DNA from: Paraphysomonas bandaiensis
Lineage: Eukaryota; Protista; Chrysophyceae
Direction: 5' to 3'
Length of the DNA stretch: 64,000 nt
NCBI GenBank assembly: GCA_965644295.1
Contig: CBFFRP010000412.1
Coordinates: 1-64,000, forward strand
Made by a program: the position numbers and the translations under genes. The notes beneath the pieces were generated by a model. The model was given only the letters and a program-made list of their open reading frames with translations, had not been told where the DNA came from and made no database searches. Positions 1 to 64,000 of this stretch are shown in pieces (the first letter of the stretch is position 1; each line of letters begins with the position of its first letter).

Positions 1-1
1 A

Positions 2-728
2 ATACATACATACATACATACATACATACATACATACATACATACATACATACATACATACATACATACATACATACATACATACATACATACATACATA
101 CATACATACATACATACATACATACATACATACATACATACATACATACATACATACATACATACATACATACATACATACATACATACATACATACATA
201 CATACATACATACATACATACATACATACATACATACATACATACATACATACATACATACATACATACATACATACATACATACATACATACATACATA
301 CATACATACATACATACATACATACATACATACATACATACATACATACATACATACATACATACATACATACATACATACATACATACATACATACATA
401 CATACATACATACATACATACATACATACATACATACATACATACATACATACATACATACATACATACATACATACATACATACATACATACACATACA
501 TACATACATACATACATACATACATACATACATACATACATACATACATACATACATACATACATACATACATACATACATACATACATACATACATACA
601 TACATACATACATACATACATACATACATACATACATACATACATACATACATACATACATACATACATACATACATACATACATACATACATACATACA
701 TACATACATACATACATACATACATACA

Positions 729-758
<30 letters not shown>
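2..758. repeat. (TACA)n microsatellite, about 750 bp
   Basis: Nearly perfect tetranucleotide array with one phase slip near 495. Confidence 0.99.
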
Positions 759-761
<3 letters not shown>

Positions 762-832
762 TCGTTAGCAATTATATTTTAAGGCATTCGTGCTCAACAC
801 ATTCCAAGGTAACGAGCGCTACTAATAACGAG

Positions 833-3051
833 ATGTCGGATACTGAGAGTGTCATTAGTGAAGAGATTATACTTGAAGAGAGCCTTGATGAGTCAGATGC
901 GTATGCCAGTGCCTACAACTTTGAGGACGTGACATCTGAATCAATTTCCGGAAAAGGAAAAAAATCTGCGTCTTTTAGCCCCTCTATATCCGACAATAGA
1001 AAAACAAAGAATACAGCGAGAAACGGAAGTAGCAGTGAGGACGATTATAGTTATTCATTTGACGATTTAGACTCTGAAGGCGTGCATGACGCATACAGTG
1101 CTGACTTTGAAGCAGAGCAGTCGACTATTGTCAAGTCCTCTCCTTATCTAAAAACGTCAGTTCCTAAGACGGGTGATAGCACTACTCCGAATGCTTCTGT
1201 GCCTATTCTTCCTTCGGTTGAAATACAAACACTACAAGCAGAACTTGCTATGCAGAAACTGAGCAAGGAGATCGTATTTTTGCGCAACCAACAGCGCGCT
1301 TCACTAAAGCAGCGGCGTCAGGAAGTGCTCGAAAAGAAGAAACGAGCGGAAACCCGGAGAGCGGAATACGCCACTGAGTTACGAAATCTCAAAGCGGAAG
1401 TGGAACAGTCAAAAGCAGAGATTGAGCGACTGCAGAACGTCTTGCACACGGAGACAGTTTCATCTAAAACTGCTAGTGAAGCAAGAAAGCTGGCTGAGGA
1501 CCGACTAAGAGAGTGCGAAGAGGCCATAAACTCTCAGCGTGAGCGGATCTCGAGTCTAGAAGAAACCATCGCGACGCTGAGGCAGCAGGCCGAAGAGTTG
1601 ATCACTGAGAGGGATACGGAGCGTAAGCGTTGGGAGGATGAGCGAGCACAGCTTAAGACTGAGCTCAGCAAACGTGAGGTACATCTCGAGGTAATGGTCA
1701 AAAGCAACGAAGCAGCCGAGCAGAGGTTTGTATTGTCGTGTTCTGTGTTCTATACCTGTCACAATATCTGTGACAGGTATGCACGAGAGCGGGAGACGCT
1801 TCCGGCGTACCACGAACAGGTGCTTCAAGAACGTCTACACTACATATCTACCCTTGAGGAAAGTCTGCGGCGGAGAGAGGATGCTTTGAAGGTAGAGCAG
1901 GAGCGGAACGCAAATATTTTGTCAACAGCACGACAAGATATGCGTAACGAATGGGATAAGCGTGAGCTCCGTCTTCGTGCGGAAATCGGGGAAGAGAGGT
2001 ATACCTTCGTGCGGTCATACGTGCTATGTCTTATGAAAGCGACAGGGAGGCATTAATTAGACAACAAACAGCTATGCGGCGAGAGCGTGATGAAGCAAGA
2101 GCATTGCGGGCGCAACTGGAGACCAAATATGAATGTCGCATGGCTGATCTGGATCGTCGAGATGCAGGATTGACGGAGAGGGAGCGTGACTTGCAGAGTG
2201 AGCGAGGAGAATTCCTCATAGAAAAACAGATGGTTGCTCCAGACCTATTGGCTTCTCAACAGGACAGACGACAAGCGAGGGAGACACGGATAGAGGCAGA
2301 GAGGCTTATGTCTGCTGCAAAGGATAAAATGCGAGAGGCTGATGAAGCCATAGCGTCATTACAACATCGTGAGGTTGAAGTTGCGAATACGTGGCGAGCT
2401 ATATCCTCTGAGAGAATGGCGCTGAGGCATGAAAAGCAAAGATTAGAGAGAGTATCGAAAGCACAGACTGTAAACCAAAAAGTTCTTGCGGACGAGCGAG
2501 CAAAGCTTCATAAATGCTCTCTTGAGCTCAGTCGTCAGTTTAATTCCCTGTATCGAGCTCTTTTTGCTGTTCAACGAGGACGGCATGCTGATTTAAGTGT
2601 AGCGGAATGTATTGGTATCGATGTAGGGGTGGGTATAAGGGATGAGCTACAGTCGCATCAGGAATGCACTAAAGCGATTCAAGATGAATTGGAGGTGAAG
2701 CCGGAATATGCACCACTAAGCGACGATCCTGAGTCCGATTTGATTGTAACAACCAAAGTTAACCTCGAGGAACTGCGGTCGCCCGTTGGTACAATCAATG
2801 CTATCAAAGATGTATCCGATAGCCTCAACTATAGTGCACTCACAACCGAAAATAATATGGACACCAGATTTACTGTCGCTGATAGGTTCGAGGTGATTGA
2901 GAACAACCGCAGTAATTACGCTGATCAGAATTGTACCTCGAAGCCCCATAGGCAACAAAGTGAATTGACGACAGATGATTCTATTACAGGGGTACTGGAA
3001 TCAGCGAATGCTATGAAAACAGCTGCCCTAAAGTATGGAATTATTGTCTAG
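833..3051 (+). CDS. Long coiled-coil protein with acidic/Ser-rich N-terminus (multi-exon)
   Basis: ORFs 833-2056 and 2026-3051 join through GT-AG introns at about 1726-1776 and 1999-2045. E/R/K/Q-rich heptad composition. No family recognised. Confidence 0.8.
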
Positions 3052-3456
3052 ATGTGTCTTCCCGGTGTGTGGTTGGTTAAGTTTAGTGTCACTGTTGGTG
3101 TCCAGTTTCTTTTTAGTATAGTATATACATAATGTAATTAATTTAAAAAAGTAAGTATACAAGACAATTTTAGAATTTTTTATATGCTATTGTTAAACTG
3201 AAAAAATTGGGCGTATAGCAGGAGGGCAACGAAAAATGTTAGAATTGGACATTACACTAAAGTCTAAAGTTAGCTTTTTGCTCTACACTCTACATGTAAA
3301 CTTAACCTTGCTTTTTTGCACGCAATGTACTTTCATGAAAGAAATATAATTATTCATTCAAAGACTACACACAACACATTCATATTTACGTAGCATTTGA
3401 TGAAATTTATCTTCATTATCACAATATTTTCACCACTAATCAATCCTATATATGTA

Positions 3457-3895
3457 TACCCTCAACAAAGTCGGACTCGCACCTTTTAGTGGTGTTCTGG
3501 GGGATAAGTACCGGAGATATTTCTCCGGAAAACTCTAACGTGAGCCGTAAACATAGTCAGCAGATATTCTTCCTCTGCCCACTCATAACCGAATGCTTGT
3601 GTGATACAAGGGACGACACCAATAAGTGACGAATAAACAGGCATCCGGGAATGGGCCCACCTCAAGGGTAACTGGGGTATTGGGCTGCCTGCTGAAGTCA
3701 AGCATCCGGGATTTTCACCTCAAGAACTCAGAGCGGAAGTGGTTGCACCTTGGTGCTTGTGGCGACGCACAAGCAGCTTCCGTAGCGTTAAATAGTAGGA
3801 TAAAAAAAGTGTCCAACTAGTTTGTCTAGCATTCATCTACTAGCTACTAAGTTGGTGCAGGTTTTTAATGCCTATTACTACAGTAATAATAAGAT
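3457..3895 (+). mobile_element. SINE-like or 5'-truncated non-LTR copy with the LINE-shared 3' tail
   Basis: The head (aaagtcggactcgcacc...ccggagatatttctccgg) recurs at 4297-4440(-), 49390 and 50440. The tail cggaagtggttgcaccttggtgcttgtggcgacgcacaagc matches the LINE 3' end at 29490. Confidence 0.8.
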
Positions 3896-4296
3896 TTTCT
3901 ATATATATAATATATATGTAAAAAGAGTGATGAGTCCCATGCTTTTTACTACTAGGGTGCAGTCAAGGAACAGATGCTTTCGAGAATCTAGCCGGTGGTC
4001 GCTATAAGTGCAAGCGATCTTATCGGGTCAAAGCCATATTTTGACTAATGCTGAACGACGTGTCCCACGTTAGCGCAGCGTTGAGAATTTGCTGTTTTAG
4101 ATGTGAGCTGTCTCGGACCATTTTGTAGCTACTGCCTGCAAGGGCGAATTCTTAATGGAGTATAGCGCCACTCTCCTTTCAGTTACGGGGGAGCGGGTCT
4201 TGACCATCAACAAAGTTGTGCAGTGGTGCCGCAACTGTTGTTTAGCAGTTACGTAAGAGATGTGGGAAAAGACGTTTACACAAGCCCTCAGTACCA

Positions 4297-4482
4297 AACA
4301 AGCATTCGGTTATGAGTGGGCAGAGGAAGGATATCTGCTGTCTGTTTGCGACTCACCTTCGAGTTTTCCGGAGAAATATCTCCAGTACTTATCCCCAGAA
4401 CACCACGTAAACGTGCGAGTCCGACTTTGTTGATGGTCAAGACCGCCCCCCGCAACTGGAAGTAGAGTGGCGCCTATCTCCC
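4297..4482 (-). mobile_element. Inverted fragment of the same SINE-like head
   Basis: Reverse complement matches 3463-3600. Segment 4424-4482 is also an inverted copy of 4158-4216. Confidence 0.7.
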
Positions 4483-4499
4483 TTACAAACTTGTATTAC

Positions 4500-5213
4500 A
4501 AAAATAAGTGTTACTTGTGTAGAAGTCTTTGCGCCTTGTTGACAAATAAACAGGCCTTAAGGGCATCCGGGGTATTGGGCTGCCAACTACTGAAGTCAAG
4601 CATCCGGGCTAGTTCACCTCTTAAGGGCAGAGAGCGAAAGTGGTTGCACCTTGGAGCTTGCGGTGTCGCACAAGCAGCTTTCGTAACGCTAAATAATATG
4701 ATATCAGAGTTAAGCACTAGTTAGTTATATAGTTTTGGTACACTACTTCTGACTCGTTATAGCTATTTTAAAAGTCTTATTATTATTTAGCAATAGAGGC
4801 GTTAAAAACCTGCACCAAAATAGTGGCTAGTTGAATGCTATATTGAATGTCTTTTTATTTAGCAATAGGCGTTAAAAACCTGCACCAAAATAGTGGCTAG
4901 TTGAATGCTAGACGTACTAGTTAGACCGCTACCCATAACTAATCAGCACAAATTCTATTATCCTACTATTTAACGCTACAGAAGCTGCTTGTGCGTCGCC
5001 ACAAGCACCAAGGTGCGACCACTTCCGTTCTTAGTGTGTGTTATGAGGCTCGCCCTGCTCGTGTGTCTTAGGACTCACCGACGCTCGTTGTCCGGGGGTC
5101 TCCCCTTGGGATGAGACGCTAAATAATATGATATCAGAGTTAAGCACTAGTTAGTTATATTGTTTTGGTACACTACTTCTGACTCTTTATAGCTAATAAC
5201 CAGACATTCACTA
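4500..5213 (+). mobile_element. SINE-like copy interrupted by an inverted LINE 3' fragment
   Basis: Body and tail as at 3620-3800. The tail resumes at 5116 and ends in cagacattcactact. Confidence 0.7.
4766..5115 (-). mobile_element. 5'-truncated LINE 3' end flanked by an 80-bp direct duplication
   Basis: Reverse complement matches 29405-29676. Segments 4686-4765 and 5116-5195 are near-identical. Confidence 0.8.
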
Positions 5214-5885
5214 CTGCCTGGTCTTAAATTACGTCCATATTGTTGATCTCTAAGAGTGTGATCTGGTCTCGAAGGATAAGGAAGTCAGTAGGCATGGGAT
5301 ATGAGGTGTGAGCGTCTGCTACCAGTTACACTCCAGTTCCAGATGTCTGACGTCAGACGATGTATATGCATAAATCATATTATGCAGCAGAACTAAACAA
5401 AATCATTTTGCAATAGATTAGTCCTGTATTTAGAGATTAATAATCAGGCTTGCGTAAAAGTTAATTGGCGAGAGGTATCTAACACTATAATAATAGTGAC
5501 TATTTACCAAACGTTCAATAATTATTGTCAATTAATTGCCTTCAAGATATTGCTTTTTCGAACAGCTTTCTGAACAATAATCTCATCCCAAAGATGTCGA
5601 TATGCATCTTAGTAACTTTACATGGCAACACACACAGTTGTGTATGCAATATAATAAATATAGTAATCGCTCATAATTGTGTCAACAAAGACTGTAGATA
5701 AGACATAAGACTACAAAAATATAATGAAGAAATTTTTGGTTATATGATGTTGAAACAGACAATATGGCATTGTTTCGTTAACTTAAACATTATGTCTTCC
5801 TAATTGCAGAACACACAATAAACTTTGAACATCAACATTTGCAGGAATTGAAAAACAGCTGCATCGAAAATACGTAGATAATGAT

Positions 5886-7618
5886 CTACGCAAACGCGAA
5901 TGTTGCGTCCCTGCGTTTAGAAGGATGTAATCGAGCATATATAGCTTCCTGAAGTGCTGGATCTTGCTCAATCTTTTTCAGAAGAGGCTACATGGAATAT
6001 ATAATTTAAAGAATTAACTCTACAAGTATACCATGCTACATACCTGATTCAACTCCCTTTCTCTCGAACTCAGTCCGTTTCTCATGTCATCCGACTGTCT
6101 GCGGCGCTTTTCTTCAATTTGAGCGTCCAGGCAACGCTTCGTCTCTAAAGCCTTTTGTCTTTTGAGCTCTATTTGTCTCTCTTTTTCTTCTTTTTCTTTA
6201 AGTGAATCTTGTAAGAATTTTGCTCTCATTTCAGAACTTTCCTGACGTGCATTTCCGCGACTTCGTTCTTTCTCGCGAATAATTCTCAGATTTTCCTCAG
6301 CTGCAAGGCGAGTGCGTTCTTTACTAGCTTCAGCACGCCTGCGACTTTCTTCCTCCTCCGCCTTATTTTTACGTTCAATTTCTTCTTGAAGTCGAATTTC
6401 ATTCTTCAAGGCCGTTTCTCTTTCTTTCGCGCCAGCCCCTTCCGACGAATATTTGCTACCGTATTGATTCATTTTCTCCATACGTTTATTGAAAGCCTCT
6501 TTCCTCGCTTGCTCCTCTCTGTCCAATTTCGCTCTAATGAAATGTTAAACACATATTAAATAAAGTGAGACATATATACCGATACTCTTCTTCCATTTTC
6601 TTTTCCATTTCGTACTGCTTCTTGATAGCCTCCTTCTTTGCTGCTTTTACACGCTCGTTTTCGAGCCGTAACTCCTCCTGGGAAGCCTTTTGCTTCATCT
6701 TCCTAATTGCCTTGAGGTCCTCCTCTTCTTGTGCACGCGCTTTGGCTCGTCTCATGTCAATCTGGTCCTCCAAAATACTCTGTTCTCTCTCCATTTCTCG
6801 ACGGCGGCGACGCTCTTCAATTTGTTGCTCTATTAAAGCACGGTCATGCTCAAATTTTTGCACTTTCATTTGCTTTACAGCTTCCTTCTCACGCTCTGCT
6901 GCTTCAGTAACCCTATAAGCAGCACAATTACACAAATGGATAATGATACACCTGTTTATAACCTTTCCACTTCCTGTCGGACCCTCACTTTTTCTTCATT
7001 GGCCTTTTTCTTACGCTCATCTACCATGGCAAGTTGTTGGTCAAGCTCGTCTCTAAATTTGAGTTTTTTGAGCTGTGCTAGATCTCTCTCTCGCTTGTTT
7101 TGCTCTTCCAGTGATATGGTTTGAACAGCATTCAATACAGACCACTGGTTGGGGTCAATATCAAATCCCCGGCTACTACTATTATTTATGCTCCCACTGT
7201 GTTCGGCTACGTTCTTTCCTTCACGCGTCGAGGAATGGTCCTCCGGGCCACCATCAGATCGTCGCTGTGAACGATCCTTAACAGAACGCTTGTATGATGT
7301 TGTTTCGCTCTCAACTTGTTGTTCAAGAGTTGAGACAATACCTGGGTTTTCAATGTCATCACAGCTTGAAATGAACTCATGCACAACTGATTTAATCAGC
7401 TTGTTAAGCTGGGAATTCGGTTGCCGTGATCCATACTTTGCCTGCATTTGCTGAAATAAGAGGCATTCTAGTCTTGACTTTTTAGACGTAGTGTTCTCTT
7501 TTTGTAGTAGCTGACGAGCTTTAGCCTTTGTGGGTGTGTTGATCTTTGATTTCGAATACGTTTTGGCAGGTTTGCGAGTATTCTCCAGCCGGCTCACAAC
7601 ATAATGAGGATCGTTCAT
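5886..7618 (-). CDS. Coiled-coil, trichoplein/TPH-like protein (multi-exon, possibly ciliary)
   Basis: ORFs 6956-7762, 6534-6935 and 6020-6526 are separated by short introns. The last exon PLLKKIEQDPALQEAIYARLHPSKRRDATFAFA* ends at 5886. Probable start is MNDPHY. Confidence 0.75.
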
Positions 7619-7977
7619 AAGTAATTTGAATGATATAAATATACAATATTTTAAAACGTGTTGGGTGGAATGAGATACTAACAACACAAGCAGTTCTGAG
7701 CTCTTGTTTTCACACCTATACATATACACATACACATACATATATATACGTCTTTGCGGCAACGGAAAGCCGTTTTAATTTATTGAAAAAGAAAGTTAAG
7801 CATCAGGAGCAGCAGGACTACTGGAGGAGGTCAACAACTTACTCTGTACACCGTATACCAGTACTGTATACGGTATACCAGTGAGTAGGAAGTGCTCTGT
7901 ATACCACCATGGGCGGATGTGCACTCCCTGAGTAGATACTTTAAGATGTACGTGAAGTAAATACATAAGTTACCTGA

Positions 7978-8877
7978 ATGCGCGTGCTAGTCACTGTCAC
8001 TTGCATTGTATTATTATTTTTAGAGTATTCGCACGCCTTATGCTCTCATCTGGAAATGCGACAGGTTTCTTCTGTAGGTTTAGGCATTGTAGCTGGCAGG
8101 GACTTCACAAAAGGTGAAGTACTGGAAACCGCTGTGGGTGTCAGGGTCAGAAGTGACATAATCAAGAAATCGGTGTTATATGATTACGCATATAAACATG
8201 AACCCTATTATTCGGATATTATTTTCGGGAATGTAATGATTTATAACCATCATGCCAATGGCGATATCGAAATAATACTGACGAGCACTCATTCTAATGA
8301 TAAGTCTGTATTTTTAGTAAATGTTAGAGCTGATGTTGATTTTGCTAAAGGGCAGCAGATACACAGCTCTTACGGCAATACAAGTTGGTTTGTCTCGCGT
8401 AATATTACTATTTTATCAACGAGTGATATGTACGTTGCGAATGTGGCTATACCAGGATGTCCTTATATGAATACTGCATATATCGGAAAGAGAATGGTGG
8501 CAACAAAACATATTTTTTGTGATGATATAATTGAGGTCTCGCGGGCAATTATTATTCCTGGTATTCTGACATTTAAAAACGCATTGGAGCGATTCGTGTG
8601 CTACCAAGAGCAATCAAATCTGGGCGCCCTCCTATTACTCGGAAATGGAGCACTCTATAGAGGCACTTCTCTAGTTGAGGCAAATGTTAAATATGAATGG
8701 TTTTCTAATTCTGATTCATCATTTGAGTGTGACGAAGTGTCTCTAGTGTCATTCACGGCATTGCGAGATATATACCCTGGTGAGGAACTACTAGTTCCAT
8801 TGAAATTAGAATCTGGTAGCAGGGGAATAATGAGAAAGCGAATAATAGACGATGCATTTTCTATGTGTTGTTTCTGA
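7978..8877 (+). CDS. Signal-peptide protein with two tandem vSET/bacterial-like SET domains
   Basis: Hydrophobic leader MRVLVTVTCIVLLFLEYSHA. SET1: GLGIVAGRDFTKGEVLE...IYNHH...GQQIHSSYG..WF. SET2: VATKHIFCDDIIEV...LGNGALY...ANV...FTALRDIYPGEEL. Intronless. Confidence 0.8.
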   Translation: MRVLVTVTCIVLLFLEYSHALCSHLEMRQVSSVGLGIVAGRDFTKGEVLETAVGVRVRSDIIKKSVLYDYAYKHEPYYSDIIFGNVMIYNHHANGDIEIILTSTHSNDKSVFLVNVRADVDFAKGQQIHSSYGNTSWFVSRNITILSTSDMYVANVAIPGCPYMNTAYIGKRMVATKHIFCDDIIEVSRAIIIPGILTFKNALERFVCYQEQSNLGALLLLGNGALYRGTSLVEANVKYEWFSNSDSSFECDEVSLVSFTALRDIYPGEELLVPLKLESGSRGIMRKRIIDDAFSMCCF

Positions 8878-8953
8878 TATGCTACATGTGTGAATAGATT
8901 CTGATGTGCTATATGTGTGAATAGATTCTGATGTGCTATATGTGTGAATAGAT
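8873..8953. repeat. About 27-bp tandem repeat x3 at the 3' end of the SET gene
   Basis: tctgatgtgctatatgtgtgaatagat repeated. Confidence 0.85.
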
Positions 8954-9156
8954 TGGTTTACTGATTATTTACGATAAATGTTAGTAATATCAACAGCTGT
9001 GTATCTATATATCTAGCAGTCGAAAGAATGAAGTATATACACAGCTGTGTGACTTTTGAGCAGGGGGTAAAATGTATTGTACTGCAATATATCTTGCCAA
9101 TCTATACCTTTCAATGAATTGACAGCAATACCCTTATAAATCGTAGTGAATGTCCG

Positions 9157-9315
9157 ATTAGTAGCAATAGGCGTTTAAGAGTCAGACCTAATGTAGCAAA
9201 CCATTTAACTAACTAGCGCTTAACTCTGATATCCTACTGTTTAACGCTACGAATGCTGCTTGTGCGACACCGCAAGCAGCAAGGTAGAACCACTTTTGCT
9301 CTATCACTTAAACCA
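9157..9315 (-). mobile_element. LINE/SINE 3'-tail fragment
   Basis: Reverse complement contains gcttgcggtgtcgcacaagcagc...gatatcagagttaagcgctagttagtt...cctattgcta. Confidence 0.75.
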
Positions 9316-9736
9316 AACGCTATTCCTATATATTATATAGTCATACATCAGATACGGAATTTACTTTTTTGTGACTGTATACACCCCTTACACCTGTGAG
9401 TTGATTTCATCTATTGCATACTATTAACTCACTTCAATTACACAATAGATATCGCACCACGCACCATGCTGCAGAACTCAACAGTGGGCATTCAAACTCG
9501 TTTCCATGGAGTACATGTAATGAGTCTATATGTGATAAAAGAACTAAATCCGCATCAATAAAGCTGCAAATAGCACAACGAGGAGGCTCATTATAGTTAC
9601 CCAGTTATAGCATAAACCAGTACAATATAAAAAAACGAGCATGTGTCCAAAGGGAACATATCACTAATTCATAACCGGGCTCGTTAACATACAGACTGGC
9701 AACTCGCACTTCATTTCTCTAAGCCTTGAAGAAATA

Positions 9737-11726
9737 TTACTTGCTGAGAATAGACTTACTATCTGCCGTATAGATTTGACCAAAGAACTTGATGATAAAA
9801 TCATCTATGATTCCTCTGTCCGGAATAGAAGCCACCTGTCAAATGTATGTTAGTATCGAGCCACAATACGTAAAACAACAGAGCCCTCACCATGCCATAC
9901 ATGCCAGTAGTGCCTTGCTTTCCTAAATCGGGATTTTCAATAACCTGCTTAGCAGCATCTCTGAGATCTGTCACCAGTTGATCCACTACCTTGCCGTGTT
10001 GAGGAAGAATAGACATCTGCCCACAACATATTATTCCGTCACAATAAAGAGGGAGCAACTCACATGAAGAGAGTCAGGTAGCTGTTGACGCTCCATTTTC
10101 CACCCTTTTCCTTCCATGACATCCGCGACAGCATGGATATTTACTCTTTTATCGTCCGAAATGATTGCGACACATGTCATATCGGGCATAGTGATTAGTC
10201 GTAGACCCTTAATTCCTTTAACCCCCTCAATAATCTTATGAGTAGTCTTCATCACATCCTGCGCGATGCGCATATATCCATCCTGGCCCATTCCTACAAG
10301 AGCCGCCCATGCTGCAGCTATAATACCTCCCGGTCGAGAGCCTGTTAGCGATGGGGACCCGAATAGCCCTCCAGGCCAGGAGGCATACGCAAAGTACTGA
10401 TGTGACCGCAGCTCAGCATTTCGATACAAAACAACACTGGCACCTTTAGAGCTGTATCCATATTTATGAATATCAGCAGACATAGAAGTCACTCCAGGAA
10501 CACGGAAATCGAAGAGAGGTACTTCCCATCCAAGTTTCTCCAGCCAGGGTAACATGAAGCCGCCGAAGCAGGCATCGACATGTAGGGGCAGACCTCGTCG
10601 CAGCGCAATATCAGAGAGAGCCTATGAGAAGCATGAATGGTTAAATCCAATCCAACACGATAGTAGATATGAAAGTACCTCAATGGGGTCAATGACTCCG
10701 TGACAATACTGGGGCGCAGAGCCCACCAAAAGGATAGTGTCATTATTAATTGCACTTTCCACCTCTGATAGCACGACTCGACAGTTCTCGTCAATCGGGA
10801 CGTGGATAACCTCGACATCAAAGTAGTGCCCAGCTTTCTCAAATGCGGGGTGAATGGTGGTAGGAACGACCATATTAGGCTTCTTTACGTGTGGTCTGAG
10901 TTTTCGGGCGCGGTCACGGTACGCTTTAACAGCCATGAGAATACTCTCCGTACCACCTGGAGGCCAAGTCATGGTTTATTGCACTTATACAGCGCACCAA
11001 CGTCACCTGAGGTCAAAGATCCGGCAGTGCTGCTGTCACCATTAAGCATCCAGGCACTCATCGCCACAACTTCGGTTTCAAATCGGCGTAGAGAGGGGTA
11101 CATCATTGGGTTGAGGGCGTTGGTGTGCATAAATGTGTTCCACACCTAGACATCAAATATAACGAAATAGTCAATAATTATATAGCTCACATCTGCCATC
11201 AATTTCTCGTGGGACTCAATACCCGAGTTACTTGACTCCATAAAAGTTGAGTACGCAGTTCCAAGACATTTAGAGAACTGTTCCATCTCTGACACGGTGG
11301 TATACGTGTAAGCAAAGCTCTTGCCATCTTCAGCAGCACTCTCTGAGGTGTGAAGCTTATTCATCATCGACATGATCTCTGAAGCGGGAACTCCATGTGC
11401 TGGTATCGGCATGACAGTGGATGAGGAGGCTTTATCATCTTTTCCATTCCCAGCCAATAATTTGACCGCGCCTTTTACTTCGCTGTCCAACACAATGGCA
11501 ATGATGGAATTTACACCAGGAAGCCTTCGCATGAACTTCACCATATCTCTCATCAACTTCAACAGCACATAAGAACAACCGTAAGATACTATCAACCTCT
11601 TACCCCTGAGAATCCTTCCGAAAAGAGGATATTCAGTGACACCAGACCGACGCACCCAACCAGCACATGCTCACCTAGGGTGGCATACTTGATATATCTT
11701 TCCATTGAACCCGCTGAAATATTCAT
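9737..11726 (-). CDS. SGPL1: Sphingosine-1-phosphate lyase (PLP-dependent, group II decarboxylase fold), multi-exon
   Basis: Motifs GGTESILMAVKAYRD, HPAFEKAGHYF, GSAPQYCHGVIDPI, HVDACFGGF, SMSADIHKYG (PLP lysine) and GSRPGG. N-terminal membrane anchor. Exons inferred from GT-AG sites. Confidence 0.95.
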
Positions 11727-11936
11727 TACTTTTAACGACAATGAACTTTGTGTTAAATCTCTGAGGACATGAGCACTTATTTTGGGAAGTGTGCACTCTA
11801 TTGTGGTGATGATGAATACACAAGTCTCCGCCCGTCATCACACGAATATTGTACAGCATCCCATACACTCGAATATTGACGAATACAATGCCAAAAAGAT
11901 ATTGCTGTACTTTGTGTATTCTGCTGTAGTCACCAA

Positions 11937-14900
11937 CATGTCCGTGGTTTGCGAAAAACCTCCAAGTTTTTTCCGCCCCCGTCCGGACCGCTAAGAAAAG
12001 TTGTTTAAAAAACTTCCCAAGTTTGCGTCCAAAGTTAAAAGTCCGAACAACCGTTTTTTGATAAAAAGTCCAAAAATGTCGTTCTAAACTCTCATTTTTA
12101 TCTCGTTTCAGTGACATTGTCAACACAATTAACACAACAGTTGAACTGACCCGACAGTGCAATTCCTTCGACTTGTTTTTGAATAATGTCTGATTTGTGT
12201 TCTTTCAGCGACTTCTTTGCATGACTTCAAAAGCATACGAGAAGAGAACCGACAAGACGCCATAGACAAGCTCCAGGCAGCTAAATTTGCAAAAGTACAG
12301 TCGAAAGTCGAAAGACAGTTATGGATCTGATGTTAACCTCAATGATGTTCTCGATGATTATTAGAACGGCAGTCCTCGCAGTATTTCTGAATTTTGAGGC
12401 CAGCACATTATTAGTCGAGGAGTGTTCTTCAGGTAACTCTTTTCTGCCGGAGCATATGTATTTATGATGAAATGTCTGTCTTTTAGAGCCAAGGATAAGC
12501 GAGAAAGAGGTTTAGACTTCAATCGTAGCTATACTGGCCATACCGCGTGGACGGACGAAAGCGGTGTGGCAATCATGTCCGATGTGAGATATGATGCCAC
12601 TGCAACTGGGAACTCGTTCACTTCTGCGTCCGGCGGGGTTTTGTTAAGACACTGACCAGTGTAGGGGCTGTCAACAAGATTGATAGGGCAACTTCCTTAA
12701 GGAGCCCAAGGAGCCCTATAGAAGTATTTGAATATGATGTCCCCTCGTATTGAGCCAAAGCCTTCCACAATCAATGCGCGAAGGCAGGAGGGCATCCGTG
12801 ATGCCTTCAATTTCGTATCATCTTAGGGGTATCATCCGAAAATTCTCAAGACAACCGATTTTAGCCGTGGAACAAGTCCAATTGGGACACTCACAACATT
12901 ATGCTAGAATTTTCATAAGCAGTGCAAAGGTATGTATCGTTGGCGATTTGTGGTTACTTTATTTACAGAATTTTATAACAGAATATGAAGAAATTAATGA
13001 AAAGAAACGTCCTCTCTGTCGCGATTGTCAAGAAGGAGAAGAAGACACGATCCGTGAAGAGTACAGCCACCATGAGTGCAGAGTCTGCCCTACATAGTCA
13101 TAATGTAGTAATCCGGGGACGCAAATACAAGGATTTGAAGTGCTTCAACTTTGACATGAATGGATGGGTGCAGATTATTATTTTCCGTCCTGCACACAGG
13201 AAGAAACAGCATACTGAGAGCAAAACTACAGATTACGATACAATCTGGAGGACATGCATATGGAGGTAGTGATGAGGAGTAAGAAATGGTTCAAGAATTT
13301 AAAGGAATATAAAAGCGGCGATGGGGAAGATTCAAACCCAAGCGGATGACCCAGGCGACGGTAGCGTGTGTGTGCGATGTGAATCTTGGTGCTGTTATAC
13401 GTCATCAGAATGCTCAGAGATAATGCGCCGACACAGTGAAGAGTACCGCAGATAAAACACATAGGTAGCGGAATTATGTTGTTTTGTTACCGCTGATTTA
13501 ATATTGTTTTCTTTTGGTAGTATAAACGTATAAACGCTAATAACTATACGCCATTAACTAATTATTTTGCGATGTATAATACGAATTGCAAAGCTGGTAC
13601 TACTATCAAACAATTTTATTTAACCACCGTCTGTATTATGATACTACAGCCTGGCTAGCTACAGCTACAAACTCAAGAGAGTGGAGCTTACAGAAACAAA
13701 AGTTGAGGACTAAAGCAGATCAATTATTAGGTTTACTTCCAGAAGTAATGAGAATGCAGGTATTCAGAAGTCAACTACAATTATGTAAGTAGTACTAGCT
13801 AGTGATTGTGTTTGTGGGGTGTGGGGTTAAGAGTCAGAACTAATGTTGCTCTGACTCTTCCACTGTTATTGCTAATAATAAGACATTCACAACTGAGGCT
13901 TGTGTGCGGAATGCAAAATGATGCCATGGCAAAGGTTTAGAGATACAGTGAGATGTGACATTATATGATCAAAAAGAATCCCACAATCCATAATAATACC
14001 AAATCAGTATCGTTACTTTATTAATTGCTAGTATGCACAACTGAAATACATGTGAGCTTGATATTATTATAGTACCGTAGCTTTTATTAGTAAGTGTATT
14101 ACTTGCATATTGCCTTCGTACTCCATGAGGCACTGCTCTGCTAGCAGGTAGTAGCCACTGTATGGACAGCAAGAACACATTATACTACTTCATGATGTCT
14201 ATAATCTAGAAATGCATAGTTATTTACAATTATAATTTGGTAGCAATACTGCGGTCTACAGAGAATCACACCACAACAGGCATATCACAAGTATACTTGG
14301 GCATATTCTAAGGGTTACCATCAGTGTGAGAGCCCAAGTGCTTAAAAAATTGCTCCCTTGAATGTTGACACTATTTACACTCGTTGGTGTCTCTATGTAA
14401 TCTCCGTCAGGCACAGAAGTGGACAACATAACAGAAACAGTTTCCTCATTCGCCTTATCAACAAGAATGAACACACCCGCTCCGTTCTTCCAATTCTTGT
14501 GACCCGAATTGCTACAATTACCATTCGTCTAATTCCTATAAAATAGATTGTTCCTCATAAATATGTATAAACGCATAGATAGACAAAAATAGCTACCTGA
14601 GGAGCACTCTTCGAGAAAATTTTGCTCTCAGCAGTACAGGTTCACACTGCCTAACTGCGCAACCTCGCTCTAATCAAAACCATTATTGAGGTCAACATCA
14701 GATCCATAACTGTCTTTCGACTGTGCTTTTGCAAATTTAGCTGCCTGGAGCTTGTCTATGGCGTCTTGTCGGTTCTCTTCTCGTATGCTTTTGAAGTCAT
14801 GCAAAGAAGTCACTGAAAGAACACAAATCAGACATTATTCAAAAACAAGTCGAAGGAATTGCACATCACTCATATATGTGAGAGCCCATCTGTATACAAA

Positions 14901-16442
14901 CGTTTTAAGATCTTCATGTCGAAAATTCAATGTAGGATGTGAGGGGTACTCGATGAATTGGAACGATATAGGAAACCTTGCGATATTGAAAGAAGCAGTA
15001 AATGAAATAAAATCTGGTTGCATATTCGTGTCAAGTGGTCCATGATTGCCATAGAATGATAAGTGTCCAGTGTTGGGTCAGTTCAAGTGTTGTGTTAATT
15101 GTATTTCAATGTCACTGAAACGAGATAAAAATGAGAGTTTAGAACGACATTATGGACTTTACATATCAAGATACAAAACACCCTATAGCTAGGTGACAAT
15201 GATTGACGTCCTCATTTACATCAATACGTACAGGACACAGTGAGAAAGTATATCTTACATTCATATCAGTATATACATATCAGTTCTTGGGTGCGTCTCT
15301 CTATTACCGAACTCTATTATCGAGTTCATACGGCTCCTCCGCAGAGTATGCTGTACGTCAACAATGATTGACATGCTCCAACACAGTATCTTCATATACA
15401 TCAATACGCACAGGACACTATGAGAAAGTACCTATAAATGGTACAATCATATTAGTACATACCTTCAAATCAGAGAAGTGAATGACACTCAAGTGGAGTT
15501 ATTCGTATGTGAGGCTCTCTGATGATCATCTCTGCAGTATGAATATATTCATATGCTCTGTTTCGAACCACTAAATTGAATATTATACAAAATCATCCGA
15601 TCATATTACCTGAGAGCCCTCTGGTGCTATATGACAGTCATGGTCACGGAATCAACTCTGCTATCTCTGTCTTTGAAATAGACCAACTCTCCTGTATGAT
15701 TGCCACTTAACCATACCTTTCACCAGCTAAATCAACAATCAGCAGCATGTGGTATGAAAGAACTATGAGCTCATGTATTCCCAGTGAGGTTATGATCATA
15801 TCAGCCTGTGTTCCTCTTATTACTATAAAAGTATCGCATCGTATCCTGCATGTGAAGCTAACAGACATCTGTCTCTGGCGTATCGGCAGTCAGCATCTTA
15901 TTTTTCGGAAATAAATTGAATCAAAACTCATCTATATTACTGTGATACAAGTATGGCTAGAATACAGATAATTATTGCCTCAATATTAGAGGCATCTCGG
16001 AACAAAAATATACGAAGGATACCGATAAGTGGATTGTGTGGACAATATGCCGATTATTATCTTGAAAATGTGTAGTTTTGTGACATTTTTGAGTGAAAAA
16101 CCAGGGGATTTTTTAGTTTAGGTTGTGTAATTCATTTTACATAGTTCTTCTAGTTTCGCTAAACCCAAAAACTCACACACACTTCAATAGATAATAATTT
16201 TTCTCGTGTAAATTATTTTACACAACTCCCGAAAATCCTGCTTTTAGTTTTACATAGATCGGGGGGGTTTTGGACTTTTTATCAAAAAACGGTTGTTCGG
16301 ACTTTTGACGCCGGCGTCCGAGGTTTGCAAAAAGCAGGGTTTTTCCGCCGCGTCCGGACCGCTAAAAAAAGTTAAGAGGAAAACTTACAGGGTCGGTCAA
16401 AAAGAAAACAACAACAAGTTTTTTCACAAACCTCATGGCATG
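11937..16442. mobile_element. Putative foldback-like DNA element with long inverted arms carrying degenerate spliced ORFs
   Basis: 12070-12350 is inverted at 14680-14862 plus 15069-15160. 12037-12075 is inverted at 16268-16306. Imperfect catg-initiated terminal IRs. No TSD found. Confidence 0.45.
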
Positions 16443-16668
16443 CATGGTGCACAGGTTCCGCCCTAGGAATTGCTACAACACAATAAACTTTTCCTCACGT
16501 TTTGGCTAGGCAGGAAAAAAGTGCGGAATACGCAAATCCAGTGATAGAAGTTGGAATGACTGCACTGTTGTTCATTCCATCCGGCCTGCAGCAACTGTGA
16601 ACAGAGTTTCACTTAATATAGGGCCCATGACAGGAATTATTAGCAGCTAGTCATTTAAATCCTGAGGA

Positions 16669-17477
16669 ATGCATTTTAAGGCAGTCGTAATGATATCGAT
16701 TCTGTGTAATCTGGGAATCGATTGTTACGTCCACAGCACAGCCCGCTTGACAAGAACTAAGTTGTCACAATCGCCATGCGCATTCTGGTCACTTCGACAT
16801 ATGCAGTCTGATTCAAAATCGCAGTTTGCATCTCCATTAAGTCCTAGTTCGTTATCAGGTAATGTGTACAAGTGCATTTATCATCGCTTAGTGCATGTAT
16901 AGGATCTTCTGCGTCTCCAACTAAAAGTAGAAGTATTACACTTCCAGTTTTAATGAATTTGTTAAGGGATCAGTCTGAGAGCAACTGGTTTATGATGCGT
17001 AGTGCATTTTCCTTAGCATTCCTCATGATGGGAAGAGGCATTTTAGAACGTCTTTACGTTGGCCTTGGAGGGGTTTTATTGACGCATATCTTGAAACAAG
17101 TACGGCTACTATCGAATTTAATAGGATATGGTATTATTATAGTTTCAGAAATTTTAGAAAGACTTCGTAGACAGGAAGATGCAATACTGTCGAAGTGGGA
17201 CGAGGTAAAAGCAAACGTTTTAAACTTCTTTCTCCCTTCCCGAAATGAAAGGTTGATGTCATATATATATATATGGGATTTTCTTTTGGATACTATTGCG
17301 TTCAACTTTCTATTTTCAGTGACCAGTGGCTACTCAATCTTGGACAACGGTGTCCGTTGGCTGGTAGTTCTAGTATCTTCTGATAGTTTTTTCAGTTTAT
17401 TGCGAGACACTTTTCTCCTGATGGCTGCAAGGAGAGTCTTCCCTCTCTGGATCTTGGGGTTGATCAGAAAAGAATAG
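16669..17477 (+). CDS. Small hypothetical protein, possibly with bipartite signal plus transit peptide (multi-exon)
   Basis: MHFKAVVMISILCNLGIDC-Y followed by an S/T/R-rich stretch. GT-AG intron at about 16859-16902 links to ORF 16872-17477, which has a hydrophobic segment. Confidence 0.45.
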
Positions 17478-17568
17478 TGCGTGTACATAGGATAGTTTTT
17501 AAAAGCACTTGATCACTAATAACACATCATGATTGTTATGTTATAATAATAATAAAAAACAGTGGTGT

Positions 17569-17680
17569 ATAGAGCGAAAGTGGTCGCACCTTGGTAATTG
17601 CGATGACTCACAAGCAACTTTCGTAGCGTTAAATATAGTAGCATATATATCAGAGTTAAGCGCCCTAATAGTTCTGATTC
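17569..17680 (+). mobile_element. Diverged LINE/SINE 3'-tail fragment
   Basis: agagcgaaagtggtcgcaccttgg...cacaagcaactttcgtagcgttaaa. Confidence 0.75.
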
Positions 17681-17719
17681 TTAATTGTAATATATAATAG
17701 GACATTCACTAACTAACTG

Positions 17720-17950
17720 GATCCTACCGACAAGAACTTCTCTCCGACTCTTCCAAATCAGAACGAGGCCATCAAATGGGCTCACTCCGGCAGGGAGGCT
17801 GTCATTTGGCTCACGGATGATGAAGACGAGTGGAGTCACGGGCCACGGGTACACCAAGAATCTACCACTCAAGACCCCCGCGCGAGACGTACCTGAACTT
17901 TTGGACCTTACGCGTACAAGCTCCTGCTTTGGGCATTGCCATGGCTCTCT
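17720..17950 (+). pseudogene. RNase H-region fragment of a related LINE
   Basis: gacgtacctgaacttttggaccttacgcgtacaagctc aligns with 27877-27915, and the preceding W-A-H...W..D.W stretch aligns with 27770-27840. Confidence 0.65.
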
Positions 17951-18337
17951 GTAACTTTTGTGTACCCTTGTTATGATTCACAAACCGCTGACACCTCACC
18001 CTCTCCACCCCAGTATATTCCCGTCATGTTCACCTTGAATTCAGAGCCTACGAATCCTCTCAAGCTGAACCTGTAACAGAATATTGCCACTCCCGCAGGT
18101 CGAGCGATTCTGCACAAGTACCTTCACCCAAAATCAATCAAAATCAAATGGCAGTCAATTCGGTGGCAGAGTAATCTATTTCCTGATGCGAAGAGGGGTT
18201 GTAGTTTTGATGACAGCAGTCCGCCAATCAGACAAAACAGACCCCCATCTATCACGAGGGCAAATACCCACAAAACGTCCACCTATTCTAACGTTGCTTG
18301 GAGTGACCAGGCGGTGAGCCCCATATTGACAGCGTAA

Positions 18338-19237
18338 CTAATCACTGCGTGGCATACGGAGGTTACTAGCACACTTCAGAGTTCGTAGCTGTCGGCACAA
18401 ATCAGTCAAGTTGTCCACCAGGCCTGAATACCCATTGGAAATATAAAGCATAACAGCCAGACTCAATTTGTGACTAGCACAGCCTATGAGGGGAACAGGT
18501 CTGCCAACTAAATTACCAATTAGACGTGCCAATTTCGGATTACAACTTGTATTGTCACCCGATATGAACTCAATTGCATTGAAATCACATCCAACCAGCT
18601 GCAACTCATCGAATAAGTAGTCTCCTAGTGACTCAGCAGTAAAATCCATGTCCGAGTCTTCGTCTTCATCTTGCACACCACAGCAAAGTAGCACTTCCTG
18701 TACCTCATTGGCATCATCGGTCCATGTCGCAAAAACAGCAAAGTAATGTTCCTTGCTGCACGTCCATCCATCAACAATCAAACCGAAATGCATTGGAAGC
18801 ATTACTTTGATCCTGCTTTCGACCTCTAAGTCCAAGGCTTCCATATACTTCATCAATGTTGATCTCGAAATATTACTCCATTTGGTGCCCTTTCGTGTCA
18901 GCGGTTTCTCCACAAAAGAAAAAGGAAGATCATCCATTATCACCCACTCTAACCAGTGATACGCATTCCACGCTTGAGGCGATACTTTACGCTCGACATA
19001 TTTATCCATCGCACCACCACCTCGCTGGGCAGCCAAAACTTTCTCTTTCCATCCCTCGTGTTTGATGGCATGCTGCGACAGGTTGCTCCTCCCATAACCC
19101 TTCTTTCGCTTCAGAACACCTTTTCCTACAGGGCACTCCCGGCATTGCCAAGTCTCTATTGCAACCTCTTCGTTATTATCATTTATTTTCTCAAAAAACA
19201 CTTGTGCAATGACTTCTGGTACCAGTTTATCGCTCAT
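18338..19237 (-). pseudogene. hAT transposase, truncated (oomycete-like subfamily)
   Basis: BED finger WQCRECP...NLSQHAIKH, WLEWVIMDDLPFSFVE, catalytic DGWT, GDN and CASH motifs. The catalytic E and dimerisation domain are missing. Confidence 0.9.
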
Positions 19238-19517
19238 ATCGCTAATAAAGTAAATGAATTACAATGTGAGATACTCCTATGGATAATATATAGTCTTTCA
19301 CCAATCTTCGATATTTTCGTAAGAATGGGATTTTTTCAATAAAAATGCCGTTTTTCAACAACTTTTTAGCATAAAAAGGTGGTTTTTTAAATATCAATTA
19401 ATTGACAATTAATTGAAGCAAGCTGGAGTCAATTATAATTGCAATTATGAGTCGATGTCCCAATTTCAACAATTGCAATTTCAATAATTGACAATTAATT
19501 GCAATTAGTGGGTGCTG
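18338..19517 (-). mobile_element. 3'-truncated hAT transposon (5' terminus plus transposase N-half)
   Basis: Terminus cagcaccc at 19517 with aattgcaatt subterminal arrays. ORF 19237-18338. Confidence 0.85.
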
Positions 19518-19770
19518 CTGAGTGCTACGACCGCGCACCTCTACCTATGTACACATACATGCTTCTAGAATGTGTTTACACTCCAACTAGTACGCAAACT
19601 TACACTGAGAGCAATTTAAATAATTTACCAAACTCCCAATCATCTGCATGTGTACGTAATTAGTAATAATACATAATTGTAATGTATTGAGTTTAGTTAA
19701 ATAGCTCACTGTACTTTGCACTAAACTTTACATAAATGCTACTACTCAATATGAATAAATCATTGCAATA

Positions 19771-21720
19771 TCATTTATTTTGAAAGCGTCTTTCTGCGGC
19801 ATCAGCAGCCAGTTTGCGCCGCAATAAATTTACACATGCTGAAGAACAGCAAAGTCTATCGAATACATTAAGCGCTTCTATTTTGTATAGCGATTTCTCG
19901 CAATAAGCGCATACACCTGCGCTCTCTTTGTCATTTTTCAACTTAGCCTCGAGCTCTCTCTCAGCTTTCAGTTCAGCCTCAGCCAACGCAATTTGTTCGT
20001 CTTTTTTCTTCTTCTTTGCGCGCTTCTTCTTTTCCTTTTCTTTCTCTCTTTGATGTCTCAGCTTCTCATCAGTCAGGGCACCTGGAACTCCACACTGATC
20101 CCAGTCCCACTTTTCTTCCGCAAACGCACGGTACCTACAGGTCATCATAGATGCGTAAGTGCACAAAAAGAAGACTACTACATATCGTACTCACCGTCTA
20201 AAGGCGTCCCTGGTGTCTTTATTTTTAGCCAAGAAATATGGGTATCTCCCACGCACGTCCTTGGTGCACGGCGACGCGCCTTCCTTTAGCAACGCTGTCA
20301 CCATTCTGGGCTGACTTCTCTCCGCTGCTAGGTGAAGGGGAGTCATTAGAGTGCTTAAGTCTGAGGGAAATGAGAGTTGAAAGTCCTCGTCAATTCTAAG
20401 TGTTTCCAGAGCACTGCTCACGCCACATATATCACCAGCGCATACTGAATCAACAAGATTCTGTTGTGCCGTACTCAGGAGTGGAGGAGGGGAGCTTCGA
20501 TGTGCGTCCAAGTTAGTTGAATCATTTACTTCTGCTTTTGCACAAATCTCTGGTATACAGGTCGACTGATTGTGTACAATCTGAACTCCTGTTTCCTGTG
20601 CCTCGTCTTTAACAGAGTCCACACTCTCAAAAGTAACCGTGAAGCATTTCTTGTGCACAATGCAAACCTCTTCGAAAGTCGGCTTCCCAACCATAAATGG
20701 AATACTCCTAACTCTTGCATCACTTCGTTTCAAAGGGAACTCCTTGATTTCATCACAGTACACGTAACTATTCATTGTGCGCGGCACAGCCATCAGTATC
20801 ACCAAACAGGAGTCCAGCAGTGAACGCCACTCCATAAGAAGTGTGTGGATGTCCTCCTGAAGGGCTTGTTCTCCATAACGCCTCAACATAGCTCCCACAG
20901 ACTTAGCCTTCCGTCCTCCACTATCAAACGAAGACTGTCCACCTCCGGCCTTGGCACGAACCGTATACCGGCGGAAGGTCTTATGTACCACAGGAGTGCT
21001 TCCGCAGAACACGCCAGCAGCAAATCGCCCACTACGCAGAAGAAGTACACAGGAATAGGTCGTAGTGTGTACAGCAGATAGCGTGCGTGACAGTAAAGCC
21101 CATGGGTTGTCAATACTGTTGTTGCTGCTGTTGTCTTTACTTTCAGATGATCCAACCCCAAGTACTGCAACAGATATACCGAAGGTCCAAAGGGAGTCAC
21201 ATTTTTCGAACATGACTTGCACTCCTGAGTACTTAGTGACTTTTTTGCGCACGGCCCCTTCAGACCACTGAGGCAGAGTCTCACTAGCAAACGCATCAAT
21301 GGAGGCAACCCTTGTAGTCTCAAGGTCGTTATCATCTGAGCTACTGTTTTCGTCGTCACTCTCTTGTTCGCACTCGACGTCATCTCCCTGTGATTCCAAT
21401 CCTAACACGTATCGTCTAATATTCGCCACGTGAGAATCGCTTTTAAAATGAAGCTGCTGCTCACGATGTGACATAAAATTTGCACTGCATAAGCGACATT
21501 TCCATTCCGACGTACTAGGGCTCACTGCTATCGGATTGACACTGTTAGCAGTACTGCATCCGTTGGAATCGGGGTACTTCTCGGGGCCATGGCATAAAAG
21601 TCCTGGTGGTATCGAAAACAAACTAGATTTATGAGTATGATCTCCCGCCTTAGAAGTTCTTGGTAGACTGTGCAACCACTCTTGAATGGCATCTGAACAA
21701 CTGGATATAAAACTAGACAT
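19771..21720 (-). CDS. ANKZF1: ANKZF1/Vms1 peptidyl-tRNA endonuclease (ribosome quality control)
   Basis: C2H2 finger (CRLC..HFKSDSH), VLRF1 motif HKTFRRYTVRAKAGGGQS, ankyrin TPLHLAA, coiled coil and C-terminal CAYC..CCSSAC treble clef. Intron 20135-20194. Confidence 0.93.
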
Positions 21721-22619
21721 CACAGATATATACTAAGAATGAAATATATACACGCGCTAATATCTAGCTTAACTCCCACTGCGAATTGAGTTCACAATAG
21801 TTAATATGAGAGAGAAAAAGTGAATGCAATATAATCACGACTATGATGCGCTATGAAGGACTGTCCACCTGCTGTGTCGAAGTCACGCCCAGTGTGACCA
21901 TGCCGAAATTATTGACATGCATGAAAGTTCTTCCTTCATTATTGTATTATGCTGTGTTTTCGACGTATTCCATTGTATACCTCATTTTTTGTGGGGCCAC
22001 AAAAATGGAATGGCAAGAATGCATGGCTGGATCCGAGCCAATCCGCAATGTTCATAGGAAGGAATCATGGAGAAACTTATTTAATCACTAGAAAAACAGC
22101 AACTACGAGAGAAACTTCGTTTGCGGTATGAGTAACCTAATACTGTGTTTCCATGATTGCATGGATTTGCTGATAGTCGAGGAATTCCTACTGCTCATAT
22201 AATACTTCATGATAACCTCCTCATATAAAACTTATTGCCTCATTACTCTCTCCATATATTCCTTCTTAATCCAGACTCTTGCCATAATACCCACACACCA
22301 TACTTGCTTAACGGCATCACAATGCAGAGCATCTATAGTACGCTCTTTACCTGTCCTAACTCCTGCTCAACTTCTATATTCGGAGCACCATCATGAATAT
22401 TCAAATCATAGAGGTATTGGGTTATATACATGCCTAGTTTGCACGTGATTTAAGGCGTTTGTGTTCAGGATTCACCAGTGTCATCTGAAGATCGCTTCTT
22501 ACTCTGTTCTGAGGGTGATACAGAGATAATTGTGTGTACATCATGTTGTTACAGCATAGGTGTCTCTCCATTGCACCAACTGTCTACTCTAGAAATAGCA
22601 GTTGTTAATCTTCTCTAGC

Positions 22620-23238
22620 CGCTTTACGCTGCAGCCAAACAAATGATTCAAGACCGCAGTCGTCATTATGTTACCACACCCAAAGGGCCACATAGATTCC
22701 TCCCCAGAACATATCAGAAACTTAGCAACACACCGGAAACCGCGGGTTCTTTGTTTGCTGAGTGTAACTACAAAGAGGAGAACTAGCTCACCCCACACAT
22801 CCACCTCTCCCACAATCCCTGTACAAGTGGAAATGCCACGGTGCAGCCTACGCCAGCTACTCCTCTGCCCCAGGCCCAACTCGCGGCCCGCGCCATCTCC
22901 AAACACCACCTCGCCCATGTTTCTCAGGCTAGGTACAACCGAGTTTTTGTATTCAGAATCCTGTGCCTCCACAGAGTCCTGCAGATCCCAACCCCAAGGG
23001 GCGCCCCCCTGACTAAACCCATCTGCCTTTCCAGGACTCATGTTCGTAGAGATTTTCTCCCTCACATACAAGAATGGAAGTAGTCGCACCTTGGTGCCTG
23101 AGGCGACGCACAAGCAGCATTCGTAACGTTATATAGTAGGATACGAGAATTTGTACAGGTTAGTTACAGGTAGGAGTCTATCTAGCTACTTATCTGGTGC
23201 TGATTCTCGGCGCGTATTGCTAATAATAAGTCTTGCAT
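22620..23238 (+). mobile_element. 3' fragment of a related LINE subfamily
   Basis: C/A-rich body followed by a diverged tail (ggaagtagtcgcaccttggtgcctgaggcgacgcacaagc...tattgctaataataagtc). The 5' limit is approximate. Confidence 0.65.
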
Positions 23239-23619
23239 ATATAAAGGAGCTACTAACAACAGTGACGAATAAAGAATTAATCTTTATAATAGTAAAACAA
23301 TGTTGTGATTATTAGAGTGTAAGTAAACACGATAGAGTGAGAATTATGAATGACAATATAGAACATAACTATCATGCACAACGGAATAGTAAGAAGTGTA
23401 ACTTATAATGACGACGTTATGATGACGATCATGTATCTTCGACAGATACTCTCTCTAATTCAGTTCATGATATATTTCATTGAACATTATAACTCACAGA
23501 TACAATCTTGTATTAAGCTGTCCACAGACGGAACACCCACCGACCTAAGTACCATCACCACTCCGTCCACCAGACCACTTCCACAACTCCATACTGCTGA
23601 CTGGGACAGGGACTGGCAA

Positions 23620-23990
23620 AATAAAGTTAACATCGCGTACTCCGAAAAAGAAGTCAAAAGCCTATCCCTATATGTGAAGAAAAATTTAGCAACTGACACC
23701 ATCATAGCTGAGTACAAAGGTGACCGCATTCCGACTGTCGAGACGCGCACACTCACACGCGCCGCACAGACTTTATAGTCCAAGACAGCACGGGCTCTTT
23801 TCCCATAGACGGATACGACTATGACCGTCAGCAAGTAAAATGTGCAGCGGGGTACATCAATGATCCTCTTGACCCAGATCTGGCGAATGTAAAGTTCCTC
23901 ACGAAAGACAAACGTATACATATATGTACGCTACGCCCCATTCGTAAAGACGAAGAAATCCTAATTAACTACGGACATCAGTACTGGTGT
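23620..23990 (+). pseudogene. SET domain within the LINE ORF
   Basis: LSLYVKKNLATDTIIAEYKG (frame 1). After one frameshift near 23760: IDG...AAGYINDP...ANVKF...IHICTLRPIRKDEEILINYGHQYW. This frame stays open into the endonuclease. Confidence 0.85.
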
Positions 23991-24143
23991 GATCCACGCT
24001 GGCCTTTAGAGATCCTTATTCAAGCCAGAGAGGGTTATGCAAGAGACATCCGAGGGACATCCAACGATGCATGGGATAGGATTATCGCTGACAAAAGAGG
24101 TTCAACCATCGAACATCAAGGCAACACTCCTACAGACACAGGA

Positions 24144-24965
24144 CTCCGACTCTCCACTTGGAACACAAATGGAAATCCAGTATCGTTCAGAAGCAAACTA
24201 AAGGCCATTATCCGGCATTTCAACAAGCAACAGTTAGACATACTACTGCTGCAGGACGTGAGACTAACATGTACTCAAGCCCGCTTCTTCGTGCAGACCG
24301 TTGAGGACGCCATTCAAGGATCTAGGGTATGCTTATTTCTCAACAAGACCTACAAAGTCACCAACCGTGACCCACTCATGGGAGGTACTGCAGCCATTGT
24401 GAGTGAGAGATGGAAACGCCGCCTAGCTTCCACCAAAGCGGACTTCACTGGCCTTGGTCTAGTCGCGAGACTGGAGTTCAAACCTCCCCTACACAAACAC
24501 TGGTGATAATAAGCGTTTACCTACCACCTAAACCATCCACCCCTGGCTCTTGTACCTTATGGAGCAAACTGACCACGATAGGGAAAGCGACCCGCGACAC
24601 TAAACCGGTTGCCCCATATGACCTCCTCTGCAACATCATCACTAAATGGGTTACCAAGGCCCGGGCCAGAGGTCACACGGTACTCATTGCAGGCGACTTT
24701 AACGGATCCATGGAAACGCACACCACGAGTAGAGATATACGCCCACTAGCCGGTAAACTCCAGCTGTCGGCGCCACTAATCACACAATTACTCCCACGGC
24801 AAGCTTTTCACACATTCCACAGATTGGACAAGGGAATATCGCGTATCGACCACATACTACATACGCCCCTTCCACAGCATATGCGAATCACAGACACCGG
24901 ATGCCCCAATTCCCCCACCTTAATTGCAGAAGTGTTTGATCATAGGCCGATTTGGGTTGGATTCA
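24144..24965 (+). pseudogene. APE/EEP endonuclease domain
   Basis: LRLSTWNTNG, DILLLQD, GGTAAI, IISVYLPP, IAGDFN, SRIDHI, FDHRPI. Confidence 0.92.
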
Positions 24966-26059
24966 ATATTACTGTAACACAAGATCTCTCTTCCCCAGAG
25001 TCACACTTAAAAATACCTCCTCGCCTAAATATCAACCCAAGGGATCCTGAGGAGGTAAAAGCGTACACTGCCAAACTTCTCATGCTACACGCCCTTCTGC
25101 CACCCATAGACAAGAATTTCAGCACAACACTAGACCCAGAGACTGCAGCCACCCGACTAGCGGCGATACATCACATCACCTTGCAGGCAACGCTTACAGC
25201 AAAGGGTCCCCGCTACACACGTCGCACGAAGCTCCATGACCGGTGTCAGCGAATTCGTTCACATTTTAAAGATGGTTTCTCCCCAGAAATGAGAGTAATT
25301 CAAGAAGGAATGGTCATGGTAATAAAGATAGCTCAGAAAATGTTTAATTCAGCTGGATATAAAAGACACGGATGGCGTGGATCCCCATTACGCAATCCAA
25401 TATGGCAGGAGCGCGGGAACTCGTACCTCCAAAAATCCACGGGACCTGCGAAAGGAATAGCCGACATCAACTTCAGGAATGATTATCGCTCAGCAGACCC
25501 CAGAGCCATTCTGAGCTGGACTGCCAAACAAGTCACCAAGAAGAACCTTCTTCTACACCTTGCCATTCGGATGCGAGGACTCTTGCACGGACGAGCCAGG
25601 ACGGAGATGCGAAAGAGGCTCACGGACCGCACCAACCATATGGAAGCACTACTAGTAGAGAACAGAGAAGACTACAAGCAGTACTGCAGAAGATAGGACT
25701 TAAAATCAAAACTCCACTACGACTAACGACAGTGAGAACTACTGATGGGACCCTTCTCACTTCCCCGCAAGACACCTACGAAGGAATCAACAAACACTTT
25801 CGAGTACACCACGCGGAACCTGCAGGACTGGACCCTGTAGCACAAAGACTACAGGATGAACCCACCTGCTGGTGGAAAACCCTCCTTGACCCCCAGTCGG
25901 TGACTTCCCAGGAGCCCTCCATCCATGCTCGAACATACCCCTTCCCCTACAACACGGGCTACGACGTGCACTATATGCACTAAAGTTAAACCAGAAATGG
26001 CGGACCTATTCGAAAAGGCGTTAGAGAGAAGGACATCACGCACGAAGAATTCTACTCCA

Positions 26060-27130
26060 CCTTGCATTCCATATCCCTCAACCGGGCCCCCGGACCCTCC
26101 ATGGTCTCATCCAACATGGTCAAATCCTGGCCTCCAGCCATCATACAACAGGAAGCATTCACCCTCATCAAGTCGCTCTGGAAGCACAAACACGTACCTA
26201 CTTGTTGGTGGCGAGACAGAGTTATGACCCCCATACTTAAGAAACCAGGAGAACCATCCCTTTCCAACCTTCGACCAATCGGCCTACTCGAAATATCAAG
26301 GAAAATTCTGACAAGAATAATCTCCCACAGGATATACTCACACAGTCTGGGAGGAACAGCAGGTCCTACACCCGTCCCAGCATGGATATCGCTGGAGAAA
26401 TGGCACAGACACGGCCATCTTACGGGTTCTCGCGGCCTCAGAGGCAGCCAGACGTCACAATGCCCAAAACATATGCGCGCTCTGGGACTTCAGAAAAGCA
26501 TTCGACTCCATATAACACCTAATCTAATGAAACTAGCATGGGCACGGCTCGGAGTTCCCGATGCAGTGGTTGAATGGTTTGGAGACTTAGACGCTGGGGG
26601 TCTCACATTCCCATGGACGCCGTTCATGGCGAACAACATGGAGCCACGCTCGTTGGCAGCCCTTTTAGCTACCGACGGACAGTTCGTACTAGGATTTGAG
26701 GCCGCGAGAGGGATCACACAGGGGGGCACCGAATCCACTTGTGCCTGGGTGGCCCTACACGATATCCTTCTTACATGATGGTTAGACCTAGATCTTAGAG
26801 CAATCTGTCCAGCACCACTCCTCTACCGACCCCGAACTTACAGAAAAAAGTCTCCTTCGCGGATGACATCACCACCATAGACGTGTCTATATCACTCAAC
26901 AAGCCCAGGAAACGGCGGTACGAATGTCGGCGTTCTGCAGCTTCTCGGGAATGGAACTCTCGGTACCTAAAGTTATCTGCACTCTCTTCCCTCGCTTACG
27001 GGAAAATATCGCCCAGGTCAAACAAACCGGACACATTACCTTATACGACTGGAATTGGAGACCCCAAACTGTACCAATTCAAACAACTCATGAATCGATA
27101 CACTATTTGGGGGCTGATCTGCCACTGACA
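26060..27130 (+). pseudogene. Non-LTR reverse transcriptase domain (frameshifted)
   Basis: APGPS, PILKK, NLRPIGLL, QHGY, WDFRKAFDSI, RGITQG, FADD (about 26857), GMELS, HYLG. Confidence 0.93.
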
Positions 27131-27689
27131 CCTACAGACACAGACTCATACAATTGGTGTACAAACTACCTTAAGGCAGCGGGCACTCGCCTTGGGATCA
27201 AGCACGCCTCAGCGGGTTGCAAAGTCATGGTTATAGAGACCTAAATCATCCCCACTCTACTTTACAAGGCCACCAAGGCTTCTTGGCCCCTACAATGTTA
27301 CAAGGACATCGATTCCACCTGCGCAACCCTTTACAGGAAAGCACTAAGCCTGAGTCCTGGATACACCCCACGGAATTGATCTACCTCTCTCTCAGGCATA
27401 ATGGACTTGGAATGAAACGCTTCTCAGATTCCGCTCAAGAACAAAAATGGGGCTCCCTACAGCGCGCCATAATCCTAGGCGGGGATGCCGGTGACGCAGC
27501 GCACTTTATTCTAACACAGACTACCACTCCGTACCAAAACTACCACCGCTTTGCCTTAAGCCTGCGGGAATGGGGTACGGAGGTTGGCCTCACACTCCAC
27601 CAACCCGACAATCCGGAACCTCAAGATACCAACACCCTGACCAACATTATCCGCGCATTAGGACTGGATGATGTAAACGCGGATATCTA

Positions 27690-28200
27690 TAAGGCAATCT
27701 TCACGGACGGCTCATACAGGCCTACTACAGCCCTATCCCCGCGCCGCATTACGCATGTACACCCACGCACAAGATGGGCACATTATTATGGAGGAGCGGC
27801 GGCAGTCTGGCTCCCCCCGGAGGATGAATGGAAGACCGGTACAACTAAAATACTGCAATTAGAGACACCCTTCAGCGACGTACCTGGACTTCTTGGCCCG
27901 TATGCATACGAGCTCATGGGAGCAGCAATGGCGCTTATACTGTCTGCGCGACTCCCATCACGCATACCGATAAATACGGACTGTAAGGCCGTCTGCATAC
28001 GCACACGCGAAGCACTTTCCACCAGACATCGGGCACTGGGGCATCGTGCCAAACGTGTACTGCTCGAAAGCATTGCAGCAAACAACGATTGTACAAGGAC
28101 AGTAGCATGGGTCCGATCACACCCCGAACGACGTACCTCTGATGAGTCTGTGAATGGACATATGAAGACAAAGGAATTTACATTGCCGACGCAGTAGCAG
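27690..28200 (+). pseudogene. RNase H domain of the LINE
   Basis: IFTDGS, AYELMG, NTDCK, WVRSH, IADAVA. A CSDC..LKHMC knuckle follows at about 28647-28690. Confidence 0.88.
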
Positions 28201-30629
28201 GTGAGGACTGGCTTGAGGTAGATAGACTACTCGGACGACAAAATTACACTGTAACATAGAAGTGGACCAAGCCATTGAGAGAATACTCACCGAGGGTTTA
28301 TGGCACTGGCGTCTAACTGGGGAACGACGGCCGTATCGCACTAGCCCCCTGCTCACGGATTCCCAATATCCCTCCGTAATCAACGGACGCTGGAGGCCTA
28401 CTACACAGCTCACCGAGACCAACGCTACGGTCACAATCCTGACCGGGTTCCTGGATACTGGAAAGAGAGCGGAGCACTACTTCCGCGCAAACTGGCGCAA
28501 GCAGAGATGGTGGACCATCAAAGGACAAAGTGAGTTCCCACCTGCGCCAGCGAGTACTCAATGCAGCACTGGCATGGGACAAATCCTACAGCATAGGAAG
28601 AAACCGGGCGAAAACCAAACACGGACTCGATATGGCTAAAGCCGCATGTTCTGACTGCGGGTTTAGACTAGACTCACTCAAGCATATGTGTCTAGACAGT
28701 ACAAATGACAACATAACGCAGATAAGGGAGTGTCTGCATTTCACAGCCACAAAAACGCGCTTCTAGAAGAAATGAGAAATCCGGAACTACCCCAATGGAC
28801 CACCACTGTACTCCAGCGACTCTCCAGCAGGGCCTGGAACCCTTCCGTGCCACAGGTGGAGGGATTCTGGACGGGTACCATCACAACTACACAGCTTGAA
28901 ATGGTTTTTGGAGATCACATCCATGAGTCACTGACATCCCAAGGAGTGCGCAGCATCGAATCAGCGATCATCAAATTACTTCTACCGCTTTTCGCTGCAG
29001 CAAAGCTAATGATCCAAGATCGAGTAGAAGATACGTTACCCTACAGAAAGGTCCCCCAAGGCTACTACCGCGGCCGCGTCCAAAACACAGACAGAAATGG
29101 AAACGCCCAAGGGTGCTAAGATTAATAGGAATCCACAGACAAACCGAGACTGGAACACCGCCCACCGCACATATGAACCCTACCAACCATACGCAAAGGA
29201 CCATAGCACCGGACCGTATGAAACCAACAGGCCCTAGACAACGGCGACGACGTCTCCGGCAACTCCACCTATGCCCAACGCCCAGACGGTGCATGGCGAC
29301 ACCGCCACATTCCACCACACCATCAACCTCTCAGTGCACACATCTAGTGCTCGGTACGCTCAGGACCTTAATACAGAACCCTGTACCTCAGAGCCAGGCG
29401 GAACCTTATCCCAAGGGGAGACCCCGGACAACACGCGCCAGTGAGTCCTCAGACACACGAGCAGGGCGAACTCACACACAACATCAAGAACGGAAGTGGT
29501 TGCACCTTGGTGCTTGCGGCGACGCACAAGCAGCTTCTGTAGCGCTAAATAGTAGGATAATAGAATTTGTGCTGATTAGTTATGGGTAGAGGTCTAACTA
29601 GTAGATCTAGCATTCAACTAGCCACTGTATCGGAACGAGTTTTTAACGCCTATTGCTAAATAAAAAGACTTTCAATGTATATGTATTAAGCTGAATCCTA
29701 ATATGACGTGGCGGATACAATATGAAAAAAAACAGATTTAGGGGTCTTCAGATGATGGGTTAATGGAGGGGTAGTTGCTGAATGCTGAAATATAAAAATA
29801 ACAGTTTGTAAGCATATCATTACAAGCTTTTCTTGCTTGTGTTTGACATTACGCTTGCTATTTATGTACGGTGGCAAAATTCTCTTCCTCTTCTGGTAAA
29901 AACACAGTTCAACAAAAGTTATACCTTTTTAGCTCGCTCCAAGCTCAATGTCTTTATTGAGACCGTGGTTGTGTCCCATCAGCGGGTCCGGGCTCAGACT
30001 GTTCCACACACACTCTATGCCTCAGCCTGTACCCCCCTGCACCAACACAGACACTAACAAGAAGGGCAGTTGAGGACGTCCGAGTGTCTCCTCCAGACCA
30101 TCATCATAATCTCGTGCATACAGTAGGTCTATCAGAGTACCCGACCTTGGTAGACCTAGTTCTGTTGCGCTGTCCCACTCTCCTCAATCAGATGTTGCCT
30201 CTTTTGCACCATCACACTCCCTCTCGACTCCCTGTTGCTGGACACACCGGATGACCCTCATATCCCACCCCTGTCCAGCTATACACTCTCTTGCATGTGC
30301 TCTCTACCGTTGGCTAAGACAGCAGAAGAGTCGATTTCGACGCTTCTTCACAGTAGGCCATAACCTTTTGCAAGACCTTCATCCACATACCTCCGAGCCA
30401 CTTGGCACAATGCCTAAAGGAAGGCCACCAGATCGCCAATATAAGCAGGGTATAGTACTGTGTTCCCCTGGTTGCCGTGAGGTACATAAGGCAGTCCCTG
30501 ATGCAAATTGCACACAATGTATGTGTAGTCTTAAGCGTTCCAGTGTTGTAGTAGTAGACTTAGATCACTGCTTTCACTTGTCATGCTGTACGTTGCACAA
30601 CGTGTCCCCTACTTACACATCTATCATAT

Positions 30630-30873
30630 AGCGCCGGTGAGTCCTAGGACACACGACAATGGCGAAACTCGCAATCAACATCAAGAACGGAAGTGGTCGC
30701 ACCTTGGTGCTTGCGGCGACGCACAAGCAGCTTCTGTAGCGTTAAATAGTAGGATAATGGAATTTGTGCTGATTAGTTATGGGTAGAGGTCTAACTAGTA
30801 TGTCTAGCATTAAACTAGCCACTATATTGGCACAGGTTTTTAACGCCTATTGCTAAATAAAAAGACTTTCAAT
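30630..30873 (+). mobile_element. 5'-truncated LINE 3' end
   Basis: Near-identical to 29435-29676. Confidence 0.9.
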
Positions 30874-31159
30874 ACTGTACGGTGGCCACTACAAATATTG
30901 TAAGCACATTGATCTCATTCCTTTTGTTTGAAAGAAAAGCTAAGTCGTTCGAATTTGAATGTTAGAATATCAGATATCTATATTACCACGAAATCCATTT
31001 TACATACAAAGTTAATTGTTCGCCGTATAACACCTCCCTAAAATTACTTTTGACTCAAATTAGTTTTGTTTACTTTGTTCTGTTCCGATCAAGTATTGAA
31101 AATATTAAAGGAGTGAATCGTAGAGGTATACACTTCCTAGCGAAAGTAATGTTTTCATT

Positions 31160-33196
31160 CTAAAAGATCTTTTCCGACTTTAATTGAGCGCTAAGGAGTG
31201 TTGAACCAGCTAACTTAACTTCTCCTGTACAGGAATTTCCATGCTTTGATGCTCTAATATCAAGACTGAGGCAGTACTCAAAAAACTTTTCAATTGTAGG
31301 GTACATCACTGTATCGCCCACCACACAGACCCATACCACCTTCATGCCCGTAAATACCCTGCGCTGAAAACATAGAGGTGTGAGGAGACAGCAGGTATAT
31401 TTATATGAAATACAGTCATAAAGCTACTCACACTGCATAGTCGAGGCTCTTCGTTGCTTATAAACTACACATATAACGCGTTCTACGTTATTCGACGCAA
31501 AAAACATTCAATCTACTGACCTCAGAATTGAAGAAGCTGTCTTTCCTCCGTGACATCTCTGAACAAAACAATCCAACGTAGCAATCACGATAAGTGCCAA
31601 TCCACCATAAATTACAGTGATATTTATGCTTCTTGCTATCTTCGATATCCTTCACATTCACAAAAGATAAATTTGATGCCCGCTGTCTATATTCACATTC
31701 AAAGTAGGAGTTTGGCCAGAAGGCGGATACCACCGCTTGTTTAGGCCTGTGAGCATGCTTATTAGCGTAGCATAAGAGCTATGGCGTAACTGACATGTTA
31801 TAAACAATCATCACAATGTTGTCCTTCTGAGTCACGTACGGAGCATATGGCTTGGATACATATACTTTGGGACACATTAATGGTTTTTTTTTCAGGTTTC
31901 CGAAAGTCCACAGGCCCAAACCGGCCACGTTGGCGCACCATGGCACTTGCTGAAGAAGAAGTCTGCCAGCATTAAAATTCTCAAAACAACTCAAAACTGC
32001 CCGCCGAGTAGGTGATTTGAATACACTTAGAGTGACCCCGCAGTAGCGTTGACCGCTACAGAGACCTCTGAATAATGCTGACACGCGTTTATCGAAATTA
32101 CGCGACAACTGCTCGAAGTGGGAAAGGCTCTCTGTGCACACATCGTACATCTCTTTGTATATACGGGATCGCTCGATGTAATCGCTATCAAATATCAGTC
32201 CAGCGGACCTACGCATCTATTCAATTAGGCAGCAAACTCAAACAGCAAATGCACCTAATATATATATCACAACAACACGACATGCTATACGTCGCAAATA
32301 AAAAACTACCAGTAGAAAGGCGTGGCTTCCACGGGCGACAAAGTATCAAACGTGTACACGCGTGAAACATGCCCGAACGCATGGTTGACTTTTTCAGAAT
32401 GAAAGCCCACCATATTGAATTCATTTAACACATCGATATTAGGGGCCCAGGTAGTCAGAGAGAGAAAATCTGCAAAAATAGACTGGTTGGGAGCTTCATC
32501 CCGCAACTCAAGAAAATACAATAGCGCATGAATATTAAAAAAAGCAGAGTGTTTATAAAGATATTCAACATGGGGAACTCGACATGAAGCAGAGAGGTGA
32601 CAAGACCCATCAGCATCGGCTACGCGAAGAAACTGACGGGTAATAATATTTAGCAGTATATCTGCCGCCGACCTCACAGCTTCATCATCACTAAAATCAA
32701 ACAAATTCAACAGTGCACACATAGTGAACGGTAAGTATGTAACAGAAAGCACCTCATACACACCAGGACATTGTGTACAATGTCCCCTTAAATAGCATTG
32801 CAGTAATTCAACCTCCCTTTTACCAACAAAACCACTATCCTTTCCCAACTTAAGTGCTTGTTGTCGGTAGAGATATGCACTCGATAAATATAAAAAAGAA
32901 TGGTTTTCAGACCAAAATTCAGATTTCCGAATTCTATTTCGATGGGGTATATTACTAGGCCAAAAGGAGCAGCATCTCATTGTATCCATGACTATTGATT
33001 GCAGTTGCTCAAGCCCAGGTCGATTCATGTATATCAATCGCGTCAGTGATACGAGCTTGAAATCAGCTTTTTTCTGGTTCTGTACAGCCTCAAGCCACTT
33101 ACTAATAGGAGGTTGATATGCATCCGGATCCAATCCATTGTATACATCAGCTATAAAGCCGGGGCGGTAGTCTCTGCACTTAAGGGCAACCGCCAT
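31160..33196 (-). CDS. Hypothetical protein of a bacterial-like WSENH family (probably heparinase II/III-like toroid plus beta-sandwich), multi-exon
   Basis: FWSENH..YLSSAYL, YLPFTMCALLNLFDFS, QQVPW, PYVTQKDN, AFWP..F and WWIG...YVGL motifs spread across collinear ORFs separated by short introns. Confidence 0.6.
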
Positions 33197-33896
33197 TACT
33201 TATGACCTCTAAACAATTAATCTATGAAGCCACTACAACACGCACAGATACAGTGTGTCAGGAGCGAAGTTGCTGCTCAGCTCAGAAGATTATGGAATAC
33301 GGTGGATACAACGAAACATTTTGCAGCTTTGGGTGGTAAGAATACATGAATGAAATACTGCTGTATTACACTTTCAGAGTGTTTTTCTTGAAAAATTATT
33401 TAGCCCGCACCGCAGGTGCGGGATCCCGCACCCTTGTTTTTACACAAAGGCCGCACAGCAAGTGCGCCCATCGAGTGATCCAATCAGCAGAGTGCATCAT
33501 AGCATAGTGCATCATATCACATGCATCGAGTATATGTATATAGTAATATGACGAGGCAGCCATATGCAGCAGATACACGTTAATGAGTGCTTGAATGATA
33601 GGTGATAACATGTTGCTACCATCTTATTTCATGAAACTGTGAGATGAGATATGCAGTTACTGGACGAGGTTTATAAGGCTGTATGGAGAGGAACTGTGAA
33701 GGGCTGTATATTATGGTATGAAGTGATTTGATATGGATATCAATGATTGAATTCCAGGTGGGAGCATCATGCTCCCATCATCCTATTTAAAGTGTCAGGT
33801 ATGTAGAGAGATGAGAAGTGGTACATTTGAAGGAATAGAAGGCTGTATATCATGCATGCACTATGTTGTGTGATGGTATATGATATGCTGAATGTT

Positions 33897-34818
33897 GTCA
33901 TGGTTTATTATGCTGTTGTAGGCGCAATGACGTTTATACTTACCGGTGCAAGAGGGATGCCTAAGCGACACAAGCGCCCGGCTGCCCCTGTACCATCTTG
34001 CAGTGAATATGTGTCATGTTGTGTAAGGGTATGCAGTATGGCTGTATGTGATAAGAATTCTGAACGGTGTGGAATAATAAAATGCTGAAGGCTGTGATGG
34101 TTTATTATGCTGTTGTAGGCGCAATGACGTTTATACTTACCGGTGCAAGAGGGATGCCTAAGCGACACAAGCGCCCGGCTGCCCCTGTTCCATCTTGCAG
34201 TGAATATGTGTCATGTTGTGTAAGGGTATGCAGTATGGCTGTATGTGATAAGAATTCTGAACGGTGTGGAATAATAAAATGCTGAACGCTGTGATGGTTG
34301 ATTATACTGTTGTATGCTCTGTAAATAATGATACGATGTATTCCAATTACTAATGAATCATTAATTATAAGGGTACAGTATAAAAAGTTGATGGAGTGGT
34401 TATAAATGAATACATATAGGCATTCTACAGATTACTAACATCAGACTGTGTCGAATAATAAAATGCTGCACGCTGTAATGGTTGATTATACTGTTGTATG
34501 CTCTGTAAATAATGATACGATGTATTCCAATTACTAATGAATCATTAATTATAAGGGTACATTATAAAAAGTTGATGGAGTGGTTATAAATGAATACATA
34601 TAGGCATTCTACAGATTACTAACATCAGACTGTGTCGAATAATAAAATGCTGAACGCTGTAATGGTTGATTATACTGTTGTATGCTCTGTAAATAATGAT
34701 ACGATGTATTCCAATTACTAATGAATCATTAATTATAAGGGTACATTATAAAAAGTTGATGGAGTGGTTATAAATGAATACATATATTGGCATTCTACAG
34801 ATTACTAACATCAGACTG
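33897..34818. repeat. Tandem duplications: about 197 bp x2, then about 183 bp x3 (the latter includes the YR stop codon region)
   Basis: Visible direct repeats. Confidence 0.92.
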
Positions 34819-37039
34819 AAGTTTCCTTTTCTTTGTCCTTGGAATAATGTTACCATCACTGTCCCTTCGTGCACTCATTGCATCATATATACTGTTTATG
34901 TATTTCTTAGAGGCTTTTTTTTTGGGGTGAAACTTGTCGTAATTTTCCTGACCAAATAAATCAACAATAACACGCAATTCAACCTTTTCAGCTATGCATT
35001 TTAAATTACTCTTCCATTCTCTGTACGAAGTAGACTGACTTGCCATACAGGGTTTCGGCTCATCAAGAAAACGTTTCTCGTCATCGTACAATAGGCCGAG
35101 TCCTTTAGTCAATACTCGATTTAGTTTTTTCTGTTTGTTGACGTTGTCTACCATAGGGTATCTCTTTCCTACAATTTCATGTAATTCATAATCAAAATAG
35201 TCAATAATAACTGTTGATAAGCATAATTTTTCGAGAGTTTTATATTGAATGAAGGATATATGGGGCATGCGCTGCATGTTAACTCTCATGTATTGAAAAA
35301 CATTTGTCGTAGTAGTGGATGGACCTTTGGAAGGTCCTTCAGTAATCGGAGGCAAGACTGTAGGCGATGTAGGTATCCGTGATACAGTCTCTGAAGTTGG
35401 TATAGTGGTATCCGTTGGAATATTTTTCAAGCCTTCTAGAATATCAGCCACAGCAGTGTCTAATTTCTTGTGCAGATCAGCTATTGCAATAGTTTGGGTG
35501 TCACACTTTCTATGAAGCTGTTGTATTTGGTCTCGAAGAATGCGATTCTCCTGGTAAATTTCGTCTACATTTCTTGTGTCTACAAAATTAAGGCGAAGCC
35601 ATTCCTCCTCAATCGCAGCACTCCATTGCATTATGTCATTCCAAGTGAAATGGTGGCGCATCATGTTGTGCTTGAATTTACAAACCACTGCATGTTGTGC
35701 CGTGTATTTAGAAACAAATGATGGTAACCTCATAAGGAATGTAGCAAACACAGAGAGTTTAAATTGAAATAGACAGCCATCAACCCCAAATTCTGGGTAA
35801 GTGAGTGGATAACATGTTTCGATTAACGCCATCACTTGTTCTCGGTTTCCATTGTTGATAAATACACACTCGGGTGGATATATCTTATTCCTGGGATTAG
35901 AGTAGCCACTTAAAATTTTTCCACCCACAGCAATAGTGACATCTAGTCCCATGATATACTCAAAAATGCTGCACTCTCCGGAGAAGTCCCATCCTCCACG
36001 CATAATCGCATGGAAGATGCCGCCTGACTGACTACTGGCTATGTCAGTTGCAGCCCCGACTCTAAGACCCTTGCCTGTTGTTTCCTTTGTAACTCCAGGT
36101 ACCTTCCCGATCATTTGTTTTAGTAGCTTAGAAACAAATTGACTAGCGCTTGATGTAGTCAATGCTAGATCTGGAAAGACGAAGTCACCGTTGAGATCTG
36201 CTGCAGTACAGGACATCCAGTACATTGAATAAGCGAAGAAAACACAAGTCTCTAGACAAGAGTAGTCGGGAAAAAAGTTCATTGTTTTGATAGAAGCCAC
36301 CTTCAATTCTGTCCAATCAAACGTTAAGTATCCATCGCAGTGCCACATTGCATTATTATACGAAGCAAACATTGCTTCAGACACCCGACCAACAGCAGCA
36401 AACGTGAAAACCAAATAGAGATTGTACAATGAATACTTCTTCACTTCTAAATAAAGTTTATTAGCATACAGTAAATCATAGATATGTGAAGTATGTCCAC
36501 TTACCGGAGAAATCAGATGCCCGATGTATAATGTATTCACCTATGCGCTTCATTAGTTCTTTCCCCACTGGACTTGTTTTCTCTGATATACGCACTCCTT
36601 GTGCGATACACCGCTTGATAATATGCTTTGATACTGCCGCTCTCACATCTTTGTACCACAGCTCATTGGAGCTGCTTAATAACTCATTTCTTTTAAATCG
36701 CTTCGTCAGCGCAGTCTTCGTGTCTGACAAATACTGCCAAGCAGTACCTAGGGTCAAAGGCTTCTTCGTTGTTCCATGGACGGCGTGATCGATCAAAAAG
36801 CCACCGAAACATTGAAATAGTTCTACATTTATATCACTGTCTATGAGTTCCTTATACCTCTTCTTCCCGTCGAACCGCATCTCCAAGTACTTCGCAAACT
36901 GAGCTAACGCAGAGGAGTTACGATTTTTGGTTTCCCCATCACCGACTTTTCTAATGCCCCCTGTGGTAGTTGATTCCGTGGTAGTTGATTCCGTGGTAGT
37001 TGATTCCGTGGTAGTTGATTCCGTGGTAGTTGATTCCAT
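34795..37039 (-). CDS. Tyrosine recombinase (CryptonS-like), 728 aa after splicing
   Basis: Intron 36447-36504 joins the two ORFs in frame. Core-binding region (TAWQYLSDTK), box I GRVSE, box II KGLRVG, RGGW...FEY. N-terminal (STTTE)5 repeat. Confidence 0.85.
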
Positions 37040-37439
37040 GCTACTATGATATGTTCTCGCTGTTATTATGTTCTGTATGTATGATACCATGCTGTGATGA
37101 GAGAGCTCCTCCTTCAACACCCACCTCCCTGGATCTATTACTCACCAGCAACACCATACATACCACTGGTCACTCATCATCACCACTTATATAGTTCCAC
37201 ACCATTATGGTGCGGGCTTGAGTACGGTACCTTCCACATTTTACAGAAAAATCTAAAGTGCGACGGAAAACAACTCACACGATACGGACCCTTTCACTTA
37301 AGTCACTCGGCGGTTTACAACATGTCACTTGAATCACTCAGTTTACATCATGCCACTACAGTCACTGCGCTTGTTAAACTTGACCGGAATTGCAACTGGA
37401 AAATTGCCTCACTGATAACAAGGTATCTGCTAGGAACTT

Positions 37440-38663
37440 ATGTACAGCTGGAAAGAAGCAATCCTAATCAGTACAGCCAGTCTGTGCGCTGTCGGATGCG
37501 TCGCGTTGATTGTATTGTACGTTCGATTTTCCAAATTAAGGGAGTTTTTAGGCCACCTGTCGATGGCCCTTGCCGTTAGTGGCCTGGGCTCCGCAGTTAA
37601 TATATTTCTTGGCTTTTCTCGAAGTGACATAATGCCATGCACGGTCCAGGGAGTAGTTTTCGCTTACTTTTCGAATGTGTCCATTACAGCAATAACTTAT
37701 ATTTCTATTTTTACTCTCCGGGCTTTCAACCATGGCGTTTCCAGCAAAGTAAATCATTCGGTGATTGCATTGGTATGCTGTGGACCGCTTGTGTTGGGTA
37801 TCCTACCATTCACTCTCGATGAGTATAAATTGGATGGTGAGTACTCTATCTTATGTTGGATTCATTCTCAGGGAAGCTCTTTGACAACGTTAACATTGCA
37901 GTTTATGTGCTATTATATTCCTCTTATCTTGGCAGTGGTAATTAACGGTACAGTTTACTACCTAGTCTCCGAAAAGGTTGGACAGCCAGCGGATATGTCA
38001 TCTACAATGGTAACGGATAGATCAGTTCTTCTTATACGACAGAATATTGCTCAAATGATGTGGTTTCCTTTTATTTTGACAATATCCAGCTCTGTATTGG
38101 TGATTCTGAAGGCTCTCGAGTGGGCGGGACTTTGGCGTGACTGGATGTTCTGTCTGGTTGTATTCAGCGAGATACAGACATTTCTTTTTTGTCTGGTCTA
38201 TGTATTGTTACCTGGGGTACAGCAATGCTGGAAGGCAACTATAGCGCCGCGCAAGTCTCTGTCAAATGCAGCCGCCAAGCGCACCGAATCGGGAGAACGA
38301 CAAGATGTTTTCGTGTATCTGACAGTCACACCAACCCTGCATGACTTGACTTTACCGCTTTACATCGATGACAATACGGCCTCGTCGCCCATTAGCCTTC
38401 ATGTTGGTCAGACTTCACGGGCCCTACTCTATGCGCAGGACAGTTTCTGTAGTGATATGCACGCGGAGCAAACGACCGTTTTCAACCGTATTTCTTTCTC
38501 GTCGTCCTCCAGCTCGGACGACCCACACTCCACCAGCATTCGTGATGTAATGTCTGAGAGTCTTGACGACATAGACAGTGTTCGTAATACTTCGAATAAC
38601 TCCCTTAAAAGTCATCGTGAGTTCAAGTATGTGAGTCAAAATTTCGAAAATCTTCCTCGATGA
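37440..38663 (+). CDS. 7TM GPCR, cAMP-receptor-like (CAR/Git3) family
   Basis: Seven hydrophobic segments with CTVQG, CWI, YIPL and FPFIL motifs, and a Ser-rich C-terminal tail. Confidence 0.8.
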   Translation: MYSWKEAILISTASLCAVGCVALIVLYVRFSKLREFLGHLSMALAVSGLGSAVNIFLGFSRSDIMPCTVQGVVFAYFSNVSITAITYISIFTLRAFNHGVSSKVNHSVIALVCCGPLVLGILPFTLDEYKLDGEYSILCWIHSQGSSLTTLTLQFMCYYIPLILAVVINGTVYYLVSEKVGQPADMSSTMVTDRSVLLIRQNIAQMMWFPFILTISSSVLVILKALEWAGLWRDWMFCLVVFSEIQTFLFCLVYVLLPGVQQCWKATIAPRKSLSNAAAKRTESGERQDVFVYLTVTPTLHDLTLPLYIDDNTASSPISLHVGQTSRALLYAQDSFCSDMHAEQTTVFNRISFSSSSSSDDPHSTSIRDVMSESLDDIDSVRNTSNNSLKSHREFKYVSQNFENLPR

Positions 38664-39075
38664 TATCAAGATATTGTTAATTTTTGTTTGGGAGCTTGCG
38701 GTATCACAGTTGATTGTGCTCTGTCATTATTTCAATACTTATCCTGTCCCTTGTTTTTATATATTTTTGTAATGGCACACTGTCGTGTTGGCGCATTTAT
38801 TTTGTGGCAACGCCTTTTCGTTCACCAGTGTAATGCCGATGTCGAAAGAGGGCTTAAGTTACTTGTGTTTCATGGAGATATACGAAGTTGTGTGATAATT
38901 TAATTTCATTGTTGCTCAATTAATTTAAATTATATCTTTTGTTATTATCCTCAGTCGTTATAGGCAATTTGTTGCTGCGTCACTGTTATTTTATACGTAC
39001 CTGGACTACTTGTAAAATATATATATTCTTCTGTGTATTCCCGTTCTTCTAATCTTCGGCATAGATAATCACTAT

Positions 39076-39340
39076 TATTAGGATTCAGCTTAATACATGA
39101 TTGTATCTGTGAGTTATAATGTTCAATGAAATATACCATGAACTGAATTAGAGAGAGTATCTGTCGAAGATACGTGATCGTCATCATAACGTCGTCATTA
39201 TCAGTTACACTTCTAACTATTCCGTTGTGCATGATAGTACGTTCTATATTGTTATTCATAATTTTCACTCTATCGTGTTCATTACTTACACTCTAATAAT
39301 CACAACATTGTTTTACTATTATAAAGATCAATTCTTTATT
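39076..39340 (+). repeat. 5' LTR (TATTAGG...CTTTATT)
   Basis: Identical by eye to 44546-44810. Confidence 0.96.
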
Positions 39341-39351
39341 TGGTAGCGAGA
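39341..39351 (+). promoter_or_regulatory. Primer-binding site, probably initiator tRNA-Met
   Basis: TGGTAGCGAGA abuts the LTR and is complementary to a CCA end with an A1:U72 acceptor stem. Confidence 0.75.
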
Positions 39352-42300
39352 TGTCAGTTAAAGTTACAAGTTACGACTCAACCGACTCGGATTCGACAAC
39401 CGACAAGCGAAAGGACTCAATGCCAAAATTCGATGCGAAGAACTTCTCCAGGTGGCAGAAGAAGTGCCGTGCATGGTTCTATCGCAAGCCTAAGATCGTT
39501 TATACTCTACAGAACGATCACCCAATTGAGCCTGAAGCAGGAGAAAACTCAGATGACGAGGACTACCAGTATCGACTCGAACAGTATCAGGATGCGAAAC
39601 GATATTATGATGAAGGTAATAACTACCTATGGTCAGTCATTGCAAGCTCTATCATTGGTCAGAATGAAGAGGCTGAAGGGATTTTGGAGAACGTCCCCGA
39701 TGGAGACGGTAAAACCGCCTGGACGGACTTGCTCAACCACTTCAAAGAAAAAACGACTAACGACGTCATCACTGATCTGATTGGCCAGTTTCAGAGCATA
39801 AAAATCAAAAAAGGTCAGTCGATAATCAACTTTCTTGACGCTGTCGAAAAGCTCCGAAACAAGCTGATTAATTATGGTCATCGGATAAGTGACCAAGATC
39901 TCATATCACGCATTCGACAAGGCCTGGTATCCAAAGAAAATATGACGTATCGTGAACTGGCGATCAACCTGCAGATGCACCCTATCGATGACTACAAAAC
40001 ACTCATACGCAGACTACGCGGATTAGGAAGCTCGTCTGTCGGAATGCTCTTGTCAAGCAACGAAGAATCAAAAACCGACAGTATTCAGCTTGCAGCCTCA
40101 AAACCCCCATTTTCCCGAAATAAAGTGAATTCTAAACGCAAAAAGGGGACATCTTTCAGAAACCGTTCCAATAAACCGAAACATGACAAGAGAGCTGACA
40201 AGGACATTACGTGTTTCCGATGCGATGGAAAAGGACACATCGCTTCAGAATGCAAACACTCATGGGAAAGGATCCAACAAATGAAGAGTTCCTCTGGAAA
40301 CAAATCAACCAGTAGGAAATTCAAAAAGGTTAGATTCCAGACCCACCAGAGCACTGAAAACGACGAATCCGACCAGTTTGCAGATTATGAAGACAGTGGT
40401 CCACTACAACAGAAAGGACGAGACTTCGGAGGAGTCGGATATCCAACAAACGACGAAACAAACTTCGTTTTTGATCAAGAAGCCGGAATGGGAACCCTTG
40501 ATTCTGGCTGCACAGTCTCCATCACACCTGAAGCCGGATACATCACCAATTATGAGGAATGCCTCACCGACATTCAAACAGCTAAGTCAGGATCAACTAT
40601 GACCTCTTCAGGACATGGAAGACTTGGTATTATCCCCAAGTGCAAGCACGTGGATCATGCTTCAAGGACACTCGTGTCCATCAGCCAATTAGATGACCTA
40701 GGGTATAAAATCTTGTTCGGAAACCAATCAGTTGAGATATATAAAGATGAAATACTGCTATCAAAGGGTAAGAGAGTTGGAGGCCTATATGAAATTCCGT
40801 TAACAGACCTCGGTACTCCTATTGACGTATCCCACCTTGCTTCAACTGCTTCAGGCCCACTCGCAACTCTAGCACATAAGAGATTGGCACATTCTTCAAT
40901 TGGACTCATACAGAAAGCTGTACAGTCAAAATTAGTAACGGGTATTAAGTTAACGAAGTCGGAGATGAATGCTACTTCTTTATCGGGTGGCCTATGTGAT
41001 GGTTGTGCTAGTGGTAAATCTCATCGCCGAAAACATAGACACGCTATCAGACAAATGCTGCTCAAGCGTGTAAGAAGAGCAAATGAGCTGGGGGAGCTAG
41101 TAGTAGCCGATTTTTCTGGACCTCATGCACCAGAGGCAATCATTACTGGCAACCGTTACATACTCGGGATGACTGATGTAGCTTCCAGACACCAATGGGA
41201 CTCCTACGGACCAACGAGAGATGAAGATTTTGTCATCCAATCCATCCAGAAAGTTGTTATGTATCTACATAGTAAAGGCAAACGCCTACAACATTATCAT
41301 GCGGATGGCGGGAAGGAACTGGTATCAAAAAAAGTTCTAGAGTATCTTCAATCAATAGGGGCTACATGGACTTTCAACTCCCCGTATACCCCTGAGGATA
41401 ACCCATTCCAAGAGCGATCATGGCGGACAACTAAAGAACGAGCACTCAGCAGCCTTATCGACTCTGGACTCCCACCGAATTTCTGGGAACAAGCCTCAAG
41501 GGCGACAATACACATCAAGAACAGGTTACCGTGTCAAACAGCTAAAGGATTTATGTCCCCACTCCAATTCATCGAAAACGAAATACCAGACTTGAGTTAT
41601 GCCAGAATATGGGGATGTAAATGCTTTGTGAATATCGATTCCAGTCTCCGAAAGAACAATTGGGACAGACATAGCTGGCCTGGGTATTTTATGGGCTATC
41701 GAGAGGATGGTCCTGGATATATAGTCTTTGTTCCCGCATTAAGAGATTTTGTTATATCAGGACATGTATTTTTCAACGAATGTGTTCCACCAGCGGATAA
41801 GAGATATTTTAAAGAGATAAATGAGATCTTCAGAGAGAATGAGACCTCCAGGACAGTAGAAAGTTTCAAATATCTCATAGGCCTAGCTCATGTAGATCCA
41901 GACGATGGATTAACATATGTAACAACTCAAATAAAGCTCAGAAAAGGATTAATCGCAGCGTATCGTGGTCTAGTGGACGACAGCGGTGACAAGACACGAC
42001 TCATCCAGCTCGACGACCCCATTCATGCTGCAGACGTCGAAAAGTACACTGAAGAATACATAGAACTCAAAGCAGTTGGTCTCAAATGTAATACTTCTCG
42101 ATCGAAAACCCCAATACATAAATCCAGCAAATCAGATCGAGACCCCGATACAGTTAATGGATCTCCAGCGCCAGCCGCTACTTCCAGGGGGAGTGGCGTG
42201 AATCGAAGACATCATGATGCCGCGCAGGAGAGAATCAGCAGCCATCGGTGTGAACCTACCCACTCCGATGCAAAGATAGCGAAGACTCGCCCTTCGAAAA

Positions 42301-44345
42301 AATTCAATGGGAATCTAGTGCCGAATCCGGCACCACACGGTCAAGTGGATCGTGTGCGTCAGCGTGTGGCCAAACGCTGCAACAAGCCTGCTGATTCATC
42401 GGGAGATTGGGAAAATCAGGATACACCTGAAGGGCCAAGTAAGGTCCGTGCTACAGCAAAACAGCAATTTTTAGCTGGTAAAAAGAGTGTTCTCCGAAGC
42501 AAGAGAATGGCCAGGAAACGGGTAATTGTAAATATACATAAACTTGGTGATGGTGTATATACATGTGATGTAAATGCCAAACATGTAGTAAATCATATGG
42601 CACATGACACACAATGTATATCAAAATTACATACAAACAATATTGATATTGTTATGCATGCTATCAGTAATTGCGATGACATTGACGAGCTAACCGATAC
42701 ACCAAAGAGTGTTCAAGATGCTATTTCAGGTAAATATAAACAGCAGTGGATCGATGCTATCAATAGAGAAATATCCACTCTTCAGAGGAAAGGGTGCTGG
42801 AGATACACTGCGTTACCACCTGGAGCAAGAGCCATAAAGGGGAAACTCATATTCAAAATAAAAAGAAAACAGAATGATATCAAATTCAAGGCTCGACTAG
42901 TCGCACAGGGTTTTACTCAAATCCAAGGCATCGATTACAATGATACATACAGCCCCGTCGCGAAGGCTACATCACTACGTACAATTATTGCCCTTTCGAC
43001 TATTATGAAACTCAAATTGCACCAAATCGATTTCACAACTGCGTACATCAATGCTGACCTCGAAGAGGACATATACATGCATCCCCCTCCTGGCATGGAC
43101 GTCCCTGACGGAAAAGTCCTCAAACTGATGAAAAGCATCTATGGTCTAAAGCAAGCAGGTCTTAACTGGTATAAGTGCTGTACAAATTTTATGCTAGATA
43201 TGGGTTTCACCAGACTAATATCTGACCCGTGTATATTCAAAAAGCAGATTAATGGCAGGATTATGCTAATAGCCATGTATGTGGACGATATTATTATAGC
43301 ATCTACATCCGACACTGATATCCAACAATTCAAAGACCATTTATCCAAAAAGTTCGAAATTACGGATCTCGGACTCCTAGATTATTACTTGGGCATCTCC
43401 ATTCATCAAGATTTTGACAAAAATATCACAACTCTCAGTCAGGAGCAGTATGTCAGAAAACTACTGGACAAATTCAACATGTCCGACAGTAAACCCATGT
43501 CAACACCTATGTTACTGTCTTTCAACTATGATTTACATGAATACAATCATCTTTCAGAGTCAAATCAAAGTTATGTTCAGAATTTCCCCTACAAGGAACT
43601 CATAGGTTCCCTGATGTATCTAGCTGTATGCACTCGACCGGATATCGCTTATGCAGTCAATACTCTTGCCAGATTTTCTGATATGCCTAATCTAACTACC
43701 TGTAATGCTGCGTTACATGTTCTTAGGTATCTCAAAGGCACTGCTAAGCAAGGATTGATATATTCTGGATCCCACATAACATTGTCAGGATACTGCGATA
43801 GCGATTGGGCACGGTGTCACCTCACTCGACGGTCCACTACAGCTTTTACATTCTTCATAGGTAATTGTCTTATATCATGGCAATCTCGATTACAGACAAC
43901 TGTGGCATTGTCATCTACTGAAGCTGAGTATATGGCTCTATCGTCAGCAGCTCAGGAAGCATTATGGCTACGCTCTTTATTATCAGAAATTGGTTTCAAA
44001 CTTCCATTCTCAACAACTATTTGGTGCGATAATAAAGGGGCAGTCCAATTATGTTACAATCCTACTCATCATCGTCGTACGAAACATATTGCGATACGGT
44101 ATCATTTCATTCGAGAAAATATTGCCGAAAACCAATTGACTGTTGACCATATTCCCACCACGTCAATGTTAGCCGATCTTCTCACGAAACCACTAGGAAC
44201 AACTAATTTTCTTCAATTGCGAACTACATTGATGGGGGGAGCTGGGTTCGACATCCCATCCAGCAGCAACAGAAAGCGATCAACAACCTCAGAGACACCT
44301 AAATCACAATTAACAAGCCACAAGCGACCTAGGTGGCTAGTTTGA
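39351..44345 (+). CDS. Copia Gag-Pol polyprotein (1664 aa)
   Basis: CFRCDGKGHIASEC knuckle, protease LDSG, HKRLAH..CDGC, integrase D-D-E (ADFSGP/HADGG/QER), RT YVDD, RNase H DSDW/EAEY/DN/ADLLTK. IN-before-RT order. Confidence 0.98.
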   Translation: MSVKVTSYDSTDSDSTTDKRKDSMPKFDAKNFSRWQKKCRAWFYRKPKIVYTLQNDHPIEPEAGENSDDEDYQYRLEQYQDAKRYYDEGNNYLWSVIASSIIGQNEEAEGILENVPDGDGKTAWTDLLNHFKEKTTNDVITDLIGQFQSIKIKKGQSIINFLDAVEKLRNKLINYGHRISDQDLISRIRQGLVSKENMTYRELAINLQMHPIDDYKTLIRRLRGLGSSSVGMLLSSNEESKTDSIQLAASKPPFSRNKVNSKRKKGTSFRNRSNKPKHDKRADKDITCFRCDGKGHIASECKHSWERIQQMKSSSGNKSTSRKFKKVRFQTHQSTENDESDQFADYEDSGPLQQKGRDFGGVGYPTNDETNFVFDQEAGMGTLDSGCTVSITPEAGYITNYEECLTDIQTAKSGSTMTSSGHGRLGIIPKCKHVDHASRTLVSISQLDDLGYKILFGNQSVEIYKDEILLSKGKRVGGLYEIPLTDLGTPIDVSHLASTASGPLATLAHKRLAHSSIGLIQKAVQSKLVTGIKLTKSEMNATSLSGGLCDGCASGKSHRRKHRHAIRQMLLKRVRRANELGELVVADFSGPHAPEAIITGNRYILGMTDVASRHQWDSYGPTRDEDFVIQSIQKVVMYLHSKGKRLQHYHADGGKELVSKKVLEYLQSIGATWTFNSPYTPEDNPFQERSWRTTKERALSSLIDSGLPPNFWEQASRATIHIKNRLPCQTAKGFMSPLQFIENEIPDLSYARIWGCKCFVNIDSSLRKNNWDRHSWPGYFMGYREDGPGYIVFVPALRDFVISGHVFFNECVPPADKRYFKEINEIFRENETSRTVESFKYLIGLAHVDPDDGLTYVTTQIKLRKGLIAAYRGLVDDSGDKTRLIQLDDPIHAADVEKYTEEYIELKAVGLKCNTSRSKTPIHKSSKSDRDPDTVNGSPAPAATSRGSGVNRRHHDAAQERISSHRCEPTHSDAKIAKTRPSKKFNGNLVPNPAPHGQVDRVRQRVAKRCNKPADSSGDWENQDTPEGPSKVRATAKQQFLAGKKSVLRSKRMARKRVIVNIHKLGDGVYTCDVNAKHVVNHMAHDTQCISKLHTNNIDIVMHAISNCDDIDELTDTPKSVQDAISGKYKQQWIDAINREISTLQRKGCWRYTALPPGARAIKGKLIFKIKRKQNDIKFKARLVAQGFTQIQGIDYNDTYSPVAKATSLRTIIALSTIMKLKLHQIDFTTAYINADLEEDIYMHPPPGMDVPDGKVLKLMKSIYGLKQAGLNWYKCCTNFMLDMGFTRLISDPCIFKKQINGRIMLIAMYVDDIIIASTSDTDIQQFKDHLSKKFEITDLGLLDYYLGISIHQDFDKNITTLSQEQYVRKLLDKFNMSDSKPMSTPMLLSFNYDLHEYNHLSESNQSYVQNFPYKELIGSLMYLAVCTRPDIAYAVNTLARFSDMPNLTTCNAALHVLRYLKGTAKQGLIYSGSHITLSGYCDSDWARCHLTRRSTTAFTFFIGNCLISWQSRLQTTVALSSTEAEYMALSSAAQEALWLRSLLSEIGFKLPFSTTIWCDNKGAVQLCYNPTHHRRTKHIAIRYHFIRENIAENQLTVDHIPTTSMLADLLTKPLGTTNFLQLRTTLMGGAGFDIPSSSNRKRSTTSETPKSQLTSHKRPRWLV

Positions 44346-44535
44346 GTTACACGGAGTTTTTACCATTTTTTTTTATTTTTATTCAATACATGATGCTGGA
44401 CTAGAAGGATGGTCTCACAATATGGCATCTCTGCAGTTCGCTTATTATTGACTAGTGACTGCTACTCTGGTTTTTACTCTCAGTGTGCATAAGTTCATAT
44501 TCTCTCTATTATCTACGATTCACTGATTATTTCAT

Positions 44536-44545
44536 TGAGGGGGCG
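44536..44545 (+). promoter_or_regulatory. Polypurine tract
   Basis: tgagggggcg immediately before the 3' LTR. Confidence 0.85.
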
Positions 44546-44810
44546 TATTAGGATTCAGCTTAATACATGATTGTATCTGTGAGTTATAATGTTCAATGAA
44601 ATATACCATGAACTGAATTAGAGAGAGTATCTGTCGAAGATACGTGATCGTCATCATAACGTCGTCATTATCAGTTACACTTCTAACTATTCCGTTGTGC
44701 ATGATAGTACGTTCTATATTGTTATTCATAATTTTCACTCTATCGTGTTCATTACTTACACTCTAATAATCACAACATTGTTTTACTATTATAAAGATCA
44801 ATTCTTTATT
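44546..44810 (+). repeat. 3' LTR
   Basis: Direct repeat of 39076-39340. Confidence 0.96.
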
Positions 44811-47020
44811 ACTATCTAGAACGAATGAAAATTGTAGAGTGTCATAACTGGTACCAACTTAAGAAGACAAAACTAGCTAAATTCTAGAGACAATGATAAC
44901 ACTCTGATAGAAAGCACTGCATTATAAAAAATAATATATTAATATATATATAATGTTGTGATTGGTTTACAGTTTGTTGAAAATGAATTGTCATAATGTT
45001 TATATTGCATCATTGAAGTGTATTTAGAGAGCACCAGAATGAGAGTAATTTGTTGTTGAACTTTGAGAGATGTTTATATTTTAAAAATTCTATGTACACA
45101 ACAACCATTATCTGAATGATGTTCTGTCTAGTGGGGATGGGTTAGGTATGGTATGTTGAGTTTTGCTGTTTAAGCAATTAAAAGCTGTAATTCTAAGATA
45201 TTGGAATTATGACGGTTACTGGAGAATACAGTAGTGGTTAACTGTATTATGAGAAGTAATGAGAACTGAATATATATTGACCATACGAGAAGATAGTGAC
45301 GATATAAGATCGTACTAGAAATGAGTGGTAGTAGAGATAACGTGATGTATTGTTTATTATATTTATTATAATCTTCCCTAATTTTATAATAAGATTCATG
45401 AGTGAATACACGTCCAGTTAACTTAGTAAATCATTCAATTGTGTCATGGTAGTACAGTACACTGTATAGTGCGTATAGTGGTGTGTTGTATTCAGCAGTG
45501 GTGCGTGGAATAGGTAAGAGCGTTACATTTTTCCAACAGGAGATGAAATGCTTGGTCCAATACTATGTAGTGGGGGTTGGAAAAATGAGAACTTTGTATC
45601 ACTTTCACCACACTTCTTAGTAGGTTCTGTTGCAGCACTGATTAGTTTTACCGTTTTACCCAGCTTGTTTTAAAATTGTCATTCCTATCTAGTTGCCAGT
45701 GTTATTTATTGTGGAGATTGGTTAGCGACTCAGGGGACACTTATTTTAATCTAGATTATAGACATCTACTTCATGTAGTACTTAATCAAAGTAGCATGTA
45801 GCTGCTGTGATTGGACACCATCCAGCAACAGGTACGAAATATGTAGAAAAACTCAATATATATTTACTGTGGTAATGAGAATTCCTGAAAGCAATCGACT
45901 CACTCAAAATGTAGCAGATTTAGTGCGAGTTTTTGATGAATTAAAGGCGTTGTTAACAGTCAAGATGATAAAGGTGACAAAAGAACTGAACTAAGAAGTA
46001 ACAGGATAGAAAGTACAGCAAAGTACTGCAAGGCAAAATTTGTTATGAAGACCTTGCTGAAGATATGCAAGGATAGAGGTTTTGGGAAAGCGTGTGACGT
46101 AGCAAAACTGCCAGATACGTCAGCCAATAAATTATTTAGTGACTGCTTAAGTCCGCAATTAGCAGTGGCGATGATGTGTCAATGAGTAGAATGGCTGAAT
46201 TATCCTATATAATACTTTATAACAAGCTGAATAGTATTCGAAGTAATTAATGAGCGATACGCAGTGCATAAAAATGTTCTGTGTCAACCCATGAATTGGA
46301 GTGAGTTCTCTCCGACTTTCATCACTCCTGTAAGTACCGTTTGAGCGCCATAAATTTAATGGAGCACATACATATATATACATACATATAGTGCGTATAT
46401 TCCCTAACCCATATATATATTATACATAGCCATACTGATAGCTGTGGTAGCTTAAGCTCTGAATTCGCCTTATTCTACCATCTTTACTATGTTGTTTTGT
46501 TGTCTCTGAGATCATAGGGAGGAACAACTCGCCTTGTTTATGATCCACACACACAATTCCGTCGAAATACGTGTACGGAAGAGCTTAGATCAATGCTTTA
46601 CTGATGTTATAAGATCATTAATTCATGTGTGCAATCTCATAGTGATGTCATGTATGCATCACTAATTCATCAAGCAACAGATCCAGAAACACATATCTAG
46701 ATATGTGGTATGGTATTATGTATTATGTAATACATCCCTTTATACATCATAATCCCACTCACTGCAGTATACCGGTATACGGTATATTCCTACGCTTTGT
46801 GATGTGTATTCTGTTTTTATGTATTCACAGATGCGCTGTAGTGTTGTTTGTATGTACTCTGTATGATGCATGATGCGCATGCACTCTGTATGACTACATA
46901 CATACTCCTCTATCTCCTTTTGAGAATTAGCATTGCTTTAGATGGGATATATTTGCAATCAATTTGCTATTAAATTTCCAAATTATAACAGTCCAGTCAG
47001 TGGTTACAGTGAAAAATATA

Positions 47021-48731
47021 ATGACTGACGATAGCGCTATGGATATTGTGGAAGAGGTCAGCTGCACCGCAGTGGTGGATGAATTGGCACAACAATACAA
47101 CGACCTCGAAGACCAGATAGCCGTATCATCTGATTGTGCTGTGGAAGGCTACAAATCCATAATTCAAAATTCCAGAATGGATGACGATGCAGTTAAAATA
47201 AAAGAAAAATGTATTTATGGGTAAGTCTGTCCGCTGAGCGGTAACTGAATGTCATAAGAAATGTGTAAAGGTTGGCGCGCACTTATACGAGCATGTCAAG
47301 GTTTAATGAAGTGATGGGCCTCTTGCACTATAGCAACACTTTTTTCAGTGCTATCCCGAAAGCGAAAACTGCTAAAATTGTGCGAAATATAATCGATATT
47401 CTGTCAACAATACCTAATTCGATTGATGTTCAAATCCGCCTTTGTCGTGATGTCATTGCGTGGTGCAAGGAAGAAAAGCGTACATTTCTACGGCAACGTG
47501 TTGAGAGCAAGGTAATCCAAATTAGCGCAGCATATTGTCTATTTTCAAGTCCGTTTGTAAATAGTTGGCTGGGCTGTTGCTACAACAAAAGCACGGACAA
47601 GAAGCGATGACTCTAATCGCGGGGCTACTAAGGTGCGATGAGACTATGCAGACGTAGTCTAATGAATTCTTTGCAGAGAGTTGAAGAAGTTGGACGACAA
47701 ACAAATGCTCACTGAAGTTCACCTGCTAGAGAGCAGAGTAAATCATTCGCTTCAGAATATCCCAAAAGGTAAGTGTGCTCTTTCTTGTGCTTGCTGTACT
47801 TGTTCGCGCAACTGATATGGAGTGGTGTGACTGACATATGCATAGCTAAAGCTGCCTTGACCGCGGCCCGAACGGCAGCTAACTCTATCTACGTAACTCC
47901 CCTGCTCCAGGCTGAGCTCGATGAGATGTCTGGCACACTCTATTGCGAAGAGAATGATAATGTCACAGGGTACTCATACTTTCTCGAGGTGAGCAACTAT
48001 ATTCCAAACTGAATGACGTATGAAATAACTTTGTCTTGTATTTCTGTGCTTAGGCGTTTGAGGCTTACGACTCGTGTAAAGACCCCCGTGCAGTACATTC
48101 CCTTAAGTATATGTGTCTGTGCAAGATATTGGGCGGGCACCCAAGTGAGGTGCCTACTATTCTCTCAGGCAAACATGGACTGAAGTATTCCGGCAGCAAC
48201 AATGCTGATCTGGAGGCTATGACAGCTGTTGCCGATGCGGCAAAGAAGAGATCCCTGGAAGATTTTGAGGAGACTGTCGTCAAGTATTCAGCTCTCCTTA
48301 AATCTGATGATCTTATATCGCATCACCTAGATCTTTTATACGACCAGATGCTCGAGTCGAACCTTCTCAAGATTATTCATCCATTCAGTTGTGTCGAAAT
48401 ATCTCACGTCGCTAAGCTTATAAAGATGGGCGTGGCTTTGATAGAACGAAAACTCTCACAGATGATCTTGGATCGGACTATATCTGGAATTCTTGAACAG
48501 GGGAAAGGACACCTTGTTATTTACGATGCAGCACATGAAGACACGAGTTTTACACAAGGTGTAGAGATTATCAGCAATATGGGCTTGGTCGTGGACGCAC
48601 TGTCATCAAGAGCGAAGGGTCTCTCGACGAAAACTCTCGAAGAAAATAAAAGAGTTGAAGCCAGTGATGCGAAAGGTGATGACTCCCAGGTGAAGCCGGA
48701 GTCGCCCGCAAAGGATACGACCAAGAAGTGA
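47021..48731 (+). CDS. RPN6: 26S proteasome lid subunit Rpn6/PSMD11, multi-exon
   Basis: [58 protein letters not shown] and the PCI domain [26 protein letters not shown]. Confidence 0.97.
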
Positions 48732-49054
48732 ACTAGGATTTAATTAGAATTGAAGGACTGAGTATTAGAGGTGCACCAATAATAAGGATATTCTAATTGA
48801 AATTTGAAGATGGTTTGATAGCGAAGTGTGACAGCCAAATTAAAATAATGACCTATGATAACACTTCAATGGGGCACCGATTATTCGTGTATATTATAAT
48901 TATATATATTCTATAATATTTAGCAATATTTGACATTTGGATCAGGGCCTGGTAACAATTTATGACAGTGCCTAGTTCCCGACAATTATAATAGCCATTA
49001 TTGGCCATAAATACCTAAGTAAATAATACCTCTCCTAATAGATAATGTGGTGCT

Positions 49055-49163
49055 CAGAGCTGCGTACCAATTAATTGACGCAGGTTATAGTCAATTGTAA
49101 TTGCAATTATTACTAGCTGACTCAATTTCAATTATTGCAATTAATTGCAATTATGCCATACTG
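49055..49163. mobile_element. Possible hAT-derived MITE
   Basis: cag...ctg ends with aattgcaatt arrays like 19390-19517. No TSD seen. Confidence 0.4.
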
Positions 49164-49389
49164 CACTACATTAGCTGCCAATATAGCTACCTCAACTGTC
49201 GTTTCATTCCAGAATTGACTTTTGAACATTTTTACTAGTTTAGATCGTTATAATATAAAAGTAATATCTTCTTGTATGCCAACCTCTGATTAAGTTTCGC
49301 ATCTTGAATCGTCATGATACTTCCGTTTCAGAGTTATATAGCAATATAGTAATTACAGTTCTCCACATTGTATTTAACGTATAGCTTAG

Positions 49390-49790
49390 GGAACCCTCAA
49401 CAAAAGTTGGACTCGCACCTTTTCGTGGTGTTCTGGAGGATATGTACCGGAGATATTTCTCCGGGAAACTATAGTGAGTCGCATAGATATTGTTCTGCAC
49501 ACTTGTAGCTAAATACTTGGGTGGTACAAGGGACAATAAGAAGTGTAGACGTCTTTGGGCCTTGACGAATAACAGCAGCCATCCGGGAATGAGCCCACCT
49601 CCGGCTTGTTCACCTTAAGGACAGAAAGCGAAAGTGGTTTCACCTTGGTGTTTGCGGTGATGCACAAGCAGCTTTCGAAGCGCTAAATAGTAAGATATCA
49701 GAGTTAATCACTAGTTATATAAATTTTTTGATACATATAATAGTTCTGATTCTTACGCGCGTATTGCTAGAAATCAGACATACACTACTA
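49390..49790 (+). mobile_element. SINE-like copy
   Basis: Same head and tail as 3457-3895. Ends in cagacatacactacta. Confidence 0.8.
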
Positions 49791-49860
49791 TCTTAGGGAA
49801 TCATATATATATATATATATATGTATTCCAACACTCCCACTCAATGCATGTATAAACGTG

Positions 49861-50312
49861 TATTAGCAATAGGCGTGTAAGAGTCAGAACTATTATATAT
49901 ATATGTATCAAAAAAATTCAACTAACTAGTGCTAAATTCCGATATCCTACTATTTAACGCTTCGAAAGCTGCTTGTGCGCCACCGCAAACACCACAAGGT
50001 GAAACCACTTTCGCTCTATCACTCAAAGCAAACGCGATGAGCAAGCAGGATGTTGATATACCTGGCATCTGCTGACTTCAGAATTTTGAGTCCTTAAGGT
50101 GAGCAGCCGGGGTGCTTGACTTCAGCTGGCATCCCACTAACCCGGATGCCCTTGAGGTGGGCCCATTCTTGAAGGCCTGTTTATTCGTCAGGCCCCAAAG
50201 ACATCTACAGAAGTGACACAAATTAGTGTCCCTTGCATGACACTAGCATTTGGCCCATTCTACACTTGCATTATATCTGTTTATCATAATATGGCGTTCA
50301 CCAGCCACTCCT
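49861..50312 (-). mobile_element. SINE-like copy (inverted)
   Basis: 49861-50139 is the reverse complement of 50707-50985. Confidence 0.8.
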
Positions 50313-50314
50313 AC

Positions 50315-50356
50315 TAACCCTAACCCTAACCATAACCATAACCATAACCCTAACCA
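50315..50356. repeat. Interstitial telomere-like (TAACCC/TAACCA)7
   Basis: Read directly from the sequence. Confidence 0.85.
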
Positions 50357-50435
50357 TAATATTGTATATATAGTCACACATCAGTAACTGAATTTACTTC
50401 CTATGTAACCACATTCATACCTTAAATGCCTATTG

Positions 50436-51000
50436 CACAATAGTCGGACTCCCACCTTTTCGTGATATTCTGGGGATAAGTACCGGAGATATTCCTGTCA
50501 ACTTATTGACAAATATTGTGTGTAGTAGGGGGGACACAAATTAGTTTATACGGTAAACTAAGGTGAGCCATATATATATATCATATAGCCAGTAGATATT
50601 GTTCTGATAACTCGTACCCGAATACTTGGGTGGTACAAAGGACACTAATTTGAGTCACTTCTGTAGACGTATTTGGGGACTGACGAATAAACAGGCCTTC
50701 GGGTTATAGTGGGATGCCAGCTGAAGTCAAGCACCCCGGCTGCTCACCTTAAGGACTCAAAATTCTGAAGTCAGCAGATGCCAGGTATATCAACATCCTG
50801 CTTGCTCATCGCGTTTGCTTTGAGTGATAGAGCGAAAGTGGTTTCACCTTGTGGTGTTTGCGGTGGCGCACAAGCAGCTTTCGAAGCGTTAAATAGTAGG
50901 ATATCGGAATTTAGCACTAGTTAGTTGAATTTTTTTGATACATATATATATAATAGTTCTGACTCTTACACGCCTATTGCTAATAATCAGACATTCCCTA
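50436..51000 (+). mobile_element. SINE-like copy
   Basis: Head agtcggactcccacc...gataagtaccggagat followed by the shared tail. Confidence 0.8.
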
Positions 51001-51859
51001 TAGTACTGACTTCTCTATACTTATAATGATTTGTAGTACATGTGTTTCTCTCGTCACACTCTATGTTCTAATCGGTAACGACGCCTATGTTTTTGAACCA
51101 TGTGATCTTGAATCATAGTACATCAATCCATGCAGTTGATGTCACTAATATCGCATATTACATATAATTTCCTAGCTGTATAGGTACATATCAAGGTATA
51201 CAAATAACAGATATCAATTCAAGATCAATATAATATGACAAGATACATTACTAGAAAAACACTTTCGAGATTGTGCAGCAGTATATCCACTTTTACACCC
51301 TAACTCCTAACCCCAATATGGATATTTCGTATGAAGCTTTTCAAATTCAATATGCATACATCAAAGTAGCATTACTTGCTTCAGCGAAGTGGTATTATAT
51401 GCAATAGTCAGTATACAATTGCTTCAACAACTGCAACGCTAAATTAGTTCTGACGTTTAAACGCCTGTAGCTAATAATAAGACATTCACTACTACTATAA
51501 CCTCCTTATAACATGTGGTTCAATATATCTACAACAACTGTGTATCATTTCATGTATTTATGACTAAAATATACAAACTAAACGGATGCGTGTTGCGACT
51601 TAGGATTAAATCACCAAAGCTACGATTGGAGGGGAAGTGATCCACAATATCAGAGAATTCATTTGCTTTTATTATTCTGTCGTTACGTTGACGTACCTTA
51701 TATATAATTTCATGCAATAGAAAACTAGTACAATCGACGCAACCTCTTATCGCTCAATACAGATAGAAATTAGACATAATACAATCTCTAATAACTTCCA
51801 CAAAATAGCAATAACTATCTCATGAAAAAATACTCAAAATTTGTAAAAGCATTTTTCAT

Positions 51860-54800
51860 CTACGCATTGTACAAAGGGTTAGCAGTATCGAACTCGGATA
51901 CATTTTCTTCCAATCCAACTTGAACTTCGAAATCTGATGATCTGATATCATGGGGAGTGTCTGGTTGGATGGAGAAATTCTTTGTAGATAAATCAAAGGT
52001 CACTTGACTACATTCGTCATCAACAACGGAGTCATACTCTTTGCCAGTTATCTCACGTAAAGACTTGCGAATCCTCATACTAACACCTTCAACTTCTGTA
52101 CATGGCTGTGATACGTTTTGATCAGCATGACCTCCCAAATTTCTCTTCTGCTTAGTGTTCAAAAAAACTATCAAAAGTACGGCTACAGCCATTATCACAC
52201 AAAGGGCTAATACGACTGTGACCATCACGACATTGGAACCTTTATTTGTGTGATTGGCATCGTCATCTACAGATGTCGATACAGAACATGCTTGGCCCGT
52301 TTTGTTTCCACCTCCATACACCTGGTCAAAGCACGACAATTCGTTACCCACCCGTACTTCTGAGACATCCACGCCATACCAGGTTGTCAGAGTGGAATCA
52401 GTCTTCCAGCGAGAAAAACCAACACCAATTTTAATATATGGTGGCTTGTCGTCATTGTACGCTGTCAGTACATTGTGTTCCGACAACAGCAAAGTTTCTC
52501 CCAACCAAACTTTAATTGCACCCGCACCATTGTACTGCATGTCTATATAAAATACCCAGTCCATCCATACACCGGTTTCAACCTCGCGATAAACAGTGTA
52601 AGATGAACAAGTATTGATACGTGACATAAACGACTTATGACCGCATACTACCACTTGGTACCGGGTGCCGTCCGTGATGCGGAGCCGCATCGACGGCGTG
52701 AAGTCTCCTTTCCCTCTCATCAACTCGAATATATTAAAAAACTCGTGTTCACTACCAGTAAATGTGCGTCCTTCCCATGTAAAATTAGTAGGAATTCGAA
52801 ATCTCAACCCAAACCAGTACTTTCCCGTTGTAGTCGGAATTACCGTTGGGTTTTGCTCAAGCTGTGAATTTAGGCATGATTTGTCATCGCAATAGCTTAA
52901 TCCAAAAGCAATGTAATTCGGATACTCATTTCTCAATGTGGTTTCTCCACCGGATGACGGTGGCAGGATATGTATAATGGACGCAGTATCTCCAGATACC
53001 ACAGAATCCCACATTGCGACATCGAAGAATTGCTCGTTAAGTAATAGGGATGATGCTGTTGGTAAAGAAGTAGGTACTGGGGTGGGAATGAGAGTGGGAC
53101 CCTGTGACTTGAAGCCAACTTCACTTGGTGCAATGGATGGTGAAAAAGTGGGTATTTGGGTTGGCGCTGTGGTTGGGGACACAGATGGTGGGCGCGTAGA
53201 TGAATAATTACTCACTATATTAGCAGCATCCGTAAAAGTGCGCACATCGTAGTTCGCGTTCACATATGCCATTAACTCTTCCAGAATAGACAATTTCGCA
53301 GTATCTAGATTTGTGCACTCGTTATCTACCGCGAACTCGAAAGGATGGAGCATCATCACAGCAAAACCCTGGTTAGCTACATAAAATACAATACATTATC
53401 TATGAGCGCAACAAAACGAGACGCTGCTCACCAATTTGAGACTCTATCCACCCTTTGGCCTTGTCTATATCGCCTGGACGCGAATAGTCCTCCCAGTACA
53501 ACTCGTCGCCAAGAACGGCTCCTGCAGGAAGAATGTGTATATCATTTCGTACTATATTCGGCGCCACAACGTTGTTTCCAGGGGGACAATAAATTACACT
53601 ACTAGAATCAATAGCCCACTCACATTGTCCACTTAGTATATTCATACCCTCAGATTTCATTGCCAGAAAAGTGTTGTCGTCGAAAGTGTTATAAGGGGCT
53701 ATAAAAGTACTGGCAACTACCCCAGTGGCGGAAAATATCTGGGCGTTAGTTGAAGCTAAGTCGTTTTGTTGCCAGTCGAAAGACTTGCCAGCAAAGGACG
53801 CATGAGAGTACGAGTGGTCGGCAATTTCTACCAGTGGACTGGCGGATACGCGTTGCAGGTAGGTGACGAGATCAGAACTCTGACTCAAATGCATACCCAG
53901 AACTCCAAGATTAACAGGAATTTGCTTCTGCAAAAAAAGATCAATGACCATTCTTGCTATACTTTCGCACCACCAGGCCTGGACGTCATCCAACCGGAAA
54001 ACAACAACTGGTCTCATAGGCGTTTGGGTGGGTCTCGATGTGGTGGACGGTGCTTTAGAAGGAGGGTTAGTCCACGGGCGCGTTGGAAACATTGATGGCA
54101 TATCTGTCGGAGTAATCGTAGGTGAAGGTGAGGGTAAAGTTGTAGGAGGAGGGGAAGGGTCTACTGTCGGAACATTCGACGGTGAGGTTGTCGGTGGCAG
54201 GGTCGGGCGAGGTGTCGGGCTGTTCGCAGCACGAGTTGGAAAATTGGTTGGGCTGAAAGAGGGTGATACGCTGGGCTCTCTTGTCGGTTCTATTGTAGGG
54301 TTGTTTGTAGGATTTACTGTCGGTTGTAGTGTAGATTTTATTGTTGGCGATACAGTGGGAAGCAATGTATCAGTATCAGGAGAACTCCCAGTCAAAGCGC
54401 CAACAGCATTTGTAAACGTCATCACATCCCACCTACCACGGCTATACGATATTAGGTCACGTAAGACCTGTACTTTGGCTGAGTTAAGAGTAGTACACTC
54501 TGTACTAGTTGCGAACTCTACAGGATGAAGCATTACTACAGAGAATCCCTGGTTGGCTGCATAACGAATCATTATAAAAAATAAAGTACCTCAAACATGG
54601 AATAAAAACTACATTTTTGCACCACACATATGTCGACTTGCAAAAATACTGTGGATGTATAACGCATGTACCACATGTCACATGGCAGACCTATCTGTGT
54701 TTCAATCCAACCAATTGCAGATGACAAGCTTCCCTCTAAGGAGTAGTCATTCCAATACGCTTGACTCCCGAGCACTGCCCCTGCCGGTAAGGAGTAGATA

Positions 54801-55330
54801 CCATTCCAGCCAATATTAGGAGCAACAACGTTGCTCCCAGGGGGGCAATAAAGAATAATTTCGGTGTAAGGTACCCAAGCACATTCTGCACTAATAATAT
54901 TCATATCTTCTGCAAGCATTGCATACGGTGTTGTGGAATCATACGTATTGTATGGAGTAATAAACGATATCGCCTCTTTCCCTGTGACATCTTGTATCAT
55001 GGAATTAGCTGATGACAAATCACTGCGCTGCCAGCTCAATGTCTTCCCATTAAACGATTGGTGCTGGTTAGAGTGGCTAGTCATTTCTAACAATGGATTG
55101 CTTGCAATATCAGTTAAGTATGACGCTATGTTCACACTTTGGTCCAAATATTTCCCAATAATACCTATGTTGAGTTCAACTTCTTCTTCAATAAAGATAT
55201 CAATTATCGTTTTCGAAATATCTTCGCACCAGTAGGCTTGTACGTCGTCAAGGCGGAACGAGACAACTGGCCTGGAGCTTGCCTGCGGGGTCCAGCCCGT
55301 CAAGAGCAGAACTACAATCCACTCCCACAT
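51860..55330 (-). CDS. Type-I membrane protein: signal peptide, 2x polysaccharide deacetylase (CE4/NodB-like), P/T/S linkers, polysaccharide-lyase-like jelly-roll domain, TM
   Basis: FRLDD, HSxxH, PYN and MLHP each occur twice. RNE..YWFG.RF..G.W.DWVF...G.IKVW...YIKIG. TM VVMVTVVLALCVIMAVAVLLIVFL. Introns at about 54563-54690 and 53376-53432. Confidence 0.82.
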
Positions 55331-57576
55331 ACTTTAGTGATTGAATGATGATAATATATGACAACAACTCCGCACTGGTGGTGACTGTTTATTTTATCTT
55401 CTCACAGTTACGTTAAAATGTTTAAATCGCAAGATATGCGATGATGTTACCAACTCGCACATATATAAAACGTCGTATTGCTGTATAATGCTGTTGTAGT
55501 TGAAGATCATCGTATCATCGTGCACTGTCGTAATGTAACAATGTCTTTACGTACGTACTGTAACACGGAACAAAGACTGAAACCTCCATTTTTTTGAATC
55601 GAAACTATGTAAAATTGTAAATTCCGTATTATTGGTATACAATGTATGTATTTTGTATATACGGTTGCTGGTATACTGGTGTTGTATGACCATATGTATA
55701 GACACACAGACAGTCTATTGTGGGGTGAAATTATGACCCCACCTGCAGATTAAAACAAAGGACGATTGATGCTTATATACATGCACATTACAATGTTCCT
55801 ATGTTGCTGGTAAAATCACCTGCTGCCGAGTTTCCCAGGAACATTTGTTGCTGAAAATGTATAAGTTTTTTTTAGCAACAAATGCTCCTCAAAAGATGTT
55901 CCTATATGTATAAGGAAAACCCTTCGATCATTTTTTTCATTTTGGAGGGGAACAATTGTCGAATGAGATCATACGAAGGATCCGATAGGAAGGAACCAGT
56001 CTACAAGCAACCCACCACTCACAACGGTCCTAATAAAGATGTCATTACCAGCTGTTATCATCTATGTGTTGTGTGAATACAATGTAATGGAGTAATATGG
56101 AGCGCACAAGTGACATTGGTGAGGGTGGACTTTAGATTCCATTCAGACTCTCTTTCCGTACATACGATGTACTCACAATAGTGACTATCGCGTTGCCCGC
56201 AGTTTGTCAGAGTGGCCAAATCTCGAACCAGGAGGACTCGCGCCGTCACCGGAAGGCTTGCCAATAGAAGATCACGAACGTTTTTCTCGTTTCGCATGTA
56301 CAATCACCCACCATATGCTCACTTGGGTTGGATGTATGTATTACATTGAGCTTCCCCGAAGCTATTCTCAGTGTTCCTCAATAAGGGCCATGGAGACATG
56401 CAATATTTCGCCAGGGGTTGATGTACTCACATCGTGGAGTATACATATCAGAAACCAATGCACATACATAAATGGTCCTTATTTGAAGAGGGCCGTACTA
56501 CAAGGTGACGATGTCATAGATGGCACAACTCTTGATCAACAGATATCGGACTTGCGGAATTCAATACGAGCTCTAAGTTTAATATTGCTGAGCTTAGAGG
56601 TGCTCATTCCGAAATGCGAACTTAGCTTAATGAGATTAAGGATTTATTATTGAATGGACAGCACCAGGCCCTTGTATGCGATGGAGACATCATCTATAGC
56701 TGCCACTCCAATGGCAGTTAGAAATCGAGTCCCTATTGTTTCACCTTGGAATTCACCTGAAAAGGTACAGGATGCAATAACTCCCATTCCTGCATAGTGT
56801 GTACAGATGATGAGAATTCCTGTAGCAGTGTATGCTCGCTCCGCCTTTGTTTTCTTTCGTTGGTATGCATCAGGTATGATGGACTTGCACAGTACAAGTG
56901 TTCAACATGTACCGAAGAATGGTACATACCATGCTACATTTTATTGGGCCGAATATAACAATTCCAGATAAGCCAAGTGGAAGCGGCCTTGTGGCATATG
57001 GGAAGTCTATACGTATCATACGTCACTTTAATTTGGAGACACGGCAGTGACAAATATATTGCGTTTATGTGATAAAGTAAAGAATAAGGAGTACGCTACT
57101 GCAAAATTAAGTGGTACAAAGAAGCAAAGGAAACAGTCGATCAAAGATAATGTGGCTTCAAATTATGAGATCCCACGGGTGCTCCAATTAACAATGTTAG
57201 TTTGAACCCTTCTATAGTTCCAAGTGTGGATTTATCAGGAACGCCAGTATCCTTTCCATCCATGGCTCCAAGTCAAGATGTCGTTGACAGCAATGTCAGT
57301 ATGTGCCCGACAGTGCTTCCGTCAGTGGAATCTAGTTGTACACCTTCGGGTCCGTCTCCGACTTCTCTGGCTACCAATGGTAGTATGCAACCATCAGAAA
57401 GTTGATATTAAGGTCGACCCTTACTCACGAGCTGTTGATGACCTATCTCCTACTTGGAATACTTTGTAGATATATGATATATAATTCGTATGTATGTAAT
57501 ATATTCTTCCTAACCCTATCCCTAATATTAGACTGTTTACCCTAAAATCCTGCTACTTTATTATTTATGTATTTTT

Positions 57577-57680
57577 GGAAATATTATTCAACCTAGTCAA
57601 ATTGGTTGAATTACCTAGTCACACTATTTTTGGTGGAATAACCTAGTCAAAGTAATAAATGACTCAACCTAGTCAACTTT
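57577..57680 (+). mobile_element. Orphan MULE-type left end
   Basis: Diverged copy of the 57870 TIR with AACCTAGTCA arrays. Confidence 0.7.
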
Positions 57681-58337
57681 GGTATGACAGACACCACAGT
57701 ATAATATTATGTATGTTGCACGGGAGATCCCTTAATAATCAAGCGCAAACCCACTATCGCTTGTGAGCAGGGTAGGAAACAATATATTGCAGTGCTATTG
57801 TTAGATAGCGTTCCAACAATACTATTGACGGAGATTTTAAACAGGCTCAACAAGAATACAATTACAATAGGGATATATTATTCAACCTAGTCAATTTGGT
57901 TGACTTTCCTAGTCACACCAAAATTGGTGTAATAACCTAGTCAAAGCAATAAATGACTCAACCTAGCCAATTATAGTATTAAACCTAGTCATGGATTGTA
58001 CTCGCATATAGCTACGAATTACAGAAGCATGAGGCCATAGAAGGTGAATTAAAATCAATACAACATAGATCAGGCGAACACAAAGCTAAAGAGCAGTAAT
58101 ATAGTAAGATATAACAGCATGGGCAGGACTCCATCGCTCTCTCCAATGCTCAAGTAGGCTTTTGTACACCATTCTTTCTCAACACAATCTCCATGGATGT
58201 CCTTCAGTCGCCTTCAGAAACATTGATGAAACCTTGCACTCTGGGGGGGTCTATCAGCATCACTTAATTTAGTAATATAACTATGAATTATCATGCACAA
58301 GTGTGACAACAACACGCTAACCTCTCACACACCGTAG

Positions 58338-58754
58338 GACCTATACCTCTCTTATTTGCAGCTGTCCGCGGTTTTGGGACAATGGTCGTTACTGCTCCCA
58401 CTCCCTAGCCGTACATCACTTGCGAGGTATGTGTATGTCACTTACACACCCTTACATATATTAATTATGTCCTTAGGGGACATTGATGTAAAGCACATGG
58501 CGAGCACTATCAGGCCTGCAAGGAAACGCGGCCGGCCTCGCAATGCAGCTAGGGCACTTATCAACGATGACCCCATAGATGTGGAGGCCCTTAAGCCAGG
58601 GGACTGGAAGAACGCGTATGTTCGCCACCCACAGTACCTGAATGGTATGTGCGTGGATTACCGCGTGGTGCCGAACCACAGAAATAAAAAAATTCTTCGC
58701 TGGCAGTGTCGGTTTTCTGATGCTCCAGATGACATCCTTGCTCATCCGAAGATT
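58338..58754 (+). pseudogene. MULE transposase C-terminal fragment (SWIM finger plus AT-hook)
   Basis: Exon CSCPRFWDNGRYCSHSLAV, intron 58427-58476, then RKRGRPR. Confidence 0.8.
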
Positions 58755-59444
58755 GGGATATATTATTCAACCTAGTCAATTTGGTGGAATTTCCTAGTCA
58801 TTCCATTTTCGGTGTAAAAACCTAGTCAAAGCCATAAATGACTCAACCTAGCCAAATATAGTATTAAACCTAGTCGTTCTTATATCCATTGATTACACAT
58901 TGTGACTGTCTAAGATACGCGCACACATCACACAACATATTGATGGCTCGGAGAGCATCACAACAAACATAGCAATTCATTCATATCTACATAACAGTGT
59001 ATGTGTATGTATATGCAGCATATCTGTGTAGCTTATTAGAGTACGATGGTCTCTTATCAGTGTTATGAGGAGGAGGAGTGGTCAGTGTAGCTGTGCTGTG
59101 GACATACCCCCATGAATATACGTAGACAGACACCTGGAGATCTTCATACGCTATGAGTGAGATCGCTTCCCTTCCTTAAGCGACTTGCTTGTTGAATGAG
59201 CGACTGCTTTGACTTCCAGAGGGCATGAATACCCCATGTTTCTAGACCGATTAAGAAAAAAGAGGGGTTTTCATGTCAAAGTCTGCGTATTTGTAAAAAC
59301 AACATCACTGAAATGGACTGCCTTTCCAGGAGCAGATCAAACGATGAGGAGTCTGTCGTACAGTGGAGCCCTTCAATCTCTCTGCCACGGGATGGATCAC
59401 TGGCAGTCTCCCTCAGTAGTCTCTTGATGCTCCCATTATGACCT

Positions 59445-60352
59445 GTACACTACAGTCATTGTGCCCTCTACACTGCAGTGGTTATGATATGTACACTGTA
59501 GTGGTTATGATATGTACACTGTAGTGGTTATGATATGTACACTGTAGTGATACTGTGGCCTCTACACTGCAGTGGTTATGATATGTACACTGCAGTGGTT
59601 ATGATATGTACACTGCAGTGATACTGTGGCCTCTACACTGCAGTGGTTATGATATGTACACTGCAGTGGTTATGATATGTACACTGTAGTGATACTGTGG
59701 CCTCTACACTGCAGTGGTTATGATATGTACACTGCAGTGGTTATGATATGTACACTGCAGTGATACTGTGGCCTCTACACTGCAGTGGTTATGATATGTA
59801 CACTGTAGTGGTTGTGACCTCTACACTGCAGTGGTTATGATATGTACACTGTAGTGGTTGTGACCTCTACACTGCAGTGGTTATGATATGTACGCTGTAG
59901 TGGTTATGATATGTACACTGTAGTGATACTGTGGCCTCTACACTGCAGTGGTTATGATATGTACACTGTAGTGATACTGTGGCCTCTACACTGCAGTGGT
60001 TATGATATGTACACTGTAGTGGTTGTGGCCTCTACACTGCAGTGGTTATGATATGTACACTGTAGTGATACTGTGGCCTCTACACTGCAGTGGTTATGAT
60101 ATGTACACTGTAGTGATACTGTGGCCTCTACACTGCAGTGGTTATGATATGTACACTGTAGTGATACTGTGGCCTCTACATTGCAGTGGTTATGATATGT
60201 ACGCTGTAGTGGTTATGATATGTACACTGTAGTGATACTGTGGCCTCTACACTGCAGTGGTTATGATATGTACACTGTAGTGATACTGTGGCCTCTACAC
60301 TGCAGTGGTTATGATATGTACACTGCAGTGGTTATGATATGTACACTACAGT
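59445..60352. repeat. Minisatellite of about 23/25-bp subunits forming 45-48 bp units
   Basis: gtggttatgatatgtacactgta and gtgatactgtggcctctacactgca. Confidence 0.95.
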
Positions 60353-61305
60353 GGTTGTGGGACAATAGCCGCTGTTGGCCTTACTGACTATCCGTACATC
60401 ACTTGCGAGGTATGTGCGAGACATATATTGTCTGGTATATCTATTTACAATCTTGTGAGTGCTAATCATAGTGTTATAGGTACCTCAGTACTACAGCTGT
60501 TCTCGGTTGTGGGACAATAGCCGCTGTTGGCCTTACTGACTATCCGTACATCACTTGCGAGGTATGTGCGAGACATATATTGTCTGGTATATATATTTAC
60601 AATCTTGTGAGTGCTAATCATAGTGTTATAGGTACCTCAGTACTACAGCTGTTCTCGGTTGTGGGACAATAGCCGCTGTTGGCCTTACTGACTATCCGTA
60701 CATCACTTGCGAGGTATGTGCGAGACATATATTGTCTGGTATATATATTTACTATTTACAATCTTGTGAGTGCTAATCATAGTGTTATAGGTACCTCAGT
60801 ACTACAGCTGTTCTCGGTTGTGGGACAATAGCCGCTGTTGGCCTTACTGACTATCCGTACATCACTTGCGAGGTATGTGCGAGACATATATTGTCTGGTA
60901 TATATATTTACAATCTTGTGAGTGCTAATCATAGTGTTATAGGTACCTCAGTACTACAGCTGTTCTCGGTTGTGGGACAATAGCCGCTGTTGGCCTTACT
61001 GACTATCCGTACATCACTTGCGAGGTATGTGCGAGACATATATTGTCTGGTATATATATTTACTATTTACAATCTTGTGAGTGCTAATCATAGTGTTATA
61101 GGTACCTCAGTACTACAGCTGTCCTCGGTTGTGGGACAATAGCCGCCGTTGGCCTTACTGACTATCCGTACATCACTTGCGAGGTATGTGCGAGACATAT
61201 ATTCTCTAGTATATATATTTACAATCTTGTGAGTGCTAATCATTGTGTTATGTACTATCATAGGTACCTCAGTACTACTAATGTCCTCGATTGTGGAGCA
61301 ATAGC
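60353..61305. repeat. 152/159-bp tandem repeat x6
   Basis: Unit starts at 60353, 60505, 60657, 60816, 60968 and 61127. Confidence 0.95.
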
Positions 61306-63539
61306 CCCCTACTATATTTTTTCTCTGTACAACTGCGTTTCACTGTTGCCTATAGGTGCACATCACTTGGGAGGTGTGTACGAGATATATATTGTCCTGT
61401 ACATATCTTAATGTTATCGTCAGGGAACATTATTGTCAAGCTCCATTATGCCTGAAAGGATTTGCGGCAGTCCTTGCAATAATTCGAGTGCCTGGAGATA
61501 TGTATATGCTTGGATTGGTGCTGGTATACAAGAGCGAGAAAGGGTTTCGATGGCAGCGTCGGTTCTGTGATGCCCCTGATGAGATATTTGTCCATCCTAA
61601 GATACGATGCTAAAATATATGATGCACATTGCATATTGCATGCATGCAATATTTGTAGAGTATGCTCCCACGTTTGACTAGGTGAATACCCTATTCCACC
61701 TAGTCAACCTAGTCATTGTAAAGTTAAAAATCTAATTATTTAATGACTAGGTTTTTCAACCTTTTGACTAGGTTTTTACTCCAATTTTGGTGTGACTAGG
61801 AAATTCCCCAAAATTGACTAGGTCGAAAAATACATCCCAAGATTGTGGGGTTCCACCTAGTCAACCTAGTCATTGTAAAGTTAAAAATCTAATTATTTAA
61901 TGACTAGGTTTTTACACCTTTTGACTAGGTTATTACACCAATTTTGGTGTGACTAGGAAAGTCAACCAAATTGACTAGGTTGAATAATATATCCCATTAC
62001 AATATATTGCAATATATTAGTATGACTAATCAGTAAGTAAACACATCCGTAGATTCCATTTTTAGTATTAGTCATTAAGATCACATGGCAACCAATCCCA
62101 CAACTGCTTATAGCTAATAAAACTCCACCTCATCCTCATCCGATGAGCCACCATCGTTGACGTCAACATCACCATATTCATCCAAAATTAATTCTTAGGC
62201 TGCTTAAAATGTGCCGAATGAGAGGTCTAATGCCTTGGTCAGGTCGTGTCACAACTCCATCCTTTTTTCGCTTCTCTTTGCTACCGAGGAGTTCATTGAC
62301 CGCAAGGTTAAGTCGATGAGATGCATATCCAACTAGAGGGTTACACCTATAAATTATTGGAAAAGTTATAACAGACAAACAAAAGTTACTCAAACAAAGG
62401 TATTACCGGAATCGTTTGCCAGCTTTCTGGTTTTAGCGCAGTTGTCCCCAATGTAGAACCATCAATAACGCAAACATTATCAGCATTAACCACTTTACCC
62501 ACTCAAAAAAACGTTTTTTGCTTTGTCCGAAGGTTGGAAAACAAAGCATCCATGGGAACAATAAAACTTTTTTTCCTAGCCCTGCTTGTGAGGTATGATG
62601 TAAAACGCATTTATAGCTTCTGCATATCTTAATAATGTGTTCAGGGAACATTTATAATGTTAAGTATTTTGTAGTACATCGCAAGACATAACTGACGGAT
62701 ACGCAACCACCAAAACTTCATAGGACAAACCGGTGGACGTATGACTCCGACGTTTCAGTTAGCCTCACCATAGACAACACATCTATTTGATCTTCTGTAT
62801 CTTATAACCTCCACGTATGATTTCTGATCCTCATCGGATCAATCACACCACAAAAACGAGAGCACCCGAACTACTCTCTGGCAAAATACGAAGGGACAAT
62901 CTCCTCCCTGAAATCTCATCCGCCGAATTGACTTATTTTGGGTGTTCCCCACGAAGCCGGCGTAGATGAAGACCCACCTCTCTTGTCGTCACAAGAACGA
63001 GGTTTTTAGTACAGCCACATCATCTATATCGACTATACGATGGCCGAACTCAGCACTCCATCTATCTCACTTGTGCCCCCATCGATAGCACTGCACCCCC
63101 ATCCACACAGTCAGACACATTACTGAATCACCGTGCTCACACTTTATAAAATATACTGGTTTTATATCCTATATACTGTATGTTTCTACTATACAAAGTA
63201 GTATCACTCCAGCACTACAAGTCGTACTGACTCTCTCTCCAGTTACATTCCAATGGTTAAACTTCAGCAGTTGTTTCCAACTACCATCCGCTACCGTGTC
63301 AAGTTATGACACAATTGGATGATTTACTAAAAGTTAACTGGACGTGTATTTACTCGTTAATCAAGTTAAGATGAGGGAAGATTAAGATTAATAAACTATA
63401 TATCACGTTATCTCTACTACCACTCATTTCTTATATGGTCACTATCTTCTTGTATGGTCAATATATATTCAGTTCTCATTACTTCTCATAATACAGTTAA
63501 CCACTACTGTATTCTCCAGTAACAATTATGGACTAGAAG

Positions 63540-63998
63540 CATTGGGTAGCCACTCAACATGATGGCATCGAATAAACCAATTTGATGATTTAATTCGTCA
63601 GTACCCTTGAATGAAATTTCACCTGGGTGCTGACGCGGAAATTGTTCAAAATACAGATTTCGAGAGAGCAGAGCAGAAAGCACAGGTGCGATGCCTTTTT
63701 GGTTAATGATGTTCCTGCACACGAAGGTGAACTTGAAGAAAAAGGTGAGGAGGAAGACGACGCTCTTCGTTTACGTAAAGACAACGGAAAGCGCCAAAAA
63801 CCATTCATCAAACTTCCAACACAATATACGATATTCGTATAGTACTACCAATGATTATTTAGCAGAGCTAAGATTGTTATGACTAGATTTATACAAGCGA
63901 ATAAAACCTAGATAGACACCTTGAAATGTTAGTGTTCAGAAAGTTATTCTAAGCTCTATAAATAGTATTAATTGCATATTGCCAATAATTGGATGCTG
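63540..63998 (+). mobile_element. hAT 3' end (degenerate dimerisation domain plus terminus)
   Basis: HLGADAEIVQNTDFE, LFSRAKIVMT, LEMLVF. The terminus ggatgctg is the reverse complement of cagcatcc, like the terminus at 19517. Confidence 0.65.
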
Positions 63999-64000
63999 TT

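What the first reader, a model, noticed from the sequence alone, without database searches (positions are those of the whole stretch)
23521..29680. Non-LTR retrotransposon carrying a SET (lysine methyltransferase) domain fused upstream of APE-RT-RNase H
Seen: from 23763 one stop-free frame runs ...IDG...AAGYINDP...ANVKF...CTLRPIRKDEEILINYGHQYW..., then about 50 aa, then directly LRLSTWNTNG...LLQD (APE). The N-SET strand (LYVKKNLATDTIIAEYKG) lies one frameshift upstream. The ORF track misses most of this segment because the frame has no start codon. The domain is inside the element, because the element is bounded by a 12-bp TSD and interrupts a solo LTR whose two halves rejoin. Known: canonical LINE ORF2 begins with APE; SET-transposon fusions such as SETMAR are domestications of DNA transposons. 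I do not know of a described SET-APE-RT-RNH LINE. Inference: the element may write or read lysine methylation at its insertion site to evade silencing or target chromatin, or may methylate its own or host proteins. The NH motif reads ND and the GxG motif is degenerate, so catalysis is uncertain.
Basis: partly seen in the sequence, partly recalled or inferred. Interest (0 to 1): 0.92.

Follow-up and report, generated by a model that had tools for sequence, protein, structure and literature searches.

The report
LINE retrotransposon carrying a SET domain
This is a dead, front-truncated copy of a jumping gene (a LINE) from a marine protist. Intact relatives encode a conserved PRDM-like SET lysine-methyltransferase domain just ahead of the endonuclease and reverse transcriptase, so the element probably carries its own protein- or chromatin-modifying module; that activity is untested.

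Summary
Window 23521-29680 is one non-LTR retrotransposon copy with a 12-bp target-site duplication, inserted in a Copia-type solo LTR. It is 93% identical to intact copies and 5'-truncated about 827 codons into their ORF. A 2-nt insertion at about 23758 splits its SET domain.

The SET domain is a family trait. The genome gives at least 100 protein matches in three subfamilies, and the intact 2000-3700-aa ORFs scanned read SET, APE, RT in one frame. SET evolves under purifying selection like APE. At least 16 environmental proteins also combine this SET type with APE.

A 94-sequence profile matches the PR domains of PRDM12 and PRDM9 best, and the AlphaFold model (pLDDT 89) is a SET fold. The catalytic Tyr is invariant. 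The His of the NH motif is Asp or Glu in 87 of 94 sequences and never His. The second GxG glycine is lost in this genome's subfamilies, so catalysis is plausible but unproven.

RNase H rests on a D-E-D-H-D motif and one weak profile alignment.

Precedents are partial: a SET ORF in a Phytophthora proto-Helentron, and a 'SET RVT_1' LINE-like gene model of Symbiodinium in a supplementary table.

The scan had already found this family in at least 8 other windows of this genome.

The parts
23268..23520 (.). Left part of the interrupted Copia-type solo LTR. Its last 12 nt (23509-23520) are the left copy of the TSD.
   Evidence: At least 40 matches at 94-96% identity, many as pairs 5.47 kb apart, including window 39086-39340 and 44556-44810. 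Empty-site continuity in intact LTR copies.
23521..29680 (+). Dead, 5'-truncated copy of an A-subfamily LINE (SET-APE-RT-RNH-like-Zn knuckle-3'UTR).
   Evidence: Blastn to intact copies C146 and C143 runs 23521 to 29676/29684, 93.1% identity, 44 gap openings. No internal LTR or TIR. Common 3' end ...CTTTCAATAT(A) without poly(A) in 12 copies.
23660..23987 (+). SET (PR/SET-like) domain, split between two frames.
   Evidence: Pfam SET 25.7 bits on the C-terminal half. The full domain scores 34.5-35 bits in intact copies. Alignment A1. Coordinates projected from L032.
23758..23759 (+). 2-nt (CG) insertion that frameshifts the SET domain in this copy.
   Evidence: DNA alignment with A and B intact copies.
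23988..24143 (+). Conserved post-SET helical extension (YW..RW..EIL.QAR...W..L..K) and a short linker to APE.
   Evidence: Invariant columns W150, W155, I159, L160, Q162, A163, R164, W179, K186 in A2. Helices 157-184 at pLDDT 86-95 in the model.
24144..24880 (+). Apurinic-type endonuclease (APE) domain, broken by a frame change near 24410-24503.
   Evidence: Pfam Exo_endo_phos partial hits on both pieces. 38-46 bits against a cut-off of 24.5 in intact copies.
26237..27120 (+). Reverse transcriptase domain, in several frames.
   Evidence: Weak RVT_1 hits on window pieces. 55-66 bits against a cut-off of 29.6 in intact copies. An FADD motif reads in the frame 26799-27125.
27700..28210 (+). RNase H-like region (FTDGS ... 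YELMG ... NTDCK ... RSHPE ... IADA).
   Evidence: D23, E88, D111, H158 and D180 are invariant in 5 divergent sequences. hhalign to E. coli RNase HI puts the first three on D10, E48 and D70 (E 0.0044, probability 8%). No Pfam or PDB sequence hit.
28647..28700 (+). Cys/His motif (CxxC...H.C..C in intact copies). The last Cys is Ser in this copy.
   Evidence: Translations. Read from the sequence; not tested further.
29442..29680 (+). 3' untranslated region.
   Evidence: The ORFs of intact copies end at the position equivalent to about 29441. 2029 first-look candidates for 29200-29680, 96-99% identity in the 40 scored.
29681..29703 (.). Right copy of the TSD (29681-29692) and the last 10-11 nt of the interrupted LTR.

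Best explanation
Shown: window 23521-29680 is a dead, 5'-truncated insertion of a LINE family that was active recently in this genome. In intact members one giant ORF (about 2800-3700 aa) encodes an N-terminal region of about 830 or more aa, a PR/SET-like domain with a conserved helical post-SET extension, an APE endonuclease, a reverse transcriptase, an RNase H-like region and a Cys/His motif. The SET module is an old, selected part of this LINE lineage.

Inferred: the SET module is a working S-adenosylmethionine-dependent lysine methyltransferase. It is delivered with the endonuclease and reverse transcriptase to the site of target-primed reverse transcription. There it methylates a nearby protein substrate. 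The most likely substrates are histone tails at the new insertion, a host repair or silencing factor, or the element's own protein. The effect would favour completion, expression or escape from silencing of the new copy. PRDM9, whose PR/SET domain marks chromatin at the sites where DNA breaks are then made, is the nearest functional picture. Substrate and effect are unknown.
For: Family trait: at least 101 protein matches in the genome, in subfamilies at 91, 67 and 46% identity, many with open frames of 2000-3700 aa. SET, APE and RT all score above the Pfam cut-offs in one ORF in three subfamilies.

Recent activity: intact A copies are 99.8-100% identical and 23 B copies have a median identity of 99.05%.

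Selection: SET pN is 0.18, 0.33 and 0.15 against a saturated pS of 0.67-0.75. This is the same as APE (0.16, 0.36, 0.15) and close to RT. SET and the post-SET part are conserved down to relatives at 29-31% identity.

Fold and kinship: the AF2 model has pLDDT 89. Foldseek gives SET7/9, MLL and PRDM3 at E about 1e-9. The 94-sequence profile hits PRDM12 at 7e-20 and PRDM9 at 4e-16 over the full domain.

Catalytic features: Tyr145 is invariant in 94 of 94, Asn108 is in 87 of 94, and E-E-L before the Tyr is conserved. In the profile alignment, PRDM9 carries Cys, not His, at the NH position; PRDM9 is an active enzyme (my own knowledge).

Distribution: 16 of 170 retrieved environmental proteins have this SET plus APE. 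P0012, P0015 and P0019 have it with RT.

Independent DNA: a 3740-nt contig of another data set spans SET-APE with 6 differences.
Against: No enzymatic evidence exists. The His of the NH motif is never present: Asp in 79 and Glu in 8 of 94. The second glycine of the GxG SAM-binding motif is Ser in subfamilies A and B and Ala in C, although 87 of 94 relatives keep it. The module could therefore have lost cofactor binding in this genome. PRDM12, the best PDB match, has little or no intrinsic activity (my own knowledge).

RNA evidence is thin. Metatranscriptome contigs lie mostly on the 3' part. Only one 189-nt contig lies on SET, and DNA carry-over is not excluded.

The position of SET relative to APE and RT varies among distant relatives. 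This argues against a tight mechanical coupling with the endonuclease.
Confidence: 0.5

Rival explanations
1. The SET module is conserved but not catalytic. It serves as a binding module for a lysine-containing tail (histone or host protein) that tethers the ribonucleoprotein to chromatin or picks target sites, as chromodomains and PHD fingers do in other retroelements.
For: His of the NH motif is absent across the family, and the second GxG glycine is lost in all three subfamilies of this genome. The best PDB match is PRDM12, a PR domain with little intrinsic activity (my own knowledge). Purifying selection fits a binding role as well as catalysis.
Against: The catalytic Tyr is invariant in 94 of 94 sequences, and the Asn and the acidic E-E before the Tyr are kept. 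A mere binder would not need these. In the profile alignment PRDM9 lacks the His as well, and it is an active enzyme (my own knowledge).
Confidence: 0.27
2. The SET module methylates the element's own polyprotein or its RNP partners, for example to regulate processing by the upstream protease-like modules, stability or nuclear import. Chromatin is not the substrate.
For: SET sits inside a giant polyprotein next to putative OTU-like modules (earlier notes of the scan). Its position varies among relatives, as expected for a module that acts in trans or on itself.
Against: There is no direct evidence. The closest structural and sequence relatives are histone methyltransferases.
Confidence: 0.15
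3. The SET sequence is a passenger or an artefact: a host gene fragment picked up once by template switching, or a LINE nested in a SET gene, with no role for the element.
For: LINEs do transduce and capture host sequence. In the window the SET is frameshifted and this copy is dead.
Against: The same SET-APE junction occurs in at least 100 places and three old subfamilies with intact frames. It also occurs in distant environmental relatives. pN is far below pS. The TSD and the empty site place SET inside the mobile unit.
Confidence: 0.03

Closest known systems
APE-type non-LTR retrotransposons with RT followed by RNase H (I, Tad1, Ingi, LOA/R1-like groups)
   Same: APE endonuclease, then RT, then an RNase H-like region and a Cys/His motif. 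Target-site duplication, frequent 5' truncation, no terminal repeats.
   Different: A single giant ORF of 2800-3700 aa, with no separate ORF1 seen. About 830 or more aa plus a SET domain lie ahead of APE. No poly(A) tail. The clade was not determined, because no Repbase or Dfam reference was at hand. All RT relatives found are unnamed environmental proteins.
PRDM PR/SET domains (PRDM9, PRDM12) and SET7/9
   Same: Same fold. Best sequence-profile matches over the full domain. Conserved Asn and catalytic Tyr. Like PRDMs, no His in the NH motif.
   Different: Not linked to zinc-finger arrays but embedded in a retrotransposon polyprotein. Asp or Glu at the His position. It has its own conserved post-SET helices (YW..W..IL.QAR). 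Only 20-28% identity.
SET ORF of the proto-Helentron of Phytophthora infestans, and OTU domains of Helentrons, Helitrons and Ginger1 (Thomas et al. 2014, PMC4067079; Bao et al. 2010, PMC2836005)
   Same: Transposable elements that carry SET, and other such elements that carry OTU-type protease genes, some of them in a stramenopile.
   Different: Those are DNA transposons, and the proto-Helentron SET is a separate ORF of about 153 aa resembling Clr4. Here SET is fused in frame into a LINE polyprotein and is PRDM-like.
TE-chromatin domain fusions catalogued by Grau-Bove et al. 2022 (bioRxiv 10.1101/2021.11.30.470311), including Symbiodinium Smic2990 'SET RVT_1 DnaJ'
   Same: A PRDM-like SET together with a LINE-type RT in one gene model. 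The general idea that TEs recruit chromatin readers and even writers.
   Different: Only a row in a supplementary table, with no APE listed, no family analysis, no copy or selection data, and a possibly chimeric model (DnaJ). Kinship to the present family was not tested.
SETMAR, viral vSET and giant-virus SET proteins, bacterial SET effectors (LegAS4)
   Same: A SET domain associated with a mobile or parasitic genetic entity. Structural matches to giant-virus SET proteins and a profile match to LegAS4.
   Different: SETMAR is a host gene that captured a transposase. The viral and bacterial SETs are stand-alone proteins, not parts of a retrotransposition enzyme.

Membership tests
Non-LTR (LINE) retrotransposon, APE type | Reverse transcriptase domain of the LINE type | tested here: met
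   Pfam RVT_1 scores 55-66 bits (cut-off 29.6) in intact copies. Fragments are present in the window copy.
Non-LTR (LINE) retrotransposon, APE type | Apurinic/apyrimidinic-type endonuclease N-terminal to RT | tested here: met
   Exo_endo_phos scores 38-46 bits (cut-off 24.5), upstream of RT in the same ORF.
Non-LTR (LINE) retrotransposon, APE type | Insertion hallmarks: target-site duplication, variable 5' truncation, no LTR or TIR | tested here: met
   12-bp TSD and empty site. Truncation at codon about 827. About 2000 candidate 3' ends against about 7 A-type SET regions. No terminal repeats.
Non-LTR (LINE) retrotransposon, APE type | Assignment to a named clade by RT phylogeny | not testable with these tools
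   No Repbase or Dfam reference set is available. The nearest RT relatives are unnamed environmental proteins.
SET-domain lysine methyltransferases (Pfam PF00856) | Sequence membership of the SET family | tested here: met
   PF00856 scores 34.5-35 bits over 1-105 of 105 in three subfamilies and 25.7 bits for the window's C-terminal half. PDB profile hits reach E 7e-20.
SET-domain lysine methyltransferases (Pfam PF00856) | SET fold (knot-like beta fold) | tested here: met
   AF2 model pLDDT 89, pTM 0.83. Foldseek gives SET7/9, MLL, PRDM3 and SETD8 at E 1e-7 to 1e-9. Atlas SET clusters at TM 0.58-0.65.
SET-domain lysine methyltransferases (Pfam PF00856) | Cofactor motifs GxG and NH(S/C) | tested here: inconclusive
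   GxG is kept in 87 of 94 relatives but reads G-L-S (subfamilies A and B) or G-N-A (C) in this genome. Asn is conserved in 87 of 94. His is replaced by Asp or Glu in 87 of 94. PRDM9 also lacks the His.
SET-domain lysine methyltransferases (Pfam PF00856) | Catalytic Tyr in the C-terminal ELxxxY motif | tested here: met
   Tyr145 is invariant in 94 of 94 sequences.
SET-domain lysine methyltransferases (Pfam PF00856) | SAM-dependent methyl transfer to lysine | not testable with these tools
   Needs a biochemical assay.
RNase H type 1 domain | Sequence or profile membership | tested here: not met
   No Pfam hit at E up to 10. No PDB hit by single sequence or profile.
RNase H type 1 domain | D-E-D-(H)-D catalytic residues in the right order and spacing | tested here: inconclusive
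   D23, E88, D111, H158 and D180 are invariant. hhalign to E. coli RNase HI aligns the first three to D10, E48 and D70, but with E 0.0044 and probability 8%.

The most novel reading that the evidence does not exclude
A widespread lineage of LINEs in marine protists carries an active PRDM-like histone methyltransferase. It writes a chromatin mark at the site that its own endonuclease nicks, so the retrotransposon sets the epigenetic state or the repair pathway of its new copy. If so, PR/SET-type domains, so far studied in animal PRDM proteins, would have a much older link with programmed DNA breakage.
Probability: 0.2. Interest if true: 0.85.

Novelty: new variant of a known kind. Interest (0 to 1): 0.6.

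Why it matters
LINEs are thought to depend on host chromatin and repair factors. Known accessory modules in retroelements are mostly readers (chromodomain, PHD) or nucleic-acid binders. A conserved, selected SET writer-type domain inside the LINE enzyme suggests that some retrotransposons modify proteins or chromatin themselves. This gives a testable case of a mobile element manipulating lysine methylation. It would also extend PR/SET-like domains well outside the animal PRDM proteins. The family is young, abundant in this genome, and present in seawater data sets from 14 studies, so material for experiments exists. The value of this particular window is limited: the copy is dead and truncated, and the same family has already been reported from other windows of this genome.

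Tried and rejected
- A first AF2 run on a 6-sequence alignment gave pLDDT 56 and was not used. A 94-sequence alignment fixed this.
- The ESM Atlas feature search gave no usable hit.
- RNase H: Pfam at E up to 10 and PDB by single sequence and by profile all gave nothing. Only a weak hhalign to E. coli RNase HI was found.
- The OTU and SET regions of P0019 showed no significant BLASTP similarity to the A-subfamily N-terminal region or SET. The OTU reading for this genome's elements was therefore not confirmed here.
- No internal repeats in the giant ORFs by BLASTP.
- Literature searches for a SET-bearing LINE found no description. The journal version of Grau-Bove et al. is not held, so the preprint was used.
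- Passenger or nested-gene artefact: rejected on copy number, selection and boundaries.
ORFs were merged from overlapping loci in scripts, and tools were given sub-ranges instead.
- One PDB query was sent in the wrong frame and was not repeated.
- The organism could not be named: run and organism names were coded and no named eukaryotic database was at hand.
- The RT clade was not determined.
Full report
**Observation**

The segment 23724-24503 reads the C-terminal half of a SET domain (AAGYINDPL, ANVKF, EEILINYGHQYW). About 52 residues follow, and then LRLSTWNTNG...LLLQD, the start of an APE endonuclease. This piece alone passes the Pfam SET threshold (25.7 bits against 22.4) and touches Exo_endo_phos.

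The N-terminal SET strand (SLSLYVKKNLATDTIIAEYKGDRI) is in another frame, 23521-23775. Alignment with intact copies shows that a 2-nt CG insertion at about 23758-23759 causes the shift. The downstream APE, RT and C-terminal parts are scattered over the three frames.

**Boundaries**

The 12-mer tgtattaagctg stands at 23509-23520 and at 29681-29692. The left flank 23268-23520 belongs to an LTR family found as pairs 5.47 kb apart in many contigs. One such pair is the Copia element of this window (39086-39340 and 44556-44810; scan note s1-456595).

In uninterrupted LTR copies the TSD sequence occurs once and continues into the 10-11 nt that follow the right TSD in the window. That is an empty site, and it proves the insertion.

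Blastn of the window against intact copies begins exactly at 23521 and ends at 29676-29684, with 93.1% identity and 44 gap openings. Twelve copies share the 3' end ...CTTTCAATAT(A) without poly(A). No LTR or TIR lies within the element.

**A family trait, not a one-off**

The SET-APE piece finds at least 101 places in the 62.5-Mb genome. They fall into subfamilies at about 91% (A, the window's), 67% (B) and 46% (C) protein identity, and many have open frames of 2000-3700 aa. I merged overlapping loci to recover whole ORFs: 2795 aa (C143, A), 3021 and 2823 aa (C440 and C433, B) and 3731 aa (C644, C).

Pfam places SET (34.5-35 bits, full length 1-105 of 105), Exo_endo_phos (38-46 bits) and RVT_1 (55-66 bits) in this order in one ORF in all three subfamilies.

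The window copy starts at codon about 827 of the 2795-aa ORF. It is therefore 5'-truncated just ahead of SET, and full-length elements have a further 830 or more residues upstream.

Intact A copies are 99.8-100% identical over the 1140-nt SET-to-APE segment compared. Twenty-three B copies have a median identity of 99.05% over the equivalent 1155 nt. The family was therefore active recently. The A-type 3' end has 2029 first-look candidates, but the A-type SET region has only about 7 copies. This is the usual 5'-truncation bias.

**Selection**

Between subfamilies the synonymous sites of SET are saturated (pS 0.67-0.75). Non-synonymous differences are 0.18 (A against B), 0.33 (A against C) and 0.15 (within C). 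These are the same as for APE (0.16, 0.36, 0.15) and a little above RT. SET and the region after it stay alignable down to environmental relatives at 29-31% identity over the SET region, with 28 invariant columns.

**What kind of SET**

A 6-sequence profile already matched EZH2, KMT2C/D and SETD7 over the whole domain at E about 3e-8. An exhaustive profile search of 1.84 billion representative proteins returned 3824 proteins at E up to 0.001 and 467 at E up to 1e-10. Of the 170 proteins retrieved in all, 16 carry both this SET type and APE, 77 carry SET only (mostly short fragments) and 65 carry APE only.

A 94-sequence SET alignment gave an AlphaFold model with pLDDT 89 and pTM 0.83. Foldseek finds SET7/9, MLL1/3/4, PRDM3 and SETD8 at E 1e-7 to 1e-9, giant-virus SET proteins and SET clusters in the Atlas. 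The deep profile hits the PR domains of PRDM12 (7e-20) and PRDM9 (4e-16) best, ahead of KMT2C and LegAS4. So this is a PR/SET-like domain.

Column counts:

| Feature | Count in 94 sequences | In this genome |
|---|---|---|
| Catalytic Tyr (position 145) | 94 | kept |
| Asn of the NH motif | 87 | kept |
| Residue at the His position | Asp 79, Glu 8, His 0 | Asp |
| First Gly of GxG | 78 | kept |
| Second Gly of GxG | 87 | Ser in A and B, Ala in C |

In the profile alignment PRDM9 has Cys at the His position, and PRDM9 is an active enzyme (my own knowledge). The missing His therefore does not by itself exclude activity. The lost glycine in this genome's lineages is a real doubt.

The roughly 50 residues between SET and APE are mostly a conserved helical extension (invariant W150, W155, I159, L160, Q162, A163, R164, W179, K186).

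**RNase H**

No Pfam or PDB sequence match was found, even at permissive thresholds or with a profile. Five divergent sequences keep an invariant D-E-D-H-D series (FTDGS, YEL, TDC, SHPE, ADA). hhalign against E. coli RNase HI aligns the first three to D10, E48 and D70, but weakly (E 0.0044, probability 8%). I call the region RNase H-like and unproven. A Cys/His motif follows it.

**Outside the genome**

Word-based searches found eight more giant proteins from ENA and JGI metagenomes. Four hold SET, APE and RT. One (P0001) holds SET and APE only. One (P0015) has Pfam SET and RT and matches the APE part of my A2 profile. The last two (P0017, P0019) are weaker cases. P0019 also has a Pfam OTU domain at 38.8 bits.

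The spacing and order vary. SET lies directly before APE in the close relatives. It lies 270-740 aa before APE in P0015, P0017, P0033 and P0075. It lies after APE in P0027 and P0029 and after RT in P0019, which could also be read-through between tandem copies.

The intact A copy is held at 79-89% of sampled words in 15 DNA-type runs of marine and seawater metagenomes and coded organisms; 20 runs from 14 studies hold all or part of it. One 3740-nt contig of another data set spans SET-APE with 6 differences. Metatranscriptome contigs lie mostly on the 3' 2 kb, and a single 189-nt contig lies on SET. This is weak evidence of transcription, because contigs cannot exclude DNA carry-over or read-through of truncated copies.

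**Literature**

Six full-text searches found no description of a SET-bearing LINE. Two partial precedents exist.

- Thomas et al. 2014 (PMC4067079) describe a Phytophthora proto-Helentron with a separate, Clr4-like SET ORF, and Helentrons with OTU proteases. Bao et al. 2010 (PMC2836005) list OTU in Ginger1 and Helitron DNA transposons.
- Grau-Bove et al. (bioRxiv 10.1101/2021.11.30.470311) screened 172 genomes and found 823 gene models that join TE domains and chromatin domains, with SET among the less common partners. Their supplementary table 6 lists Symbiodinium Smic2990 as 'SET RVT_1 DnaJ', with a PRDM-like SET and a LINE-type match.

That table row suggests the association reaches dinoflagellates, but the paper does not analyse it. 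Repbase and Dfam could not be searched, so a catalogued consensus cannot be excluded.

**Mechanism**

Shown: the architecture, its age, its selection, the fold and the conserved catalytic Tyr. Inferred: that the domain transfers methyl groups, and that it acts at or near the integration site on histones, host factors or the element's own protein.

I put 0.5 on an active methyltransferase that helps the new copy. I put 0.27 on a non-catalytic lysine-tail binder used for tethering, 0.15 on self- or RNP-directed methylation, and 0.03 on a functionless passenger.

**Earlier notes of the scan**

The same family was reported from at least eight other windows of this genome. I tested the architecture claim independently here and agree with it. 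The OTU reading and the 'chrysophyte' label were not confirmed by my own tests. Only the motif DGYCAY lines up with the OTU Cys loop of P0019, and not significantly.

**Limits**

The window's broken SET was searched as two separate pieces.

**Verdict**

This is a real and well-conserved accessory SET domain in a LINE lineage, and a new variant of a known kind. The window copy itself is an ordinary dead insertion.

Noticed in passing
L062:2114-4498 (G000:C644, aa 518-641 of the 3731-aa ORF): The C644 lineage has a second, very divergent SET-like module about 1200 aa upstream of the main SET. Pfam SET scores 22.6 bits, just at the cut-off, with an EEILLDYG motif. No internal repeat is detectable by BLASTP.
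   Followed up: partly
L004:2470-3741 (- strand), aa 154-163; L061:1-1203 (- strand): Full-length A copies have about 830 aa ahead of SET with no Pfam hit. The motif DGYCAY lines up with the OTU Cys loop DGNCLY of the environmental relative P0019 (Pfam OTU 38.8 bits), but BLASTP is not significant.
   Followed up: partly
window 23268-23520 + 29693-29703; window 39071-44815: The interrupted repeat is a solo LTR of the Copia family that has a full copy 9 kb downstream in the same window. LTR copies are 94-96% identical across at least 40 loci.
   Followed up: partly
P0117, P0110, P0045, P0059, P0077, P0125, P0132: Some environmental proteins hold two or three tandem copies of this 'IND'-type SET domain.
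   Followed up: no
P0019, P0027, P0029: In these giant environmental proteins SET (and, in P0019, OTU) lies far downstream of the enzyme domains: after RT in P0019 and after APE in P0027 and P0029. This is either a different domain order or a gene call that reads through two tandem elements.
   Followed up: no
window 29640-29680 and L050-L060: The family ends in ...AAAAAGACTTTCAATAT(A) with no poly(A) or microsatellite tail. Target sites look A/T-rich.
   Followed up: partly
L032:3-2843 and 2804-8854 (G000:C146): In copy C146 the upstream 947-aa frame and the 2017-aa SET-APE-RT frame overlap by 40 nt in different frames, whereas copy C143 has one 2795-aa frame. This is probably a frameshift mutation in C146.
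   Followed up: no
window 28647-28700: A Cys/His motif (CxxC...H.C..C) lies downstream of the RNase H-like region. The last Cys is Ser in the window copy.
   Followed up: no
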